Assembly (NCBI RefSeq): GCF_036365525.1
Contig: NC_090399.1
Coordinates: forward strand, 54,158,430-54,222,429
Direction: 5' to 3'
From: Heterodontus francisci
Taxonomy: Eukaryota
DNA length: 64,000 nucleotides
Positions within the stretch are counted from its first letter, which is position 1; the number at the start of each line of letters is the position of its first letter. This document shows positions 1 through 64,000 of the stretch, piece after piece. Under the pieces are notes generated by a model that did no database searches, was not told where the DNA came from, and saw nothing but the letters and a program-made list of their open reading frames with translations. Both the position numbers and the translations under genes were made by a program.

Positions 1-3000
1 GAAGGAGCAGAGTTTGTACAGATTGTATCCCATAATATCCACACTAATGTTCCGGACTGAATATCCAGTGAGTGAAGGAGCAGAGTTTGTCCAGATTGTA
101 TCCCATAATATCCTCACTAATGTTCAGGACTGAATATCCAATGAGTGATGGAGCAGAGTTTGTACAGATTGTATCCCATAATATCCTCACTAATGTTCAG
201 GACTGAATATCCAGTGAGTGAAGGAGCAGAGTTTGTCCAGATTGTATCCCATAATATCCACACTAATGTTCAGGACTGAATATCCAGTGAGTGAAGGAGC
301 AGTGTTTGTCCAGATTGTATCCCATAATATCCACACTAATGTTCCGGACTGAATATCCAGTGAGTAAAGGAGCAGAGTCTGTCCAGATTGTATCCCATAA
401 TATCCACACTAATGTTCAGGACTGAATATCCAGTGAGTGATGGAGCAGAGTTTGTACAGATTGTATCCCATAATATCCACACTAATGTTCAGGACTGAAT
501 ATCCAGTGAGTGAAGGAGCAGAGTTTGTACAGATTGTATCCCATAATATCCACACTAATGTTCAGGGCTGAATATCCAGTGAGTGAAGGAGCAGAGTTTG
601 TACAGATTGTATCCCATAATATCCACACTAATGTTCAGGACTGAATATCCAGTGAGTGAAGGAGCAGAGTTTGTACAGATTGTATCCCATAATATCCACA
701 CTAATGTTCAGGACTGAATATCCAGTGAGTGAAGGAGCAGAGTTTGTACAGATTGTATCCCATAATATCCACACTAATGTTCAGGACTGAATATCCAGTG
801 AGTGAAGGAGCAGAGTTTGTACAGATTGTATCCCATAATATCCACACTAATGTTCAGGACTGAATATCCAGTGAGTGAAGGAGCAGAGTTTGTACAGATT
901 CTATCCCATAATATCCTCACTAATGTTCAGGACTGAATATCCAGTGAGTGAAGGAGCAGAGTTTGTACAGATTGTGACCCATAATATGCAGACGAATGTT
1001 CAGGACTGAATATCCAGTGAGTGAAGGAGCAGAGTTTGTACAGATTGTATCCCATAATATCCTCACTAATGTTCAGGACTGAATATCCAGTGAGTGAAGG
1101 AGCAGAGTTTGTACAGATTGTATCCCATAATATCCACACTAATGTTCAGGACTGAATATCCAGTGAGTGAAGGAGCAGAGTTTGTACAGATTGTAACCCA
1201 TAATATCCACACTAATGTTCAGGACTGAATATCCAGTGAGTGAAGGAGCAGAGTTTGTACAGATTGTATCCCATAATATCCACACGAATGTTCAGGACTG
1301 AATATCCAATGAGTGATGGAGCAGAGTTTGTCCAGTTTGTATCCCATAATATCCACACTAATGTTCAGGACTGAATATCCAATCAGTAAAGGAGCAGAGT
1401 TTGTCCAGATTGTATCCCATAATATCCACACTAATGTTCAGGACTGAATATCCAATGAGTGATGGAGCAGAGTTTGTCCAGATTGTATCCCATAATATCC
1501 ACACTAATGTTCAGGACTAAATATCCAGTCAGCAAAGGAGCAGAGTTAGTCCAGATTGTATCCCATAATATCCACACTAATGTTCAGGACTGAATATCCA
1601 GTGAGTAAAGGAGCAGAGTTTGTCCTGATTCTATCCCATAATATCCACACTAATGTTCAGGACTGAATATCCAGTGAGTAAAGGAGCAGAGTTTGTCCAG
1701 ATTCTATCCCATAATATCCACACTAATGTTCAGGAATGAATATCCAGTGAGTGAAGGAGCAGAGTTTGTACAGATTGTATCCCATAATATCCACACTAAT
1801 GTTCAGGACTGAATATCCAGTGAGTAAAGGAGCAGAGTTTGTCCAGATTGTATCCCATAATATCCACACTAATGTTCAGGACTGAATATCCAGTGAGTAA
1901 AGGAGCAGAGTTTGTCCAGATTCTATCCCATAATATCCTCACTAATGTTCAGGACTGAATATCCAGTGAGTGATGGAGCAGAGTTTGTATAGATTGTATC
2001 CCATAATATCCACACTAATGTTCAGGACTGAATATCCAGTGAGTGACGGAGCAGAGTTTGTACAGATTGTATCCCATAATATCCACACTAATGTTCAGGA
2101 CTGAATATCCAGTGAGTGACGGAGCAGAGTTTGTACAGATTGTATCCCATAATATCCTCACTAATGTTCAGGACTGAATATCCAGTGAGTGACGGAGCAG
2201 AGTTTGTACAGATTGTATCCCATAATATCCACACTAATGTTCAGGACTGAATATCCAGTGAGTGATGGAGCAGTGTTTGTACAGATTGTATCCCATAATA
2301 TCCTCACTAATGTTCAGGACTGAATATCCAGTGAGTGAAGGAGCAGTGTTTGTCCAGATTGTATCCCATAATATCCACACTAATGTTCCGGACTGAATAT
2401 CCAGTGAGTAAAGGAGCAGAGTTTGTCCAGATTGTATCCCATAATATCCACACTAATGTTCAGGACTGAATATCCAGTGAGTGAAGGAGCAGAGTTTGTA
2501 CAGATTGTATCCCATAATATCCACACTAATGTTCCGGACTGAATATCCAGTGAGTGAAGGAGCAGAGTTTGTCCAGATTGTATCCCATAATATCCTCACT
2601 AATGTTCAGGACTGAATATCCAATGAGTGATGGAGCAGAGTTTGTACAGATTGTATCCCATAATATCCTCACTAATGTTCAGGACTGAATATCCAGTGAG
2701 TGAAGGAGCAGAGTTTGTCCAGATTGTATCCCATAATATCCACACTAATGTTCAGGACTGAATATCCAGTGAGTGAAGGAGCAGTGTTTGTCCAGATTGT
2801 ATCCCATAATATCCACACTAATGTTCCGGACTGAATATCCAGTGAGTAAAGGAGCAGAGTTTGTCCAGATTGTATCCCATAATATCCACACTAATGTTCA
2901 GGACTGAATATCCAGTGAGTGAAGGAGCAGAGTTTGTACAGATTGTATCCCATAATATCCACACTAATGTTCAGGACTGAATATCCAGTGAGTGAAGGAG

Positions 3001-6000
3001 CAGAGTTTGTACAGATTGTATCCCATAATATCCACACTAATGTTCAGGGCTGAATATCCAGTGAGTGAAGGAGCAGAGTTTGTACAGATTGTATCCCATA
3101 ATATCCACACTAATGTTCAGGACTGAATATCCAGTGAGTGAAGGAGCAGAGTTTGTACAGATTGTATCCCATAATATCCACACTAATGTTCAGGACTGAA
3201 TATCCAGTGAGTGAAGGAGCAGAGTTTGTACAGATTGTATCCCATAATATCCACACTAATGTTCAGGACTGAATATCCAGTGAGTGAAGGAGCAGAGTTT
3301 GGACAGATTGTATCCCATAATATCCACACTAATGTTCAGGACTGAATATCCAGTGAGTGACGGAGCAGAGTTTGTACAGATTGTATCCCATAATATCCAC
3401 ACTAATGTTCAGGACTGAATATCCAGTGAGTGATGGAGCAGAGTTTGTCCAGATTGTATCCCATAATATCCACACTAATGTTCAGGACTGAATATCCAGT
3501 GAGTGAAGGAGCAGAGTTTGTACAGATTGTATCCCATAATATCCACACTAATGTTCAGGACTGAATATCCAGTGAGTGACGGAGCAGAGTTTGTACAGAT
3601 TGTATCCCATAATATCCACACTAATGTTCCGGACTGAATATCCAGTGAGTGATGGAGCAGAGTTTGTCCAGATTGTATCCCATAATATCCACACTAATGT
3701 TCAGGACTGAATATCCAGTGAGTGATGGAGCAGAGTTTGTCCAGATTGTATCCCATAATATCCACACTAATGTTCAGGACTGAATATCCAGTGAGTGGAA
3801 GGAGCAGAGTTTGTATAGATTGTATCCCATAATATCCACACTATTGTTCAGGACTGAATATCCAGTGAGTGATGGAGCAGAGTTTGTCCAGATTGTATCC
3901 CATAATATCCACACTAATGTTCAGGACTGAATATCCAGTGAGTGGAAGGAGCAGAGTTTGTATAGATTGTATCCCATAATATCCACACTAATGTTCAGGA
4001 CTGAATATCCAGTGAGTGGAAGGAGCAGAGTTTGTACAGATTGTATCCCATAATATCCACACTAATGTTCAGGACTGAATATCCAGTGAGTGAAGGAGCA
4101 GAGTTTGTACAGATTGTATCCCATAATATCCACACTAATGTTCAGGACTGAATATCCAGTGAGTAAAGGAGCAGAGTTTGTACAGATTGTATCCCATAAT
4201 ATCCACACTAATGTTCAGGACTGAATATCCAGTGAGTGAAGGAGCAGAGTTTGTCCAGATTGTATCCCATAATATCCACACTAATGTTCAGGACTGAATA
4301 TCCAGTGAGTAAAGGAGCAGAGTTTGTACAGATTGTATCCCATAATATCCACACTAATGTTCAGGACTGAATATCCAGTGAGTGATGGAGCAGAGTTTGT
4401 ACAGATTGTATCCCATAATATCTACACTAATGTTCAGGACTGAATATCCAGTGAGTGAAGGAGCAGAGTTTGTACAGATTGTATCCCATAATATCCACAC
4501 TAATGTTCAGGACTGAATATCCAGTGAGTGAAGGAGCAGAGTTTGTACAGATTGTATCCCATAATATCCACACTAATGTTCAGGACTGAATATCCAGTGA
4601 GTGACGGAGCAGAGTTTGTACAGATTGTATCCCATAATATCCACACTAATGTTCCGGACTGAATATCCAGTGAGTGATGGAGCAGAGTTTGTCCAGATTG
4701 TATCCCATAATATCCACACTAATGTTCAGGACTGAATATCCAGTGAGTGATGGAGCAGAGTTTGTCCAGATTGTATCCCATAATATCCACACTAATGTTC
4801 AGGACTGAATATCCAGTGAGTGATGGAGCAGAGTTTGTCCAGATTGTATCCCATAATATCCACACTAATGTTCAGGACTGAATATCCAGTGAGTGATGGA
4901 GCAGAGTTTGTCCAGATTGTATCCCATAATATCCACACTAATGTTCAGGACTGAATATCCAGTGAGTGGAAGGAGCAGAGTTTGTATAGATTGTATCCCA
5001 TAATATCCACACTATTGTTCAGGACTGAATATCCAGTGAGTGATGGAGCAGAGTTTGTCCAGATTGTATCCCATAATATCCACACTAATGTTCAGGACTG
5101 AATATCCAGTGAGTGATGGAGCAGAGTTTGTCCAGATTGTATCCCATAATATCCACACTAATGTTCAGGACTGAATATCCAGTGAGTGGAAGGAGCAGAG
5201 TTTGTACAGATTGTATCCCATAATATCCACACCAATGTTCAGGACTGAATATCCAGTGAGTGAAGGAGCAGAGTTTGTACAGATTGTATCCCATAATATC
5301 CACACTAATGTTCAGGACTGAATATCCAGTGAGTGAAGGAACAGAGTTTGTACAGATTGTATCCCATAATATCCACACCAATGTTCAGGACTGAATATCC
5401 AGTGAGTGAAGGAGCAGAGTTTGTACAGATTGTATCCCATAATATCCACACCAATGTTCAGGACTGAATATCCAGTGAGTGAAGGAGCAGAGTTTGTATA
5501 GATTGTATCCCATAATATCCACACTAATGTTCAGGACTGAATATCCAGTGAGTGATGGAGCAGAGTTTGTCCACATTGTATCCCATAATATCCACACTAA
5601 TGTTCAGGACTGAATATCCAGTGAGTGAAGGAACAGAGTTTGTACAGATTGTATCCCATAATATCCACACCAATGTTCAGGACTGAATATCCAGTGAGTG
5701 AAGGAGCAGAGTTTGTACAGATTGTATCCCATAATATCCACACCAATGTTCAGGACTGAATATCCAGTGAGTGAAGGAGCAGAGTTTGTATAGATTGTAT
5801 CCCATAATATCCACACTAATGTTCAGGACTGAATATCCAGTGAGTGATGGAGCAGAGTTTGTCCACATTGTATCCCATAATATCCACACTAATGTTCAGG
5901 ACTGAATATCCAGTGAGTGGAAGGAGCAGAGTTTGTACAGATTGTATCCCATAATATCCACACTAATGTTCAGGACTGAATATCCAGTGAGTGAAGGAGC

Positions 6001-6980
6001 AGAGTTTGTCCAGATTGTATCCCATAATATCCACACTAATGTTCAGGACTGAATATCCAGTGAGTGATGGAGCAGAGTTTGTCCAGATTGTATCCCATAA
6101 TATCCACACTAATGTTCAGGACTGAATATCCAGTGAGTGAAGGAGCAGAGTTTGTGCAGATTGTATCCCATAATATCCACACTCATGTTCAGGGCTGAAT
6201 ATCCAGTGAGTGACGGAGCAGAGTTTGTACAGATTGTATCCCATAATATCCACACTAATGTTCAGGACTGAATATCCAGTGAGTAAAGGAGCAGAGTTTG
6301 TCCAGATTGTATCCCATAATATCCACACTCATGTTCAGGGCTGAATATCCAGTGAGTGACGGAGCAGAGTTTGTACAGATTGTATCCCATAATATCCACA
6401 CTAATGTTCAGGACTGAATATCCAGTGAGTAAAGGAGCAGAGTTTGTCCAGATTGTATCCCATAATATCCACACTAATGTTCAGGGCTGAATATCCAGTG
6501 AGTGACGGAGCAGAGTTTGTACAGATTGTATCCCATAATATCCACACTAATGTTCAGGACTGAATATCCAGTGAGTGAAGGAGCAGAGTTTGTATAGATT
6601 GTATCCCATAATATCCACACTAATGTTCAGGACTGAATATCCAGTGAGTAAAGGAGCAGAGTTTGTGCTGATTGTATCCCATAATATCCACACTAATGTT
6701 CAGGACTGAATATCCAGTGAGTGAAGGAGCAGAGTTTGTACAGATTCTATCCCATAATATCCACACTAATGTTCAGGACTGAATATCCAGTGAGTGAAGG
6801 AGCAGAGTTTGTACAGATTGTATCCCATAATATCCACACTCATGTTCAGGGCTGAATATCCAGTGTGTGAAGGAGCAGAGTTTGTGCAGATTGTATCCCA
6901 TAATATCCACACTCATGTTCAGGGCTGAATATCCAGTGAGTGATGGAGCGGGGTTGGTACAGATTGTTTCCCATCATAGC
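1..6980 (+). repeat. 73-bp tandem array (>=95 copies, open at the window start), in intron 1 of ZNF gene 1
   Basis: Unit GTGAGTGAAGGAGCAGAGTTTGTACAGATTGTATCCCATAATATCCACACTAATGTTCAGGACTGAATATCCA is repeated with few variants. The same unit follows the exon-1 donor in the other three paralogues. Confidence 0.97.
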
Positions 6981-7175
6981 CATTTATCGCTCAATCAACA
7001 TATCAAAAACAGATTACCTGTTCATTATTACTTTGCCGTGTGTGGGAGCTTGCTGTTATCAAATTGAGTGCTGCAGTTCCTAAATAATGGCAGTGAGTAC
7101 ACTTCAGTCGTACATCATTGGCCGTAAAGTGTTTTGGGGCAACTGGTAGTCATGACTGGTGCCATATAGATGGAA
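6981..7175 (+). mobile_element. 3' fragment of a Deu-domain SINE (SacSINE1-like)
   Basis: Similar to the 3' half of the SINE copies at 33260 and 57790 (tttatc.ctcaatcaacat...acagatta.ctg.tcattat...tgtgggagcttgctg). Confidence 0.6.
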
Positions 7176-7339
7176 GTGATGTTTTTTAACTTTCAGAAAA
7201 TCCAGCACAGGTAGTCCAGGCAAAATCCATTGATCCACATTTACTGTCCCCACAGTTCAGTAACCTGCTGACCCTCCCTGGACACCAGTCTCCCAGTGAG
7301 GGGTCAGCACCTTCAGAGACAGGAGAGAATCGGAGGAAA

Positions 7340-7366
7340 CTCACTCATTATTTTTTGTGTTACAGG
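7340..7366 (+). other. Putative splice acceptor of the large ZNF exon (gene 1)
   Basis: ctcactcattattttttgtgttacag|gagtatc. Conserved in the other three units, with exon starts at 33842, 46159 and 58385. Confidence 0.6.
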
Positions 7367-7911
7367 AGTATCTCACCGTATTAAATCAGAGAATAGAGAG
7401 AGGATAGACACCACGCCCAACCAAGACCCGAGGAGATCCCGGACATCACCCCAGGAACAACTCCACAGAAAAAGCATCTCCAATAAATCTGATTGGTCAG
7501 GTGAAGTGAAACTGACCAGTATCCAGTGTCCAGTCAAAACCAACACTTCCATAGGTTTGGCTGTGGGATATCAGTCTGTCCAGGGGATGGAGGGAGTGTA
7601 ACGGGTGAGATTGGAGAGAAGTCTCTCAGGTTCCACAAGCACTGGTTTTCACACTGTCCTTGATGTTCCTGAAACACTGGAATATCCACTCAGGTGAAAG
7701 GTCATTCACATTGAGGGGCGTCAGGCCTGCTCCGAGTGTGAGGAGGGCTTTGAGTGTTCATTATACCTTGTGCAGCATTGGCAGATCCTGACAGGTGTCT
7801 GACGTTTGCAGAGGGCTTTATATGATTGTTGGACCTCCTCATCCACAGACGGTGAGAGTGTAGACAGTCTTAGTGACACCATTGTGTCTCCTGTAACACG
7901 AGGGCAGCCAC

Positions 7912-8016
7912 ATGGCAGAGAAAGCAATTGAATGTGGACAATTTGACGGAGTCTCTGCAAGTTCATCAGGCCCTGTGAATCCCCAAACCATCAACACAGA
8001 GGAGTGGTGGTTCTAG
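7912..8016 (+). other. 34-aa upstream ORF, probably a remnant of the ancestral N-terminus (MAEKAIECGQFDGVSASSSGPVNPQTINTEEWWF*)
   Basis: The ATG has a cacATGg context and the ORF ends at TAG in ttc-TAG-tgt-gaa-gtg-tgt, at the start of a finger. Paralogous uORFs lie at 34388-34492 and 46695-46799. Confidence 0.55.
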
Positions 8017-8200
8017 TGTGAAGTGTGTGAGAAGATCTTTGTACAGTTATCGTACCTGCTGAAACACCAACACACCCACACAGGGGAGAAACTGTTCAAA
8101 GTCGAGGTGTGTGACAAAACCGTCCCACCTCCTGGTCCATGAGAAAACCCACAAAGGGGAGAAACCCTTCACGTGTGACATTTGCAACAAAGGTTTTGCA

Positions 8201-9253
8201 ATGTTGTCCAACCACTTACAAGACCAGCGCATTCACACAGCAGAGAGAGCGTTCAGGTGTGACGTTTGTGAGAGGACCTTCACACGCCCATCCACCCTCC
8301 TTGTCCACCAGCGGATCCACACAGGGGTGAAACCATTCCGCTGTGAGGTTTGTTCTAAAAGCTTCACACTGTCATCCACCCTCCTGATACACCAACGGAT
8401 CCATACAGGGGAGAGACCGTTCAAGTGTGAGGTTTGTGGTAAAACCTTCACACTGTCATCAACTCTCCTCCTTCATCACAGGATCCACACAGGGGAGAGG
8501 CCCTTCAGCTGTGAGGTTTGCCAGAAAACCTTCACATGCTCCTCGCGCCTGCTACAACATCAGAGGATTCACACGGGAGAGAAGCCCTTCAAGTGTGAAG
8601 TGTGTGATAAAGCCTTCACACGCTTATCAACTCTGCAGGATCACTACAGGATCCACACGAGGGAGAAACCTTTCAGGTGTGAGGTATGTGATAAAGCCTT
8701 CACCCAGTCATCGACACTCCTGGCTCACTCCAGGACACACACGATGGAGAAACCATTCAAGTGTGAGGTGTGCGATAAAGCCTTCACACACTCATCGACC
8801 CTCCTAGCTCATTATAGGATCCACACTGGAGAGAAACCCTTCAAGTGTGAGGTGTGTGATAAAGCCTTTACACACTCAGCAACCCTCCAGGCTCACGTCA
8901 GGACTCACACGAGAGAGAAGCCCTTCAGCTGCGAGGTCTGTGATAAAGCCTTCGCACGCTCATCGAACCTCCTGGCTCATTTCAGGACACACACGAGGGA
9001 GAAACCCTCCCGCTGTGAGTTTTGTAAGAAAACCTTCCGGCATTTGTCAGACCTGGTGGAACATCAGCGAACCCACACAGGGGAGACCCCATTCAGGTGC
9101 GAATTCTGCAACAAAGCTTTCAGACATTTGCCTGACCTCCTGGAACATCAACGTACTCACACGGGAGACAAACCCTTCCAGTGTGACGTGTGCCAGGAAT
9201 GTTTCACCTACTCCTCATCTCTAGAGCTTCACCAGAGTCTCCACACGGGATAG
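8201..9253 (+). CDS. C2H2 (Krueppel-type) zinc-finger protein, paralogue 1; 12 intact fingers, 350 aa from the first in-frame ATG
   Basis: The frame is open from 8111 to 9253 with tandem CxxC-x12-HxxxH motifs and TGEKP-type linkers. The ATG at 8201 matches the ATG position in genes 2 and 3. The start is inferred. Confidence 0.85.
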   Translation: MLSNHLQDQRIHTAERAFRCDVCERTFTRPSTLLVHQRIHTGVKPFRCEVCSKSFTLSSTLLIHQRIHTGERPFKCEVCGKTFTLSSTLLLHHRIHTGERPFSCEVCQKTFTCSSRLLQHQRIHTGEKPFKCEVCDKAFTRLSTLQDHYRIHTREKPFRCEVCDKAFTQSSTLLAHSRTHTMEKPFKCEVCDKAFTHSSTLLAHYRIHTGEKPFKCEVCDKAFTHSATLQAHVRTHTREKPFSCEVCDKAFARSSNLLAHFRTHTREKPSRCEFCKKTFRHLSDLVEHQRTHTGETPFRCEFCNKAFRHLPDLLEHQRTHTGDKPFQCDVCQECFTYSSSLELHQSLHTG

Positions 9254-10094
9254 AAACCCTCCCAGATTGACATGTACCAGTGCAGTTTCACCATCTCCTC
9301 CTCCTCCTCCCTTCCAGTATGATCACTGCAAGAACTGCTTCACTGACATAGCCACATCGGCTTGGAGCAAACTCAAGTCCTCCAGCATTGTGATGGTTTT
9401 CAGAGCTGTCTCCAGGCTGCCTTGTCCCCCTGCAGCTGAGCAGCTGTTTCATTGTGGTACCTGTTCCAGAATTTGCAGCAATATCACCAAGCTTACCCAG
9501 TCTCACTGTATGCAGACCCATGAGAAAGTGTAGGGGAGCAATGCTTCTGACAAGACTGTTGACCAATCTGCTCCATTCGAATGCAGTGGATGTGAGCTTC
9601 GCCTGTGAGTGCCTGAATTTGGTTGTGGTACTGCACATGTTAAGTGTGTCAGTGTGGTCTTGGATTTGATGTCTCGGATGTATAGGAGAATAGTACGTGC
9701 AGGTCAAGATAATATTACTGATCACTCGAAGCAATCTTTCTAAGTTTCTGACTGTGGGGACTTTGAGAATTACCTGTACTGGCTAACCTATCAGGGAAGA
9801 TAGATCTGGGAAAATAATCAGCTCAGGATTACTACCTGTGATATAACAGATGTATTTCGATCAAGAAGTATGTTTGTCAAAAATCGTAACTTCAACATAA
9901 ATGAACTTCTGACCAGGGAAACAGCTCCAGTGTCCTGAGATTGCTCAGTTTAGACTTTAATATAACGGTGAGGATGAACTCCAGTCAACTCCATTTATCT
10001 TGTTATAATCATCCAGGATTCAGTTAAAGGACTCCAAGAATGTTGAAACATTTGTTATTTTGGTTTCAAAAAATACTTCTCAGTATTGGTACAA

Positions 10095-10162
10095 AATAAA
10101 TACAGCATTGTTCATCTGATGATTGACCTTGCTTCTGTATAGCTGTACATTCCTGCAATAAA
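10095..10162 (+). terminator. Candidate polyadenylation signals of gene 1
   Basis: AATAAA at 10095 and 10157, followed by GT-rich sequence. Paralogous sites lie at 37320, 49292 and 49354. Confidence 0.45.
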
Positions 10163-10652
10163 TCTCTCTTATTATCCTGAGCCTACACTATATACTCAAT
10201 TAGCCTGGTGTTTTCCCACCTATGGAAATGATTAGAAATGTCTGATTGGTATCCCTGTGTGTTTGATTAAAACAAGTTGATGAAGTGTATTTGTTCCCAG
10301 TGAGTGTGCTTGTCCACTCTGTCCACTGGTGAGATCTCTGTTTCACTCAGTGGGAGGTGTGGACTTGCCAATGGGAGCTGTTTAGTTTTCATGAGAAAGC
10401 TCAGGTAAGGGCATTGGTTGCAGGTTATGAGGCCCAAACTGCCTTGAGTCGCAGGTGATCAGCTTTTCTGAATGATCAGGTTATTCGTGATGAATGCATT
10501 TTTTTGGGGCACTGAAACACTGATTAACTGTCCCAATTTTCTGATGACTTTGATTTGACACCAGTCTTTTTATCTCCAGCACACACACACTGCCCAGGTC
10601 CTGACAGGAAATGGGTTCCCTTTAACACTTTCTCAGGTTGATACCAGATCAC

Positions 10653-11130
10653 CACCAACAACAACTTGTATTTATATAGTGCCTTAGACAAAACAAAACA
10701 TTTCAAGGTGCTTTCACAGGAGCATTATCAAGTAAAAATTGAAACCAAACCACATTGGGAGATAGTAGGACAGGTGACCAAACAATTAGTCAAAAAAGGG
10801 TAGGTTTAAAGGAAGAAAGAGAAGGTTTTGGGAGGGAATTCCGGAGTTTAGGATCTCGGCAGCTGAGGACACAGCCACCAATGGTGGAGAGATTAAAATC
10901 AGGGATGCTCAAGAGGCTAGAATTAGATGAGTGCAGATACATCAGAGGTTTGTGGGGCTGGAAGAGATTACAGGAGTAGGGAGGGGGCAGGCCATGGAGA
11001 GATTTGAAAACAAGGATGAGAATTTTAAAATCGAGGCGTTGTTTAACCGGGAACCAATATAGGTCAGCGAGTCCAGGGGTGATGGGTGAACAGCACTTGG
11101 TGTGAGTTCGGACACTGGCAGCAGAGTTTT
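10653..11130 (-). mobile_element. L2-clade LINE 3' fragment
   Basis: The minus strand encodes a decayed KQRLDFKILILVFKSLHG..P motif and has a (TTG)n-like tail. Paralogous copies lie at 38163 and 49850. Confidence 0.7.
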
Positions 11131-11296
11131 GGGAATATTTCTGAAGGGGTTAGACTTGGTGAAAAATGAAATTGTAACCTGAGATTCCTTTAGACATGTG
11201 GGAGTGGAGGCCTGGATTTGTACAGTTCCTCTGAGGGAATGCTGTCCTGCAGAGGGGCAACACTGAGGGAGTGTTGCCTTGTTGGAAGTGCAGTAC

Positions 11297-12094
11297 ATAG
11301 GAACAGGAGTCGGCTATTTAGCCCCTCAAGCATGTTCCATCATTTAGTGAGATCATGGCGGATCTGTGATCTAACTCCATATACCTGCCCTTTCCCCATC
11401 TCTCTTAATACCTTTGGTTAACAAAAATCCCAGATTTAAAATTAACAATTGACCTGGCATCAATTTCATTTGTGGAAGAGAGTTCCAAATTTCTCACACC
11501 TTTTGTGTGTAGAAGAGTTTCCTGATTTCACTGGAAAGCCCTGGCTCTAATATTTAGGCTATGCCACCCAAGTCCAAGACTCCCCAACCAGTGGAAATAG
11601 TTTCTCTCTGTTCATCCTGTCTGTCCCTTAATATTTTGAAAACTGTGAACAAATCACCCCTCCACCTTCTGATGTCAAGGGAGTACAACCAGAGTTTGTT
11701 TAAACTCTTATACTCCTGTTATCATTCTAGTAAATCTATGCTGCACTCCCTGCAAGGCCTATCATTCCTAAGGTCTGGTGCCTGGTGCCCAGAACCACTC
11801 ACCGTAACTCCAGGAGTGGTCTAAACAGGGCTTTATATAGCTGAAGCATGACTTTTACCCCCTTGTATTCTCGTCAATTAGATATAAAGGCCAGCAGTCC
11901 ATTAGTCTTTTTGATTATTTTAATGATCTTTGTACCTGGAACTCCAAGTGTAATTGGACCCCACTGTTTCTAGCTTTTCAACATTTAGAAAATAGCCTGT
12001 TCTATCCTTTTTTGTCCAAAGTAGATGAACTCAGATTTATCTACATTGAAATCCATTTGCCACAGTTTTGTCCAGTGACTTCATCTATCAACAT
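11297..12094 (-). mobile_element. CR1 LINE 3' fragment
   Basis: Homologous to 50841-51835, whose minus strand gives MDFNVDQCEVIHLG (CR1 RT C-terminal region). It is interrupted by the LTR element at 12095. Confidence 0.7.
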
Positions 12095-15000
12095 TGTCAT
12101 GCCACAGTAAAGACATATATTCCTAATTTTAAGATACAAACTTTATTCAAAGTTGACTCTTTAAAATTGATTTTACCTTTTAAAAAAAAAAAGTGGCAAT
12201 ACTGAAAAAGATGGCCGGCAAAGGTGAGACAACTTGTTCTTGTGTATTATAACATCGCCTCACTGTCTGTTACGGACAAAAGAATATATTCCAGGCGAAC
12301 AGGTGTTAATTGCGCCCATCCTGAAACCATCAAGAGACTTTCCTGTATTGAATGGGTTCTTCTGAAACAAAGAAGGTGTGAAGGAGCCACATTATAACAG
12401 GACTATATTCGTCCAGAAATTCAGCCAAAATGAAGAAGGAGCCCTGCTGCAAATTCTACAATTCTACTTTGTGCAGCAGAGAACTGAAAGCCTAAAGTCT
12501 TAACCACCAGAAAACTACAGCCACCCAGGCCTGCAACTTTGTAAGAAACTGTCCTCCAGGAAGATTCAATAGGTTTGCCGTGAACCCCAAGCACCTACCT
12601 CACTTCAAACTACTTAGCCTTTTCCTCTCTATCTTTTTGTGGTGTGTGAGAACGTGAATGTGCGTGGGTGCAGCTGAGACCATCTTTTGTTTAACCTATG
12701 AGAAAACCTGTCATTTGCCTGTTTATTTGACCTTAAGCACACTCAAGTGCTAATTCATCATGTTCAAGTAAACACAATTGTAGCCAATTTCGAGGTGAAC
12801 GGCACAAACCACCCACATTCCTCAACCACCTTTCCACAACAAATTGGGGACTCGAAGCCAAGATTCTGAACAAATCAGACTAAACAAGAGATTTGGGAAA
12901 AGGGAAGAAAATTCACTTCTAAAACTGTGGGAAAATTGAAACAAAAGGTTTTCCCATATCAGTTTTTTCTTTGCAGTGCTAGAAACAGGAAATATGGCCA
13001 CATTTAATGCTAAATAGTTTATAGAGCAGTGAGACTTCTCCCATGATAGTTAAATTAAGTATTGCAGATTCTAAAAGCTTAGCTACTGAGGTAGGAGTCA
13101 CTTTCAAACAAAAGCAAAGAAATCTGAACGCTGCGGAGTCCAGCTAATCAATGTAAACTTACCCTGCAGCCCAAAAAAGAAAGCATGGAATCGGAGTCTG
13201 AGAAAATAGTCCTAGCTCGAATGCAGAAGGAAAGGGAGAAATTGCAGTTGAAAAAAGAAGAGATGCTGTTGAAAAGAGGAAATACAATTGCAGAGAAGAG
13301 ATGTCAAAGCAGAACAAATACCACAGTATTGGTAACAGGGCTTACTGGCAAATGCTTGAAGCTTCCCTCAGTTAAAGATTACTTACAGAGTAAGTGGGTC
13401 ACTGGTGTAGTAATGGGTGGGGTCATTCAGACCTTACCAATGCAGGGTGTTGACCTATTGCTGGGCAATGACTTTGCGGAAAGCACAGTATTATACCCAG
13501 AGGGTCCAGAGCAGTCCACGGAGACTGGAGAAACTGACAGGAACAAACAAAACTGCACAGCTGCAGAGGGCTGAGGAAGTCCCAAAAATCCCACAGGGAC
13601 TGTTAGTCTCTTTAACCTTTACTGGCCCGAAAGGAAAGCCAGTAGAATTTAAAAAGGCCACTACAGAGCCAAAGGCAAGTAAAAGAGCTGAGATTAAAGC
13701 AGCAGCGGTATGGTTAGCCAAAACCTTCTTCACAGATTTAAACAGGGACAGGAAAGTTGCCAAACAGGCAAGGCAAGAATGCCCCTCCCAGCTGAAGTGG
13801 AGTGCAGCAGAAGCTGGATAGCCACACATGAGCAGTAATGTCCCAGAGGACATAGGGCAGATTGGGGGAAATCCCATCCCCAAAATAAAGGGAAAAGGGA
13901 AGGTAATATGCCCTAAAGTAAACAGCACTTGTGAAAGCTACAAGAAAGGTAAAAGTGAGGCGGCTGTGGATTTGCCTACTGAAGAATCAAACACTCAGGT
14001 TCTGAATCCAAACCTAACCAAACCCAGCAATTTAGATTCAGAACTATTTCAGTACAAAGTGCCAGAGAACTCAGACCCTTACAGAGGCTAAAAAAAAAAC
14101 AGTTTACCACCCACTGTCACCCTAGAGATAAGAATTATCAATGTGCCAGAACCTGAACTAGAAAATCCATGTGTTGTGGATGCAGCAGTTCAGGGGTTAA
14201 GGCCTGTACAGGCAGTAAAATTTGTTAACAGCCAGGAACAATGCAGTAATGGAAATTTGCACATTACAAACCTTGGAACAGAACAACTGTCTCTACAACT
14301 GCCTGTAAAATTAAATCCCTTCAAGGACTCAAGTCTCTCAAAAAATACACGTCTATTGGTAATTAACACTCCCAAAGTACTGCAAGCAGATGCTTGAGAA
14401 ATCCAACACCATTCGACAACACATAACTGGGATTCAAAAGTGGGGAACGGATAGAAAGTGCTAAGTTTTCTAAATAAAAGCTTTCCTGGGGCAAAACTTC
14501 AACACCCAAAAAGGAAATTCAATTATAATTGTGGCCCATCCAAACTTGAACAAGAAATGGCTGTTGCAGACAATGCCAGTTCAGCAGTTGTAAAATTGAG
14601 GTTTGGATGATACAAGTGAGTGCAGAATGTGTGTTCATGTTTCTCTTACTTTGCTCTGTAAATAATGTAAAACTAATGTATCAAGATTTCATTTTGATTT
14701 CTTTTGTCAGGGGTGTGTCATGCCCAGTAAAGGCATATCAATTTCCTACTTTTAAGATACAAACTTTATTGAAGGTGTACTCTTTAAAATTGACATTACT
14801 TTTTTTTTAAAGTGGAAAATGCTGCAAAAGATGGCTGCTGTAGGTCAGATGACTGGGCCTTGTGTATTCGAACACTGCCTCACTGTATGTTAGGGACAAA
14901 AGGCTACATTCTAGGCTAAGAGGTTTCAATTACATCCATCCTGAAACCATCAAAAGACATTCCTGAATTGAATGGATTCTTCTGAAACAAAGGTGTGGAG

Positions 15001-15438
15001 TAGCCACATCACAGCAGGATGATATTCATCCAGACCTTAATGGATGGCCAAGGATTTCACATCCTGGTCCATTGTGTGGTAACACCAGGGGAGAGGGCCA
15101 AGCATCAACACAGAAAGACTCTAATCTGACGCCTTTTGACCTTAATAGGCAACCCTCTGGTGGGAGAAAGAGAGAGGGAGATCAGAAGAACACCACAGAA
15201 AAGCAGCCCAGCTAAGGGCTGTGAAGAGGACTCCAACAAAAACTAGGAAGGAGTCCTGCTGTGAATTCTACACTTCAACTTGGTGCAGCAGAGAACTGAA
15301 AGTGACCCGTTCTTCCAGTCTAAAGTCTTAACCACCTGCAACTTTTAAAGAAACAGTCCAACAAGAAGATTTAACAGGTTTACCATGAACACCGAAGATC
15401 TATCTCAGTTCAAACCACTTACCGTGTGCCTCTCTACT
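12095..15438 (+). mobile_element. Degenerate, internally deleted LTR retroelement (Gypsy-like)
   Basis: The 5' LTR runs from TGTCATG (12095) to ACAACA (12841) and is followed by PBS-like aaTTGGGGACTCG, which resembles the tRNA-Pro PBS TGGGGGCTCG. A second LTR starts with TGTCATG at 14716 after a short purine tract and is truncated near 15438. An internal ORF at 13185-13574 has a coiled-coil-like stretch and LPMQGVDLLLGND (gag/protease remnant). No RT or integrase was seen. Confidence 0.75.
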
Positions 15439-15454
15439 TATCCAGTCGTTCGCA

Positions 15455-18400
15455 TATGAGTGTACTGAGGAAGCGCCGCATTGTTGGCGGGTCATTCCTG
15501 AGGGAGCGCCGCACGTTTGGAGGGTCAGTACGGAGAGAGCAGGGGATCGCCGCGCTGTCGGAGTATTGATGCTGAGGGAGGACTGCGATGTCGAAGGGTT
15601 GGTGCCGAGGGAGTGCCGCGCTGTCAGAGCATCGGTGCCAAGGGATCACTGCGCTTTCAGATCATTGGTGCCGAGGGAGCGCTGTGCTGTCACAGGATTG
15701 GTGCTGAGGGAGTGCCGCGCTGTTGGAGGGTCATGCTGAGAGAGCAGCGTGCTATCTGAGGAGGTCGGTGCCGAGGGAGCACCGCGCTGTCAGAGCATTG
15801 GGACCGAGGGAGTGCTGGAATGTTGACGAGGGTCATTACGTGGGAGCACCATGGTGTTGGAGAGTTGGTGCCGAGGGAGCGCCGAATCTTCGGAGGGTCA
15901 GTACTGAGGGAGTGCTGCACTGTCAGAAGATCAGTACTGAGGGAGTGCCACACTGTCGGAGGGTCGGTACCGAGGGAGTGCCGCACTGTCGGAGGGTCGG
16001 TACCGAGAGAGTATCGGATGGTCGGTACTGAGGGAGTGCCACACTGTCGGATGGTCGGTACTGAGGGAGTGCCACACTGTCGCAGGATCGGAACCAAGGG
16101 AGTGCCGCACCGTCGGAGGGTCGGTACCGAGGGAGTGCCGCTCCGTCGGAGGGTCGGTACCGAGGGAGAGCCGCACCGTCGGAGGGTCGGTACTGAGGGA
16201 GTGCCGCTCCGTCGGAGGGTCGGTACCGAGGGAGCGCCGCACCGTCGGAGAGTTGGTACCAAGGGACTGCCACACCATTGGAGGGTCGGTACCGATGGAG
16301 TGTCGCAGGGTCGGTACTGAGGGAGTGTCGCACTGTCGCAGGGTCTGTACCGAGGGAGTGTCGCACTGTCGGAGGGTCGATAGTGAAGGAGTGCCGCACA
16401 GTTGCAGGGTCGGTACTGAGGGAGTGCCGCACAATTGCAGGGTCAGTACTGAGGGAGTGCCGCACAGTCGCAGGGTCAGTACCGAGGGAGTGTCGCACTG
16501 CCGGTGAGTCGGTAGTGAGGGAGTGCCGCACAGTCGCAGGGTCAGTACCGAGGGGGTGCCGCACAGTCGCAAGGTCAGTACTGAGGGAGTGCCGCACTGT
16601 TGGAGGGTCGGTAGTAAGGGAGTGCCTCACTGTCGTAGGGTCAGTACCGAGGGAGTGTCGCACAGTCGCAGGGTCAGTACCGAGGGAGTGCTGCACTGTC
16701 GGAGGGTCAGTACTGAGGGAGTGCCGCAGGGTCAGTACCAAGGGAGTGCCGCACTATCGCAGGGTCAGTACCAAGGGAGTGTCGCACTGTCGGAAGGTCG
16801 GAAGTGAGGGAGTGCCGCACTGTCGCAGGGTCAGTACTGAGGGAGTGTCGCACTGTTGCAGGGTCAGTACTGAGGGAGTGCCGCACAGTTGCAGGGTCAG
16901 AACTGAGGGAGTGCCGCACTGTCTCAGGGTCAGTATTGAGGTAGTGCCGCACCGTCGGAGGGTCGGTACCAAGGGAGCGCAGCACCGTCGGAGGGTCGGT
17001 ACCGAGGGAGCGCAGCACCGCCACAGGCTCGGTACTGAGTGAGTGCCGCACCGTCGCAGGGTCAGTAGTGAGGATGTGCCGCGCCATCGGAAGGTCGGAA
17101 CTGAGGGAGTGCTGCACTGTGGGAAGGTCGGTACTGAGAGAGTGCTGCACTGTCGGAGGGTCGGTACTGAGAGAGTGCTGCACTGTCGGAAGGTCGGTAC
17201 TGAGAGAGTGCTGCACTGTCGGAAGGTCGGTACTGAGAGAGTACTGCACTGTGGGAAGGTCGGTACTGAGAGAGTGCTGCACTGTCGGAAGGTCGGTACT
17301 GAGAGAGTGCTGCACTGTGGGAAGGTCGGTACTGAAAGAGTGCTGCACTGTGGGAAGGTCGGTACTCGGAGTGCTGCACTGTCGGAAGGTCGGTACTGAG
17401 AGAGTGCTGCACTGTGGGAAGGTCGGTACTGAGAGAGTGCTGCACTGTCGGAAGGTTGGTACTCGGAGTGCTGCACTGTCGGAAGGTCGGTACTCGGAGT
17501 GCTGCACTGTCGGAAGGTCGGTACTGAGAGAGTGCTGCACTGTCGGAAGGTTGGTACTCGGAGTGCTGCACTGTCGGAAGGTCGGTACTCTGAGTGCTGC
17601 ACTGTCGGAAGGTCGGTACTCGGAGTGCTGCAATGTCGGAAGGTCGGTACTGAGAGAGTACTGCACTGTGGGAAGGTCGGTACTGAGAGAGTGCTGCACT
17701 GTCGGAAGGTCGGTACTGAGAGAGTGCTGCACTGTCGGAAGGTTGGTACTCGGAGTAGTGCACTGTCGGAAGGTCGGTACTCGGAGTGCTGCACTGTCGG
17801 AAGGTCGGTACTCGGAGTGCTGCACTGTCGGAAGGACGGTACTGAGAGAGTGCTGCACTGTCGTAAGGTCGGTACTGAGAGAGTACTGCACTGTCGGAAG
17901 GTCGGTACTGAAAGAGTGCTGCACTGTCGGAAGGTCGGAACTGAGGGAGTGCTGCACTGTCGGAAGGTCGGTACTGAGAGAGTGCTGCACTGTGGGAAGG
18001 TCGGTACTGAGAGAGTGCTGCACTGTGGGAAGGTCGGTACTCGGAGTGCTGCACTGTCGGAAGGTCGGTACTGAGAGAGAGCTGCGCTGTCGGAAGGTCG
18101 GTACTGAGAGAGTGCTGCACTGTTGGAGGGTCGGTACTGAGAGAGTGCTGCACTGTGGGAAGGTCGGTACTGAGAGAGTGCTGCACTGTCGGAAGGTCGG
18201 TACTGAGAGAGTACTGCACTGTCGGAAGGTCGGTACTGAGAGAGTGCTGCACTGTCGGAGGGTCGGTACTGAGAGAGTGCTACACTGTCGGAAGGTCGGT
18301 ACTGAGAGAGTGCTGCACTGTCGGAGGGTCGGTACTGAGAGAGTGCTGCACTGTCGGAAGGTTGGTACTGAGAGAGTGCTGCACTGTCGGAAGGTGGGTA

Positions 18401-21400
18401 CTGAGAGAGTGCTGCACTGTGGGAAGGTCGGAACTGAGGGAGTGCTGCACTGTGGGAAGGTCGGTACTCGGAGTGCTGCACTGTCGGAAGGTCGGTACTG
18501 AGAGAGTGCTGTGCTGTCGGAAGGTCGGTACTGAGAGAGTGCTGCACTGTCAGAAGGTCGGTACTGAGAGAGTGCTGCACTGTCGGAAGGTCGGTACTGA
18601 GAGAGTGCTGCACTGTCAGAAGGTCGGTACTGAGAGAGTGCTGCACTGTCGGAAGGTCGGTACTGAGAGAGTGCTGCACTGTCGGAAGGTCGGTACTGAG
18701 AGAGTGCTGCACTGTGGGAAGGTCGGTACTGAGAGAGTGCTGCACAGTGGGAAGGTCGGTACTGAGAGAGTGCTGCACTGTCGGAAGGTCGGTACTCGGA
18801 GTGCTGCACTGTCGGAAGGTCGGTACTGAGAGAGTGCTGCACTGTCGGAAGGTCGGTACTGAGAGAGTGCTGTACTGTGGGAAGGTCGGTACTGAGAGAG
18901 TGCTGCACTGTGGGAAGGTCGGTACTGAGAGAGTGCTGCACTGTCGGAAGGTTGGTACTCGGAGAGCTGCACTGTCGGAAGGTCGGTACTCGGAGTGCTG
19001 CACTGTCGGAAGGTCGGTACTCGGAGTGCTGCACTGTCGGAAGGTCGGTACTGAGAGAGTACTGCACTGTCGGAAGGTCGGTACTGAGAGAGTGCTGCAC
19101 TGTGGGAAGGTCGGTACTGAGAGAGTGCTGCACTGTGGGAAGGTCGGTACTGAGAGAGTGCTGCACTGTGGGAAGGTCGGTACTGAGAGAGTGCTGCACT
19201 GTGGGAAGGTCGGTACTCGGAGTGCTGCACTGTCAGAAAGTCGGTACTGAGAGAGTGCTGCACTGTGGGAAGGTCGGTATTCGGAGTGCTGCACTGTCGG
19301 AAGGTCGGTACTGAGAGAGTGCTGCACTGTGGGAAGGTCGGTACTCGGAGTGCTGCACTGTCGGAAGGTCGGTACTGAGAGAGTGCTGCACTGTCAGAAA
19401 GTCGGTACTGAGAGAGTGCTGCACTGTGGGAAGGTCGGTACTGAGAGAGTGCTGCACTGTGGGAAGGTCGGTACTCGGAGTGCTGCACTGTCGGAGGGTC
19501 GGTACTGAGAGAGTGCTGCACTGTCGGAAGGTCGGTACTGAGAGAGTGCTGCACTGTCAGAAAGTCGGTACTGAGAGAGTGCTGCACTGTCGGAAGGTCG
19601 GTACTCGGAGTGCTGCACTGTCGCAGGGTCGGTACTGAGAGAGTGCTGCACTGTGGGAAGGTCGGTACTGAGAGAGTGCTGCACTGTCGGAGGGTCGGTA
19701 CTGAGAGAGTGCTGCACTGTCGGAAGGTCGGTACTGAGAGAGTGCTGCACTGTCGGAAGGTCGGTACTGAGAGAGTGCTGCACTGTCGGAAGGTCGGTAC
19801 TGAGAGAGGTTGGTACTGAGAGAGTGCTGCACTGTCGGAAGGTCGGTACTCGGAGTGCTGCACTGTCGGAAGGTCGGTACTGAGAGAGTGCTGCACTGTC
19901 GGAAGGTCGGTACTGAGAGAGTGCTGCACTGTCGGAAGGTCGGTACTGAGAGAGTGCTGCACTGTCGGAAGGTCGGTACTCGGAGTGCTGCACTGTCGGA
20001 AGGTCGGAACTGAGAGAGTGCTGCACTGTCGGAAGGTCGGTACTGAGAGAGTGCTGCACTGTCGGAAGGTCGGTACTCGGAGTGCTGCACTGTCGGAAGG
20101 TCGGCACTGAGAGAGTGCTGCGCTGTCGGAAGGTCGGTACTGAGAGAGTGCTGCACTTTCGGAAAGTCAGTACTCGGAGTGCTGCACTGTGGGAAGGTCG
20201 GTACTGAGAGAGTGCTGCACTTTCGGAAAGTCAGTACTCGGAGTGCTGCACTGTCGGAAGGTCGGTACTGAGAGAGTGCTGCACTGTGGGAAGGTCGGTA
20301 CTGAGAGAGTGCTGCACTTTCGGAAAGTCAGTACTCGGAGTGCTGCACTGTCGGAAGGTCGGTACTCGGAGTGCTGCACTGTCGGAGGGTCGGTACTGAG
20401 AGAGTACTGCACTGTGGGAAGATCAGTACTGAGAGAGTGCTGCACTGTGGGAAGTTCGGTACTGAGAGAGTGCTGCACTGTCGGAAGGTCGGTACTGAGA
20501 GAGTGCTGCACTGTCGGAAGGTCGGTACTCGGAGTGCTGCACTGTCGGAAGGTCGGTACTGAGAGAGTGCTGCGCTGTCGGAAGGTCGGGACACGGAGTG
20601 CTGCACGGTCGGAGGGTCGGTACTGAGAGAGTGCTGCACTGTCGGAAGGTCGGTACTCGGAGTGCTGCACTGTCGGAAGGTCGGTTCTGAGAGAGTGCTG
20701 CGCTGTCGGAAGGTCGGGACTCGGAGTGCTGCACTGTGGGAAGGTCGGTACTGAGAGAGTGCTGCACTGTCGGAAGGTCGGTACTCGGAGTGCTGCACTG
20801 TCGGAAGGTCGGTACTGAGAGAGTACTGCACTGTCGGAAGGTCGGTACTGAGAGAGTGCTGCACTTTCGGAAAGTCAGTACTCGGAGTGCTGCACTGTCG
20901 GAGGGTCGGTACTGAGAGAGTACTGCACTGTCGGAAGGTCGGTACTGAGAGAGTGCTGCACTGTCGGAAGGTCGGTACTGAGAGAGTGCTGCACTGTCGG
21001 AAGGTCGGTACTGAGAGAGTGCTGCACTGTGGGAAGGTCGGTACTGAGAGAGTGCTGCACTGTGGGAAGGTCGGTACTGAGAGAGTGCTGCACTTTCGGA
21101 AAGTCAGTACTCGGAGTGCTGCACTGTGGGAAGGTCGGTACTGAGAGAGTGCTGCACTGTGGGAAGGTCGGTACTGAGAGAGTGCTGCACTTTCGGAAAG
21201 TCAGTACTCGGAGTGCTGCACTGTCGGAAGGTCGGTACTGAGAGAGTGCTGCACTGTCGGAAGGTCGGTACTGAGAGAGTGCTGCACTTTCGGAAAGTCA
21301 GTACTCGGAGTGCTGCACTGTCGGAGGGTCGGTACTCGGAATGCTGCACTGTCGGAGGGTCGGTACTGAGAGAGTACTGCACTGTGGGAAGATCGGTACT

Positions 21401-24400
21401 GAGAGAGTGCTGCACTGTCGGAAGGTCGGTACTGAGAGAGTGCTGCACTTTCGGAAAGTCAGTACTCGGAGTGCTGCACTGTCGGAAGGTCGGTACTCGG
21501 AGTGCTGCACTTTCGGAAGGTCGGTACTGAGAGAGTACTGCACTGTGGGAAGATCGGTACTGAGAGAGTGCTGCACTGTGGGAAGGTCGGTACTGAGAGA
21601 GTGCTGCACTGTCGGAAGGTCGGTACTGAGAGAGTGCTGCACTGTCGGAAGGTCGGTACTGAGAGAGTGCTGCACTGTCGGAAGGTCGGTACTGAGAGAG
21701 TGCTGCACTGTCGGAAGGTCGGTACTCGGAGTGCTGCACTGTCAGAAGGTCGGTACTGAGAGAGTGCTGCACTGTCGGAAGGTCGGTACTGAGAGAGTGC
21801 TGCACTGTCGGAAGGTCGGTACTCGGAGTGCTGCACTGTCGGAAGGTCGGCACTGAGAGAGTGCTGCGCTGTCGGAAGGTCGGTACTGAGAGAGTGCTGC
21901 ACTTTCGGAAAGTCAGTACTCGGAGTGCTGCACTGTCGGAGGGTCGGTACTGAGAGAGTACTGCACTGTCGGAAGGTCGGTACTGAGAGAGTGCTGCACT
22001 ATCGGAAGGTCGGTACTGAGAAAGTGCTGCACTGTCGGAAGGTCGGTACTGAGAGAGTGCTGCACTGTGGGAAGGTCGGTACTGAGTGAGTGCTGCACTG
22101 TGGGAAGGTCGGTACTGAGAGAGTGCTGCACTTTCGGAAAGTCAGTACTCGGAGTGCTGCACTGTTGGAAGGTCGGTACTGAGAGAGTGCTGCACTGTCG
22201 GAAGGTCGGTACTGAGAGAGTGCTGCACTTTCGGAAAGTCAGTACTCGGAGTGCTGCACTGTCGGAGGGTCGGTACTGAGAGAGTACTGCACTGTGGGAA
22301 GATCAGTACTGAGAGAGTGCTGCACTGTGGGAAGGTCGGTACTGAGAGAGTGCTGCACTGTCGGAAGGTCGGTACTGAGAGAGTGCTGCACTGTCGGAAG
22401 GTCGGTACTCGGAGTGCTGCACTGTCGGAAGGTCGGTACTGAGAGAGTGCTGCGCTGTCGGAAGGTCGGGACTTGGAGTGCTGCACGGTCGGAGGGTCGG
22501 TACTGAGAGAATGCTGCACTGTCGGAAGGTCGGTACTCGGAGTGCTGCACTGTCGGAAGGTGGGTACTGAGAGAGTGCTGCGCTGTCGGAAGGTCGGGAC
22601 TCGGAGTGCTGCACTGTGGGAAGGTCGGTACTGAGAGAGTGCTGCACTGTCGGAAGGTCGGTACTGAGAGAGTGCTGCACTTTCGGAAAGTCAGTACTCG
22701 GAGTGCTGCACTGTCGGAGGGTCGGTACTGAGAGAGTACTGCACTGTCGGAAGGTCGGTACTGAGAGAGTGCTGCACTGTCGGAAGGTCGGTACTGAGAG
22801 AGTGCTGCACTGTCGGAAGGTCGGTACTGAGAGAGTGCTGCACTGTGGGAAGGTCGGTACTGAGAGAGTGCTGCACTGTGGGAAGGTCGGTACTGAGAGA
22901 GTGCTGCACTTTCGGAAAGTCAGTACTCGGAGTGCTGCACTGTGGGAAGGTCGGTACTGAGAGAGTGCTGCACTGTGGGAAGGTCGGTACTGAGAGAGTG
23001 CTGCACTTTCGGAAAGTCAGTACTCGGAGTGCTGCACTGTCGGAAGGTCGGTACTGAGAGAGTGCTGCACTGTCGGAAGGTCGGTACTGAGAGAGTGCTG
23101 CACTTTCGGAAAGTCAGTACTCGGAGTGCTGCACTGTCGGAAGGTCGGTACTCGGAATGCTGCACTGTCGGAGGGTCGGTACTGAGAGAGTACTGCACTG
23201 TGGGAAGATCGGTACTGAGAGAGTGCTGCACTGTCGGAAGGTCGGTACTGAGAGAGTGCTGCACTGTCGGAAGGTCGGTACTGAGAGAGTGCTGCACTGT
23301 CGGAAGGTCGGTACTCGGAGTGCTGCACTGTCGGAAGGTCGGTACTGAGAGAGTGCTGCGCTGTCGGAAGGTCGGGACTCGGAGTGCTGCACGGTCGGAG
23401 GGTCGGTACTGAGAGAGTGCTGCACTGTCGGAAGGTCGGGACTCGGAGTGCTGCACTGTGGGAAGGTCGGTACTGAGAGAGTGCTGCACTGTCGGAAGGT
23501 CGGTACTCGGAGTGCTGCACTGTCGGAAGGTCGGTACTGAGAGAGTGCTGCACTGTGGGAAGGTCGGTACTGAGAGAGTGCTGCACTGTCGGAAGGTCGG
23601 GACTCGCAGTGCTGCACGGTCGGAGGGTCGGTACTGAGAGAGTGCTGCACTGTCGGAAGGTCGGGACTCGGAGTGCTGCACTGTCGGAAGATCGGTACTG
23701 AGAGAGTGCTGCACTGTCGGAAGGTCGGTACTGAGAGAGTGCTGCACTGTCGGAAGGTCGGGACTCGGAGTGCTGCACGGTCGGAAGGTCGGTACTGAGA
23801 GAGTGCTGCACTGTCGGAAGGTCGGTACTCGGAGTGCTGCACTGTCGGAAGGTCGGTACTGAGAGAGTGCTGCGCTGTCGGAAGGTCGGGACTCGGAGTG
23901 CTGCACGGTCGGAGGGTCGGTACTGAGAGAGTGCTGCACTGTCGGAAGGTCGGTACTCGGAGTGCTGCACTGTCGGAAGGTCGGTACTGAGAGAGTGCTG
24001 CGCTGTCGGAAGGTCGGGACTCGGAGTGCTGCACTGTGGGAAGGTCGGTACTGAGAGAGTGCTGCACTGTCGGAAGGTCGGTACTCGGAGTGCTGCACTG
24101 TCGGAAGGTCGGTACTGAGAGAGTACTGCACTGTCGGAAGGTCGGTACTGAGAGAGTGCTGCACTTTCGGAAAGTCAGTACTCGGAGTGCTGCACTGTCG
24201 GAGGGTCGGTACTGAGAGAGTACTGCACTGTCGGAAGGTCGGTACTGAGAGAGTGCTGCACTGTCGGAAGGTCGGTACTGAGAGAGTGCTGCACTGTCGG
24301 AAGGTCGGTACTGAGAGAGTGCTGCACTGTGGGAAGGTCGGTACTGAGAGAGTGCTGCACTGTGGGAAGGTCGGTACTGAGAGAGTGCTGCACTTTCGGA

Positions 24401-27400
24401 AAGTCAGTACTCGGAGTGCTGCACTGTGGGAAGGTCGGTACTGAGAGAGTGCTGCACTGTGGGAAGGTCGGTACTGAGAGAGTGCTGCACTTTCGGAAAG
24501 TCAGTACTCGGAGTGCTGCACTGTCGGAAGGTCGGTACTGAGAGAGTGCTGCACTGTCGGAAGGTCGGTACTGAGAGAGTGCTGCACTTTCGGAAAGTCA
24601 GTACTCGGAGTGCTGCACTGTCGGAAGGTCGGTACTCGGAATGCTGCACTGTCGGAGGGTCGGTACTGAGAGAGTGCTGCACTGTCGGAAGGTCGGGACT
24701 CGGAGTGCTGCACTGTCGGAAGGTCGGTACTGAGAGAGTGCTGCACTGTCGGAAGGTCGGTACTGAGAGAGTGCTGCACTGTCGGAAGGTCGGGACTCGG
24801 AGTGCTGCACGGTCGGAAGGTCGGTACTGAGAGAGTGCTGCACTGTCGGAAGGTCGGTACTCGGAGTGCTGCACTGTCGGAAGGTCGGTACTGAGAGAGT
24901 GCTGCGCTGTCGGAAGGTCGGGACTCGGAGTGCTGCACGGTCGGAGGGTCGGTACTGAGAGAGTGCTGCACTGTCGGAAGGTCGGTACTCGGAGTGCTGC
25001 ACTGTCGGAAGGTCGGTACTGAGAGAGTGCTGCGCTGTCGGAAGGTCGGGACTCGGAGTGATGCACTGTGGGAAGGTCGGTACTGAGAGAGTGCTGCACT
25101 GTCGGAAGGTCGGTACTCGGAGTGCTGCACTGTCGGAAGGTCGGTACTGAGAGAGTACTGCACTGTCGGAAGGTCGGTACTGAGAGAGTGCTGCACTTTC
25201 GGAAAGTCAGTACTCGGAGTGCTGCACTGTCGGAGGGTCGGTACTGAGAGAGTGCTGCACTGTCGGAAGGTCGGTACTCGGAGTGCTGCACTGTCGGAAG
25301 GTCGGTACTGAGAGAGTGCTGCGCTGTCGGAAGGTCGGGACTCGGAGTGCTGCACGGTCGGAGGGTCGGTACTGAGAGAGTGCTGCACTGTCGGAAGGTC
25401 GGTACTCGGAGTGCTGCACTGTCGGAAGGTCGGTACTGAGAGAGTGCTGCGCTGTCGGAAGGTCGGGACTCGGAGTGCTGCACTGTGGGAAGGTCGGTAC
25501 TGAGAGAGTGCTGCACTGTCGGAAGGTCGGTACTCGGAGTGCTGCACTGTCGGAAGGTCGGTACTGAGAGAGTACTGCACTGTCGGAAGGTCGGTACTGA
25601 GAGAGTGCTGCACTTTCGGAAAGTCAGTACTCGGAGTGCTGCACTGTCGGAGGGTCGGTACTGAGAGAGTACTGCACTGTCGGAAGGTCGGTACTGAGAG
25701 AGTGCTGCACTGTCGGAAGGTCGGTACTGAGAGAGTGCTGCACTGTCGGAAGTTCGGTACTGAGAGAGTGCTGCACTGTGGGAAGGTCGGTACTGAGAGA
25801 GTGCTGCACTGTGGGAAGGTCGGTACTGAGAGAGTGCTGCACTTTCGGAAAGTCAGTACTCGGAGTGCTGCACTGTGGGAAGGTCGGTACTGAGAGAGTG
25901 CTGCACTGTGGGAAGGTCGGTACTGAGAGAGTGCTGCACTTTCGGAAAGTCAGTACTTGGAGTGCTGCACTGTCGGAAGGTCGGTACTGAGAGAGTGCTG
26001 CACTGTCGGAAGGTCGGTACTGAGAGAGTGCTGCACTTTCGGAAAGTCAGTACTCGGAGTGCTGCACTGTCGGAAGGTCGGTACTCGGAATGCTGCACTG
26101 TCGGAGGGTCGGTACTGAGAGAGTGCTGCACTGTCGGAAGGTCGGGACTCGGAGTGCTGCACTGTCGGAAGGTCGGTACTGAGAGAGTGCTGCACTGTCG
26201 GAAGGTCGGTACTGAGAGAGTGCTGCACTGTCGGAAGGTCGGGACTCGGAGTGCTGCACGGTCGGAAGGTCGGTACTGAGAGAGTGCTGCACTGTCAGAA
26301 GGTCGGTACTCGGAGTGCTGCACTGTCGGAAGGTCGGTACTGAGAGAGTGCTGCACTGTCGGAAGGTCGGTACTCGGAGTGCTGCACTGTCGGAAGGTCG
26401 GTACTGAGAGAGTGCTGCGCTGTCGGAAGGTCGGGACTCGGAGTGATGCACTGTGGGAAGGTCGGTACTGAGAGAGTGCTGCACTGTCGGAAGGTCGGTA
26501 CTCGGAGTGCTGCACTGTCGGAAGGTCGGTACTGAGAGAGTACTGCACTGTCGGAAGGTCGGTACTGAGAGAGTGCTGCACTTTCGGAAAGTCAGTACTC
26601 GGAGTGCTGCACTGTCGGAGGGTCGGTACTGAGAGAGTACTGCACTGTCGGAAGGTCGGTACTGAGAGAGTGCTGCACTGTCGGAAGGTCGGTACTGAGA
26701 GAGTGCTGCACTGTCGGAAGGTCGGTACTGAGAGAGTGCTGCACTGTGGGAAGGTCGGTACTGAGAGAGTGCTGCACTGTGGGAAGGTCGGTACTGAGAG
26801 AGTGCTGCACTTTCGGAAAGTCAGTACTCGGAGTGCTGCACTGTCGGAAGGTCGGTACTGAGAGAGTGCTGCACTGTGGGAAGGTCGGTACTGAGAGAGT
26901 GCTGCACTTTCGGAAAGTCAGTACTCGGAGTGCTGCACTGTCGGAAGGTCGGTACTGAGAGAGTGCTGCACTGTCGGAAGGTCGGTCCTGAGAGAGTGCT
27001 GCACTTTCGGAAAGTCAGTACTCGGAGTGCTGCACTGTCGGAAGGTCGGTACTCGGAATGCTGCACTGTCGGAGGGTCGGTACTGAGAGAGTACTGCACT
27101 GTGGGAAGATCGGTACTGAGAGAGTGCTGCACTGTCGGAAGGTCGGTACTGAGAGAGTGCTGCACTTTCGGAAAGTCAGTACTCGGAGTGCTGCACTGTC
27201 GGAAGGTCGGTACTCGGAGTGCTGCACTGTCGGAAGGTCGGTACTGAGAGAGTACTGCACTGTGGGAAGATCGGTACTGAGAGAGTGCTGCACTGTGGGA
27301 AGGTCGGTACTGAGAGAGTGCTGCACTGTCGGAAGGTCGGTACTGAGAGAGTGCTGCACTGTCGGAAGGTCGGTACTCGGAGTGCTGCACTGTCGGAAGG

Positions 27401-29146
27401 TCGGTACTGAGAGAGTGCTGCGCTGTCGGAAGGTCGGGACTCGGAGTGCTGCACGGTCGGAGGGTCGGTACTGAGAGAGTGCTGCACTGTCGGAAGGTCG
27501 GGACTCGGAGTGCTGCACTGTCGGAAGGTCGGTACTGAGAGAGTGCTGCACTGTCGGAAGGTCGGTACTCGGAGTGCTGCACTGTCGGAAGGTCGGTACT
27601 GAGAGAGTGCTGCACTGTCGGAAGGTCGGTACTGAGAGAGTGCTGCACTGTCGGAAGGTCGGGACTCGGAGTGCTGCACGGTCGGAGGGTCGGTACTGAG
27701 AGAGTGCTGCACTGTCGGAAGGTCGGTACTCGGAGTGCTGCACTGTCGGAAGGTCGGGACTCGGAGTGCTGCACTGTGGGAAGGTCGGTACTGAGAGAGT
27801 GCTGCACTGTCGGAAGGTCGGTACTCGGAGTGCTGCACTGTCGGAAGGTCGGTACTGAAAGAGTACTGCACTGTCGGAAGGTCGGTACTGAGAGAGTGCT
27901 GCACTTTCGGAAAGTCAGTACTCGGAGTGCTGCACTGTCGGAGGGTCGGTACTGAGAGAGTGCTGCACTGTCGGAAGGTCGGTACTGAGAGAGTGCTGCA
28001 CTGTGGGAAGGTCGGTACTGAGAGAGTGCTGCACTTTCGGAAAGTCAGTACTCGGAGTGCTGCACTGTGGGAAGGTCGGTACTGAGAGAGTGCTGCACTG
28101 TGGGAAGGTCGGTACTGAGAGAGTGCTGCACTTTCGGAAAGTCAGTACTCGGAGTGCTGCACTGTCGGAAGGTCGGTACTGAGAGAGTGCTGCACTGTCG
28201 GATGGTCGGTACTGAGAGAGTGCTGCACTTTCGGAAAGTCAGTACTCGGAGTGCTGCACTGTCGGAAGGTCGGTACTCGGAATGCTGCACTGTCGGAGGG
28301 TCGGTACTGAGAGACTACTGCACTGTGGGAAGATCGGTACTGAGAGAGTGCTGCACTGTGGGAAGGTCGGTACTGAGAGAGTGCTGCACTGTCGGAAGGT
28401 CGGTACTGAGAGAGTGCTGCACTGTCGGAAGGTCGGTACTCGGAGTGCTGCACTGTCGGAAGGTCGGTACTGAGAGAGTGCTGCGCTGTCGGAAGGTCGG
28501 GACTCGGAGTGCTGCACGGTCGGAGGGTCGGTACTGAGAGAGTGCTGCACTGTCGGAAGGTCGGGACTCGGAGTGCTGCACTGTGGGAAGGTCGGTACTG
28601 AGAGAGTGCTGCACTGTCGGAAGGTCGGTACTCGGAGTGCTGCACTGTCGGAAGGTCGGTACTGAGAGAGTGCTGCACTGTGGGAAGGTCGGTACTGAGA
28701 GAGTGCTGCACTGTCGGAAGGTCGGGACTCGGAGTGCTGCACGGTCGGAGGGTCGGTACTGAGAGAGTGCTGCACTGTCGGAAGGTCGGGACTCGGAGTG
28801 CTGCACTGTCGGAAGGTCGGTACTGAGAGAGTGCTGCACTGTCGGAAGGTCGGTACTGAGAGAGTGCTGCACTGTCGGAAGGTCGGGACTCGGAGTGCTG
28901 CACGGTCGGAGGGTCGGTACTGAGAGAGTGCTGCACTGTCGGAAGGTCGGGACTCGGAGTGCTGCACTGTCGGAAGGTCGGTACTGAGAGAGTGCTGCAC
29001 TGTCGGAAGGTCGGTACTGAGAGAGTGCTGCACTGTCGGAAGGTCGGTACTGAGAGAGTGCTGCACTGTCGGAAGGTCGGTACTGAGAGAGTGCTGCACT
29101 GTCGGAAGGTCGGTACTCGGAGTGCTGCACTGTCGGAGGGACTGTG
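15455..29146 (+). repeat. 33/31-bp CpG-rich minisatellite, ~13.7 kb (about 420 units), directly upstream of the gene 2 promoter
   Basis: Units GTCGGTACTGAGAGAGTGCTGCACTGTCGGAAG (33 bp) and GTCGGTACTCGGAGTGCTGCACTGTCGGAAG (31 bp). The array is degenerate at the left end and homogeneous at the right. Confidence 0.97.
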
Positions 29147-29474
29147 AAATGTTTTGGAACATCCTGTATATATGAAAGTTCTTGCTCCTTCTCTCCTTTA
29201 TTTCTCATCACTGACATTGACTGGATTGAATAATCTCAAAGTAACAAAACACCAAGAGGAGGTCCGGCCCTCTCCACTGTGAATGGCTGAGTGGATTGAT
29301 TGACATGGGAGCAGACGACTAACATTTTTAGGATGGGTGGCTTTCGATGTCCCTGAGCTACTCATTGGTTGTGGGAGATGTCAGTCAGAGAAGCCAACCA
29401 ATCGGCTCTTTTCCTCCTCTTCCTCTTTCGCAGCTGGTTGATTTCCTGATCGGGATTGAAAAACAAGTGAGACG
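29147..29474 (+). promoter_or_regulatory. Putative promoter and non-coding exon 1 of gene 2
   Basis: Contains ATTGG and CCAATC boxes and an ETS-like TTCCTG, and ends at a GACG|GTGAGT donor. Homologous to 41917-42212 and 55146-55425. Confidence 0.65.
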
Positions 29475-30780
29475 GTGAGTAAAGGAGCAGAGTTTGTACA
29501 GATTGTATCCCATAATATCCACACTAATGTTCAGGACTGAATATCCAGTGAGTGACGGAGCAGAGTTTGTACAGATTGTATCCCATAATATCCACACTAA
29601 TGTTCAGGACTGAATATCCAGTGAGTGACGGAGCAGAGTTTGTACAGATTGTATCCCATAATATCCACACTAATGTTCAGGACTGAATATCCAGTGAGTG
29701 ACGGAGCAGAGTTTGTACAGATTGTATCCCATAATATCCACACTAATGTTCAGGACTGAATATCCAGTGAGTGACGGAGCAGAGTTTGTACAGATTGTAT
29801 CCCATAATATCCACACTAATGTTCAGGACTGAATATCCAGTGAGTGACGGAGCAGAGTTTGTACAGATTGTATCCCATAATATCCACACTAATGTTCAGG
29901 ACTGAATATCCAGTGAGTGACGGAGCAGAGTTTGTACAGATTGTATCCCATAATATCCACACTAATGTTCAGGACTGAATATCCAGTGAGTGACGGAGCA
30001 GAGTTTGTACAGATTGTATCCCATAATATCCACACTAATGTTCAGGACTGAATATCCAGTGAGTGACGGAGCAGAGTTTGTACAGATTGTATCCCATAAT
30101 ATCCACACTAATGTTCAGGACTGAATATCCAGTGAGTGACGGAGCAGAGTTTGTACAGATTGTATCCCATAATATCCACACTAATGTTCAGGACTGAATA
30201 TCCAGTGAGTGACGGAGCAGAGTTTGTACAGATTGTATCCCATAATATCCACACTAATGTTCAGGACTGAATATCCAGTGAGTGACGGAGCAGAGTTTGT
30301 ACAGATTGTATCCCATAATATCCACACTAATGTTCAGGACTGAATATCCAGTGAGTGACGGAGCAGAGTTTGTACAGATTGTATCCCATAATATCCACAC
30401 TAATGTTCAGGACTGAATATCCAGTGAGTGACGGAGCAGAGTTTGTACAGATTGTATCCCATAATATCCACACTAATGTTCAGGACTGAATATCCAGTGA
30501 GTGAAGGAGCAGAGTTTGTACAGATTGTATCCCATAATATCCACACTAATGTTCAGGACTGAATATCCAGTGAGTGAAGGAGCAGAGTTTGTACAGATTG
30601 TATCCCATAATATCCACACTAATGTTCAGGACTGAATATCCAGTGAGTGAAGGAGCAGAGTTTGTACAGATTGTATCCCATAATATCCTCACTAATGTTC
30701 AGGACTGAATATCCAGTGAGTAAAGGAGCAGAGTTTGTACAGATTGTATCCCATAATATCCTCACTAATGTTCAGGACTG
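29475..30780 (+). repeat. 73-bp tandem array (~18 copies) starting at the donor GT of gene 2 intron 1
   Basis: Same unit as 1-6980, including a long run of apparently identical GTGACGG-variant copies. Confidence 0.97.
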
Positions 30781-30904
30781 GACTTTGTTTCGCTGTGATT
30801 TGTTCAACTTTGTCTTTGATTCAATGAATCAAGATCTTTCAGTTGTTTACAATGCTGCTTGTTCACACTCTGTTTGTTAACAGGCTGCCACACGTCAACG
30901 CAGT

Positions 30905-31560
30905 GAGCGAGAGAGCAAAGAATCAGGATTGGGGTCCGTGTTGGTGGGTGGGAGGGGATGCGATAACTGGAGGGAGAGGAAGGAGCGGGGTAGAGAAAAG
31001 GAGGGGAGAGAGGGAGTGGCAAGGGGGAATGGCAAGAGCAAGAACTCAGGGCGGGGGCGATAGAGGGAGAAAGAACGAGAGCATAAACTTGAGGTGGCAG
31101 AGAGAGAGAGACAACGAGCTGTGTCCCTGGGAGGGGGGGCGGGGGTGTGGAGGGGAGTGGTAGTGTGCAAGTGGGGAATGGGGTTATGGAAAGAGAGAGG
31201 GATAGAGCAGAGAGACCTGGTTGCAGTGAGGGGAGAGAGACAGAGAGCAAACAGGGAGCTGGGGAGTGCAGGGAGGGTTGGTGCAGGGGTATTTGGGGAG
31301 AGAGAGGGGGCAGCGACCTTGGGGGAGAAAGAGAGAGAGAGAGACAGGAAGTGCAGGAACATCAAGGAGATGGTGGTGGAAAGACTGAGACAACAGGCCC
31401 AGGATGAAGAGAGAGTGGGAATCCAGGGGCAGGAAGGGAGCGAAAAAGAGTGCAGGCACGTTGAGTGGAAAAGAGCAGTGGCCCAGGGGTGAGATAGTAA
31501 GCGACAGAGGGAGAGAGCAGGGACCCGGGGGCTGAGGGAGGGGGCGAGAGTGAGTGGAGA
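30905..31560 (+). repeat. GA-rich low-complexity region in the intron
   Basis: Strong purine bias with G-runs. Similar regions lie at 43260-43660, 44200-44610 and 55700-56320. Confidence 0.7.
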
Positions 31561-31599
31561 GTACACAGATGGTATAGCTTGATGTTGGTGGGATTGGGA

Positions 31600-32372
31600 C
31601 AAGCTCGTTGAAGCCAAGTCTGGGCACCACACTATAGGAAAGATGTGAAGACATTAGAGAGGATGCAGAAAAGATTTACAAGATTGGTTCCAGGGATGAG
31701 GGCCTTCAGTTACATGGATAGACTGGAGAAGCTGTTCCCAACAGGGAAGAGAAGGTTGAGAGGAAATTTGATACAGTAGTTCAAAATCATGAGTCTATAC
31801 AGAATAGACAGTGTTAAACTCCAGAAAGTTTGTTATGTCAGGATAATGCTGGAACCTATCCTGACTCAGTTTCACATTTATTGTACAGAGTAAAAGGATT
31901 GCAAGTGTGTAACTCCTCACACCAAACCCTCCCCCAGTCTCAGTAAGTGTCAGCTTATACCTGCTCAAGTAAGACCCCAATTAACATCCTCTAACTGTAT
32001 ATAATCAAACAATTGATACACAATTAACAGATAGCAGGGAGAAACTGCTCTCATTGGTGGAAGGATCGAGAACCAGAGGACATCGATTTAAGCTATACAG
32101 CAGAAGAAGCAACTGCGACATGAAGAAAAGCTGTTTTTACGCAGCAAGGGGTTAGGATCCGGAATTCACTTCCTGATAGTGTGGTGAAGGCAGATTGAAT
32201 CGTGGCTTTCAAAACGGAACTGGATAATTATCTAAATAGAAAAAATTACAGGGCGACAGGGAAAGGGTGGTGAAGTGGGACTGGATGAGAAGCTCTTGCA
32301 GAGAGCTGACACAGACACGACGGGTCGAATGGCCTCTGTCTGTGCTGAAACTGTTCGATGAATCTATGATTC
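31600..32372 (+). mobile_element. CR1 LINE 3' fragment, interrupted by a solo LTR
   Basis: Decayed HYRKDVKTLERMQKRFTRLVPGM motif. The paralogous copy lies at 56360-56900. Confidence 0.75.
31812..32029 (-). mobile_element. Probable solo LTR (218 bp)
   Basis: Termini TGTTAA...TTAACA flanked by gacag/gatag. It is absent from the paralogous CR1 near 56560. The minus strand has a TATA-like motif followed by AATAAA. Confidence 0.6.
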
Positions 32373-32502
32373 ACATTGAAGATATCCAGTTATAGGAGGC
32401 AGGACTCACAGTGATGCTGGAGAAATGTCACCAGATGCTGTGTGTCGGGCACCATGTGGGTGTGGATACTTGGAGACCCAATAGGGCTAAAGAGGGCCTC
32501 CC

Positions 32503-32875
32503 TCAACAACAACCTGCATTTTTATAGCACATTTAACATAGTAAAATATCCCAAGGCACTTCACAGGAATGTTATCAAATAAATCACAACACCAATCCAT
32601 CAAAGGAGATATTAGGACAGATGATTAAAATCTTGGTCAAAGAGATGGATTTTAAGGAGCCTCTTCAAGGAGGAGAGAGAGGTGAAGAGGTTCAGACAGG
32701 AAATTCCAGAGTTAACAACCCAGACAGTTGAAGGCAGGGCCACCAATGGTGGAGTTATTACAATCGGGGATGCTCAAGAGGCCGGAATTAGAGGAGTGCA
32801 GATATCTCAGAGGGTTGTGGGGCTGGAGGAGGTTATAGAGATAGGGAGGGGCGAGGACATGGAGGGATTTGAAAA
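32503..32875 (-). mobile_element. L2-clade LINE 3' fragment
   Basis: Minus-strand ORF VFKSLHVLAPPYLYNLLQPHNPLRYLHSS. The paralogous copy lies at 57033-57405. Confidence 0.7.
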
Positions 32876-33259
32876 CACGCTCAATAATCTCACTAAAACT
32901 AACAGGTGTTAGATTTCCTGGGAACAGTGGGTTATTCCTCACATACTGTTAGAACTGTGGACAAACAATATAACTCCGATGAGTTAATGAAAGTAGAATG
33001 GTTAATAAGCAGTACTGATTGAAGACAATGTATTAAGATGTCTATTCCAGCTGGTACCTGGGTCTTTACCACGTTTCACAGCTTCAGGAACCCAGACACA
33101 AAGACAACACTGACACCTGCAGCTCTAACTAGTTACCACTTTAAATCAAATCAAACTTCCAGGCTGCAGCTTCGAGTGGGAAAAGCATTCTGTTCACAGC
33201 CTTGGGACTTAACCTCTTAGGAACTGAATCTAGTACAACAGAAATATTCTAAGTTATTG

Positions 33260-33655
33260 TCAGCCGTGGTTTAGTTAACACTCTCACCTCGGAGTCAGAA
33301 GGTTGTGGGTTTAAGGCCCATTCCAGAGATTTGAGCACTGAGGCTGACACTCCAGTGCAGTACTGAGGGTGTTAAACTGAGGCTCCCTCTGTCCACTCAG
33401 GTGGACATAAAAGATCACAGGGCACTATTTCAAAGAGCAGGGGAGTTATCCCCGGGATCCTGGTCAATATTTATCCCTCAATCAACATCACAAAAACAGA
33501 TTAGCTGGTCATTATCACATTGCTGTTTGTGGGATCTTGCTGTGTACAAATTGACTGCTGCATTTCCAACATGAAAGCAGTGACTGCATTTCAATTGGCT
33601 TTCAAGTGTTTAGGGACATCTGGTGATCATGAAAGGTGCTATATCAATGCAATTC
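33260..33655 (+). mobile_element. tRNA-derived Deu-domain SINE (SacSINE1-like)
   Basis: A tRNA-like head (cagccgtggtttagtt...ggagtcagaaggttgtgggtttaag) is followed by a Deu-like core (gttaaactgagg...caggtggacataaaagatc...ggcactatttc...gagcaggggagtt). The family was recognised from memory. Confidence 0.7.
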
Positions 33656-34595
33656 TTCCATGAGCTATAAAGAAATCCAACACAGGCAATCCAGGCAAAA
33701 TCCATTGATCCACATTTACTGCCCCCACAGTTCAGTAACCTGCTGACCCTCCTTGGACACCAGTCTCCCAGTGAGGGGTCAGCACCTTCAGAGATGGCAG
33801 AGAATCGGAGGAAACTCACTCATTATTTTATTGTGTTACAGGAGTATCTCACCGTATTAAATCAGAGAATAGAGAGTGGATAGACACCGCACCCAGCCAA
33901 GACCCGAGGAGATCCCGGACATCACCCCAGGGACAACTCCACAGAAAAAGCATCTGCAATAAATCTGATTGGTCAGGAGAAGTGAAATTGACCAGTGTCC
34001 TGCGTCTAATCAAAACCAAAGCTTCCATCAGTTTGGCTGTGGGATATCAGTCTGTCCAGGAGATGGAGGGATTGTAACGGGTGAGTTTGGAAAGAAGTCT
34101 CTCAGGTTCCACAAGCAGTGGTTTTCACACAGTCATTGGTGTTCCTGAAACACTGGAACATCCACTCAGATGAAAGGTCATTCACAGTGAGGGACGTAAG
34201 GACTGCTCAGACCGTGACGAGGACTTTGAGTGTTCATTATACCTTGTGATGCATTGGCAGATCCTGACAGGTGTCTGACATTTGCTGAGGGCTTTATATG
34301 ATTGTTGGACCTCCTCATCCACAGATGGTGAGAGTGTAGACAGTCTTAGTGACACCATTGTGTCTCCTGTAACACGAGAGCAGCCACATGACAGAGAAAA
34401 CAATTGAATGTGGACAATTTGACGGAGTCTCTGCGAGGTCATCAGGCCCTGTGAATCCTCAATCCACCAACACAGAGGAGAGGTGGTTCTAGTGTGAAGT
34501 GTGTGAGAAGACCTGCGTACGGTTATCGTACCTCCTGAAACACCAACACACCCACACGGGAGAAACTGTTCATTTGCGAGGTGTGTGACAGAACA

Positions 34596-34950
34596 GGGCG
34601 GCACAGTGGCGCAGTGGTTAGCACCGCAGCCTCACAGCTCCAGGGACCTGGGTTCAATTCTGGGTACTGCCTGTGCGGAGTTTGCAAGTTCTCCCTGTGT
34701 CTGCGTGGGTTTCCTCCGGGTGCTCCGGTTTCCTCCCACATGCCAAAGACTTGCAGGTTGATAGGTAAATTGGCTGTTATAAATTGCCCCTAGTATTGGT
34801 AGGTGGTAGGGAAATATATAGGTACAGGTGGGAATGTGGTAGGAATATGGGATTAGTGTAGGATTAGTATAAATGGGTAGTTGATGGTCGGCACAGACTC
34901 GGTGGGCCGAAGGGCCTGTTTCAGTGCTGTATCTCTAAACTAAACTAAAC
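34596..34950 (+). mobile_element. HE1-type V-SINE inserted in the decayed 5' fingers of gene 2
   Basis: tRNA-derived head with A- and B-box-like motifs, V domain tgcgtgggtttcctccgggtgctccggtttcctcccaca, and a (TAAAC)3 tail. The empty site gacaaaacattctctc is present at 59131. Confidence 0.88.
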
Positions 34951-35041
34951 ATTCTCTCAATCATCCCACCACCTGGTCCATCAGAGAACCCACACAGGGG
35001 AGAAACCCTTCACGTGTGACATTTGCAACAAAGCTTTCCTA

Positions 35042-36403
35042 ATGTTGTCCAATCACTTACAAAACCAGCACAGTCACACAGGGGAGAGACCCTTCATGTG
35101 TGAGCTGTGTGACAGGGCCTTCACACACCCATCGAAGCTGCTGATACACCAGCGGATGCACACAGCGGACAGATGCTTCAAGTGCGAGGTTTGTGGCAAG
35201 GCCTTCATGCAGTCGTCCACCCTGCTTCGCCATCAAAGGATACACACAGGGGAGAGGCCCTTCAGGTGTGAGGTGTGTGACAAAGCCTTCATGCAGTCAT
35301 CGACCCTCCTTCGCCATCAAAGTATTCACGCAGTGGAGAAACCCTTCAGTTGTGAGGTGTGTGATAAAGCTTTTGTGAAGTCATCCACCCTCCTGGTCCA
35401 CCAGCGAGTGCACACAGGGGAGAGACTGTTCAAGTGCAAGGTTTGTGGCAAGGCCTTCACTGAGTCATTGACCCTCATTCGCCATCACAGGATCCACACG
35501 GGGGAGAGGCCCTTCCCACACCGCTCGAGCCTGCGCCAGCAGCAGAGGATTCACATGGGAGAGAAACCCTTCAAGTGTGAGGTGTGTGATAAAGTCTTCA
35601 GACACTCATCGACCCTCCTGGCTCACTACGGAACCCACACAGGGGAGAAACCCTTCAAAGTCGAGGTGTGTGACAAAACGTTCCCTCAATCATCCCACCT
35701 CCTGGTCCATCAGAGAACACACACAAGGGAGAAACCCTTCACGTGTGACATTTGCAACAAAGCTTTCCCAAAGTTGTCCAGACTCTTACAACACCAGCGC
35801 ATTCATACAGGGGAGAGAGCGTTCAGGTGTGTGGTGTGTGATAAGACCTTCACACAGTCATCAGCCCTCCTTCTCCATCACAGGATCCACACAGGGGAGA
35901 AACCATTCAAGTGTGATATTTGTGATAAGACCTTCAGACAGTCGTCGACCCTCCGTCTCCATCACAGGATCCACACAGGGGAGAAACTCTTCAGGTGTGA
36001 AGTGTGTGACAGGGCCTTCACACACCGATCGACGCTCCTGATACACCAGCGGATCCACACAGGGGAGAGACCCTTCAGGTGTGAAGTTTGTGGTAAAGCC
36101 TTCGTATGTTCATCAAACCTCCTGGTTCATTTCAGGACCCACACAAGGGTGAAACCCTCCCGCTGTGAGTTTTGTAAGAAAACCTTCCCACATTTGTCAG
36201 ACCTGGTGGAACATCAGCAGACCCACACAGGGGAGACCCCATTCAGGTGTGAGTTCTGCAACAAAGCTTTCAAACAGTTGCCTGATCTCCTGGAACATCA
36301 ACGTACTCACACAGGAGGCAAACCCTTCCAGTGTGACGTGTGCCAGGAATGTTTCACCTACTCCTCCTCTCTAGAGCTTCACCAGAGTCTCCACACAGGA
36401 TAG
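35042..36403 (+). CDS. C2H2 zinc-finger protein, paralogue 2; 14 intact and 2 broken fingers, 453 aa
   Basis: ATG-initiated ORF of tandem C2H2 motifs with the same C-terminus as the paralogues. Confidence 0.85.
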   Translation: MLSNHLQNQHSHTGERPFMCELCDRAFTHPSKLLIHQRMHTADRCFKCEVCGKAFMQSSTLLRHQRIHTGERPFRCEVCDKAFMQSSTLLRHQSIHAVEKPFSCEVCDKAFVKSSTLLVHQRVHTGERLFKCKVCGKAFTESLTLIRHHRIHTGERPFPHRSSLRQQQRIHMGEKPFKCEVCDKVFRHSSTLLAHYGTHTGEKPFKVEVCDKTFPQSSHLLVHQRTHTREKPFTCDICNKAFPKLSRLLQHQRIHTGERAFRCVVCDKTFTQSSALLLHHRIHTGEKPFKCDICDKTFRQSSTLRLHHRIHTGEKLFRCEVCDRAFTHRSTLLIHQRIHTGERPFRCEVCGKAFVCSSNLLVHFRTHTRVKPSRCEFCKKTFPHLSDLVEHQQTHTGETPFRCEFCNKAFKQLPDLLEHQRTHTGGKPFQCDVCQECFTYSSSLELHQSLHTG

Positions 36404-37825
36404 AAACTCTCCGAGATTGACATGTACCAGTGCAGTTTCACCATCTCCTCCTCCTCCTCCCTTCCAGTATGATCACTGCAAGAACTGCTTCACTGACATA
36501 GCCACATCGGCTTGGAGCAAACTCAAGTCCTCCAGCATTGTGATGGTCTTCAGAGCTGTCTCCAGGCTGCCTTGTCCCCCTGCAGCTGAGCAGCCGTTTC
36601 ATTGTGGTACCTGTTCCAGAATTTGCAGCAACATCACCAAGCTTACCCAGTCTCACTGTATGCAGACCCGTAAGAACGATTTAGAGGTTCAATGTTTCTG
36701 AAAAGACCGTTGACCAATCTGCTCCATTCAAATGCAGTGGATGTGAGCTTCGCCTGTGAATGCCTGAATTTGGTTGTGGTACATGTTAGGTGTGTCACTG
36801 GTCTTGGATCTGTTGTCTCCGAACACGGTATGGGGTTTATACATAGGAGAATGGTACCTGTAGATCAAGATTGTATGACTGATAACTCAAAGCAATCTTT
36901 ATAAGCTTATAACTGTGGGGAGTTTGAGCCTTACCTGTAATGGCTAATCCATCAGGGAAGATAGATCTGGGAAAATAATGAGCTCAAGATTAATACCTGT
37001 GATATAACAGGTGTACTTCGATCAAAAAGAAGGATGTTCTTCAAAAATCCTAACTTAAGTCAAATGAACATCTGACTGGGGAAACAGCTCCAGTCTCCTG
37101 AGATCACTCAATCCAGACTTCAATATAATGGTGAGGGTGAACTCCAGTCAGCTCCATTAATCTTGTTATAATCATCCAGGATTCAGTTAAAGGACTCCAA
37201 GAATGTTGAAACATTTGTTATTTTGGTTTCATAAAATACTTCTCAGTATTGGTACAAGATACATAGGGTATTATTCGTCTGATGATTGAGCTTGCTTCTG
37301 TATAGCTGTACATTCCTGCAATAAATCTCTCTTATTATCCTGAGCCTACACTATATACTCAATTAGCCTGGTGTTTTCCCACCTATGGAAATGATTAGAA
37401 ATGTCTGATTGGTATCCCTGTGTGTTTGATTAAAACAAGTTGATGAAGTGTATTTGTTCCCAGTGAGTGTGCTTGTCCACTCTGTCCACTGATGAGATCT
37501 CTGTTTCACTCAGTGGGAGGTGTGGACTTGCCTATGGGAGCTCTTTAGTTTTCATGAGGAAGCTCAGGTAAGGGCAATGGTTGCAGGTTATGAGGCCCAA
37601 ACTGCCTTGAGTCGCAGGTGATCAGCTTTTCTGAATGATCAGGTTATTATTGATGAATGGATTTTTTTTTGGCACTGCAAAAAATGATTAACTGTCACAA
37701 TTTTCTGATCACTTTGATTTGACACCAATCTTTTTTTCTCCAGCAACACACTACCCAGGTCCTGACAGGAAATGGGTTGCCTTTGCCACTTTCTCAGGTT
37801 GATACCAGATCACCAACAACAAAAA

Positions 37826-38162
37826 CTTTTTTTTAATTCATTCATGGGATGTGGGTGTCGCTGGCTCGGCCAGCATTTATTGCCCATCCCTAATTGCCCT
37901 TGAGAAGGTGGTGGTGAGCTGCCTTCTTGAACCGCTGCAGTCCATGGGAGGTAGGTACACCCACAGTGCTGTTTGGAAAAGAGTTCCAGGATTTTGACCC
38001 AGCGACAGTGAAGGAACGGCGATATAGTTACAAGTCAGGATAGTGTGTGGTTTGGAGGGGAATTTGTAGGTGGTGGTGTTCCCATGCATCTGCTGCCCTT
38101 GTCCTTCTAGTTGGTCGAGGTCGTGGGTTTGGAAGGTGCTGTCTAAGGAGCCTTGGTGTATT
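37826..38162 (-). mobile_element. 3' end of a non-LTR retrotransposon
   Basis: Poly-A tail on the minus strand. Same family as 48310-48770, 60810-61000 and 62752-63245. It is absent from the paralogous sites in units 1 and 3. Confidence 0.65.
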
Positions 38163-38640
38163 GCTTGTATTTATATAGTGCCTTAGATATCATAAAACAT
38201 TTCAAGGCGCTTTCACAGGAGTATTAGCAAATAAAAATTTAAACATAGCTACATAGGGAGATATTAGGACAGGTGATCAAAAGTTTAGTCAAAAAGAGGT
38301 AGGTTTTAAAGGAAAAAAGAGAGGGATGGAGAGGTTCAGGGAGGGACTTCCAGAGTTACGGGTCCAGGCAGCTGAAGACACAGCCACCAATACTGGGGAA
38401 ATTAAAATCAGGGATGCTCAAGAGGACGAAATTAGATGAATGCAGATATCTCGGAGGTTTGTGGGGCTGGAGGAGATTACAGAGATAGGGAGGGACCAGG
38501 CCATGGAGGGATTTGAAAACAAGGATGCAAATTTTAAAATCGAGGCGTTGTTTAAACGGGAGCCGATATAGGTCAGCGAGCCCAGGGGTGATGGGTGAAC
38601 AGCACTTTGTGCAAGTTAGGACACTGGCAGCAGAGTTTTG
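38163..38640 (-). mobile_element. L2-clade LINE 3' fragment
   Basis: Minus-strand ORF ...SPITPGLADLYRLPFKQRLDFKICILVFKSLHGLVPPYL. Confidence 0.75.
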
Positions 38641-39344
38641 AGAATATTTCTGAAGGTGTGCGACTCGGTGAATGGTGAGTTTGTAACCTGAGATTCCTTT
38701 AGCCATGTGGGAGTGGAGGCCTGGATTTGTACAGTTCCTCTGAGGGAATGCTGTCCTACAGAGGGGCAGCACTGAGGGAGTGGTACCTTTTTGGAGGGGT
38801 ATTACAAAGGAACAGAAGAAAGTCATTTAACTTTTTTGAGTATGTTCCACCATTCAGTGAGATCATGGCGGATCTGTGATCTAACTCCATATACCTGACC
38901 TTTCCACATCTCCCTTTATACTTTTGGTCAACAAAAACCTATCAACCCCAGATTTAAAATTAACAATGACCGGGCATCAATTGTCATTTGTGGAAGAGAA
39001 TTCCAAATTTTTCACACCCTTTGTGTGTGGAAGAGTTTCCTAATTTCACTCAAGAAAGCTCTGGCTCTAATATTTAGACTGTGCCCCAAGCCCTCCCAAG
39101 CAGTGGAAATAGTTTCTCTCTGTTCATCCTATCTGTTCCCTTAAAATATTCAAAACTTTGAGTAAATCACCCCTAATCTTCTAATGTCCAGGGAATACAA
39201 CCCTAGTTTGTTTAATCTCCCCTCGTAATTTAACTCTTATACTCCTAGTATCATTCTAATAAATGTAGGCTGCACTCCCTCCAAGTCCAATATATCCCGG
39301 CACCCAAGACTGCTCACAGTAACTCCAGGTGTGGTCTTAACAGG

Positions 39345-39585
39345 AATACAAATAGAAAGTGCTGGAAATGCTCAGCAGGTCTGGCAGCATCAGTGCAGAG
39401 AGAAACAGAATTAATGTTTCAGGTCTGGGACCTTTCATCAAAAAGGTTCTGATGAAAGGTCACAGAGCTGAAACGTTAACTCTGATTTTCTCTCTCCACA
39501 GATACTGCGGACCTGCTGCGTATTTCCAGCAGTTTCATTTCAGATTTCCAGAATCTGCAGTAATTTGCTTTTATTTTAGTGATCC
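39345..39585. mobile_element. Palindromic non-autonomous Penelope-derived element
   Basis: Inverted arms of ~80 bp match the terminus of the Penelope element at 53507. TSD TAACAGG lies at 39338-39344 and 39586-39592. The site is empty in the paralogues. Confidence 0.75.
39446..39481 (+). ncRNA. Minimal hammerhead ribozyme motif (PLE type)
   Basis: gtt-CTGATGA-a-aggtcacagagct-GAAA-cgtt-aac. Stem II is imperfect. Confidence 0.55.
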
Positions 39586-39828
39586 TAACAGGGCTTTGTA
39601 TATCTGAAGCATAACTTCTCCCCTCTTGTATTCTAGACCTCCCGATATAAAGATCTGCATTCCATTAGACATTTTGATTATTTCCTGTACCTCCTCATGA
39701 CATTTTAATGATCTATGTACCTGGAACTCCAAGTCTATTCAGAGCCCCCCTATTTCTAGCTTTTCACCATTTATAAAGTACTCTGTTGTATCCTTTTTAG
39801 GTTCAAAGTAAATGACCTGACATTGATC

Positions 39829-40605
39829 TTGATACGGCCAAGTGAGGAGGGGTCACAGTCAGCCCTCTTGTCCTTCCCCTTATTTGACCACAATAGGGTT
39901 TATTCCTTTTTTTAAAAAAACAGTGGTTGTGCTTACTACCTCTGTGAGTGTTTTACATTTTAACATTACTGTGATCGTGAATGAACCAATCGGACAGGTT
40001 TGTCTTGAGTTTACACAAGAAAGCGGCAACTTTGTTAGACTTAACAATCGAACCCCGATTTACAAATAATAAAAAAAATCCACGACACATTCACGCACAC
40101 AGTTACACGAGGATCACACACACACACAAATAGATTACAAAGTGGAAGGTAGGTTTTTTGGTTGGATTAAAGTCCAGAATAAATAAAAGTTAAATACACA
40201 GTCTGAAGTTGGATGATTCGCTGGTCTTCTGGCTGGGGTTGTACTCTTGAAGTCTTGGTTGGTCAAAGTGCACTTTGTAGCTGGCCCACTTTGCTCAGGG
40301 TTTACTTGGAGGCAGAATTGCAGTTGGCTCTCTTCCCCCTGGTCTCTGGCTGTAGCAGTTTGTAGGCTTGGAGAGTCCACAGTCACAGAAGGTTTTCAAA
40401 CTTGATGTTTTCTGGGGAAAGGGAAAGAAAGGGAGGCACACAGCCTTCCCTGCTGTTGCAGTCTCAGTTTCTGCTTGTCTTCTGCCTGTGTCACAAAACT
40501 TCAAGTTTTCCCAGAGATGGTCACATGGTTCTCTCAGTCCACTTTGTTTTTAATGCAGTCCAAAGTCAGAAACCCAAAACCCCTCTCTCAGGTAGTATTG
40601 TCAGT
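39829..40605 (-). mobile_element. LTR-like fragment related to 52045-53102
   Basis: The start tgatacggccaagtgaggaggggtcacag resembles gttatggccagatgaggagggggtctcag at 52045. It interrupts the CR1. The right boundary is uncertain. Confidence 0.55.
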
Positions 40606-40639
40606 GTTTACCCCTGGAGGGACATCACCACTTATGAAT

Positions 40640-41916
40640 GCACTGTCAGAGGGGCAATTCTGAGGGATCATTGCACTGTCAGAGGATGAGCACGGAGGGA
40701 GTGCTGCACAGTCAGAAGGTAAGTACTGAGGGAGCGATGCACCATCGGAGGGGCGGTACTGAAAGAGAGGGCCACACTGTCGAGGGTCGGTACTAAGGGG
40801 CGCCAGACTGTCGGAGGGTCAGTTTTGAGGGGGCATCACACTGTCGGAGGGTCAGTACTGAGGGAACGCTGCCCTGTTGGAGGTCGGTACTGAGGGAGTG
40901 CTGCCCTGTTGGAGGTCGGTACTGAGGGAGTGCTGCACTGTCGGAGGGGTGGTTCTGAAGGATCACGGCAATGTCAGAGGTTCAGTACAGAGGGAATGCT
41001 GCACTAACAGGCGGGTGGTACTGAGGAAGTGCTGCACTGTCGGAGTGCCGCGCTGATGGAGGTTCGGTACTGATGGAGCGCCGCACAGTCCAAGAGTCGG
41101 CACTGAGTGAGCACTGTACTGTTGGAGGGTCGGTACTGAGGGAGCGCCGCACTGGGAGAGGGTCGGTACTGAGGGAGTGCTGTGATGTCAGAGGGTTGGT
41201 ACTGAGGGGGCGCCATAGTCAGAGGGTCAGTACTGAGGGGGTGCAGCACTGTCGGAGGATCGTTGGTGAGGGATTACAGCAATGTTGGAGGGTCAGTATA
41301 GAGGGAGAGATGCACTGTTGTAGGGTCTGTACTGAGAGGGCGCCACACTGTTGTAGGGTCGGTACTAAGGGAGTACCGCACTGTCAGACGGGTGGTACTG
41401 AGGAAGTGCTGCACTGTTGGAAGGTCGGTACTGAGGGAATGCTGCACTGTCGGCATGCCGCGCTGATGGTGGCTCAGTACTGATGCAGCGCCGCACTCTC
41501 AGAGGGTCAGAACTGAGGGAGCACTGCAGTGTTGGAGAGTTGGTACTGAGGGAGCACTGTACTGTCGGAGGGTCGGTACTGAGGGAGCGCCATAGTCGGC
41601 GGGTCGGTACTGAGGGAGTGACGCACTGTCGGAGGATCGTTAGTGAGGGATTGCAGTAATGTAGGGTCGGTACTGAGGGAGCGATGCACTTTTGGAGGGT
41701 CGGTAATGGGGTGGGGGGGGGGGGGGGCGCCACACTGTTGCAGGGTTGGTACTGAGGGAGTCCAGCACTGTTGGAGGGTCAGTACTGAGGCAGTGCCGAA
41801 CTGTCGGAGGGTCAGTACTGAGGGAGTGCTGCACTGTCGGAGGGTCAGTTACAGAGGGAGTCCTGCACTGTCGAAGGGATGGGACTGAGGGAGTGCTGCA
41901 CTGTCAGAGGGACTGT
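40640..41916 (+). repeat. Degenerate 33-bp minisatellite upstream of gene 3 (~1.3 kb)
   Basis: gtactgagggagtgctgcactgtcggaggg units ending in the same ggactgtgaaatg junction as at 29146. Confidence 0.9.
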
Positions 41917-42212
41917 GAAATGCTTTAGAACATCCTGTATATATGAAAGTTCTTGCTCCTTCTCCTTTATTTCTAATCACTGACAGTGACTGGATTGAAT
42001 ATTCTCAAAGTGACAAAGCACCAAGAGGTGGTCCCGCCCTCTTCTTTGTGATTGGCTGAGTGAATTGATTGACAGGAATGGCGGGTTGCAATATATCTGG
42101 GGTACCCATTGGCTGCGAGAAATGTCAATCTGAGCATCCAACCAATCGGATCATTCTCTCTTCCGCTTCCGCAACTGGTTCACTTCCTGACTGAAAACCA
42201 AGGGAGGAGACG
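41917..42212 (+). promoter_or_regulatory. Putative promoter and non-coding exon 1 of gene 3
   Basis: GC box CCCGCCC, three CCAAT/ATTGG boxes, tandem CTTCCG and CACTTCCTG ETS-like sites, and a GACG|GTGAGT donor. Confidence 0.7.
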
Positions 42213-42795
42213 GTGAGTAAAGGAGCAGAGTTTGTACAGATTGTATCCCATAATATCCACACTAATGGTCAGGACTGAATATCCAGTGAGTGACGGAGCA
42301 GAGTTTGTACAGATTGTATCCCATAATATCCACACTAATGTTCAGGACTGAATATCCAGTGAGTGACGGAGCAGAGTTTGTCCAGATTGTATCCCATAAT
42401 ATCCACACTAATGTTCAGGACTGAATATCCAGTGAGTGAAGGAGCAGAGTTTGTCCAGATTGTATCCCATAATATCCACACTAATGTTCAGGACTGAATA
42501 TCCAGTGAGTGAAGGAGCAGAGTTTGTACAGATTGTATCCCATAATATCCACACTAATGTTCAGGACTGAATATCCAGTGAGTGACGGAGCAGAGTTTGT
42601 ATAGATTGTATCCCATAATATCCACACTAATGTTCAGGACTGAATATCCAGTGAGTGACGGAGCAGAGTTTGTACAGATTGTATCCCATAATATCCACAC
42701 TAATGTTCAGGACTGAATATCCAGTGAGTGACGGAGCAGAGTTTGTCCAGATTGTATCCCATAATATCCACACTAATGTTCAGGACTGACTATCA
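42213..42795 (+). repeat. 73-bp tandem array (~8 copies)
   Basis: Same unit, starting at the donor GT. Confidence 0.95.
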
Positions 42796-42886
42796 ATTCC
42801 TTGTGACTTGTTCAGGTTTATCTTTGAATAAATTAATAGATTTTTCAATTATTTTATTTGCTGCTTGTTCACACTCTTAACAAATT

Positions 42887-43222
42887 TCATAGAGGGATAC
42901 AGCACTGAAACAGGCCCTTCGGCCCACCGCGTGTGTGCTGACCAACAACCACCCATTTATACAAATCCTACATTGATCCCATATCCCCTACCACATCCCT
43001 ACCATTCTCCTACCACCTACCTGCACTAGGGGCAATTTACAATGGTCAAATTACCTATCACCCTTCAAGTCTTTGGCTGTGGGAGGAAACCGGAGCACCC
43101 AGCAGAAACCCATGTGGTCACAGGGAGAACTTGCAAACTCCACACAGGCAGTACCCAGAACTGAACCCGGGCTGCTGGAGCTGTGAGGCTGCAGTGCTAA
43201 CCACTGCACCACTGTGCTACCC
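42887..43222 (-). mobile_element. HE1-type V-SINE
   Basis: The reverse complement is similar to 34596-34950. TSD CAAATT lies at 42881 and 43223. Confidence 0.85.
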
Positions 43223-43667
43223 CAAATTGCCTAGTTTTAACTAAGAGAGCAGGTACCATCTGATGTGGATTGGGTGGGTGGGGACAAAAGAGAGTGAGAG
43301 AGGAGAGGAAACGTGGGGTATTGGGGGAAGCGGCCTTGGTGGCAGAGGATGGTGGGTGGTAGAGACTCGGTCTGGGGGAGGCAAAGAGAGGGAGAGAGAG
43401 GGGGAGTGAACGGGTAGATATGGGAAGGTGGAGAGAGATGGAGAGAACGAGCAGGGGCCTGGAGGGGATGTTATGGGAAGTCAGAGGGAGAAGGTGTTTT
43501 GGAAAGAGAGAAAGAGGGTGAGAGCAGCGTCGTGGTTGCAATGGGGAGGGGGTGAGGGAGAGAGAGCACGCAGAGTGCTTGGGAAGTGTGGCGAGCATTG
43601 GTGTGAGTGAACAGGAACCCGGGTGGGTTGGGGGAAAGAGTGCAGTGACCGCGGATAGAAAACTAGG

Positions 43668-44190
43668 ATGAGACCGCACCTGGAGTATTGCGTGCAGTTC
43701 TGGTCACCGCATTATAGGAAGGATGTGGAAGCTATGGAAAGGGTGCAGAGGAGATTTACTGGGATGTTGCCTGGAATGGAGGGAAGGTCTTACGAGGAAA
43801 GGCTGAGGGACTTGAGGTTGTTTTCGTTGGAGAGAAGGAGGAGGAGAGGTGACTTAATAGAGACACATAAGATAATCAGAGGGTTAGATAGGGTGGATAG
43901 TGAGAGTCTTTTTCCTCGGATGGTGATGGCAAACACGAGGGGACATAGCTTTAAGTTGAGGGGTGATAGATATAGGACAGATGTCAGAGGTAGTTTCTTT
44001 ACTCAGAGAGTAGTAGGGGCATGGAACGCCCTGCCTGCAACAGTAGTAGACTCGCCAACTTTAAGGGCATTTAAGTGGTCATTGGATAGACATATGGATG
44101 AAAATGGAATAGTGTAGGTCAGATGGTTTCACAGGTCGGCGCAACATCGAGGGCCGAAGGGCCTGTACTGCGCTGTAATGTTCTAATTCT
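43668..44190 (+). mobile_element. CR1 LINE 3' end, relatively young
   Basis: Open 149-aa frame RPHLEYCVQFWSPHYRKDVEAMERVQRRFT...FFTQRVVGAWNALP, then a 3' UTR with a (TTCTAA)n tail. Confidence 0.9.
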
Positions 44191-44609
44191 AAAAAAGAAG
44201 GGACTACATCAGAGTGTTGAGAGAGAAGCTATGAGCAGGGACCTTGGGGGTGGGGGCCGCAGTTTGTGGGAAGAGAGTGAGAGGGAGTCGGGACCTAAGA
44301 GAGAGCAGGGAATGAGGTAGCGTTGCAGTGGGATGGGGAGAGAGAGAGCAAGTGAGCAGGTAGCTGGGGGTTGTGAGGAGGGTTGGTGTGAGTGAACAGG
44401 GACCCGGGGGTGAACAGAGAAAGGGCAGTGACCTTGAGAGAGGGCAAGGGTTGGTGGAGAAACTGAGAGAGAGCAGAGCCAGGGGAAGAGATAGAGGGCA
44501 GGAATCCAGGGGGAAGAATGGGGAGAAAAGAAGTGCGCAGCATCCTTGGGTGAGAGAGAAATGGAAATAGCAGGGAGCTGCGGAGATTGAGAGAGCCAGA
44601 GAGGGAGAG

Positions 44610-45178
44610 TAATATGGTAAATGAATTTCAGTACCAGTGCAATGCCAGGTACGTAGGTTGTGCTTCCCAACGACTGGCATATCATATCAAACAGCACGTC
44701 CCTTCAGCTGTTTGCATGAGGTAGAGTTGTGAGTGCACTCAACCGACCCGTATGTGCAAAACTCAGAACGTAATGTCTAATGTTAGATGTGATTCCATGA
44801 TTGGACGGCAGTTGCTGACTATCCCAAATGTGCTAAATATTACACAAACAACCAATTTATGATTATCAGTTGGGCTCGCAATGTGGCTCGCTTAAGCTTG
44901 CTATAAACTACCTACATTCATATGCAGGAGCCTGTCCTCTTCAGGCAAAAGGAACATGTCCACGCTTTGTGCCTTTTTTGAATTAAACAAAAGCTTTGGG
45001 GACAATACTTCCCTGGTGCATTCTCCATGGTAACGCCTGGACCAGAATCGACTTGCCAACAAATCAGCATCTTTTCTCATGCAGTACAAATTGTTGCTCC
45101 TTTTGACATTTGTCATCCTCGCATCTGTCCTGATGAGTGCAAACAAAAAAGCTTCAACAGTATGTCTCTTTTATCTGC
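44610..45178 (+). mobile_element. Penelope-like element 3' fragment (GIY-YIG remnant with a decayed hammerhead)
   Basis: Manual translation gives NMVNEFQYQCNARYVGCASQRLAYHIKQHVP. The sequence ctgtc-CTGATGA-gtgc...gcttc-aacag lies at 45125-45160. Confidence 0.65.
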
Positions 45179-45233
45179 AAAAATCCATTGATCCGCATTT
45201 ACTGCCCCCACAGTTCAGTAACCTGCTGACCCT

Positions 45234-46063
45234 AATTACGACTGCAGTGGGAACAATGCACTGCTAATACAGTTGCGTTGCTCCACAGGTCGCAACGCTT
45301 TTTTTAAGCTTTCCAAATCGGAAAAGCAGCCAAATTGAATATTCTAGTATCCCCCGAATTAAGTGGACCAAACCAGGTATCTTTAGACAACAACAAATTA
45401 ACTATGAAAAAAACTGAAAAACCTAAACACTACTAAGATAAATCTATGTCTAAAGACCTTATAACTTATTTAAAAATCTAACTCCTGCATTCGGATACAT
45501 ATACTCAAAATTAACAGTGGTTCGGTTTTAAATTAGCTGGCTGTCGAGAATAAATATAATGCCTTTGCAAGTTACGTTCCTGATGAATGAGGTCTTCCAA
45601 TGTAAAACAGTCAACGGTCGCTTGAAGTCTTCACAGTGGTCCGATGGAAAAAAAAGTCCTTCAAAGATAGGAATTCAGCAGTACGGCTGTTGTCGCATTA
45701 AACTGTCCCTTCAGTGATGAACAAACCAAAATACCAATAATTTGTTGGGAAAGAAAAAGTTTTCTTATGGACTTAATTTGGCTTGATGTTTTGTAGAATT
45801 TTGAGAGAGGAATAACACAGCTTCTTCAGTTCAAATCGCCTCAGAACACTCTCTGCTTAAAACCAGTCTCTGTCAGTTTATCAAGTCAGACTGCAACATT
45901 GAATCATGTGACCTCTCTCTCTCCTGCTGTTGTTGCTTGGCAGCCCTAATGCAAATGGCAGACTGAGTCTCCAGAACTTTCTGTCTTAAAAGTGCACTGA
46001 TCTTCATACAGTCTTAAAGACGCACACAATATTTCCGAGGAAGAAAAAAACAAGACTGTGACA
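45234..46063. mobile_element. Solo LTR (830 bp) in the gene 3 intron
   Basis: 4-bp TSD CCCT at 45230-45233 and 46064-46067, ending in ...GTGACA. The empty site gctgaccctccctgg is present in the other three units. Confidence 0.7.
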
Positions 46064-46977
46064 CCCTTCCTGGGCAGCCGTCTCCCAGTGAGGGGTCAGC
46101 ACCTTCAGAGACTGGAGAGAGTCGGAGGAAAGTCACTCATTATTTTATTGTGTTACAGGAGTATCTCACCGTATTAAATCAAAGAGTAGAGAGCGGATAG
46201 ACACCACAACCAGCCAAGACCCGAGGAGATCCCGGACATCACCCTGGGGACAACGCAGTCAAAGCATCTCCAATAAATCTGATTGGTCAGGAAAAGGGAA
46301 ACTGACCAGCATCCAATCAAAACCACCACTTCCATAGGTTTGGCTGTGGGATATCAGTCAGTCCAGGAGATTGAGGGAGTGTAATGGGTGAGATTGGAAA
46401 GAAGTCTCTCAGGTTCCACAAGCAGTGGTTTTCACACAGTCATTGGCATTCCTGAAACACTGGAACATCCACTCAGGTGAAAGGTCATTCACGGTGAGGA
46501 GTGTAAGGACTGGTCCGAGTGTGAGGAGGGCTTTGAGTGTTCATTACACCTTGTGAAGCATTGGCAGATCCTGACAGGTGTCTGACGTTTTCTGAGGGCT
46601 TTATATGATTGTTGAACCTCCTCATCCACAGACGGTGAGAGTGTAGACAGTCTTAGTGACACCATTATGTCTCCTGTAACACGAGGGCAGCTACATGACA
46701 GAGAAAACAATTGAATGTGGACAATTTGACGGAATCTCTGCAAGTTCATCAGGCCATGTGAATTCCCAATCCACCAACACAGAGGAGAGGTGGTTCTAGT
46801 TTGGTGTGTGAGAAGACATTCGTACGGTTATCGTACTTCCTGAAACACCAACACACCCACACAGGGGAGAAACTGTTCAAAGTCGAGGTGTGTGACAAAG
46901 CATTCTCTCAATCATCCCACCTCCTGGTCCGTCAGAGAACACACACACGAGAGAAACCCTTCAACAAAGCTTCCCCA

Positions 46978-47862
46978 ATGTTGTCCAATCTCACACACGA
47001 TCAGCGCATTCACACAGTGGAGAGAGCATTCAGGTGTGAGGTGTGTGACAGGGCATTCACACACCCATCGACATTACTGATACACAAGCGGATACACACA
47101 GGGGAGAGGCCCTTCAGGTGTGAGGTTTGTGCCAAGGCCTTCATGCAGTCATCGACCCTCCTTCGCCATCAAAGGATCCACACAGGGGAGAGACCTTTCA
47201 GGTGTGAGGTGTGTGACAAAGCTTTTCTGAAATCGTCCACCCTCCTGATACACCAGCGGATCCATACAGGGGAGAGACCCTTCAAGTGCGAAGTTTGTGG
47301 CAAGGCCTTCACAGAGTCATCCACCCTACTTCTCCATCACATGATCCACACAGGGGAGAAACCCTTCAACTGTGAGGTTTGCCGGAAAGCCTTCACATAT
47401 TCCTCAAGCTTGCTGCAGCATCAGAGGATTCACACGGGAGAGAAACCCTTCACGTGTGAGGTGTGTGATAAAGTCTTTACGCACCCATGCCGCCTCCTCC
47501 AACACCAGAGGATTCATACGGGAGAGAAACCCTTCAGGTGTGAGATGTGTGATAAAGCTTTCACACGCTCATCGAACCTCCTGGCTCACTTCAGGACCCA
47601 CACAAGGGTGAAACCCTCCCGCTGTGAGTTTTGTAAGAAAACCTTCCTGCATTTGTCAGACCTGGTGGAACATCAGCGAACCCACACAGGGGAGACCCCA
47701 TTCAGGTGTGAGTTCTGCAACAAAGCTTTCAAACAGTTGCCTGATCTCCTGGAACATCAACGTACTCACACGGGAGACAAACCCTTCCAGTGTGACGTGT
47801 GCCAGGAATGTTTCACCTACTCCTCCTCTCTAGAGCTTCACCAGAGTCTCCACACGGGATAG
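46978..47862 (+). CDS. C2H2 zinc-finger protein, paralogue 3; 10 intact fingers, 294 aa from the first in-frame ATG
   Basis: The frame is open from 46801 to 47862, and the ATG is homologous to those of genes 1 and 2. Confidence 0.85.
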   Translation: MLSNLTHDQRIHTVERAFRCEVCDRAFTHPSTLLIHKRIHTGERPFRCEVCAKAFMQSSTLLRHQRIHTGERPFRCEVCDKAFLKSSTLLIHQRIHTGERPFKCEVCGKAFTESSTLLLHHMIHTGEKPFNCEVCRKAFTYSSSLLQHQRIHTGEKPFTCEVCDKVFTHPCRLLQHQRIHTGEKPFRCEMCDKAFTRSSNLLAHFRTHTRVKPSRCEFCKKTFLHLSDLVEHQRTHTGETPFRCEFCNKAFKQLPDLLEHQRTHTGDKPFQCDVCQECFTYSSSLELHQSLHTG

Positions 47863-48309
47863 AAACCCTCCCAGATTGACATGTACCAGTGCAGTTTCAC
47901 CATCTCCTCCTCCTCCTCCCTTCCAGTATGATCACTGCAAGAACTGCTTCACTGACATAGCCACATCGGCTTGGAGCAAACTCAAGTCCTCCAGCATTGT
48001 GATGGTCTTCAGAGCTGTCTCCAGGCTGCCTTGTCCCCCTGCAGCTGAGCAGCTGTTTCATTGTGGTACCTGTTCCAGAATTTGCAGCAATATCACCAAG
48101 CTTACCCAGTCTCACTGTATGCAGACCCGTGAGAAAGTGTAGGGGGGCAATGGACCAATCTGATTCCATTTGAATGCAGTGGATGTGAGCTTCATCTGTG
48201 TTTGGTTATAAAATATTTCTGAATTTGTAGCTGGACCAGAGCACTGGGATTTCAAATCGAGCAATGGCCTGCTGTGTCTGACAGAATGCACTGATATTAG
48301 AGACAATCA

Positions 48310-48770
48310 CTGAACTAATCAGCCTGCTTGATTGGCATCTCATCCAGCAGTTTAAACATTTACTCCCTTCACCACCGGTACACATTGGCAGCAGTGTGTA
48401 GCATATACAAGATGCACTGCAGCATCTTGCCAGGGCTCCTTCAACAGCTCCTTTAACAGCACCTTCAACACCCGCGATCTCTACCGCTTCGAAGGACAAA
48501 GGCTGCAGGGACATGGGAACACCACCACCTGCACGTTTCCCTCCAAGCCTCTCATTATGCTGATTTGGAACTACATCGCCGTTCCTTCACTGTCACTTGA
48601 TCAAAGTCCTGGAACTCACTTCCTAACAGCATTGTGGGTGTTTCTACACGACAGGGGCTGCAGCAGTTCAAGAAGGTGGCTCATTGCCGCCTTCGCAAGG
48701 GGAATTAGGGATGGGCAATCAAAGCTGGCCTAGCGAGCGACGCCCACATCCCTTGAATGAATAAAAAAAT
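48310..48770 (+). mobile_element. Non-LTR retrotransposon 3' fragment in the 3' UTR of gene 3
   Basis: Same family as 62752-63245 (SLHHQRTVAVVCTIYKMHC motif). It ends in aataaaaaaa. Confidence 0.65.
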
Positions 48771-49849
48771 TAATTTGAAATAGTCTTTAAGCACTGATAG
48801 AATGCCTGGATTTGGTTGTGGTACAGCACGTTAAGTGTGCCACTGTGGTCTAGGATCTGTTGTCTCTGAACATGGTATGGAGTTTATGTATAGGAGAATA
48901 GTATGTATGGCTGATCACTCAAAGCGATCTTTTCTAAGTTTCTGACTGTGGTGACTTTGAGATTTACTTGTACTGGCTAACCCATCAGGGAAGATAGATC
49001 TGGGAAAATAATCAGCTCAGGATTACTACCTGTGATATAACAGGTGTACTTTGATTAAGAAGAAGGGTGTTCTTCAAAAATCCTAACTTCAACACAAATG
49101 AACATCTGACCAGGGAAACAGCTCCAGTCTCCTGAGATTACTAATTCCAGACTTTAATATAAGGGTGAGGGTGAACTCCAGTCAGCTCCATTAATCTTGT
49201 TACAATTATCCAGGATTCAGTTAAAGGACTCCAAGAATGTTGAAACATTTGTTATTTTGGTTTCAAAAAATACTTCTCAGTATTGGTACAAAATAAATAC
49301 AGCATTGTTCATCTGATGATTGACCTTGCTTCTGTATAGCTGTACATTCCTGCAATAAATCTCTCTTATTATCCTGAGCCTACACTATATACTCAATTAG
49401 CCTGGTGTTTTCCCACCTATGGAAATGATTAGAAATGTCTGATTGGTATCCCTGTGTGTTTGATTAAAACAATTTGATGAAGTGTATTTGTTCCCAGTGA
49501 GTGTGCTTGTCCACTCTGTCCACTGGTGAGATCTCTGTTTCTCTCAGTGGGAGGTGTGGACTTGCCAATGGGAGCTGTTTAGTTTTCATGAGGAAGCTCA
49601 GGTAAGGGCAATGGTTGCAGGTTATGAGGCCCAAACTGCCTTGAGTCGCAGGTGATCAGCTTTTCTGAATGATCAGGTTATTCGTGATGAATGCATTTTT
49701 TTGGGGCACTGAAACACTGATTAACTGTCCCAATTTTCTGATGACTTTGATTTGACACCAGTCTTTTTATCTCCAGCACACACACACTGCCCAGGTCCTG
49801 ACAGGAAATGGGTTCCCTTTAACACTTTCTCAGGTTGATACCAGATCAC

Positions 49850-50085
49850 CAACAACAACAACTTGTATTTATGTAGCGCCTTAGACAGAATAAAATATTC
49901 CAAGGTGCTTCACAGGAGTATTATCAAATAAAAATTGAAACCAAGTCACATAGGGGGATATTCGGATCGGTGACCAAAGGTTTGGTCAAAAAGAATTAGG
50001 TTTAATGGAATAGAGGGAGGGTTGGGAGAGGTTTAGGGAGGGAATTCCAGAGTTTAGGATCTCGGCAGCTGAAGACACAGCCACC
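49850..50085 (-). mobile_element. L2-clade LINE 3' fragment
   Basis: Paralogous to 10653-11130 and cut short by the 34-bp minisatellite. Confidence 0.65.
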
Positions 50086-50723
50086 CAGGATTCCTCCCAT
50101 TTCCCCTACATTTTAACCCTGGATTCCCTTCCACGTCCCCTGTAATTTAACCCTGGATTCCCTTCCATTTCCCTATAATTTAACCCGGGATTCCATTCCG
50201 TTTCCCCTATAATTTAACCCGGGATTCCATTCCGTTTCCCCTATAATTTAACCCGGGATTCCATTCCGTTTCCCCTATAATTTAACCCGGGATTCCATTC
50301 CGTTTCCCCTATAATTTAACCCTGGATTCCCTTCCGTTTCTCCTATAACTTAACCCTGGATTCCCTTCCGTTTCTCCTATAATTTAACCCGCGATTCCCT
50401 TCCATTTCTCCTATAATTTAACCCGCGATTCCCTTCCATTTCTCCTATAATTTAACCCGCAATTCCCTTCCATTTCTCCTATAATTTAACCCTGGATTCC
50501 CTTCCATTTCCCCTATAATTTCACCCGGGATTCCCTTCCATTTCCCCTATAATTTCACCCAGGATTCCCTTCCATTTCTCCTATAATTTAACCGGGATTC
50601 CTTCCATTTCTCCTATAATTTCACCCGGGTTCCTCCTATTTCCCTGATAATCTAACCCCTAACTTGCTTCCAAGTCCCCAATAATTTGACCCTAGGTTCT
50701 TGCCATTTCCCCTTGAATTAACC
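50084..50723 (+). repeat. 34-bp minisatellite (~18 copies)
   Basis: Unit GGGATTCCMTTCCRTTTCYCCTATAATTTAACCC, degenerate at both ends. Confidence 0.92.
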
Positions 50724-50840
50724 AGAGATTCCTTTAGCCATGTGGGAGTGGAGGCCTGGATTTGTACAGTTCCTCTGAGGGAATGCTGTCCTCTGGAGGG
50801 GCAGCATTGAGGGAGTGTTACTTTGTTGGAGGGGCAGTAC

Positions 50841-51835
50841 ATAGGAACAGGAATCGGCCATTTAGCCCCTCGAGCATGTTCCACCATTCAGTGAGATCAT
50901 GGCGGATCTGTGATCTAACTCCATATACTTGACCTTTCCACATCTCCCTTAATACCTTTGGTTAACAAAAACCTATCAATCCCAGATTTAAAATTAACAA
51001 TGACCGGGCATCAATTGTCATTTGTGGAAGATAGTTCCAAATTTCTCACACCCTTAGTGTGTAGAAGAGTTTCCTAACTTCACTCCGGAAAGCTCTGGCT
51101 CTAATATTTAGACTATGCCCTCTAGCCCGTGACTCCCTAAGCAGTGGAAATAATTTATCTCTGTTCACCCTATCTGTTCCCTTAAAATATTCAAAACCTA
51201 GATTAAATCACTCCCCAATCTTCTAAAATCCAGTTTGTTTAATCTTGCCTCATAATTTAACCCTTGCAATCCAAGTATCATGCTGGTAAATCTACGCTGC
51301 ACTCCCTCCAAGACCAATATATCCTTTCTAACGTGTGGCACCCAGAACTGCTCACAGTAACTCCAGGAGTGGTCTAACCAGGGTTTTATATAGCTGAAGC
51401 ATGACTTTTACCGCTTGTATTCTTTTCCTCTCCATATCAAGGCCAGCATTCCATTAGGTTCTTTCATTCGTTTTTCTATCTCTTCATGACATTTTAATGA
51501 TCTATGTATCTGGAACCCCAGATCTCTTTGGACCCCTACGCTGCCTTCATCCCCCATTTCTAGCTTTTTACCATTTAGAAAATAGCCTGTTCTATCCTTT
51601 ATAAGTCCAAGGTGGATGACCTCACATTGATCTACATTGAAATCCATTTGCCAGAGTTTTGTCCATCCACTTTATCCATCAACATTTCTTTATAATTTTA
51701 TGTTTCCATGTATAATGCTTACAATGCTGCCTATCTTTGTGTCATTAGCAAAGTTGAAAATGTATCTTTCTATCCTAACATGTAACTCATGAATAAATAT
51801 GAATTGTTGAGTCCCCCAAAACAGATGCTTGTCAC
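50841..51835 (-). mobile_element. CR1 LINE 3' fragment
   Basis: Minus-strand ORF MDFNVDQCEVIHLG...QRDLGFQIHRSLK. Confidence 0.75.
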
Positions 51836-52044
51836 ATCACTACTGAGGGAGCCCTGCACTGTTGGAGTGGTGGCATTGGAGTGCTGCACTGTTGGAGGTC
51901 TGATACGGAGGGAGTGCTGCACTGTTGGAGTGGTGGCATTGATGGAGTGCTGCACTGTCGGACAGATAGCTGTGAAGGAGTGACGCACTGTCGTAGGGTC
52001 AGTAGTGAGGGAGTGCAACATTGTCGGAGATCAGTAGTGAGGGA

Positions 52045-52316
52045 GTTATGGCCAGATGAGGAGGGGGTCTCAGGCTCCCCTTTTGCCCCTTCTCTGGTTT
52101 GACTGCAACCGGGTCTAAACTTTTTTAGTCCAGTGATTGAACTTACCACCTCAGTGAGCGCTTGCTCCTGTTTTCTAATATAATTGCCAAAGACCTAATC
52201 AGACAGGTTTTCTTGACTTTAAACTAGACAGATAAAAGTTTATTATTCTTAATACTCTAAACCAGTTAAAATTACTAAAAATATGCTACGCATTCACATA
52301 CTCATTCACACGAGAG

Positions 52317-52365
<49 letters not shown>

Positions 52366-53102
52366 TTACAGAGGGAAAACAGAGTTGGGTGGTTGGAGTA
52401 GAGTCCAGAATAAACAGCATTTAAATACTGAATATCAGTCCCAGAGTTCTCAGTTGCAAGTGTAGTCCTGAAGTTCCTGTTGGGCCACGTGCACAGTTGC
52501 AGGCTTGCTTCTCAGTTTCCAGAAGGCAGAAGAGGGCGTTTGATCTTTGTTCCCTATGTGTTGTTGGTGGTCTGTAGGCTGGAGGCTTTACCAGTTGCAG
52601 CCAGGGCTTCTCTGGATCATTACAGGAGAGAGAGAGAGAGATTTGCTCTTTGGATGGCTTCTCAGTTACTGTTCTTTCCTTTCTATCTGAAAAAGCATAC
52701 GATCTCTTCAGAGCTGCCCAAGCAGTCACATGACATTACCAAACCCCTTTGAGTTTTAATGAGGTCCTTCCAGAAGCTTCTCTGATATTTAAGGCTCTAC
52801 TCCTCAAATTGTCCAGTCACACTTGGCGGGGGTTGGCTGTTTCAAAGTCAATGGGTGTCGAAGGTCCTTGAAGACTGTACTGATTACCCATTTCAGGTAG
52901 TTTAATCATTGTTCTGGCTAAGTTGAATCAGTCACGTCTCCAGTCTACTCTGTTGGTGTTTCATATATAAATTGAGGTGGCCATCTTGGCTGCCAGCTTT
53001 TCTTTTTAAAAGTTATTTGTAAGAATTTCCAGTAAGAGTCTCAGACAAGGTTCCAACTGACAAAATTAATATCTCCCATTTGGCATGTAGGGTTTTCATG
53101 AC
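52045..53102 (-). mobile_element. Probable solo LTR (~1.06 kb) inserted in the minisatellite
   Basis: It interrupts gagggag|tgctgcactg. The minus strand begins GTCATG and contains aagatggcc, like the LTR at 12095. Confidence 0.6.
52318..52363 (+). repeat. (CA)n microsatellite
   Basis: About 23 CA units. Confidence 0.95.
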
Positions 53103-53506
53103 TGCTGCACTGTCAGAGAGTCAGTAATGAGGGAGTGCTGCATTGTTGGAGGGTCAGTACTTATAGAATGCTGCACTGTTGGTGGGCCAATACTGAGGGA
53201 ATATTGCATTGTCAACAGGTCAGTACTGAGGGAGTGCTGCAATGTCGGAGGGACAGTACTGAGGCAGCGTTGCACTGTCGGAGGGTCAATACTGATGGAG
53301 CACCATACTGTGGGATGGTCAGTGCTGAGGGAGTGCAGCACTGTCAGAGGGTCAGTGCTGAGGGAGTGCAGCACTGTCAGAGGGTCAGTACTGAGGGAGT
53401 GCTGCACTGTCGGAGGGTTGGTACTGAGTTGGAGGTTCGGTGCTGAGGGAGTGCTGCACTGTCGGAGGGGCTGTGAAGTGCTTTGCAACATCCTGAATAT
53501 ATGAAA

Positions 53507-55137
53507 TAAAAACAGAAAATGATAGAAATACTCAGCAGGTCCAGCAGCATCTATGGAGAGAGAAGCAGAGTTAACGTTTCAGGTTTGTGACCTTTCATCA
53601 GAACTGGCAAAGATTAGAAATATATTAGATTTTAAGAAGTGAAGGTGGGGAGGTGGGTGATGGGGAAACGGGCATGGGACAAAGGCAAATGTAGTGTTAA
53701 TGGTACTGGTGAAAGATAAAGCATTAGTCCAGAGAGAGCTTTAATGGCAGAATAATAAGCAGCTCTGCCCAAAAGCACAACATGAAAAACCAAGTTTAAG
53801 GGACATGGTAACAAAATAAAATAACAATAAAAAAGTAAAACATTAAAAACAGTCCAGTCATGCTCTGAAATTGCTGAACTCAATATTGAGTCCAGAAGAC
53901 TGCAGAGTGCCTAACTGAAACCTGAGGTGCTGCTCCTTGAGTTTGCATTGATGTTCACTGTAACACGACAGCAGGCCAAGGACAGAGATGTGAGCATGAG
54001 AGCAGGGGGGATGTGTTGAAATGGCAAGCAACCAGAAGCTCGGGTCGTGCTTACAGACTGAGCAGAGATGTTCGCAAAGCAGTCTCCCAATTTGTGTTTG
54101 GTCTCCCCAATGTAGAGGAGACCACATTGTGAGCAGCGAATACAATATACTAAATTGAAATAAGTACAAGTAAATCGCTGCTTCACATGGAAAGAGTGTT
54201 TGGGGCCTTGGATGATGAGGCAGAGGAGGTAAAGGGCAGGTATTACACCTCCTGCGATTACATGGGAAGATGCCGTGGAAAGGGGATGAGGTGTTGGGGT
54301 GATGGAGGAGTGGACCAGGGTGTTGCGGAGGGAATGATCCCTTTGGAATGCTGACAGAGTAGGGAAAGGGAAGATGTGTTTGGTGGTGGCATCACGCTGG
54401 AAGTGGCGGAAATGGCGGAAGATGATCCTTTGGATGTAGAGGCTGGTAGGGTGGAAAGTGAGGACAATCGGAACCTTGTCACGGTTCTGGGAGGGAAGGG
54501 AAGAGATGAGGACTGAAGTGCAGGAAATGGGTTGGACACGGTTGAGGGCCCTGTCAACTACAGTGTGGGGGAATCCTCAGTTGAGGAAAAAGGAATAAAT
54601 GTCAGAAACACTGTTGTGGAAGGATGCTTCATCAGAGCAGATGTGCAGAGATGGAGAAACTGGGAGAATGGAATGGAGTCCTTACAGGAGGCAGGGTGTG
54701 AGGAAGTGTAGTTAAGGTAGCTGTGGGAGTCAGTGGGCTTATAATGAATATTAGTGGACAGCCTATACCCAGAGATGGAGACAGAGAAGTCAAGGAAGGG
54801 AAGTGTCGGAGATGGGCCATGTAAAGGTGGGAGAAGGGTGGAAATTTAGAAGCAAAGTTGATGAAGTTTTCTAGTTCGGGGCAGGAGCAGGAAACGGCAT
54901 TGATACAGTCATCAATGTACCAGAAAAAGAGTTGGGGGAGAGGGCCTAAGTAGGACTGGAACATGGAATGTTCCAAATACCCCACAAAATGATAGGCATA
55001 ACTGGGACCCATGCGGGTAGCCAAAGCAACAATTTTTATTTGAAGGAAGTGAGTGGAGTTGAAGAAGTAGTTCAATGTAAGAACTAGTGCAGCCAGGCAG
55101 AGGAGGGTGGTGGTGGACTGGAATTGGTTGGGGCCAA
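53507..55137 (-). mobile_element. 5'-truncated Penelope-like retroelement (RT and GIY-YIG, frameshifted) inserted in the gene 4 promoter
   Basis: RT motifs MGPSYA...FFWYIDD at 54632-55075, and GIY-YIG FTCTYFNLVYCIRCSQCGLLYIGETK at 53911-54186. TSD ATATGAAA lies at 53499-53506 and 55138-55145. The site is empty in units 2 and 3. Confidence 0.88.
53569..53605 (-). ncRNA. Minimal type I hammerhead ribozyme motif
   Basis: The minus strand reads AGTT-CTGATGA-A-AGGT-cacaa-ACCT-GAAA-CGTT-AACT. The core and stems I and II are intact, with palindromic AACGTT in place of stem III. Confidence 0.7.
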
Positions 55138-55145
55138 ATATGAAA

Positions 55146-55425
55146 GTTCTTGCTCTTTCCCTCCTTTATTTCTGTTCACTGATTCATTGACTGGATTGAA
55201 TTTTCACAAAATTCAAAGCATGAATAGGAAGTCCCGCCCTATCATCTCTATTTGGCTGAGCAGTGTTTGCAAGAAAGGAATGGATGGGTTTGCAGTGTGT
55301 TTGAGGCACTGATTGGCTGCAAGAAAAGCTAATCTGCGAATCCAACCAATCATCTCTTTTCCTGCTCTTCCCCTTCAGCAGCTGGTTCACTTCCTGACAG
55401 AGACTGAAAACCAAGTGAGGAGACG
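55146..55425 (+). promoter_or_regulatory. Putative promoter and non-coding exon 1 of gene 4
   Basis: CCCGCCC, ATTGG and CCAATC boxes, CACTTCCTG and a GACG|GTGAGT donor. Confidence 0.65.
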
Positions 55426-55570
55426 GTGAGTAACGGAGCAGAGTTTGTACAGATTGTATCCCATAATATCCACACTAATGTTCAGGTCTGAACATCCAGT
55501 GAGTGACGGAGCAGAGTTTGTACAGATTGTATCCCATAATATCCACACTAATGTTCAGGACTGAATATCA
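55426..55570 (+). repeat. 73-bp unit, 2 copies
   Basis: Same unit, starting at the donor GT. Confidence 0.9.
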
Positions 55571-56359
55571 TTTTGTTGTGATTTTATTCAGATTTGTCTG
55601 ATTGAATTATTTAAGATTTGTCAGTGTTTGCGTTTTTAGCAAAAGCAGCCTATTTCAAATGCTGCTTTTTCACGCTGTATTAAGATGCTGTCGAGCTTTG
55701 ACAGAGTGCGAGAGCAAGAGGGAAGCCTGTGTGGCAAGGCCGTATGTGGAGTGGGGTAAAAGACAGAAAGTTAGGGATAGAGCAGGGACCCGTGGGGATA
55801 GAGGGCAGTGAGGGAGCTGAGGCCCCAGGGGGTGGATTGCTTGTGGGTTTCGGGTGTGGGGGTGTGGTTGAGCTGTGCGGGACAGGGGTGGGCGAGAGCA
55901 TGGATCCAGAGAGTACAATCACAAGCAAGGACCCGGGGAGCTGGGGGAAGAGAGGGAGCCCGTGTGGTTGGGGCGGGGGGATAGAGAGAGGGCAGAGACC
56001 CCAGAGGACTGGGGATCAGGGGGAGTGAGAGATATAGATCAGGGACCCAGGGGATTGGGGCCAGAAGAGACACAAAGTGAGAGAACAGGGATCCGGTGTG
56101 GGGCGGGTGGGGGTTAGTGTGTGGAGAGAGACAGACAGAGAGTGAGAGAGAGAGGGAGAGCAAGAGAGAGAACAAGGACCCGGGAAAGAGAGAGCAGGGT
56201 CCTGGGGGAAGACAGAGAGAGCAGGAGAGGAAAGGAGAGCAGGAGAGAGTTGAGATCAGAGCTCCAGAGGGAGAAAGAGAAGAGGGATCTGAGGGAGGGG
56301 GAGAGAGTGAGTGGAGAGTACACAGATGGTACAGCTTGATGTTCGTAGTATTGCGATAA

Positions 56360-56900
56360 TCTCGTTCAAGCCAATTCTGACACCACACGAGAGGAAAGAT
56401 GTGAAGGCATTAGAGAGAATGCAGAAAAGATTTACCAGATTGGTTCCAGGGATGAGGGACTTCAGTTACATGGATAGACTGGAGAAGTTGTTCCCACAGG
56501 GAAGAGAAGGTAGAGAGGAGATTTGGTAGAGATGTTCAAAATCATGAGGAGTCCAGACAGAGTAGATAGAGAGAAACTGTTCTCGTTGGTGGAAAGGTCG
56601 AGAACCAGAGGACATTGATTTAAGGTGATTGGCAAAAGAAGCAACTTGGACATGAAGAAATACGTTTTTTCGCAGCAAGGGGTTTAGGATCTGGAATTCA
56701 CTGCCTGAGAGTGTGGTGAAGGCAGATTCAATCATGGCTTTCAAAACGGAACTGGATAATTATCTGAAGAGAAAAAAATTGCAGGGCTACAGGGAAAGGG
56801 TGGTGAAGTGGGACTGGGTGAGAAGCTCTTGCAGAGAGCTGACACAGACACGACGGGTCGAATGGCCTCTTTCTGTGCTGAAACTTCTGTGATTCTATGA
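56360..56900 (+). mobile_element. CR1 LINE 3' fragment
   Basis: PHERKDVKALERMQKRFTRLVPGMR motif. Confidence 0.75.
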
Positions 56901-57032
56901 TTCACATTGAAGATATCCAGTTACAGGAGGCAGGACTCACAGTGATGCTGGAGAAATGTCACCAGATGCTGTGTGTCGGGGATAATGTGGGTGTGGATAC
57001 TTGGAGATGCTCTGGGGCTAAAGAGGGCCTCC

Positions 57033-57405
57033 CTCAACAACAACCTGTATTTTTATAGCACCTTTATCATCGTAAAATAGCCCAAGGCACTTTACAAGAA
57101 TGTTGTCAAACAAACCACAACAGCAGTCCATAAAAGGAGATATTTGGACAGATGACCAAAGGCTTGGTCAAAGAGATGGATTTTAAGAAGCCTCTTAAAG
57201 GAGGAGAGAGAGGTGAAGAGGTTCAGACAGGAAATTCCAGAGTTTACAGCCCAGACAGTTGAAGGCACGGCCACCAATGGTAGAGTTATTACAATCGGGG
57301 ATGCTCAAGAGGCTGGAATTAGAGGAGTGCAGATATCTCAGAGGGTGTGGGGCTGGAGGAGGTTTTAGAGATAGGGAGGGGCGAGGACATGGAGGGATTT
57401 GAAAC
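57033..57405 (-). mobile_element. L2-clade LINE 3' fragment
   Basis: Paralogue of 32503-32875, with an SSFKRLLKIHLFDQAF motif. Confidence 0.7.
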
Positions 57406-57789
57406 ACGCTCAATAATCTCACTAAAACTAACAGGTGTGAGATTTCCTGGGAACAGTGGGTTATTCCTCACATACTGTTAGAACTGTGGACAAACAATAT
57501 AACTCCGATGAGTTAATGAAAGTAGAATGGTTAATAAGCAGTACTGATTGAAGACAATGTATTAAGATGTCTATTCCAGCTGGTACCTGGGTCTTTACCA
57601 CGTTTCACAGCTTCAGGAACCCAGACACAAAGACAACACTGACACCTGCAGCTCTTACTAGTTACCACTTTAAATCAAATCAAACTTCCAGGCTGCAGCT
57701 TCGAGTGGGAAAAGCATTCTGTTCACAGCCTTGGGACTTAACCCCTTAGGAACTGAATCTAATACAACAGAAATATTATAAGTTATTGT

Positions 57790-58200
57790 CAGCCGTGGTT
57801 TAGTTAACACTCTCACCTCGGAGTCAGAAGGTTGTGGGTTTAAGGCCCATTCCAGAGATTTGAGCACTGAGGCTGACACTCCAGTGCAGTACTGAGGGTG
57901 TTAAACTGAGGCTCCCTCTGTCCACTCAGGTGGACATAAAAGATCACAGGGCACTATTTCAAAGAAGAGCAGGGGAGTTATCCCCGGGATCCTGGTCAAT
58001 ATCTATCCCTCAATCAACATCACAAAAACAGAATAGCTGGTCATTATCACATTGCTGTTTGTGGGATCTTGCTGTGTACAAATTGACTGCTGCATTTCCG
58101 ACATTATAACAGTGACTGCACTTCGAACGTACTTCATTGGCTTTAAAGTGTTTTGGGACATCTGGTGGTCATGAAAGACGTTATATAAATGCAAGTTCTT
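57790..58200 (+). mobile_element. Deu-domain SINE (SacSINE1-like)
   Basis: Paralogue of 33260-33655. Confidence 0.7.
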
Positions 58201-59541
58201 TTTCAAGTCTTCAAAAAATCCAGCACAGGCAATCCAGGCAAAATCCATTGATCCACATTTACTGCCCCCACAGTTCAGTCACCTGCTGACCCTCCCTGGG
58301 CACCAGTCTCCCAGTGAGGGGTCAGCACCTTCAGAGACGGGAGAGAATCGGAGGAAAATCACTCATTATTTTATTGTGTTACAGGAGTATCTCACCGTAT
58401 TAAATCAGAGAATAGAGAGTGGATAGACACCACACCCAGCCAAGACCCGAGGAGATCCCGGACATCACCCCAGGGACAATTCCACAGAAAAAGCATCTCC
58501 AATAAATCTGATTGGTCAGGATAAGTGAAATTAACCAGTGTCCAGCGTCTAATCAAAACCAAAGCTTCCATCGGTTTGGCTGTGGGATATCAGTCAGTCC
58601 AGGAGATTGAGGGAGTGTAACGGGTGAGATTGGAAAGACGTCTCTCAGGTTCCACAAGCAGTGGTTTTCACACAGTCATTGGTGTTCCTGAAATGCTGGA
58701 ACAGCCACTCAGGTGAAAGGTCATTTACGGTGAGGGGCGTAAGGACTGCTCCGAGTGTGAGGAGGGCTTTGAGTGTTCATTATACCTTGTGAAGCATTGG
58801 CAGATCCTGACAGGTGTCTGACGTTTGCTGAGGGCTTTATATGATTGTTGAACCTCCTCATCCACAGACGGTGAGAGTGTAGACAGTCTTAGTGACACCA
58901 TTGTGTCTCCTGTAACACGAGGGCAGCTACATGGCAGAGAAAACAATTGAATGTGGACAATTTTAGGAGTCTCTGCATGTTCATCAGGCCCTGTGAATCC
59001 TCAATCCACCAACACAGAGGAGAGGTGGTTCTCGTGTGAAGTGTGTGAGAAGACCTTCATACGTCCATTGTATCATCTGAAACACCAGTGCACTCACACA
59101 GGAGAGAAACTGTTCAAGGTCGAGGTGTGTGACAAAACATTCTCTCAATCATCCCACCTCCTGGTCCATCGGAGAACACACACGGGAGAAACCCTTCACA
59201 TGTGACATTTGAAACAAAGCTTTCCCAAAGTTGTCCAATCTCTTACAACACCAGCGCATTCACACATCGGAGAGAGCGTTCAGGTGTGGGGTGGGTGTCA
59301 GTCCCTTCATCACCCATCAATGCTAATACAGCACCAACACATTCACACCGGCAAGAAGCTGCTGCAGTGTGAGGTTCACGACTAATTGTTTGTGACCTCC
59401 TTGAGCTTGCAGGTTCACCAGTGCACGTACACAGGGGAGAGGCCCTTCAGGTGTGAGGTGTGTGACAATTCCTTCACTCAGTCTTCGCATTTTCTGCAGC
59501 ACCAGCGTATCCACCAAGGGAAGAGGACGTTCAGCTGCCAG

Positions 59542-60363
59542 ATGAGTGATAAAGCCTTCACACGGTCCTCAGCTCTCGTCCAACACCAGCGGACGCACAC
59601 AGGGGAAAAGCCCTTCAGGTGTGAGGTTTGTGACAAAGCTTTTGTGAGATCGTCCACACTCCTGGTCCACCAGCGAGTGCACACGGGGGAGAAACCTTTC
59701 CGCTGTGAGGTTTGTACAAAAGGTTTCACACTGTTATCTACCCTCCTGATACACCAGCGGATCCACACAGGGGATAGACCTTTCAAGTGCGAGGTTTGTG
59801 ATAAGACCTTCACGCAGTCATCGACCCTCCTTCACCATCACAGGATCCACACAGGGGAGAAACGGTTCAGCTGTAGGGTTTGCCAGAAAGCGTTCACACA
59901 CCCCTCGAGCCTGCTGCAACACCAGAGGATTCACACAGGACAGAAACCCTTCAGGTGTGAGGTGTGTGACAGAGCCTTCACACACACATCCCGTCTCTTG
60001 GAACACCAAAGGATTCACAGGGGAGAGAAACCCTTCAGGTGTGAGATGTGTGATAAAGTCTTCACACGCTCCTCAAACCTCCTGGCTCACTACAGGACCC
60101 ACACGAGGGAAAAAACTTCCCGCTGTGAGTTTTGTAAGAAAACCTTCCCACATTTGTCAGACCTGGTGGAACATCAGCAAACCCACACAGGGGAGACCCC
60201 ATTCAGGTGTGAGTTCTGCAACAAAGCTTTCAAACAGTTGCCTGATCTCCTGGAACATCAACGTACTCACACGGGAGACAAACCCTTCCAGTGTGACGTG
60301 TGCCAGGAATGTTTCACCTACTCTTCCTCTCTAGAGCTTCACCAGAGTCTCCACACGGGATAG
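59542..60363 (+). CDS. C2H2 zinc-finger protein, paralogue 4; 9 intact fingers from the first in-frame ATG (10 in the open frame from 59386); may be a pseudogene
   Basis: The frame is open from 59386 to 60363. The ATG used by the paralogues is AAG here (59228), and the upstream fingers carry a frameshift and a stop at 59383. Confidence 0.65.
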   Translation: MSDKAFTRSSALVQHQRTHTGEKPFRCEVCDKAFVRSSTLLVHQRVHTGEKPFRCEVCTKGFTLLSTLLIHQRIHTGDRPFKCEVCDKTFTQSSTLLHHHRIHTGEKRFSCRVCQKAFTHPSSLLQHQRIHTGQKPFRCEVCDRAFTHTSRLLEHQRIHRGEKPFRCEMCDKVFTRSSNLLAHYRTHTREKTSRCEFCKKTFPHLSDLVEHQQTHTGETPFRCEFCNKAFKQLPDLLEHQRTHTGDKPFQCDVCQECFTYSSSLELHQSLHTG

Positions 60364-60809
60364 AAACCCTCCGAGATTGACATGTACCAGTGCGGTTTCA
60401 CCATCTCCTCCTCCTCCTCCCTTCCAGTATGATCACTGCAAGAACTGCTTCACTGACATAGCCACGTCGGCTTGGAGCAAACTCAAGTCCTCCGGCATTA
60501 CGATGGTCTTCAGAGCTGTCTCCAGGCTGCCTTGTCCCCCTGCAGCTGAGCAGCTGTTCCATTGTGGTACCTGTTGTGAATTTGCAGCAACATCACCAAG
60601 CTTACCCAGTTTCACTGCATGCAGATCCGTGAGACAGTGTAGGGGGGCAATGGACCAATCTGATCCATTTGAATGCAGTGGATGTGAGCTTCATCTGTGT
60701 TTGGTTGTAAAATATTTCCGAATTTGTATCTGGACCAGAGCACTGGGATTTCAAATCAAGAAATGGCCTGCGGTGTCTGACAGAATGTCTCATAATATGC
60801 GTGCAATCA

Positions 60810-61000
60810 CTGAACTCAGCAGCCGGCTTGATTGGCATGCCATCCACCATTTTAAACATTCACTCCCTGCACCACTGGCACACAGTGGCAGCAGTGTGTA
60901 CCATCTACAAGATGCACTGCAGCAACTCGCCAAGCCTCCTTTGACAGCAGCTTCCAAACCCGTGATATATTCCACAAGGACAGCAGAGGCACCAAGGACC
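60810..61000 (+). mobile_element. Non-LTR retrotransposon fragment
   Basis: Paralogous to the start of 48310-48770. Confidence 0.55.
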
Positions 61001-61174
61001 TTGAAATACCTGTGAATGTTCTAGTTCAGTGCTAACTGAAATCCCTGGGGTATCTAACTAAGATTGTCAACACTGCAGCATTGACCTGCAGTCTTCAGCA
61101 ATTAGACATTAACCTTCAGCACACTGCTGTGGGCAACCTGTGAGTAAAATCACAGAGGCATCAAAAAAAGATTG

Positions 61175-62750
61175 TCTGTTGGCCTTACCATCCATGAGCT
61201 TATTGTGGATGATCACATTGACATCATGGCTTTGACGGAGACATGGCTGAGGGGTGACGGCACCTTTCCCCTTAATGAAGCTTCCCCGTCCTGGCTATAC
61301 CTTTTACCATCTGTCCTGCTCAAACCGCCATAGTGATACTTTAGCTCTTGTCTATAAATCACACCTTGGTCTGTCTCCTTACTCCTCTGGCAACTTCTCC
61401 ACCTTTGAGTTCCACCCCTCGTATTTCTCTTTTCAAAACTTTGTTCTGTGCGGCCCACCCAAGTGTCACTCCAGGTTTCTCACTGAGATATCTTCACTGC
61501 TTTCCTCCCTCTGCCTCTGTGCTGAGCGGCTTCTTATCCTCGGTGATTTCAATCTCCATTTCAATTCGTCATTCTCTCTCTCCTCGGAGTTTACTGCCCT
61601 CTTTCCTTGCCTAAATCTCTATCTTCATATAAACTCTCCGACCCATACATGTGGCCAGTCCTTTGATCTTGTTATGTGGCCACACTACTCCCATTGTAAT
61701 TATCTCTGAGAAGGAAATCTCTGATCATTTCCACTCTCTACCCACATTGCCCTCCACCTCCCAAGCCCACTTCTTTCTGTGTCAGACTCTGGAAAAAGCT
61801 TTCCCCCAAAATCACCCGCCTCTGCTCAACTATTTATCCTTTAACCTTGAATTCATCATGACAGCTGGGAAGCTATTGCTTTGCTGAATCACACCCTCTC
61901 CATGACCTTTAATGCCCTTGTCCTCACTGGGACTATTATTCTTTCTCACCCTAATCCGTTCCCCCTAGTATACCCTCCTCTCCACTCCCTTCAGTCCAAG
62001 GGATGCAGACCTGAATGTCTTTGGTATACACCTGGTTTAACCGTTCATCATCAGTTCTGGCTGGACCACTTAAAGCATTATCAGCCTATACACTCTCTCT
62101 CACTAATACTGCCCACTATTCAAAGATCAGCCTAGAATGCAAAGATAATCCTGGCTTCTCTTCACCACAAACCATCTTAAACCACCCTTTCCTGCCTCCT
62201 TCACACTCCTCTCCAACAGTAAGTGTGATCAGCTCATGGGCTTTTTTGTTACAAAGGTCGAGACAATCTGTTGAGCTGCCTCTGCTGCTTGCTTTCCTTC
62301 CACTAGCCTATTTGGCCTAACTTCCTCTAAGCTTCCCCCTTGTCTTAACTCTGATTTTGCATCTTTCTCTAGTTTCTCTCCTCATGCCCCCTCCGAGTTC
62401 CTCTTGGCAGTGAGACCCACCTCCTGCCCTCTGGAGCCTGTTCCCACTAAACTGCTGACCACCCAACTCCCCTTCCTGGCTCCCATGTTATCTGACATTG
62501 TTAATGGCTCTCTCTCTCTTCAGGTATCTTTCTTTACTCCTTCAAATCTGCTGTCATCACCCCTCTCCTCAAAGAAACAACCCTTGACCGCCCATTCCTA
62601 CTGCCCCATCTCCAACCTCCTTCTCCTCTCCAAAGTCCTTGAAGTTGTCGCACCTCACAAATCTGTGCCTACGTTTCTCGTAACGTCTTGTTTAATTTCA
62701 TCCAATCAGCTTTCTGCTTTTGACACGGTACTGAAATGGCTCTATAACTC
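61175..62750 (+). mobile_element. Decayed L2-clade LINE ORF2 (AP endonuclease and start of RT)
   Basis: IDIMALTETWLRG and LILGDFNLH (EEP motifs), then PTSCPLEPVPTKLL and PISNLLLLSKVLE (RT). There are many frameshifts. Confidence 0.85.
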
Positions 62751-62751
62751 T

Positions 62752-63245
62752 TTAATGGGATGTGGACTTTGCTGGCCAGGCCAGCATTTGTTGCCCATCC
62801 CTAATTGCCTTTGAGAAGGTTGTTTTGAGCCTCTTTTTTGAACTGCTGCGGTCTATCTGGTGCAGGTACTCCCACAGTGCTGGATTTTGACCCAGCGACA
62901 ATGAAGAAACGGTGATATAGTTCCGAGACAGGATAGTGTGTGGCTTGGAGGGGAACTTGCAGGTGGTGGCATTTCTATGCATCTGCTGCCCTTGTCCTTC
63001 TAGGTGGTGAAGCTTTTGGGTTTGGATGGTGCTGTCTAAGGAGCCTTGGTGAGTTGCTGCAGTGCATCTTGTAGATGGTGCACACTACTGCCACTGTGCG
63101 TTGGTGGTGAAGGGACTGAATGTTGAAGGTGGTGGTTTGGGTGCCCATCAAGCAGACTGTTTTGTCCTGGATGATGTCGAGCTTCTTGAGTGTTGTTGGA
63201 GCTGCACTTATCCAGGCAGCTGGAGAGTATTTCATCACATTTTGA
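62752..63245 (-). mobile_element. Non-LTR retrotransposon 3' fragment
   Basis: Minus-strand MKYSPAAWISAAPTTLKKLDIIQDK...SLHHQRTV. Confidence 0.7.
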
Positions 63246-63735
63246 CTGCGACAAAGGTAAACTATTCCTCCTCGTCCTTTTGCCCCGTCTGCAGATTTTG
63301 ACTTGTGTGACCACACCATTCTCCTCCCACGTCTGTCCGCCATCGTCCAGCTGGCTGGGACTGCACTTGTCTGATTTCATTAGTATCTGCCCTGTTGTAA
63401 CCAAAGAACCATCATCAATGCTTTCTCTTCCCATTCCTGCACCATTACCCTTTCCTGTTCTAATATCAATGCTTCATCTCCTTGTGTTCACAGGAGTGTT
63501 GAATAAATGAGTAAACCTGTAATGCATGACTCTGACTATCTGACTGTAAATCAGTAGGAGGGAATTAACTCATTTAACATAGAACGAGAATCTGACCAAA
63601 GTAGATCAGTTCAGGTTGGAGCAATTGACTTGTCCCTGATTGGGATGGTAAGGAAATTCAGAACAAATTAAATCAGCACCTTATAAACATGACAATCGGG
63701 GCAGGGAAATACTGAGTCATAGATAGGCTTGAAGG

Positions 63736-63873
63736 AGACGGATAAACAAAAAAAAAATCAGTGCGTCACAGTGTAAAATCAGACAGACACAGGATTTGTT
63801 TTTACATTAGTCTATGGACTGTGTCTGTCTGATTTTACACTGACGCACTGATTTTTTTTTTGTTTATCCATCT
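63736..63873. mobile_element. Fold-back, MITE-like element (138 bp)
   Basis: Near-perfect inverted arms of ~55 bp around a 26-bp spacer. The direct repeat GCTTGAAG lies at 63727 and 63874. Confidence 0.7.
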
Positions 63874-64000
63874 GCTTGAAGAAATGGTCGCAACTGCACC
63901 CATGCAAGCATTCACTCTCTCATGCCCACACACACACAAGAATAGAGAGGAAAAGGGTAAGAGGTTTGAAGTGAGGTAGGTGTTCAGGGTTCACAATAAA

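Follow-up and report, generated by a model that had tools for sequence, protein, structure and literature searches.

A young tandem cluster of C2H2 zinc-finger genes with a constant three-finger end in Heterodontus francisci

Tandem ZNF clusters that evolve by duplication and finger shuffling are known. In the portions of the cited papers drawn on here, mouse KZFP and related genetic units are described as paralogs in clusters whose fingers have been duplicated, deleted, or mutated, with degeneration of some units (PMC5363842). The FiNZ-ZNF genes of cyprinid fish carry an N-terminal non-finger FiNZ domain, and positive selection was reported in four of seven clades (PMC10547256). The dimerisation fingers of Ikaros and Hunchback are two in number and form a separable, deeply conserved domain (PMC5393059, PMC11185177). 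Interlocus conversion between tandem duplicates is associated with unusually long stretches of high identity, and experimental conversion tracts measure a few hundred bases (PMC3924818). Further papers cited in the comparison are PMC8455134 and PMC10380595.

The locus compared with these systems lies in a stretch of 64,000 nucleotides, referred to as the window (NCBI RefSeq assembly GCF_036365525.1, contig NC_090399.1, positions 54,158,430 to 54,222,429). It is a young tandem cluster of C2H2 zinc-finger genes which, within the window, are effector-less. The genes share a constant C-terminal end of three fingers behind variable fingers, and this contrast probably reflects inheritance at the array edge, conversion between paralogs, and ordinary purifying selection. 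Among the papers listed in literature searches, none dealt with this ZNF family, nor with a block of constant C-terminal fingers in cartilaginous fishes.

The four copies and their surroundings

The ZNF unit combines satellites and dispersed repeats with a single large zinc-finger exon, and four tandem copies (A-D) are present in the window. The features of the copies are as follows.

7366..8200 (+), copy A, 5' exon part: linker and decayed fingers, interrupted by stops and a frameshift; six ATGs upstream
8063-9253 (+), copy A, open frame: 12 intact fingers
8201..9253 (+), copy A, putative coding region from the first in-frame ATG at 8201: 350 aa, 12 fingers
8252..9007 (+), copy A, variable fingers: nine, including a locally expanded run resembling the fourth-last finger
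9008..9253 (+), copy A, constant end of three fingers with TAG stop
9254..9520 (+), copy A, post-stop conserved tract
33842..34948 (+), copy B, 5' exon part: dispersed repeat of ~340 nt (34601-34936) inserted into a finger
34949..36403 (+), copy B, open frame: 14 fingers; first ATG 35042; constant end 36158-36403
36404..36675 (+), copy B, post-stop tract
46762..47862 (+), copy C, open frame: 10 fingers; first ATG 46978; constant end 47617-47862
47863..48134 (+), copy C, post-stop tract
59386..60363 (+), copy D, open frame: 10 fingers, 9 after the first ATG at 59542; constant end 60118-60363
60364..60634 (+), copy D, post-stop tract: 11 private changes, one of them a 1-nt deletion

The four frames hold 46 intact fingers in total (CX2CX12HX3H, TGEKP-like linkers) and match Pfam zf-C2H2 and zf-H2C2_2, as is typical of Kruppel-type tandem C2H2 ZNFs. 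The clustered paralogs have gained, lost, and duplicated fingers (12, 14, 10, and 10 fingers; block duplication in B), which places the locus among Kruppel-type clusters. An earlier sequence-only reading of the window had counted 12, 14, 10, and 9 fingers; these counts stand for A-C, while D has 10 in its open frame and 9 only from its first in-frame ATG. The same reading had placed the starts of the constant end at 9008, 36158, 47617, and 60118, correctly, and the finger sequences that it quoted were also correct. Over long flanks, B pairs with D (32036-34595 vs 56568-59139) and A with C (10009-10608 vs 49197-49817), which suggests that an A+B pair may have undergone a higher-order duplication.

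The Pfam cut-off was reached by none of the 214 plus-strand open stretches of at least 40 aa outside the arrays and satellites, and no effector domain was thus found among them. KRAB matched 0 of these 214 stretches, all of them within the window, outside the satellites, and of at least 40 aa. For plus-strand stretches of this length within the window, the earlier statement that no KRAB, SCAN, BTB, or SET exon is visible was borne out.

The exons start at acceptor-like sites (7366, 33842, 46159, and 58385 in A-D), and their first 800-1200 nt contain linker and decayed fingers. In each of the four copies, stops or frameshifts disrupt this 5' part; one TAG is common to A-C, and the frameshifts differ. 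Within the exon, 6-12 ATGs per copy precede the first in-frame ATG. An internal ATG (8201, 35042, 46978, 59542) would have to serve for the start of translation, unless some other splice route were used. Fossil fingers 5' of the frames were detected by a DNA profile of the variable fingers, and the same profile detected none 3' of them. The 76-aa 5' linker of copy A, which ends in a stop, had 0 matches among 1.84 billion representatives. An ATG in a decayed finger linker (7912-8016; equivalents at 34388, 46695, and 58931) opens a frame of 34 codons in A, B, and C, where it stops at their shared TAG, and of 11 codons in D. It looks like an ancestral start that would now head an upstream ORF.

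Several repeats were recorded around the copies. A 73-bp satellite lies upstream of each ZNF copy (1-6982, 29475-30780, 42213-42794, and 55426-55569) and is thus part of the duplicated unit; its length varies strongly between the copies (95.6, 17.9, 8.0, and 2.0 repeats, 95-99% matches). A CpG-rich 33-bp minisatellite (15465-29137, 40639-41911, 51842-52028, and 53103-53428) is expanded to ~13.5 kb between A and B, with sub-periods of 64 and 97 bp; the many long open frames to which it gives rise are repetitive and do not represent genes. Downstream of copy C only, a 34-bp tandem repeat is present in 19.4 copies (50083-50732). The dispersed repeat in copy B is 85% like 42893-43217, and both are presumably of a tRNA-derived-looking short repeat type. 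Retroelement-like reading-frame fragments, which we take to be of LINE and Penelope types, were seen at 43659-44117 (+), 53911-54576 (-), and 61251-62814 (+); the two on the plus strand had no Pfam match.

The near-identical block and the mosaic

The last 81 residues of the other copies have 96-98% protein identity to copy C. At the nucleotide level, 15 changes in 243 columns of the constant end compare with 109/703 in the 5' exon part (Fisher P 1e-4), and 16 changes in 264 columns of the post-stop tract compare with the same background (Fisher P 6e-5). The near-identity that had been noted for ~270 bp past the stop indeed extends over about 265-270 nt.

Behind the stop, the last finger recurs in two fossil copies (9257-9303 and 9309-9385 in copy A; 0/1000 shuffles each), and a third and a fourth candidate are weak (28 and 96 of 1000 shuffles). 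These 3' fossils surfaced only with the last finger as query and not with the variable-finger profile. The stop codon occupies the position of the Glu of a TGEKP-type linker. With such fossils behind the stop, the constant fingers are what survives at the end of a longer array, decayed on both sides. Read-through of the stop was considered and rejected, a second stop being met after 22 codons.

Private changes in the post-stop tract of A-C are few (3/792 vs 71/2109 sites, P 2e-7), and copy D has 11/264 (copy B 2 vs D 11, P 0.02). The A-C tract is also more conserved than the synonymous sites of the constant end (Fisher P 0.0002, 0.003, and 0.026, which are not independent), and CpG content does not account for this (variable non-CpG sites 3/251 vs 66/654). 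Recent conversion among A-C and a cis-element relaxed in D both fit this low rate of change. A reading that we regard as unlikely would place a nucleotide-level element near the stop, namely a 3' UTR regulatory element or an acceptor at 9317 opening an alternative last exon of 71 codons. Besides the few private changes, it draws on a strong pyrimidine tract that ends in CAG at 9317 (23 pyrimidines in 25 nt), a content reached at 6 of the 2048 YAG sites in the window, four of which are these copies, and on the frame behind this site, which in A and C stays open over 71 codons, to about the end of the conservation. The pyrimidine tract, however, is accounted for by the Ser codons of the fossil finger. 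The frame behind it is frameshifted in D and ends differently in B, changes within it have no clear synonymous bias, and its peptide had no Pfam match and no usable match in an Atlas search. No RNA structure signal was obtained from the post-stop tract (fold z 0.69), and comparable islands occur elsewhere in the unit. Two of these are long and non-coding.

10009..10608 (+), non-coding island, A versus C: partner 49197-49817; 99% A-C, 95% to B; AATAAA at 10095 and 10157
32840..33560 (+), non-coding island, B versus D: partner 57370-58092; 98.5% over 724 nt

In the first island, A and C differ at 5/600 positions, against 31/300 immediately before it (P 3e-11), and A and B at 31/622. Two runs, of 265 and 221 nt, are free of mismatches, a length attained in 0/20000 permutations in either case. 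All four informative sites within 9008-9482 group A+C against B+D, and from 9545 on all informative sites group A+B against C+D; the paralog tree thus switches at the end of the constant block. Islands the size of the constant end are common in the cluster, non-coding DNA included, so protein function is not needed for them. In this one assembly, levelling of paralogs during assembly would give a similar mosaic. CpG mutability was rejected as a cause of the islands. Low-divergence islands common to three or four copies were also seen at 7803-7902 and 10116-10315 (2-3 mismatches per 100, and around the polyA signals 1 in 200); constraint and conversion both fit them.

Chemistry, selection, and relatives of the constant fingers

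The sequence-only reading had suggested that the constant fingers may be the effector or dimerisation module of a KRAB-independent chondrichthyan ZNF family. In the fuller form considered here, they would be a dedicated module for protein interaction in place of KRAB, with middle fingers that diversify to track their targets. The variable fingers do differ widely, with 25 different -1/3/6 triplets among 34. In copy B, a two-finger block is duplicated (34949-35091 and 35678-35820, 128/143 nt identical), and the fingers in the expanded run of copy A are 16-19% apart; for neighbouring fingers the range is 13-19%. The constant fingers are 28-37% from every other finger of their own copy. Twelve disjoint nearest cross-copy pairs were compared out of the 34 variable fingers, with 10 left unpaired. 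Their pS, the measure in which they differ most from the constant end, was 0.25-0.30, against 0.08-0.10 in that end and ~0.08 in the 5' exon background; finger shuffling predicts the higher synonymous divergence.

In the constant end, 12 codons vary, by at least 9 synonymous and 6 replacement changes, and the end is under purifying selection (binomial P 0.001-0.01, depending on transition weight). Its synonymous sites change at the background rate (9/51-65 vs 109/703), and its replacement sites are less variable (6/192 vs 109/703, P 6e-7). Pure conversion is therefore not enough to explain the constancy, as the sequence-only reading had allowed it might be, although the mosaic flanks agree with conversion having contributed. 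In zinc ligands and core residues, pN/pS was 0.00-0.02. The expectation that the constant fingers are more constrained than the variable ones failed: pN/pS was 0.14-0.19 against 0.24-0.31 in the variable pairs (N:S 6:9 vs 52:61, Fisher P 0.79), in a test of four copies and 15 changes by which a moderate difference would be missed. Nor was a replacement excess found at helix positions -1, 2, 3, and 6 of the middle fingers, where pN/pS was 0.39-0.49 against 0.28-0.36 in the rest of the finger; this test is small (12 pairs), and the choice of nearest pairs biases it downward.

Helix chemistry was compared with a reference set of 2220 fingers from 204 proteins, retrieved as matches to the constant end or the whole protein. 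Acidic residues at both +3 and +6 were found in 6/2220, Pro at +2 in 26/2220, and a net charge of -3 or lower in 4/2220. The last finger has a net charge of -3, the other two constant fingers -1 to +2, and the variable fingers 0 to +4. The last finger is also without both usual basic backbone residues, as are 77/2220 of the reference fingers, and the other two retain the backbone Lys and mostly the Arg too. The last helices had been called unusual for being acidic and hydrophobic and for a proline. Acidic +3/+6 and Pro at +2 are indeed rare, but a net acidic charge is confined to the last finger, and a hydrophobic +6 (21/34) and helix-start prolines (+1, 5/34) also occur in the variable fingers. 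The hydrophobic +6 is a family trait. The helix start of the last finger is that of an internal finger of copy C (C06). In 178 unrelated arrays, first and last fingers fit the consensus worse than inner ones (P 3e-11 and 3e-5), and second-last and third-last fingers were not atypical (P 0.32 and 0.61). The recognition code gives Asp at +3 and Glu at +6 a preference for cytosine.

A search with the constant end took in proteins of 192-2000 aa. Nothing above 56% identity was found among the candidates scored (25/30 of 192-613 aa and 59/63 of 614-2000 aa), and the matches were generic arrays only, with generic shark and ray ZNFs among them at 48-52%; as such genes are often unannotated, this places no more than a limit on wider conservation. 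The best 120 of 6162 matches to the whole copy C protein were generic arrays at 33-54% identity, none of them named from cartilaginous fish, a weak result because the ranking follows finger number. An Atlas search with the constant end returned generic C2H2 clusters only. IKZF or Hunchback was absent among the matches listed (searches with the constant end; PDB, best 60 of 198).

Taken together, a dedicated protein-interaction module is a doubtful reading of the constant end. The purifying selection, the rare helix chemistry including the lost backbone contacts, the empty effector search, and the diversity of triplets all speak for it. Against it, the constraint is no stronger than in the variable fingers, contact-position pN/pS is below 1, two of the three fingers keep basic backbone residues, a helix start is shared with an internal finger, similar islands lie in non-coding DNA, and no relative above 56% emerged. 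The three fingers also adjoin the array at the normal 28-aa period with no spacer, while the domains of IKZF1 are separable. A predicted complex of two copies of the constant end (score 0.00) speaks neither for nor against such a module. We hold it similarly doubtful that a young, lineage-specific effector or dimerisation module arose from decaying array-end fingers, perhaps with an alternative last exon via the 9317 acceptor. If a module of this kind were present, the locus would represent a KRAB-less ZNF family in which shuffled DNA-reading fingers are followed by a C-terminal handle that stays constant. The least probable reading, that the copies are decaying pseudogenes or related units with a constant block of pure conversion or assembly levelling, could appeal to the broken 5' fingers and upstream ATGs of all four copies, the repeat insertion in B, and the lack of a homologous polyA region in D, but is very unlikely given frames open for 325-484 codons in 4/4 copies, the near-zero pN/pS of zinc ligands and core residues, and constant-end replacement sites that lag behind the background while synonymous sites match it.

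The array edge and comparison with known systems

In the account that we consider probable, array-edge inheritance combined with paralog conversion and ordinary purifying selection, the internal fingers would be alike enough for out-of-register duplication, deletion, and exchange, a mechanism to which the finger numbers, the duplications, and dS point. Such exchange would change finger number and raise synonymous and replacement divergence together. The last three fingers may be too diverged from their neighbours for this and, anchored to unique 3' DNA, would pass on in register only. Conversion from paralog to paralog, as the mosaic suggests, would level them together with the adjacent 3' UTR. 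A nonsense change common to the copies cut short a longer ancestral array; the last three fingers are the end of it that still works, and ordinary purifying selection maintains them. Their likeliest role would be that of the fixed end of a DNA-reading array: the two fingers with basic backbone-contact residues may read a shared C-rich subsite, and the last finger, which probably does not touch DNA, may cap the array.

The rare chemistry of the last finger runs counter to this account, as does the ordinary make-up of second-last and third-last fingers in the reference arrays, and the A-C post-stop tract fits constraint as well as conversion. If array-edge inheritance is right, the locus is mainly a clean example of recombination alone creating a constant/variable pattern, and a caution against taking such patterns as function.

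In favour of the array-edge account, TGETP and GDKP linkers, and acidic residues at +3 as well, also occur in ZFP568, a solved DNA-binding array. Like the dimerisation fingers of Ikaros and Hunchback, as the cited portions describe them, the constant fingers are C-terminal and have non-canonical helices (PMC5393059, PMC11185177). Unlike them, they are three, are contiguous with the array, have fossil fingers behind them, and yielded no relative among proteins of 192-2000 aa; compared with the Ikaros precedent named in the earlier reading, they lack the separable domain and, within these searches, the kinship and the deep conservation. The FiNZ-ZNF genes, as far as the portions used describe them, are like this locus a vertebrate ZNF expansion that lacks KRAB and joins variable fingers to a constant part, but here the constant part is made of C-terminal fingers and positive selection was not detected (PMC10547256). 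Long high-identity stretches between paralogs resemble those in the cited account of interlocus conversion, and at this locus conversion would be read from one assembly (PMC3924818). Compared with the mouse KZFP units, to the extent covered by the portion cited, clustering and finger turnover are alike, no KRAB exon was found here in the window, and the common end block and the conversion mosaic are seen directly at the shark locus (PMC5363842).

Follow-up and report, generated by a model that had tools for sequence, protein, structure and literature searches.

The window analysed here, a stretch of 64,000 nucleotides of Heterodontus francisci (contig NC_090399.1), raises the question of whether two tandem arrays enclosing the promoters and first exons of zinc-finger genes act on these genes or are only carried along with them. 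The window contains a row of four tandem C2H2 zinc-finger cassettes, head-to-tail paralogues of each other, and in genes 2–4 the order is a 33-bp array, promoter and exon 1, and a 73-bp array beginning at the exon-1 donor. We consider it probable that a zinc-finger cassette of approximately 12–13 kb was duplicated in tandem with two unrelated passenger minisatellites evolving by different modes. The anatomy and copy numbers described in the initial annotation were borne out, but the co-variation of array sizes proposed there was weak. The arrays are known here from one sequence, and the V in VNTR denotes variation between individuals.

Zinc-finger exons

7366..9253, + strand: exon 2 of gene 1; 5' fingers decayed; ORF 8201–9253 with 12 C2H2 fingers
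33842..36403, + strand: exon 2 of gene 2; second SINE inserted near 34600–34950; ORF 35042–36403 with 14 intact fingers
46159..47862, + strand: exon 2 of gene 3; ORF 46978–47862 with 10 fingers
58385..60363, + strand: exon 2 of gene 4; 5' fingers with frameshifts and stops; ORF 59542–60363 with 9 fingers
12095..15436, + strand: decayed two-LTR element, presumed from its anatomy; second LTR truncated where the 33-mer array of gene 2 starts

Finger arrays, TGEKP-type linkers and head-to-tail paralogues, the features of a tandem C2H2 cluster, were all present, and the Pfam matches in the finger ORFs were zf-C2H2 and zf-H2C2_2 (12, 14, 10 and 9 fingers in genes 1–4). The Pfam scan found no KRAB match in the four finger ORFs, and no N-terminal effector domain was detected in the zinc-finger ORFs scanned. 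Between paralogues, pN over the last 114 codons was 0.03–0.05 in comparison to a pS of 0.11–0.25, and the last four fingers were kept with a pN/pS near 0.2. The 5' reading frame was broken in four of the four genes, each of which also has 6–12 upstream ATGs. When the gene 3 protein was searched for homologues, the best identity among the 120 matches listed was 58% (Scyliorhinus canicula), which gave no guide to orthology.

Putative promoter and first exon

29179..29474, + strand: putative promoter and short exon 1 of gene 2; two CCAAT boxes (29364 and 29398); mutations in the GC box and the ETS motif
41910..42212, + strand: array tail, putative promoter and exon 1 of gene 3; GC box at 42033; CCAAT at 42051, 42108 and 42142; ETS motifs at 42160 and 42182
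55138..55425, + strand: putative promoter and exon 1 of gene 4; GC box at 55233; CCAAT at 55312 and 55346; ETS motif at 55389

The segment of about 300 bp annotated as promoter and exon 1 proved to be a homologous segment of 290–340 bp between the arrays of genes 2, 3 and 4. It is TATA-less and has two CCAAT boxes spaced exactly 34 bp in all three paralogues. Gene 2 has mutations in both the GC box and the ETS-type motif, which genes 3 and 4 retain intact. The same combination of motifs was present in two of 709 background windows, counted with overlapping windows and relaxed definitions. Judged from these motifs, the segment looks like a real promoter, and transcription is predicted to start 30–60 nt before the donor. 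The exon-1 donor GAGACG/GTGAGT is located at 29474, 42212 and 55425, and each time the 73-mer array starts there.

Both arrays occupy fixed homologous sites of the duplicated cassette in genes 2–4. The claim that the junctions are identical held for the three inner ones, which are homologous in these genes, but not for the one on the outer (5') side of the 33-mer array, which differs in all three. Nor does it extend to gene 1, where a deletion has joined the 73-mer array directly to an intronic SINE at its 3' half.

Upstream arrays of 33 and 31 bp

15460..17092, + strand: old heterogeneous part of the gene 2 33-mer array; 50 units, mean pairwise divergence 0.24
17093..29138, + strand: young gene-specific burst of 33/31-mers in gene 2; 373 units in two variants, with blocks repeated at kilobase scale
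40636..41909, + strand: gene 3 33-mer array; 41 old, heterogeneous units, 1274 bp
51838..53467, + strand: 33-mer array of gene 4, split in two (51838–52045 and 53100–53467); 7+12 units, 576 bp
11230..11300, + strand: 33-mer relic, roughly two units long, in a 3' spacer, no promoter nearby; 24.6–29.3 bits, the highest null score being 16.8

The extents of 13.7 kb, 1.3 kb and about 0.6 kb given earlier for genes 2, 3 and 4 were reproduced. However, the array of gene 4 has this size only in total: it is not a single array but two halves parted by a 1.05-kb insert missed by the annotation (52046–53099, related to 39833–40128), this being one of two insertions that interrupt it. The gene 2 array (15460–29138, 423 units) consists of about 1.6 kb of old units and one gene-specific 12-kb burst, which is recent, lies on the promoter side and extends fully to it. 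At 17093 the nearest-neighbour distance of the units drops from 3–4.5 to under 0.7. The 31-mer makes up 119 of 371 young units, in comparison to none of the 95 old units of genes 2–4, and the young variants are private to gene 2. Pairwise divergence is 0.08 in the 371-unit block and 0.24–0.25 in the short blocks. The old arrays showed little unit-by-unit collinearity, the observed scores being reached by 9, 200 and 56 of 200 shuffles.

The description of the 33-mer as CpG-rich applies to gene 2 (observed/expected 0.86–0.88) and partly to gene 3 (0.59), but not to gene 4 (0.25–0.38, the background being 0.19–0.26). Because the CpG columns of the old units have decayed chiefly to TG or CA, the 33-mer would have been methylated in the germ line. 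It probably changes size locus by locus.

The 33-mer is not specific to zinc-finger genes, since it is also present in zebra-shark gene models encoding dystrophin-like fragments; this occurrence at other loci is seen through protein models. The 11-residue repeat encoded by the 33-mer heads LOC132208561 (E 7.6e-22) and LOC132207865 (E 2.6e-12), and the C-terminus of the former matches dystrophin (E 5e-22). Neither has a precomputed Pfam domain. Also the relics within the window, with paralogous copies near 38740–38800 and 50775–50850, stand without a promoter, so that the suggested tie between 33-mer and zinc-finger genes was not supported. If the passenger explanation is true, this is useful for repeat annotation, and the zebra-shark entries warn that the 33-mer gets read into gene models. 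That the 33-mer ORFs themselves are real proteins was rejected (no family, with an atlas recognition of 900), and they served as repeat probes only. With the repeat, the homologue search gave two matches and the search of representatives 1359, mostly of low identity, the latter being left out of the argument; bacterial and archaeal genomes, scanned for exact 22-nt matches, had none.

SINE-like tails and insertions

29139..29178, + strand: SINE-like 3' tail capping the gene 2 33-mer array; 27/37 identical to the intronic SINE tail
33256..33665, + strand: internally deleted tRNA-type SINE in intron 1 of gene 2; paralogue at 57786–58210
53507..55137, − strand: Penelope-like element with an 8-bp target duplication, in the tail between gene 4 array and promoter

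SacSINE1 and Deu-SINEs consist of a tRNA head, a Deu domain and a tail shared with a LINE, and the intronic SINE may be SacSINE1-like. Its tail matches four dispersed reverse-strand repeat ends (scores reached by 0, 1, 0 and 0 of 300 shuffles). The tail capping the gene 2 array has homologues at 41910–41950 in gene 3 and 53468–53506 in gene 4, and the scores of the three tails against the intronic SINE tail were reached by 0, 6 and 1 of 500 shuffles. The match covers about 37 nt and is discontinuous with the 33-mer unit. Beside its deletion, the intronic SINE has a 15-nt stretch matching the 33-mer at 14/15 positions, the only such match in the window (22/500 shuffles reach it). The 33-mer arrays showed no SINE head on their left (114, 342 and 18 of 500 shuffles). 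The 33-mer probably grew from part of a SINE, although the shuffle count of the 15-nt match and the missing heads weigh against this origin; it would be a dispersed shark repeat with the SINE-like tail as its cap, which by chance may have lain before the ancestral promoter.

Penelope-like elements comprise a reverse transcriptase followed by a GIY-YIG endonuclease and leave a target duplication. The reported insertion between the gene 4 array and its promoter was located at 53507–55137 with its 8-bp duplication, and it may be such an element. Its ORF scored 0.95 against GIY-YIG/HTH_animal clusters in the atlas, direct Pfam scans gave nothing relevant, and a reverse transcriptase part is presumed.

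Downstream arrays of 73 bp

1..6982, + strand: gene 1 73-mer array running off the window edge; at least 95.6 copies, with multi-unit block duplications
29475..30780, + strand: gene 2 73-mer array from the exon-1 donor; 17.9 copies
42213..42794, + strand: gene 3 73-mer array; 8.0 copies
55426..55569, + strand: gene 4 73-mer pair; 2.0 copies

The copy numbers agree with those claimed (at least 95, about 18, about 8 and 2 in genes 1–4). The 3' end of the gene 1 array is fused by deletion to the SINE half. Each unit carries a GTGAGT donor core and an ATG at the head of a 28-codon frame. The last two bases are CA at each of the 119 internal junctions and CG at all three exon ends, so that none of the 119 internal donors has the −1 G. 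The array may most simply be explained by the donor region, bases −2 to +71, having been duplicated locally in tandem, whereby the exon-final CG became CA in the internal copies; with their −1 G lost, only the first donor would stay strong.

The first units are 94.5–98.6% identical between paralogues, in comparison to 78–84% for the promoters and 75–79% for the downstream flank (Fisher p 1e-4 to 0.014), with a sharp fall at both edges. Five of eight variant types of the genes 2–4 arrays recur in gene 1 (p 2.5e-5), and three of six when sites 7 and 9 are excluded (p 0.002); the gene 1 variants were counted by alignment, the array having six 1-nt insertions. Since variants are common to the paralogues, the 73-mer arrays appear to exchange sequence. 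Gene conversion among paralogues may be what keeps the 73-mer and several other patches of the cassette near-identical; the patchwork itself was observed. Selection on the 73-mer sequence would predict the same identity peak. If the passenger explanation is true, two minisatellites 300 bp apart have opposite modes, one private to its locus and the other common to paralogues. The part worth following is the donor-anchored, homogenised 73-mer.

It is hardly credible that the 73-mer came from RNA, i.e. that a short lariat loop of the intron, from donor G to branch A, gave rise to a rolling-circle cDNA that recombined into the gene and spread among paralogues likewise. The unit does start 0–2 nt from the donor G and end in A, a pyrimidine-rich stretch with TTCAG lies about 20 nt past the last unit in genes 3 and 4, and homogenisation closely fits the unit. 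However, the duplication in DNA with one CG-to-CA change is a simpler account of the junctions, the AG is missing from two genes, lost in gene 2 and removed by deletion in gene 1, and the boundary represents a single event. As a tRNA or snoRNA the 73-mer was rejected (no Rfam matches, no tRNAs, folding z of 0.35 and −0.76). A source elsewhere in the window was not found, the best scores being 27–28 against a null of 24–30.

Exchange between paralogues

The initial annotation suggested that the arrays drive amplification. Of the 31 near-identical tracts between paralogues (at least 120 bp), none comes to within 200 bp of the arrays that flank the promoters, and array-driven amplification is therefore not favoured; the old 33-mer units also differ by about 24% among themselves. 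Elsewhere in the cassettes, tracts of 350–740 bp have 97–99% identity against the synonymous divergence of 0.11–0.25. That unequal crossover in the arrays amplified the gene family is quite unlikely on these grounds, even though every cassette has one set of arrays, the 73-mer variants are shared and the gene 1 deletion terminates in a 73-mer. Divergence between the paralogues is highest in the sequence immediately adjoining the 73-mer, and the young 33-mer variants of gene 2 have not left that gene.

Size of the arrays

The size ranks of the two arrays agree across genes 2–4 as claimed, but with three units chance gives such a match one time in six, and the co-variation is weak. The old 33-mer cores of genes 2 and 3 are alike in size (1.63 and 1.27 kb). 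The matching ranks may mostly be chance, with at most some common tendency towards local expansion near the promoter.

The old blocks drift to the consensus towards the promoter (rho −0.20, −0.26 and −0.43; none significant alone), with a combined p of 0.005 that is post hoc and from non-independent tests. This is a hint that a process linked to the promoter, and not chance alone, is at work. If the promoter were a hotspot of recombination or a site of transcription-linked breaks, both arrays could expand in a polarised manner, their co-variation being a neutral by-product, and besides the drift, which has the same direction in three blocks, this would fit the young block of gene 2 touching the last promoter-side unit with a degenerate far end, as well as the 13 identical promoter-proximal 73-mers of that gene. 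We find this doubtful, because the units are only three, the gene 3 promoter is the most intact yet without a burst while gene 2 has lost its GC box and ETS motif, the young block has no polarity within it (rho −0.01), and the promoters are the least homogenised segments.

Expression and binding

Array length could tune expression if the CpGs of the 33-mer set promoter methylation and the 73-mers added weak donors and short upstream ORFs. The arrays directly flank the promoter-like segment, the donor core and the 28-codon frame are repeated in each 73-mer, and human VNTRs near promoters are described as associating with expression and methylation (bioRxiv 2020.12.16.423078). Such tuning is nevertheless unlikely: the −1 G is missing throughout the internal donors, the gene 4 promoter kept its motifs despite its 33-mer being displaced by 1.6 kb, and all four genes have broken 5' fingers besides their upstream ATGs. 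An extended version is improbable to a similar degree, namely that the 73-mer is a working donor-anchored array, uniform across the family and possibly lariat-templated, whose copy number sets productive mRNA through competing weak donors each adding an upstream ORF, while breaks centred on the promoter enlarge both this array and the methylatable 33-mer upstream as a fast-mutating two-dial control for each paralogue. It would mean rapid, paralogue-specific tuning of a transcription-factor family.

Binding of the zinc-finger proteins to their own arrays, as autoregulation, was also suggested. The last four fingers are conserved at the ratio given above, and many zinc-finger proteins are described as targeting satellites (PMC10547256). 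With a crude recognition code and three shared fingers, the units gave 5–6/8 matches, a level reached by 1010–1985 of 2000 shuffles; the arrays thus fitted no better than shuffles in a test that is weak either way, and self-binding appears very unlikely.

Comparison with known systems

Zinc-finger clusters bearing repeats are known, and this one is a shark variant of them; if the passenger explanation is true, views of such clusters are unchanged. The human 19p12 Kruppel zinc-finger cluster is described as interspersed with beta-satellite blocks (pmid 9724325, as cited in PMC3018141 and PMC2671837). Both have tandem zinc-finger genes with tandem-repeat blocks, here with one set per gene copy, but the reported beta-satellite monomer is 68 bp (PMC2671837) in contrast to 33/31 and 73 bp, and here the two arrays touch the promoter and first donor and the ORFs scanned lack KRAB. 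The ZAV macrosatellite by ZFP37 and the SST1 arrays around a chromosome 19 cluster are similarly reported as arrays within 2 kb of a zinc-finger gene with a proposed regulatory role, but they are macrosatellites beside or around genes, unlike minisatellites repeated per cassette (PMC3018141).

The SINE-derived satellites (sSats) of squamates are described as arrays with units homologous to part of a SINE, a SINE-like terminal cap and greater homogeneity in long arrays, at several unlinked loci with a subtelomeric bias (PMC10702118). The 33-mer likewise has a terminal extension matching the SINE end, short and discontinuous with the unit, and homogeneity rising with length. It differs in that the tail matches over no more than about 37 nt and the unit matches the SINE at 14/15 nt. 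The abstract and Discussion of that paper do not mention sharks; SINE-derived satellites may exist also in these if the passenger explanation is true. The SacSINE1 and Deu-SINEs of sharks are reported to have a 3' tail common to a LINE (PMC5499810, PMC3747384), comparable to the intronic SINE tail matching dispersed repeat ends, and the words 'tandem' and 'minisatellite' are absent from the main text of PMC5499810. Full-text search with three short array motifs gave no papers, and none of the titles listed on shark SINEs, minisatellites or zinc-finger clusters describes these arrays, subscription papers being mostly outside the scope of the search.

Human eVNTRs and mVNTRs are likewise promoter-proximal (bioRxiv 2020.12.16.423078) and polarised human minisatellites likewise have one-ended turnover (PMC2599865); both classes are described as defined by population and expression data. 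The FZNF genes of zebrafish chromosome 4q are a lineage-specific tandem zinc-finger family (PMC10547256). These genes, described in a paper in the main text of which 'shark', 'chondrichthyan' and 'cartilaginous' do not occur, differ in their N-terminal effector domain, which was not detected here. They are, as here, clustered C2H2 genes with fast turnover in repeat-rich regions.

Organization of the cassettes and array junctions

Four zinc-finger cassettes (genes 1–4) lie head-to-tail in the window, with stop-to-stop spacings of 11.5 kb between genes 2 and 3, 12.5 kb between genes 3 and 4, and 27 kb across the gene 2 array. Their common splice sites are (window positions, forward strand):
Exon-1 donors of genes 2–4: 29474, 42212 and 55425
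Exon-2 acceptors of genes 1–4: 7365, 33841, 46158 and 58384

On recount, the positions and copy numbers of the 33/31-bp array upstream of the promoter (33-mer) and of the 73-bp array following the exon-1 donor (73-mer) agreed with the initial annotation. Its claim that the junctions are the same in each unit held for the three inner junctions, homologous in genes 2–4, but not for the outer 33-mer junctions, which are non-homologous: the outer edge adjoins a truncated LTR in gene 2 and comes after a different insert in gene 3, and the gene 4 array is interrupted by a 1.05-kb insert and further displaced by the insertion of a Penelope-like element (1.63 kb, 8-bp target duplication). In gene 1, the 73-mer is joined through a deletion to the intronic SINE, a tRNA-type element whose copy in intron 1 of gene 2 is internally deleted.

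The array sizes were also said to co-vary, and the size ranks do match, but with three units the chance probability is 1/6. The lengths were read from a single assembly, in which stretches of identical units may have been sized wrongly. Tuning of expression by array length, suggested along with the co-variation, finds little support and is considered quite improbable. We regard it as fairly probable that the arrays are two passenger minisatellites: the 33-mer would grow privately at its locus, the 73-mer would be homogenised by conversion among paralogues, and the matching ranks would arise mostly by chance.

A decayed two-LTR element occupies 12095–15436, with a primer-binding-like site near 12845 and two internal ORFs without Pfam match. 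The inserts at 39833–40630 and 52046–53099, which are related (68% over about 300 bp), arrived in separate events, one just ahead of the gene 3 33-mer array and the other within that of gene 4. In each of the three 33-mer arrays, an insertion lies in or close to the 5' part.

The cassettes resemble, without being members of, the human 19p12 cluster with its beta-satellite blocks and the ZAV/ZFP37 pair, as portrayed in PMC3018141 and PMC2671837. Simple tandem repeats abound in shark genomes, both on small chromosomes and at the ends of chromosomes, according to bioRxiv 2022.10.17.512540 and bioRxiv 2025.06.08.657570. Passages of PMC2443715, PMC10468316, PMC11406177 and PMC8010645 contributed nothing specific, and no published description of the arrays was found in a search that covered few subscription papers. 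The cassettes with two arrays are a variant of already known repeat-bearing zinc-finger clusters.

Expansion of the 33-mer

The gene 2 array includes 50 old units (1.63 kb) and 373 young units (12.0 kb). Neighbouring young units are near-identical, exact repeats of up to 639 bp occur at kilobase lags, and the diagnostic variants are almost private to this array. The 31-mer form makes up 119 of 371 young units vs none of 95 old ones, units shorter than 31 nt being left out. The old blocks have an internal divergence of 24–25% and are hardly collinear between genes (observed score reached by 9, 200 and 56 of 200 shuffles). Their CpG columns have decayed, chiefly to TG and CA. Such decay is a sign of germ-line methylation, and the pattern points to methylation of the array in the germ line.

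Two observations speak against chance alone: in each of the three genes the old block leans toward consensus on the side of the promoter (p 0.005 when combined, a post hoc and non-independent value), and the young burst of gene 2 is promoter-proximal. A break site centred on the promoter would account for both, with a parallel in some human minisatellites (PMC2599865). However, no such burst is seen in the gene whose promoter is best, and this explanation is considered unlikely.

The 33-mer is not restricted to promoters, since the unit is also carried by zebra-shark loci and by two-unit relics that occupy equivalent sites in three 3' spacers (11230–11300, 38740–38800 and 50775–50850). The translated 33-mer matched four proteins among 4152 candidates, three of them zebra-shark models and the fourth an unnamed entry. 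LOC132208561 and LOC132207865 start with an 11-residue repeat of about nine units and have no finger domains in their listed annotation; LOC132208561, the one of the two searched, has a dystrophin match at its C-terminus. In both, the 33-mer is annotated as coding, ahead of dystrophin-like fragments. The LOC132208561 cluster, with 46 member sequences, may be another amplified family bearing the repeat.

A stretch at the array end resembles the tail of the intronic SINE in genes 2, 3 and 4 (score reached by 0, 6 and 1 of 500 shuffles). The 33-mer unit itself matches the deleted SINE copy at just 14/15 nt (22 of 500 shuffles), and no SINE head was found at the 33-mer arrays. The shark SacSINE1 consensus presumably contains one 33-mer-like unit. 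The array anatomy is like that of squamate SINE-derived satellites, as described in PMC10702118.

A third minisatellite (50083–50732; 34-bp unit, 19.4 copies) sits in the gene 3 3' spacer in place of about 300 bp found in other spacers, and arrays therefore also originate away from promoters here.

Probable homogenisation of the 73-mer

The first 73-mer unit begins at the exon-1 donor. All internal junctions (119/119) end in CA, the exon ends in CG, and terminal units track the consensus only as far as about +65 to +71. The simplest origin would be a duplication of −2 to +71 with a change of CG to CA, which would therefore leave the internal donors without the −1 G; little speaks for a lariat-templated origin, which is highly improbable.

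First-unit identity between genes is 94.5–98.6%, vs 78–84% upstream and 75–79% downstream (Fisher p 1e-4 to 0.014). Set against a synonymous divergence of 0.11–0.25 between paralogues, the flanks appear to evolve neutrally and the unit to have been homogenised; selection for the unit's sequence is a possible alternative. Five of the eight variant types of genes 2–4 also occur in gene 1 (p 2.5e-5). Judged from inter-paralogue tracts of up to 740 bp at 97–99% identity, whose partners switch along the cassette, gene conversion appears common in the cluster. With arrays masked, all 31 such tracts (≥120 bp) are more than 200 bp away from any promoter-flanking array. This does not favour the proposal that the arrays drive amplification, which is little supported and very unlikely.

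The 73-mer was ruled out as a structured RNA by negative Rfam, tRNA and folding checks. The gene 1 array (1–6982) contains a 34-unit block duplication and a 1-nt insertion in six units. In each gene 2 unit (29475–30780), an ATG at position 53 opens a 28-codon frame that runs on into the following unit, and a CACTAAT resembling a branch point lies about 20 nt upstream of the junction AG. A pyrimidine-rich stretch and TTCAG follow about 20 nt past the last unit in genes 3 (42796–42815) and 4 (55570–55591), possibly the acceptor of an ancestral intron of ~92 nt; the AG is lost in gene 2.

Putative promoters

In each of the three putative promoter segments (genes 2–4), an inverted CCAAT box is paired with a forward one at a spacing of 34 bp, and none contains a TATA box. 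A GC box is also present in genes 3 and 4, as is an ETS-type motif 30–36 nt upstream of the donor; gene 2 has a single change in each. The same combination was found in 2 of 709 background windows (overlapping, relaxed definitions). By these motifs, the segments are candidate NF-Y/Sp1/ETS promoters. They are CpG-poor (o/e 0.23–0.46) and therefore not CpG islands.

In gene 2 (29172–29474), the GC box, the distal CCAAT position and the ETS motif are mutated; this paralogue is also the one with the giant array and with a SINE inserted into its coding exon. Constraint on gene 2 could have relaxed before the array expanded.

Zinc-finger genes

Each gene retains a C-terminal ORF with 9–14 fingers, and pN/pS for the final 114 codons is near 0.2. 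None of the four keeps the older, longer frame intact: genes 1–3 have a stop in it, frameshifts occur, and the SINE interrupts it in gene 2, and 6–12 upstream ATGs remain. The four are apparently either genes that have been truncated or young pseudogenes. The finger ORFs scanned contained no KRAB domain. The best identity among the 120 finger-protein matches listed was 58%, to a catshark protein, which lends weak support to a probable shark origin of the DNA. The idea that the finger proteins bind their own arrays has little in its support and is most improbable.

In contrast to genes 1–3, gene 4 lacks both AATAAA and ATTAAA up to 2.5 kb from its stop, and other repeats replace the cassette sequence in its 3' region (60950–64000). 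A second SINE family has two copies in opposite orientations, at 34600–34940, breaking the gene 2 coding exon, and at 42893–43217. The gene 2 finger array also contains an in-frame 42-nt loss near 35510 and, at 35640–35830, an internal duplicate of the N-terminal fingers (KVEVC/FTCDIC type).

What the first reader, a model, noticed from the sequence alone, without database searches (positions are those of the whole stretch)
29475..30780. The 73-bp satellite is an amplified 5' splice site: one GTGAGT donor motif per unit
Seen: in three paralogues the array begins exactly at GACG|GTGAGT (29475, 42213, 55426), so it is a tandem amplification of the first 73 nt of intron 1. Each unit regenerates CCA|GTGAGT. 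The hexamer is rarely mutated, while the three bases after it (GAA/AAA/GAC/GAT) are the most variable in the unit. Each unit also has an ATG (taATGttc) and a TTCAG 13 nt before the donor. Established: GTRAGT pairs with U1 snRNA, and promoter-proximal U1 sites suppress premature polyadenylation and affect transcription. Inference: the array offers 2 to ~95 U1 sites or alternative donors that would lengthen the 5' UTR by 73n nt and add uORFs.
Basis: partly seen in the sequence, partly recalled or inferred. Interest (0 to 1): 0.78.

Follow-up and report, generated by a model that had tools for sequence, protein, structure and literature searches.

The report
Repeat array copying a splice donor
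In a cluster of zinc-finger genes, the likely first splice signal has been copied head-to-tail 2 to 349 times per gene; such repeats are known from human genes, and here the copies show no sign of being specially preserved.

Summary
The anatomy is real. The 73-bp array starts at a donor-like GT right after a promoter-like block in 13 of 13 paralogous C2H2 zinc-finger genes that keep the block, with 2 to 349 copies. Across 1,110 internal units GTGAGT is no better conserved than other positions (P=0.51). Internal sites lose -1G and pair about 4 kcal/mol more weakly with U1. Copy number does not track intronic poly(A) signals. This is a donor-spanning minisatellite, a known kind (F7, ABCA7, CBS, 6-16) in which the first donor dominates. 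No spliced junction could be seen in sequencing runs, so donor use is untested. New here: a divergent paralogue independently amplified the homologous donor as a different 51-bp unit, at least 645 copies. The region is rich in giant minisatellites, which lowers the surprise. Most likely a tolerated passenger kept uniform by turnover between paralogues. It is a ready-made series for testing donor choice.

The parts
29141..29474 (+). Promoter-like block and putative short non-coding exon 1 (two CCAAT boxes at 29364-29368 and 29398-29402; ends GACG)
   Evidence: Homologous block directly before the array in 13 genes; motif names are recalled; start site not mapped
29475..29482 (+). Putative authentic 5' splice site ACG|GTGAGTAA
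   Evidence: U1 duplex -11.0 kcal/mol against -6.5 to -7.3 for the two commonest internal forms; use not shown
29475..30780 (+). 73-bp minisatellite, 17.9 copies, 17 internal pseudo-donors CCA|GTGAGT
33827..33841 (+). Putative 3' splice site ending TTACAG, exon 2 from 33842
   Evidence: T-rich tract and CAG|GAG in 14 of 14 genes examined
35042..36403 (+). C2H2 zinc-finger ORF, 453 aa
   Evidence: Pfam zf-C2H2 E=1.9e-82
1..6982 (+). Tail of a 281-copy, 20.5-kb array of the upstream paralogue (start G000:C29:54144925; first site ACC|GTGAGT is as weak as internal sites)
7366..9253 (+). Exon 2 and ZNF ORF (8201-9253) of the 281-copy paralogue
42213..42794 (+). 8-copy array of the next paralogue (promoter block 41912-42212, acceptor 46159, ORF 46978-47862)
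55426..55569 (+). 2-copy array of the last paralogue (promoter block 55138-55425, acceptor 58385, ORF 59542-60363)
15465..29137 (+). Unrelated 33-bp satellite that ends 338 bp upstream of the donor; shows that arrays flank the core promoter on both sides

Best explanation
A donor-spanning minisatellite that is tolerated rather than selected. One ancestral duplication across the exon-1/intron-1 boundary of a zinc-finger gene, probably seeded by a short direct repeat on both sides of the boundary, was inherited by the paralogues (inferred). Unequal exchange within and between paralogues then moved copy number between 2 and 349 and kept units about 97% alike (copy numbers and identity shown; mechanism inferred). 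The cap-proximal, stronger first donor is used and the array is removed as intron, with at most minor use of the second or third site (inferred from F7/ABCA7 and U1 pairing; not shown). The arrays end close to the core promoter on both sides because promoter-proximal DNA can be amplified only where it does no harm (inferred).
For: Hexamer not specially conserved in the 73-bp units nor in the 51-bp units (0.7% against a median 0.5%). The first three internal donors are no more intact than distal ones (31 of 36 against 783 of 831). First donors pair with U1 at -10.2 to -11.0 kcal/mol in 11 of 13 genes, internal ones at -6.5 to -7.3. The better-pairing +7 A is kept at 9 of 13 first sites but in 286 of 1110 internal units. 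Copy number is unrelated to intronic AATAAA/ATTAAA count (rho 0.25, p 0.41), non-array intron length or finger number, n=13. Array majority units are 97% identical between arrays against 79% for exon 1 and 73% for the flank after the array. About half of the neighbouring 298 kb without ZNF genes is giant minisatellite. Precedents: PMC1557585, PMC5954066.
Against: No junction read shows that the first site is used or that internal sites are silent. A second, independent array spans the homologous donor; rough post-hoc odds are 4e-4 under uniform placement and 0.009 if arrays arise within 1 kb of donors (family counts chosen by hand). A 134-copy array also lies about 27 nt behind an unrelated donor-like site. 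Homogenisation can hide weak selection on one motif, and n=13 gives the correlations little power. In the 281-copy gene the first site is no stronger than internal ones.
Confidence: 0.64

Rival explanations
1. Functional U1 or alternative-donor array: the copies bind U1 or are used as donors, and copy number tunes expression of each paralogue through 5' UTR length, uORFs or protection from early polyadenylation.
For: GT is intact in most units (1082 and 1108 of 1110 at +1 and +2). Each unit would add an ATG giving a 20-aa uORF if spliced at the next donor. Two independent amplifications of the same donor. F7 pseudo-sites are functional once the first site is lost (PMC1557585 abstract).
Against: No excess conservation (P=0.51). 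Weaker U1 pairing. The 281- and 67-copy genes have no AATAAA/ATTAAA in the non-array intron to protect against. Leaders already hold 3-12 ATGs. One-unit retention in ABCA7 did not change with length.
Confidence: 0.12
2. The site is not the working donor: these genes start or splice elsewhere, or several are decaying, so the array only happens to carry a donor-like hexamer.
For: No junction seen. Many paralogues have a frame break near the first finger and long ATG-rich leaders; 2 of 14 lack a good main ORF. By simple arithmetic a random 73-mer carries GTRAGT about 3.6% of the time.
Against: Promoter-like block, strong donor and conserved acceptor in the same order in 13 genes; 12 of 14 keep ORFs of 10-22 fingers; the homologous position is donor-like in the divergent paralogue.
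Confidence: 0.12
3. The arrays matter through length or chromatin, not through donor motifs: a first intron stretched by up to 25-33 kb, or satellite heterochromatin beside the promoter, lowers or delays expression of some paralogues.
For: Intron 1 ranges from 3.0 to 31.0 kb, mostly through the array. Arrays abut the promoter on both sides. ABCA7 length changes skipping of a neighbouring exon without changing donor use.
Against: No expression or methylation data; no link between copy number and ORF state.
Confidence: 0.12

Closest known systems
Human F7 IVS7 37-bp VNTR and the cases listed with it: 6-16 intron 2, CBS IVS13, lamin B2 100-bp, PDGF 81-bp (PMC1557585; abstract, introduction and passages read; the other four known only from that introduction)
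   Same: Minisatellite whose first unit sits at an exon-intron boundary, so the donor is reiterated down the intron.
   Different: There 5-25 copies in single genes, with identical pseudo-sites in F7 and splicing measured. Here 2-349 copies over at least 13 paralogues, in a putative 5' UTR intron, internal sites weakened at -1, splicing unmeasured.
Human ABCA7 intron-18 25-bp VNTR (PMC5954066; passages and section 21 read)
   Same: The array begins exactly at the donor GT; 12 to about 427 units; a one-unit-retention isoform exists.
   Different: Coding context and allelic variation at one locus; here variation is between paralogues and allelic variation is unknown.
U1 telescripting (search listing and abstract starts only)
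   Same: Promoter-proximal U1-complementary sites in a first intron.
   Different: No sign of selection on the sites and no relation to poly(A) signals here.

Membership tests
Donor-spanning minisatellite (F7/ABCA7/CBS kind) | Tandem array of 10-100-bp units | tested here: met
   73-bp period, 94-99% matches
Donor-spanning minisatellite (F7/ABCA7/CBS kind) | First unit begins at or spans a donor-like site at the predicted exon-intron boundary | tested here: met
   13 of 13 genes with the promoter block; boundary inferred from sequence
Donor-spanning minisatellite (F7/ABCA7/CBS kind) | Donor motif reiterated in each unit | tested here: met
   1037 of 1110 internal units keep GTGAGT
Donor-spanning minisatellite (F7/ABCA7/CBS kind) | The first site is an authentic donor in transcripts | tested here: inconclusive
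   No such joint among the 15 rows shown; 627 rows hidden
Donor-spanning minisatellite (F7/ABCA7/CBS kind) | Copy number varies between alleles | not testable with these tools
   One assembly; C107 and C1741 are 99.9-100% duplicates of the cluster
Selected U1-site / alternative-donor array | Donor motif more conserved than the rest of the unit | tested here: not met
Selected U1-site / alternative-donor array | Copy number tracks intronic poly(A) signals | tested here: not met
   rho 0.25, p 0.41, n=13, low power
Selected U1-site / alternative-donor array | U1 binding or copy-number effect on expression | not testable with these tools
   Needs CLIP or reporters
Structured RNA array (tRNA-, snoRNA- or miRNA-like unit) | Match to a known RNA family or unusually stable fold | tested here: not met
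   No Rfam match in the units, no tRNA, fold z=-0.76

The most novel reading that the evidence does not exclude
The first donor of this gene family is a repeated target of amplification (73-bp family in at least 13 genes, independent 51-bp family of at least 645 copies in a divergent paralogue), either because the promoter-donor zone is mechanistically unstable or because extra U1 sites are favoured, and copy number acts as an expression dial across the paralogues.
Probability: 0.13. Interest if true: 0.7.

Novelty: new member of a known kind. Interest (0 to 1): 0.36.

Why it matters
As it stands it adds a non-mammalian-looking, family-wide example to a known class. Its value is as a natural series: near-identical genes with 1 to 348 downstream pseudo-donors, one gene whose first site is as weak as the internal ones, and one with 600+ identical sites. 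One long-read cDNA set would test whether 5'-to-3' scanning holds at that scale. If donor-centred amplification is biased or tunes expression, it would link satellite birth to first-exon architecture.

Tried and rejected
Sequencing runs: no RNA holder listed on record; 11 runs from 3 studies hold part of exon 2, none half of its words, 7 only guessed to be RNA. Laying 4 of the 11 on the 2-copy paralogue was swamped by intronic repeats because I included the whole intron at 82% likeness. None of the 15 joints shown is exon 1 to exon 2, and 627 were hidden. The bin holding the exon-1 end and array had depth 16-162, two unique intron bins and the upstream bin had 0, and exon 2 was covered, but contigs cannot separate junction from array sequence. 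Inconclusive both ways.

Retrocopy as a stand-in for cDNA: all 16 genomic matches to the exon-2 start are the known intron-bearing loci.

Structured RNA unit: rejected. Telescripting need: no correlation. Allelic variation from unplaced contigs: they are duplicates. More family members between and beside the clusters: none in 398 kb. MaxEntScan was not available; RNAduplex with the U1 5' end (recalled, no pseudouridine) replaced it.

Origin of the +7/+9 alleles: stepwise AAA to GAA to GAC to GAT (CpG decay) and derivation of GAC from the exon end both fit the haplotype counts; not resolved.

Literature: no paper held all terms for a shark ZNF-cluster intronic satellite (0 papers); searches gave 0, 2, 2 and 2 papers. 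PMC10078293 (passages read) did not bear on it. The library lacks most subscription papers; no supplements were read. Earlier scan findings: none.

Full report
Setting. The window is G000:C29:54158430-54222429 in a 6.0-Gb genome. It looks like a cartilaginous fish, judged from the recalled 33-bp repeat; this was not tested. It holds four tandem C2H2 zinc-finger genes. The family has 17 genomic matches: two inverted clusters on C29 plus two unplaced contigs that duplicate part of one cluster at 99.9-100%. Each gene reads: promoter-like block, donor-like site, 73-bp array, rest of intron, acceptor, one long exon with the fingers. This gene model is inferred from sequence only.

The observation. 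In all 13 distinct genes that keep the promoter block, the array starts at the donor-like GT. Copy number runs from 2 to 349, up to 25.5 kb; the array cut by the window start has 281 copies. These starts are one inherited event.

Conservation test. I cut 1,110 internal units (319 distinct) from 16 arrays. Left out: the C107 duplicate, first units, three single-unit fragments and a few units with spacing outside 60-85 nt. GTGAGT is intact in 1037. But the whole unit is nearly invariant: the hexamer varies 1.2% per base against a median of 0.8% and mean of 2.1% elsewhere, and 27-41 of 73 six-base windows are as invariant or more so. Counting each allele once per array, a random six positions do as well half the time (P=0.51). 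The essential +1 G varies in 7 of 16 arrays. The three donors nearest the promoter are not better kept (31 of 36) than distal ones (783 of 831). Positions +7 and +9 are the most variable, +8 is not. Units are not independent, and homogenisation could hide weak selection.

Strength. With the U1 5' end (recalled; RNAduplex, no modified bases) first sites pair at -10.2 to -11.0 kcal/mol in 11 of 13 genes, the two commonest internal forms at -6.5 and -7.3, because they lack -1G. The exceptions are one gene at -8.1 and the 281-copy gene at -6.6. Sites lacking -1G but with a good intronic part can still work (general knowledge), so internal sites are possible donors, only weaker.

Proposed functions. 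Copy number does not correlate with AATAAA/ATTAAA counts in the non-array intron (rho 0.25, p 0.41), non-array length (0.20, 0.52) or finger number (-0.18, 0.55), n=13. An internal donor would add a 20-aa uORF, but exon 2 already holds 3-12 ATGs ahead of the main ORF in the 12 genes with a usable ORF. The unit is not a structured RNA.

Origin. Where the native flank survives, the array ends at unit position 71. The last ~27 nt of exon 1 resemble the unit junction: 10 of 13 genes are reached by at most 4 of 500 shuffles, though upstream control 40-mers reach 18-26 at their best against 16-34 for exon ends. So a short direct repeat across the boundary could have seeded the duplication, and the true left edge may be inside exon 1 (inference). 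Majority units are 97% alike between arrays, first units 93%, exon 1 79%, the flank after the array 73%, while exon 2 and the acceptor region are 93-94%. This fits turnover between paralogues. A divergent gene pair supports it: one carries a 134-copy array that matches the family unit about as closely as the other large arrays do, its sister a decayed two-unit remnant.

A second amplification. The most divergent paralogue carries a different array: 51-bp unit, at least 645 copies over at least 33 kb across an assembly gap. It starts 37 nt before a site ACG|GTCAGT that aligns with the family's donor, so the unit is the end of exon 1 plus the first bases of the intron, ending in a TG run. It shares little else with the 73-bp unit (local score 19) and seems confined to this locus (150 of 641 matches listed). 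Its donor-like motif is intact in 584 of 636 units and again not specially conserved. This gene's ORF is broken after five fingers. Rough post-hoc odds for two donor-spanning families are 4e-4 under uniform placement and 0.009 if families arise within 1 kb of donors (counts of 12 and 5 families chosen by hand). Against over-reading: other arrays end 248-763 bp upstream of donors in 7 genes, and about 148 of the 298 kb between the clusters is giant minisatellite, one of 1,144 copies. Large arrays are the local background.

Transcripts. No junction evidence was obtained in either direction (see Tried and rejected).

What is known. PMC1557585 (abstract, introduction, passages) describes minisatellites whose first unit spans an exon-intron boundary: F7, 6-16, CBS, lamin B2 and PDGF. 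Only the first one to three donors are used, and in F7 minigenes the most upstream functional site won even against better U1 matches up to a consensus value of 91. PMC5954066 (passages, section 21) describes the ABCA7 array that begins at the donor GT, reaches about 427 units, and gives about 2% one-unit retention unaffected by length. The present array meets the sequence features of this kind; authentic donor use and allelic variation are untested.

Verdict. Real feature, known kind, most likely a tolerated passenger (0.64). The residual interest is the family-wide copy series and the second, independent amplification of the same donor. Interest 0.36.

Noticed in passing
G000:C29:54099651-54132653 (L050, L049, L001, L002): A different 51-bp satellite, at least 645 copies, spans the homologous exon-1 donor of a divergent ZNF paralogue; it crosses a 200-N gap, so its size is a minimum.
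   Followed up: yes
G000:C29:54249788-54259593 (L007, L008): A 134-copy 73-bp array starts about 27 nt behind an unrelated donor-like site (GAG|GTAAGT) of a CpG-rich upstream region, in a divergent ZNF gene with a 12-finger ORF; possibly a chimeric gene. Its sister (exon 2 near 54381837) keeps only a decayed two-unit remnant.
   Followed up: partly
window 15465-29137; G000:C29:54092145-54099440; 54356153-54362757: Unrelated 33-, 91- and 46-bp satellites end 248-763 bp upstream of the donors, leaving a short unique core promoter between two arrays.
   Followed up: partly
G000:C29:53760001-54058429 (L055-L084): About half of the 298 kb between the two inverted ZNF clusters is giant minisatellite (53 bp x 718, 80 bp x 308, 22 bp x 531, 53 bp x 1144, 49 bp x 140); no ZNF genes; other genes not looked for.
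   Followed up: no
window 1-7365 and G000:C29:54363485-54368510: In two genes the intron is almost all array: only 383 and 162 bp of other sequence remain before the acceptor.
   Followed up: no
G000:C29:53710896-53729195: One array of about 142 copies is split into 32 and 110 by an 8-kb insertion; two small arrays are split by shorter insertions.
   Followed up: no
window 34601-34936: An interspersed repeat (85% like 42893-43217, opposite strand) sits inside the putative exon 2 leader of the 18-copy gene.
   Followed up: no
window 7366-9253, 33842-36403, 58385-60363: The first one or two fingers lie out of frame or before a stop in most paralogues, so main ORFs start inside the finger array behind a long ATG-rich leader.
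   Followed up: partly
G000:C107 and G000:C1741: Unplaced contigs duplicate part of the plus-strand cluster at 99.9% and 100% over the 30 kb compared; likely assembly duplicates.
   Followed up: yes
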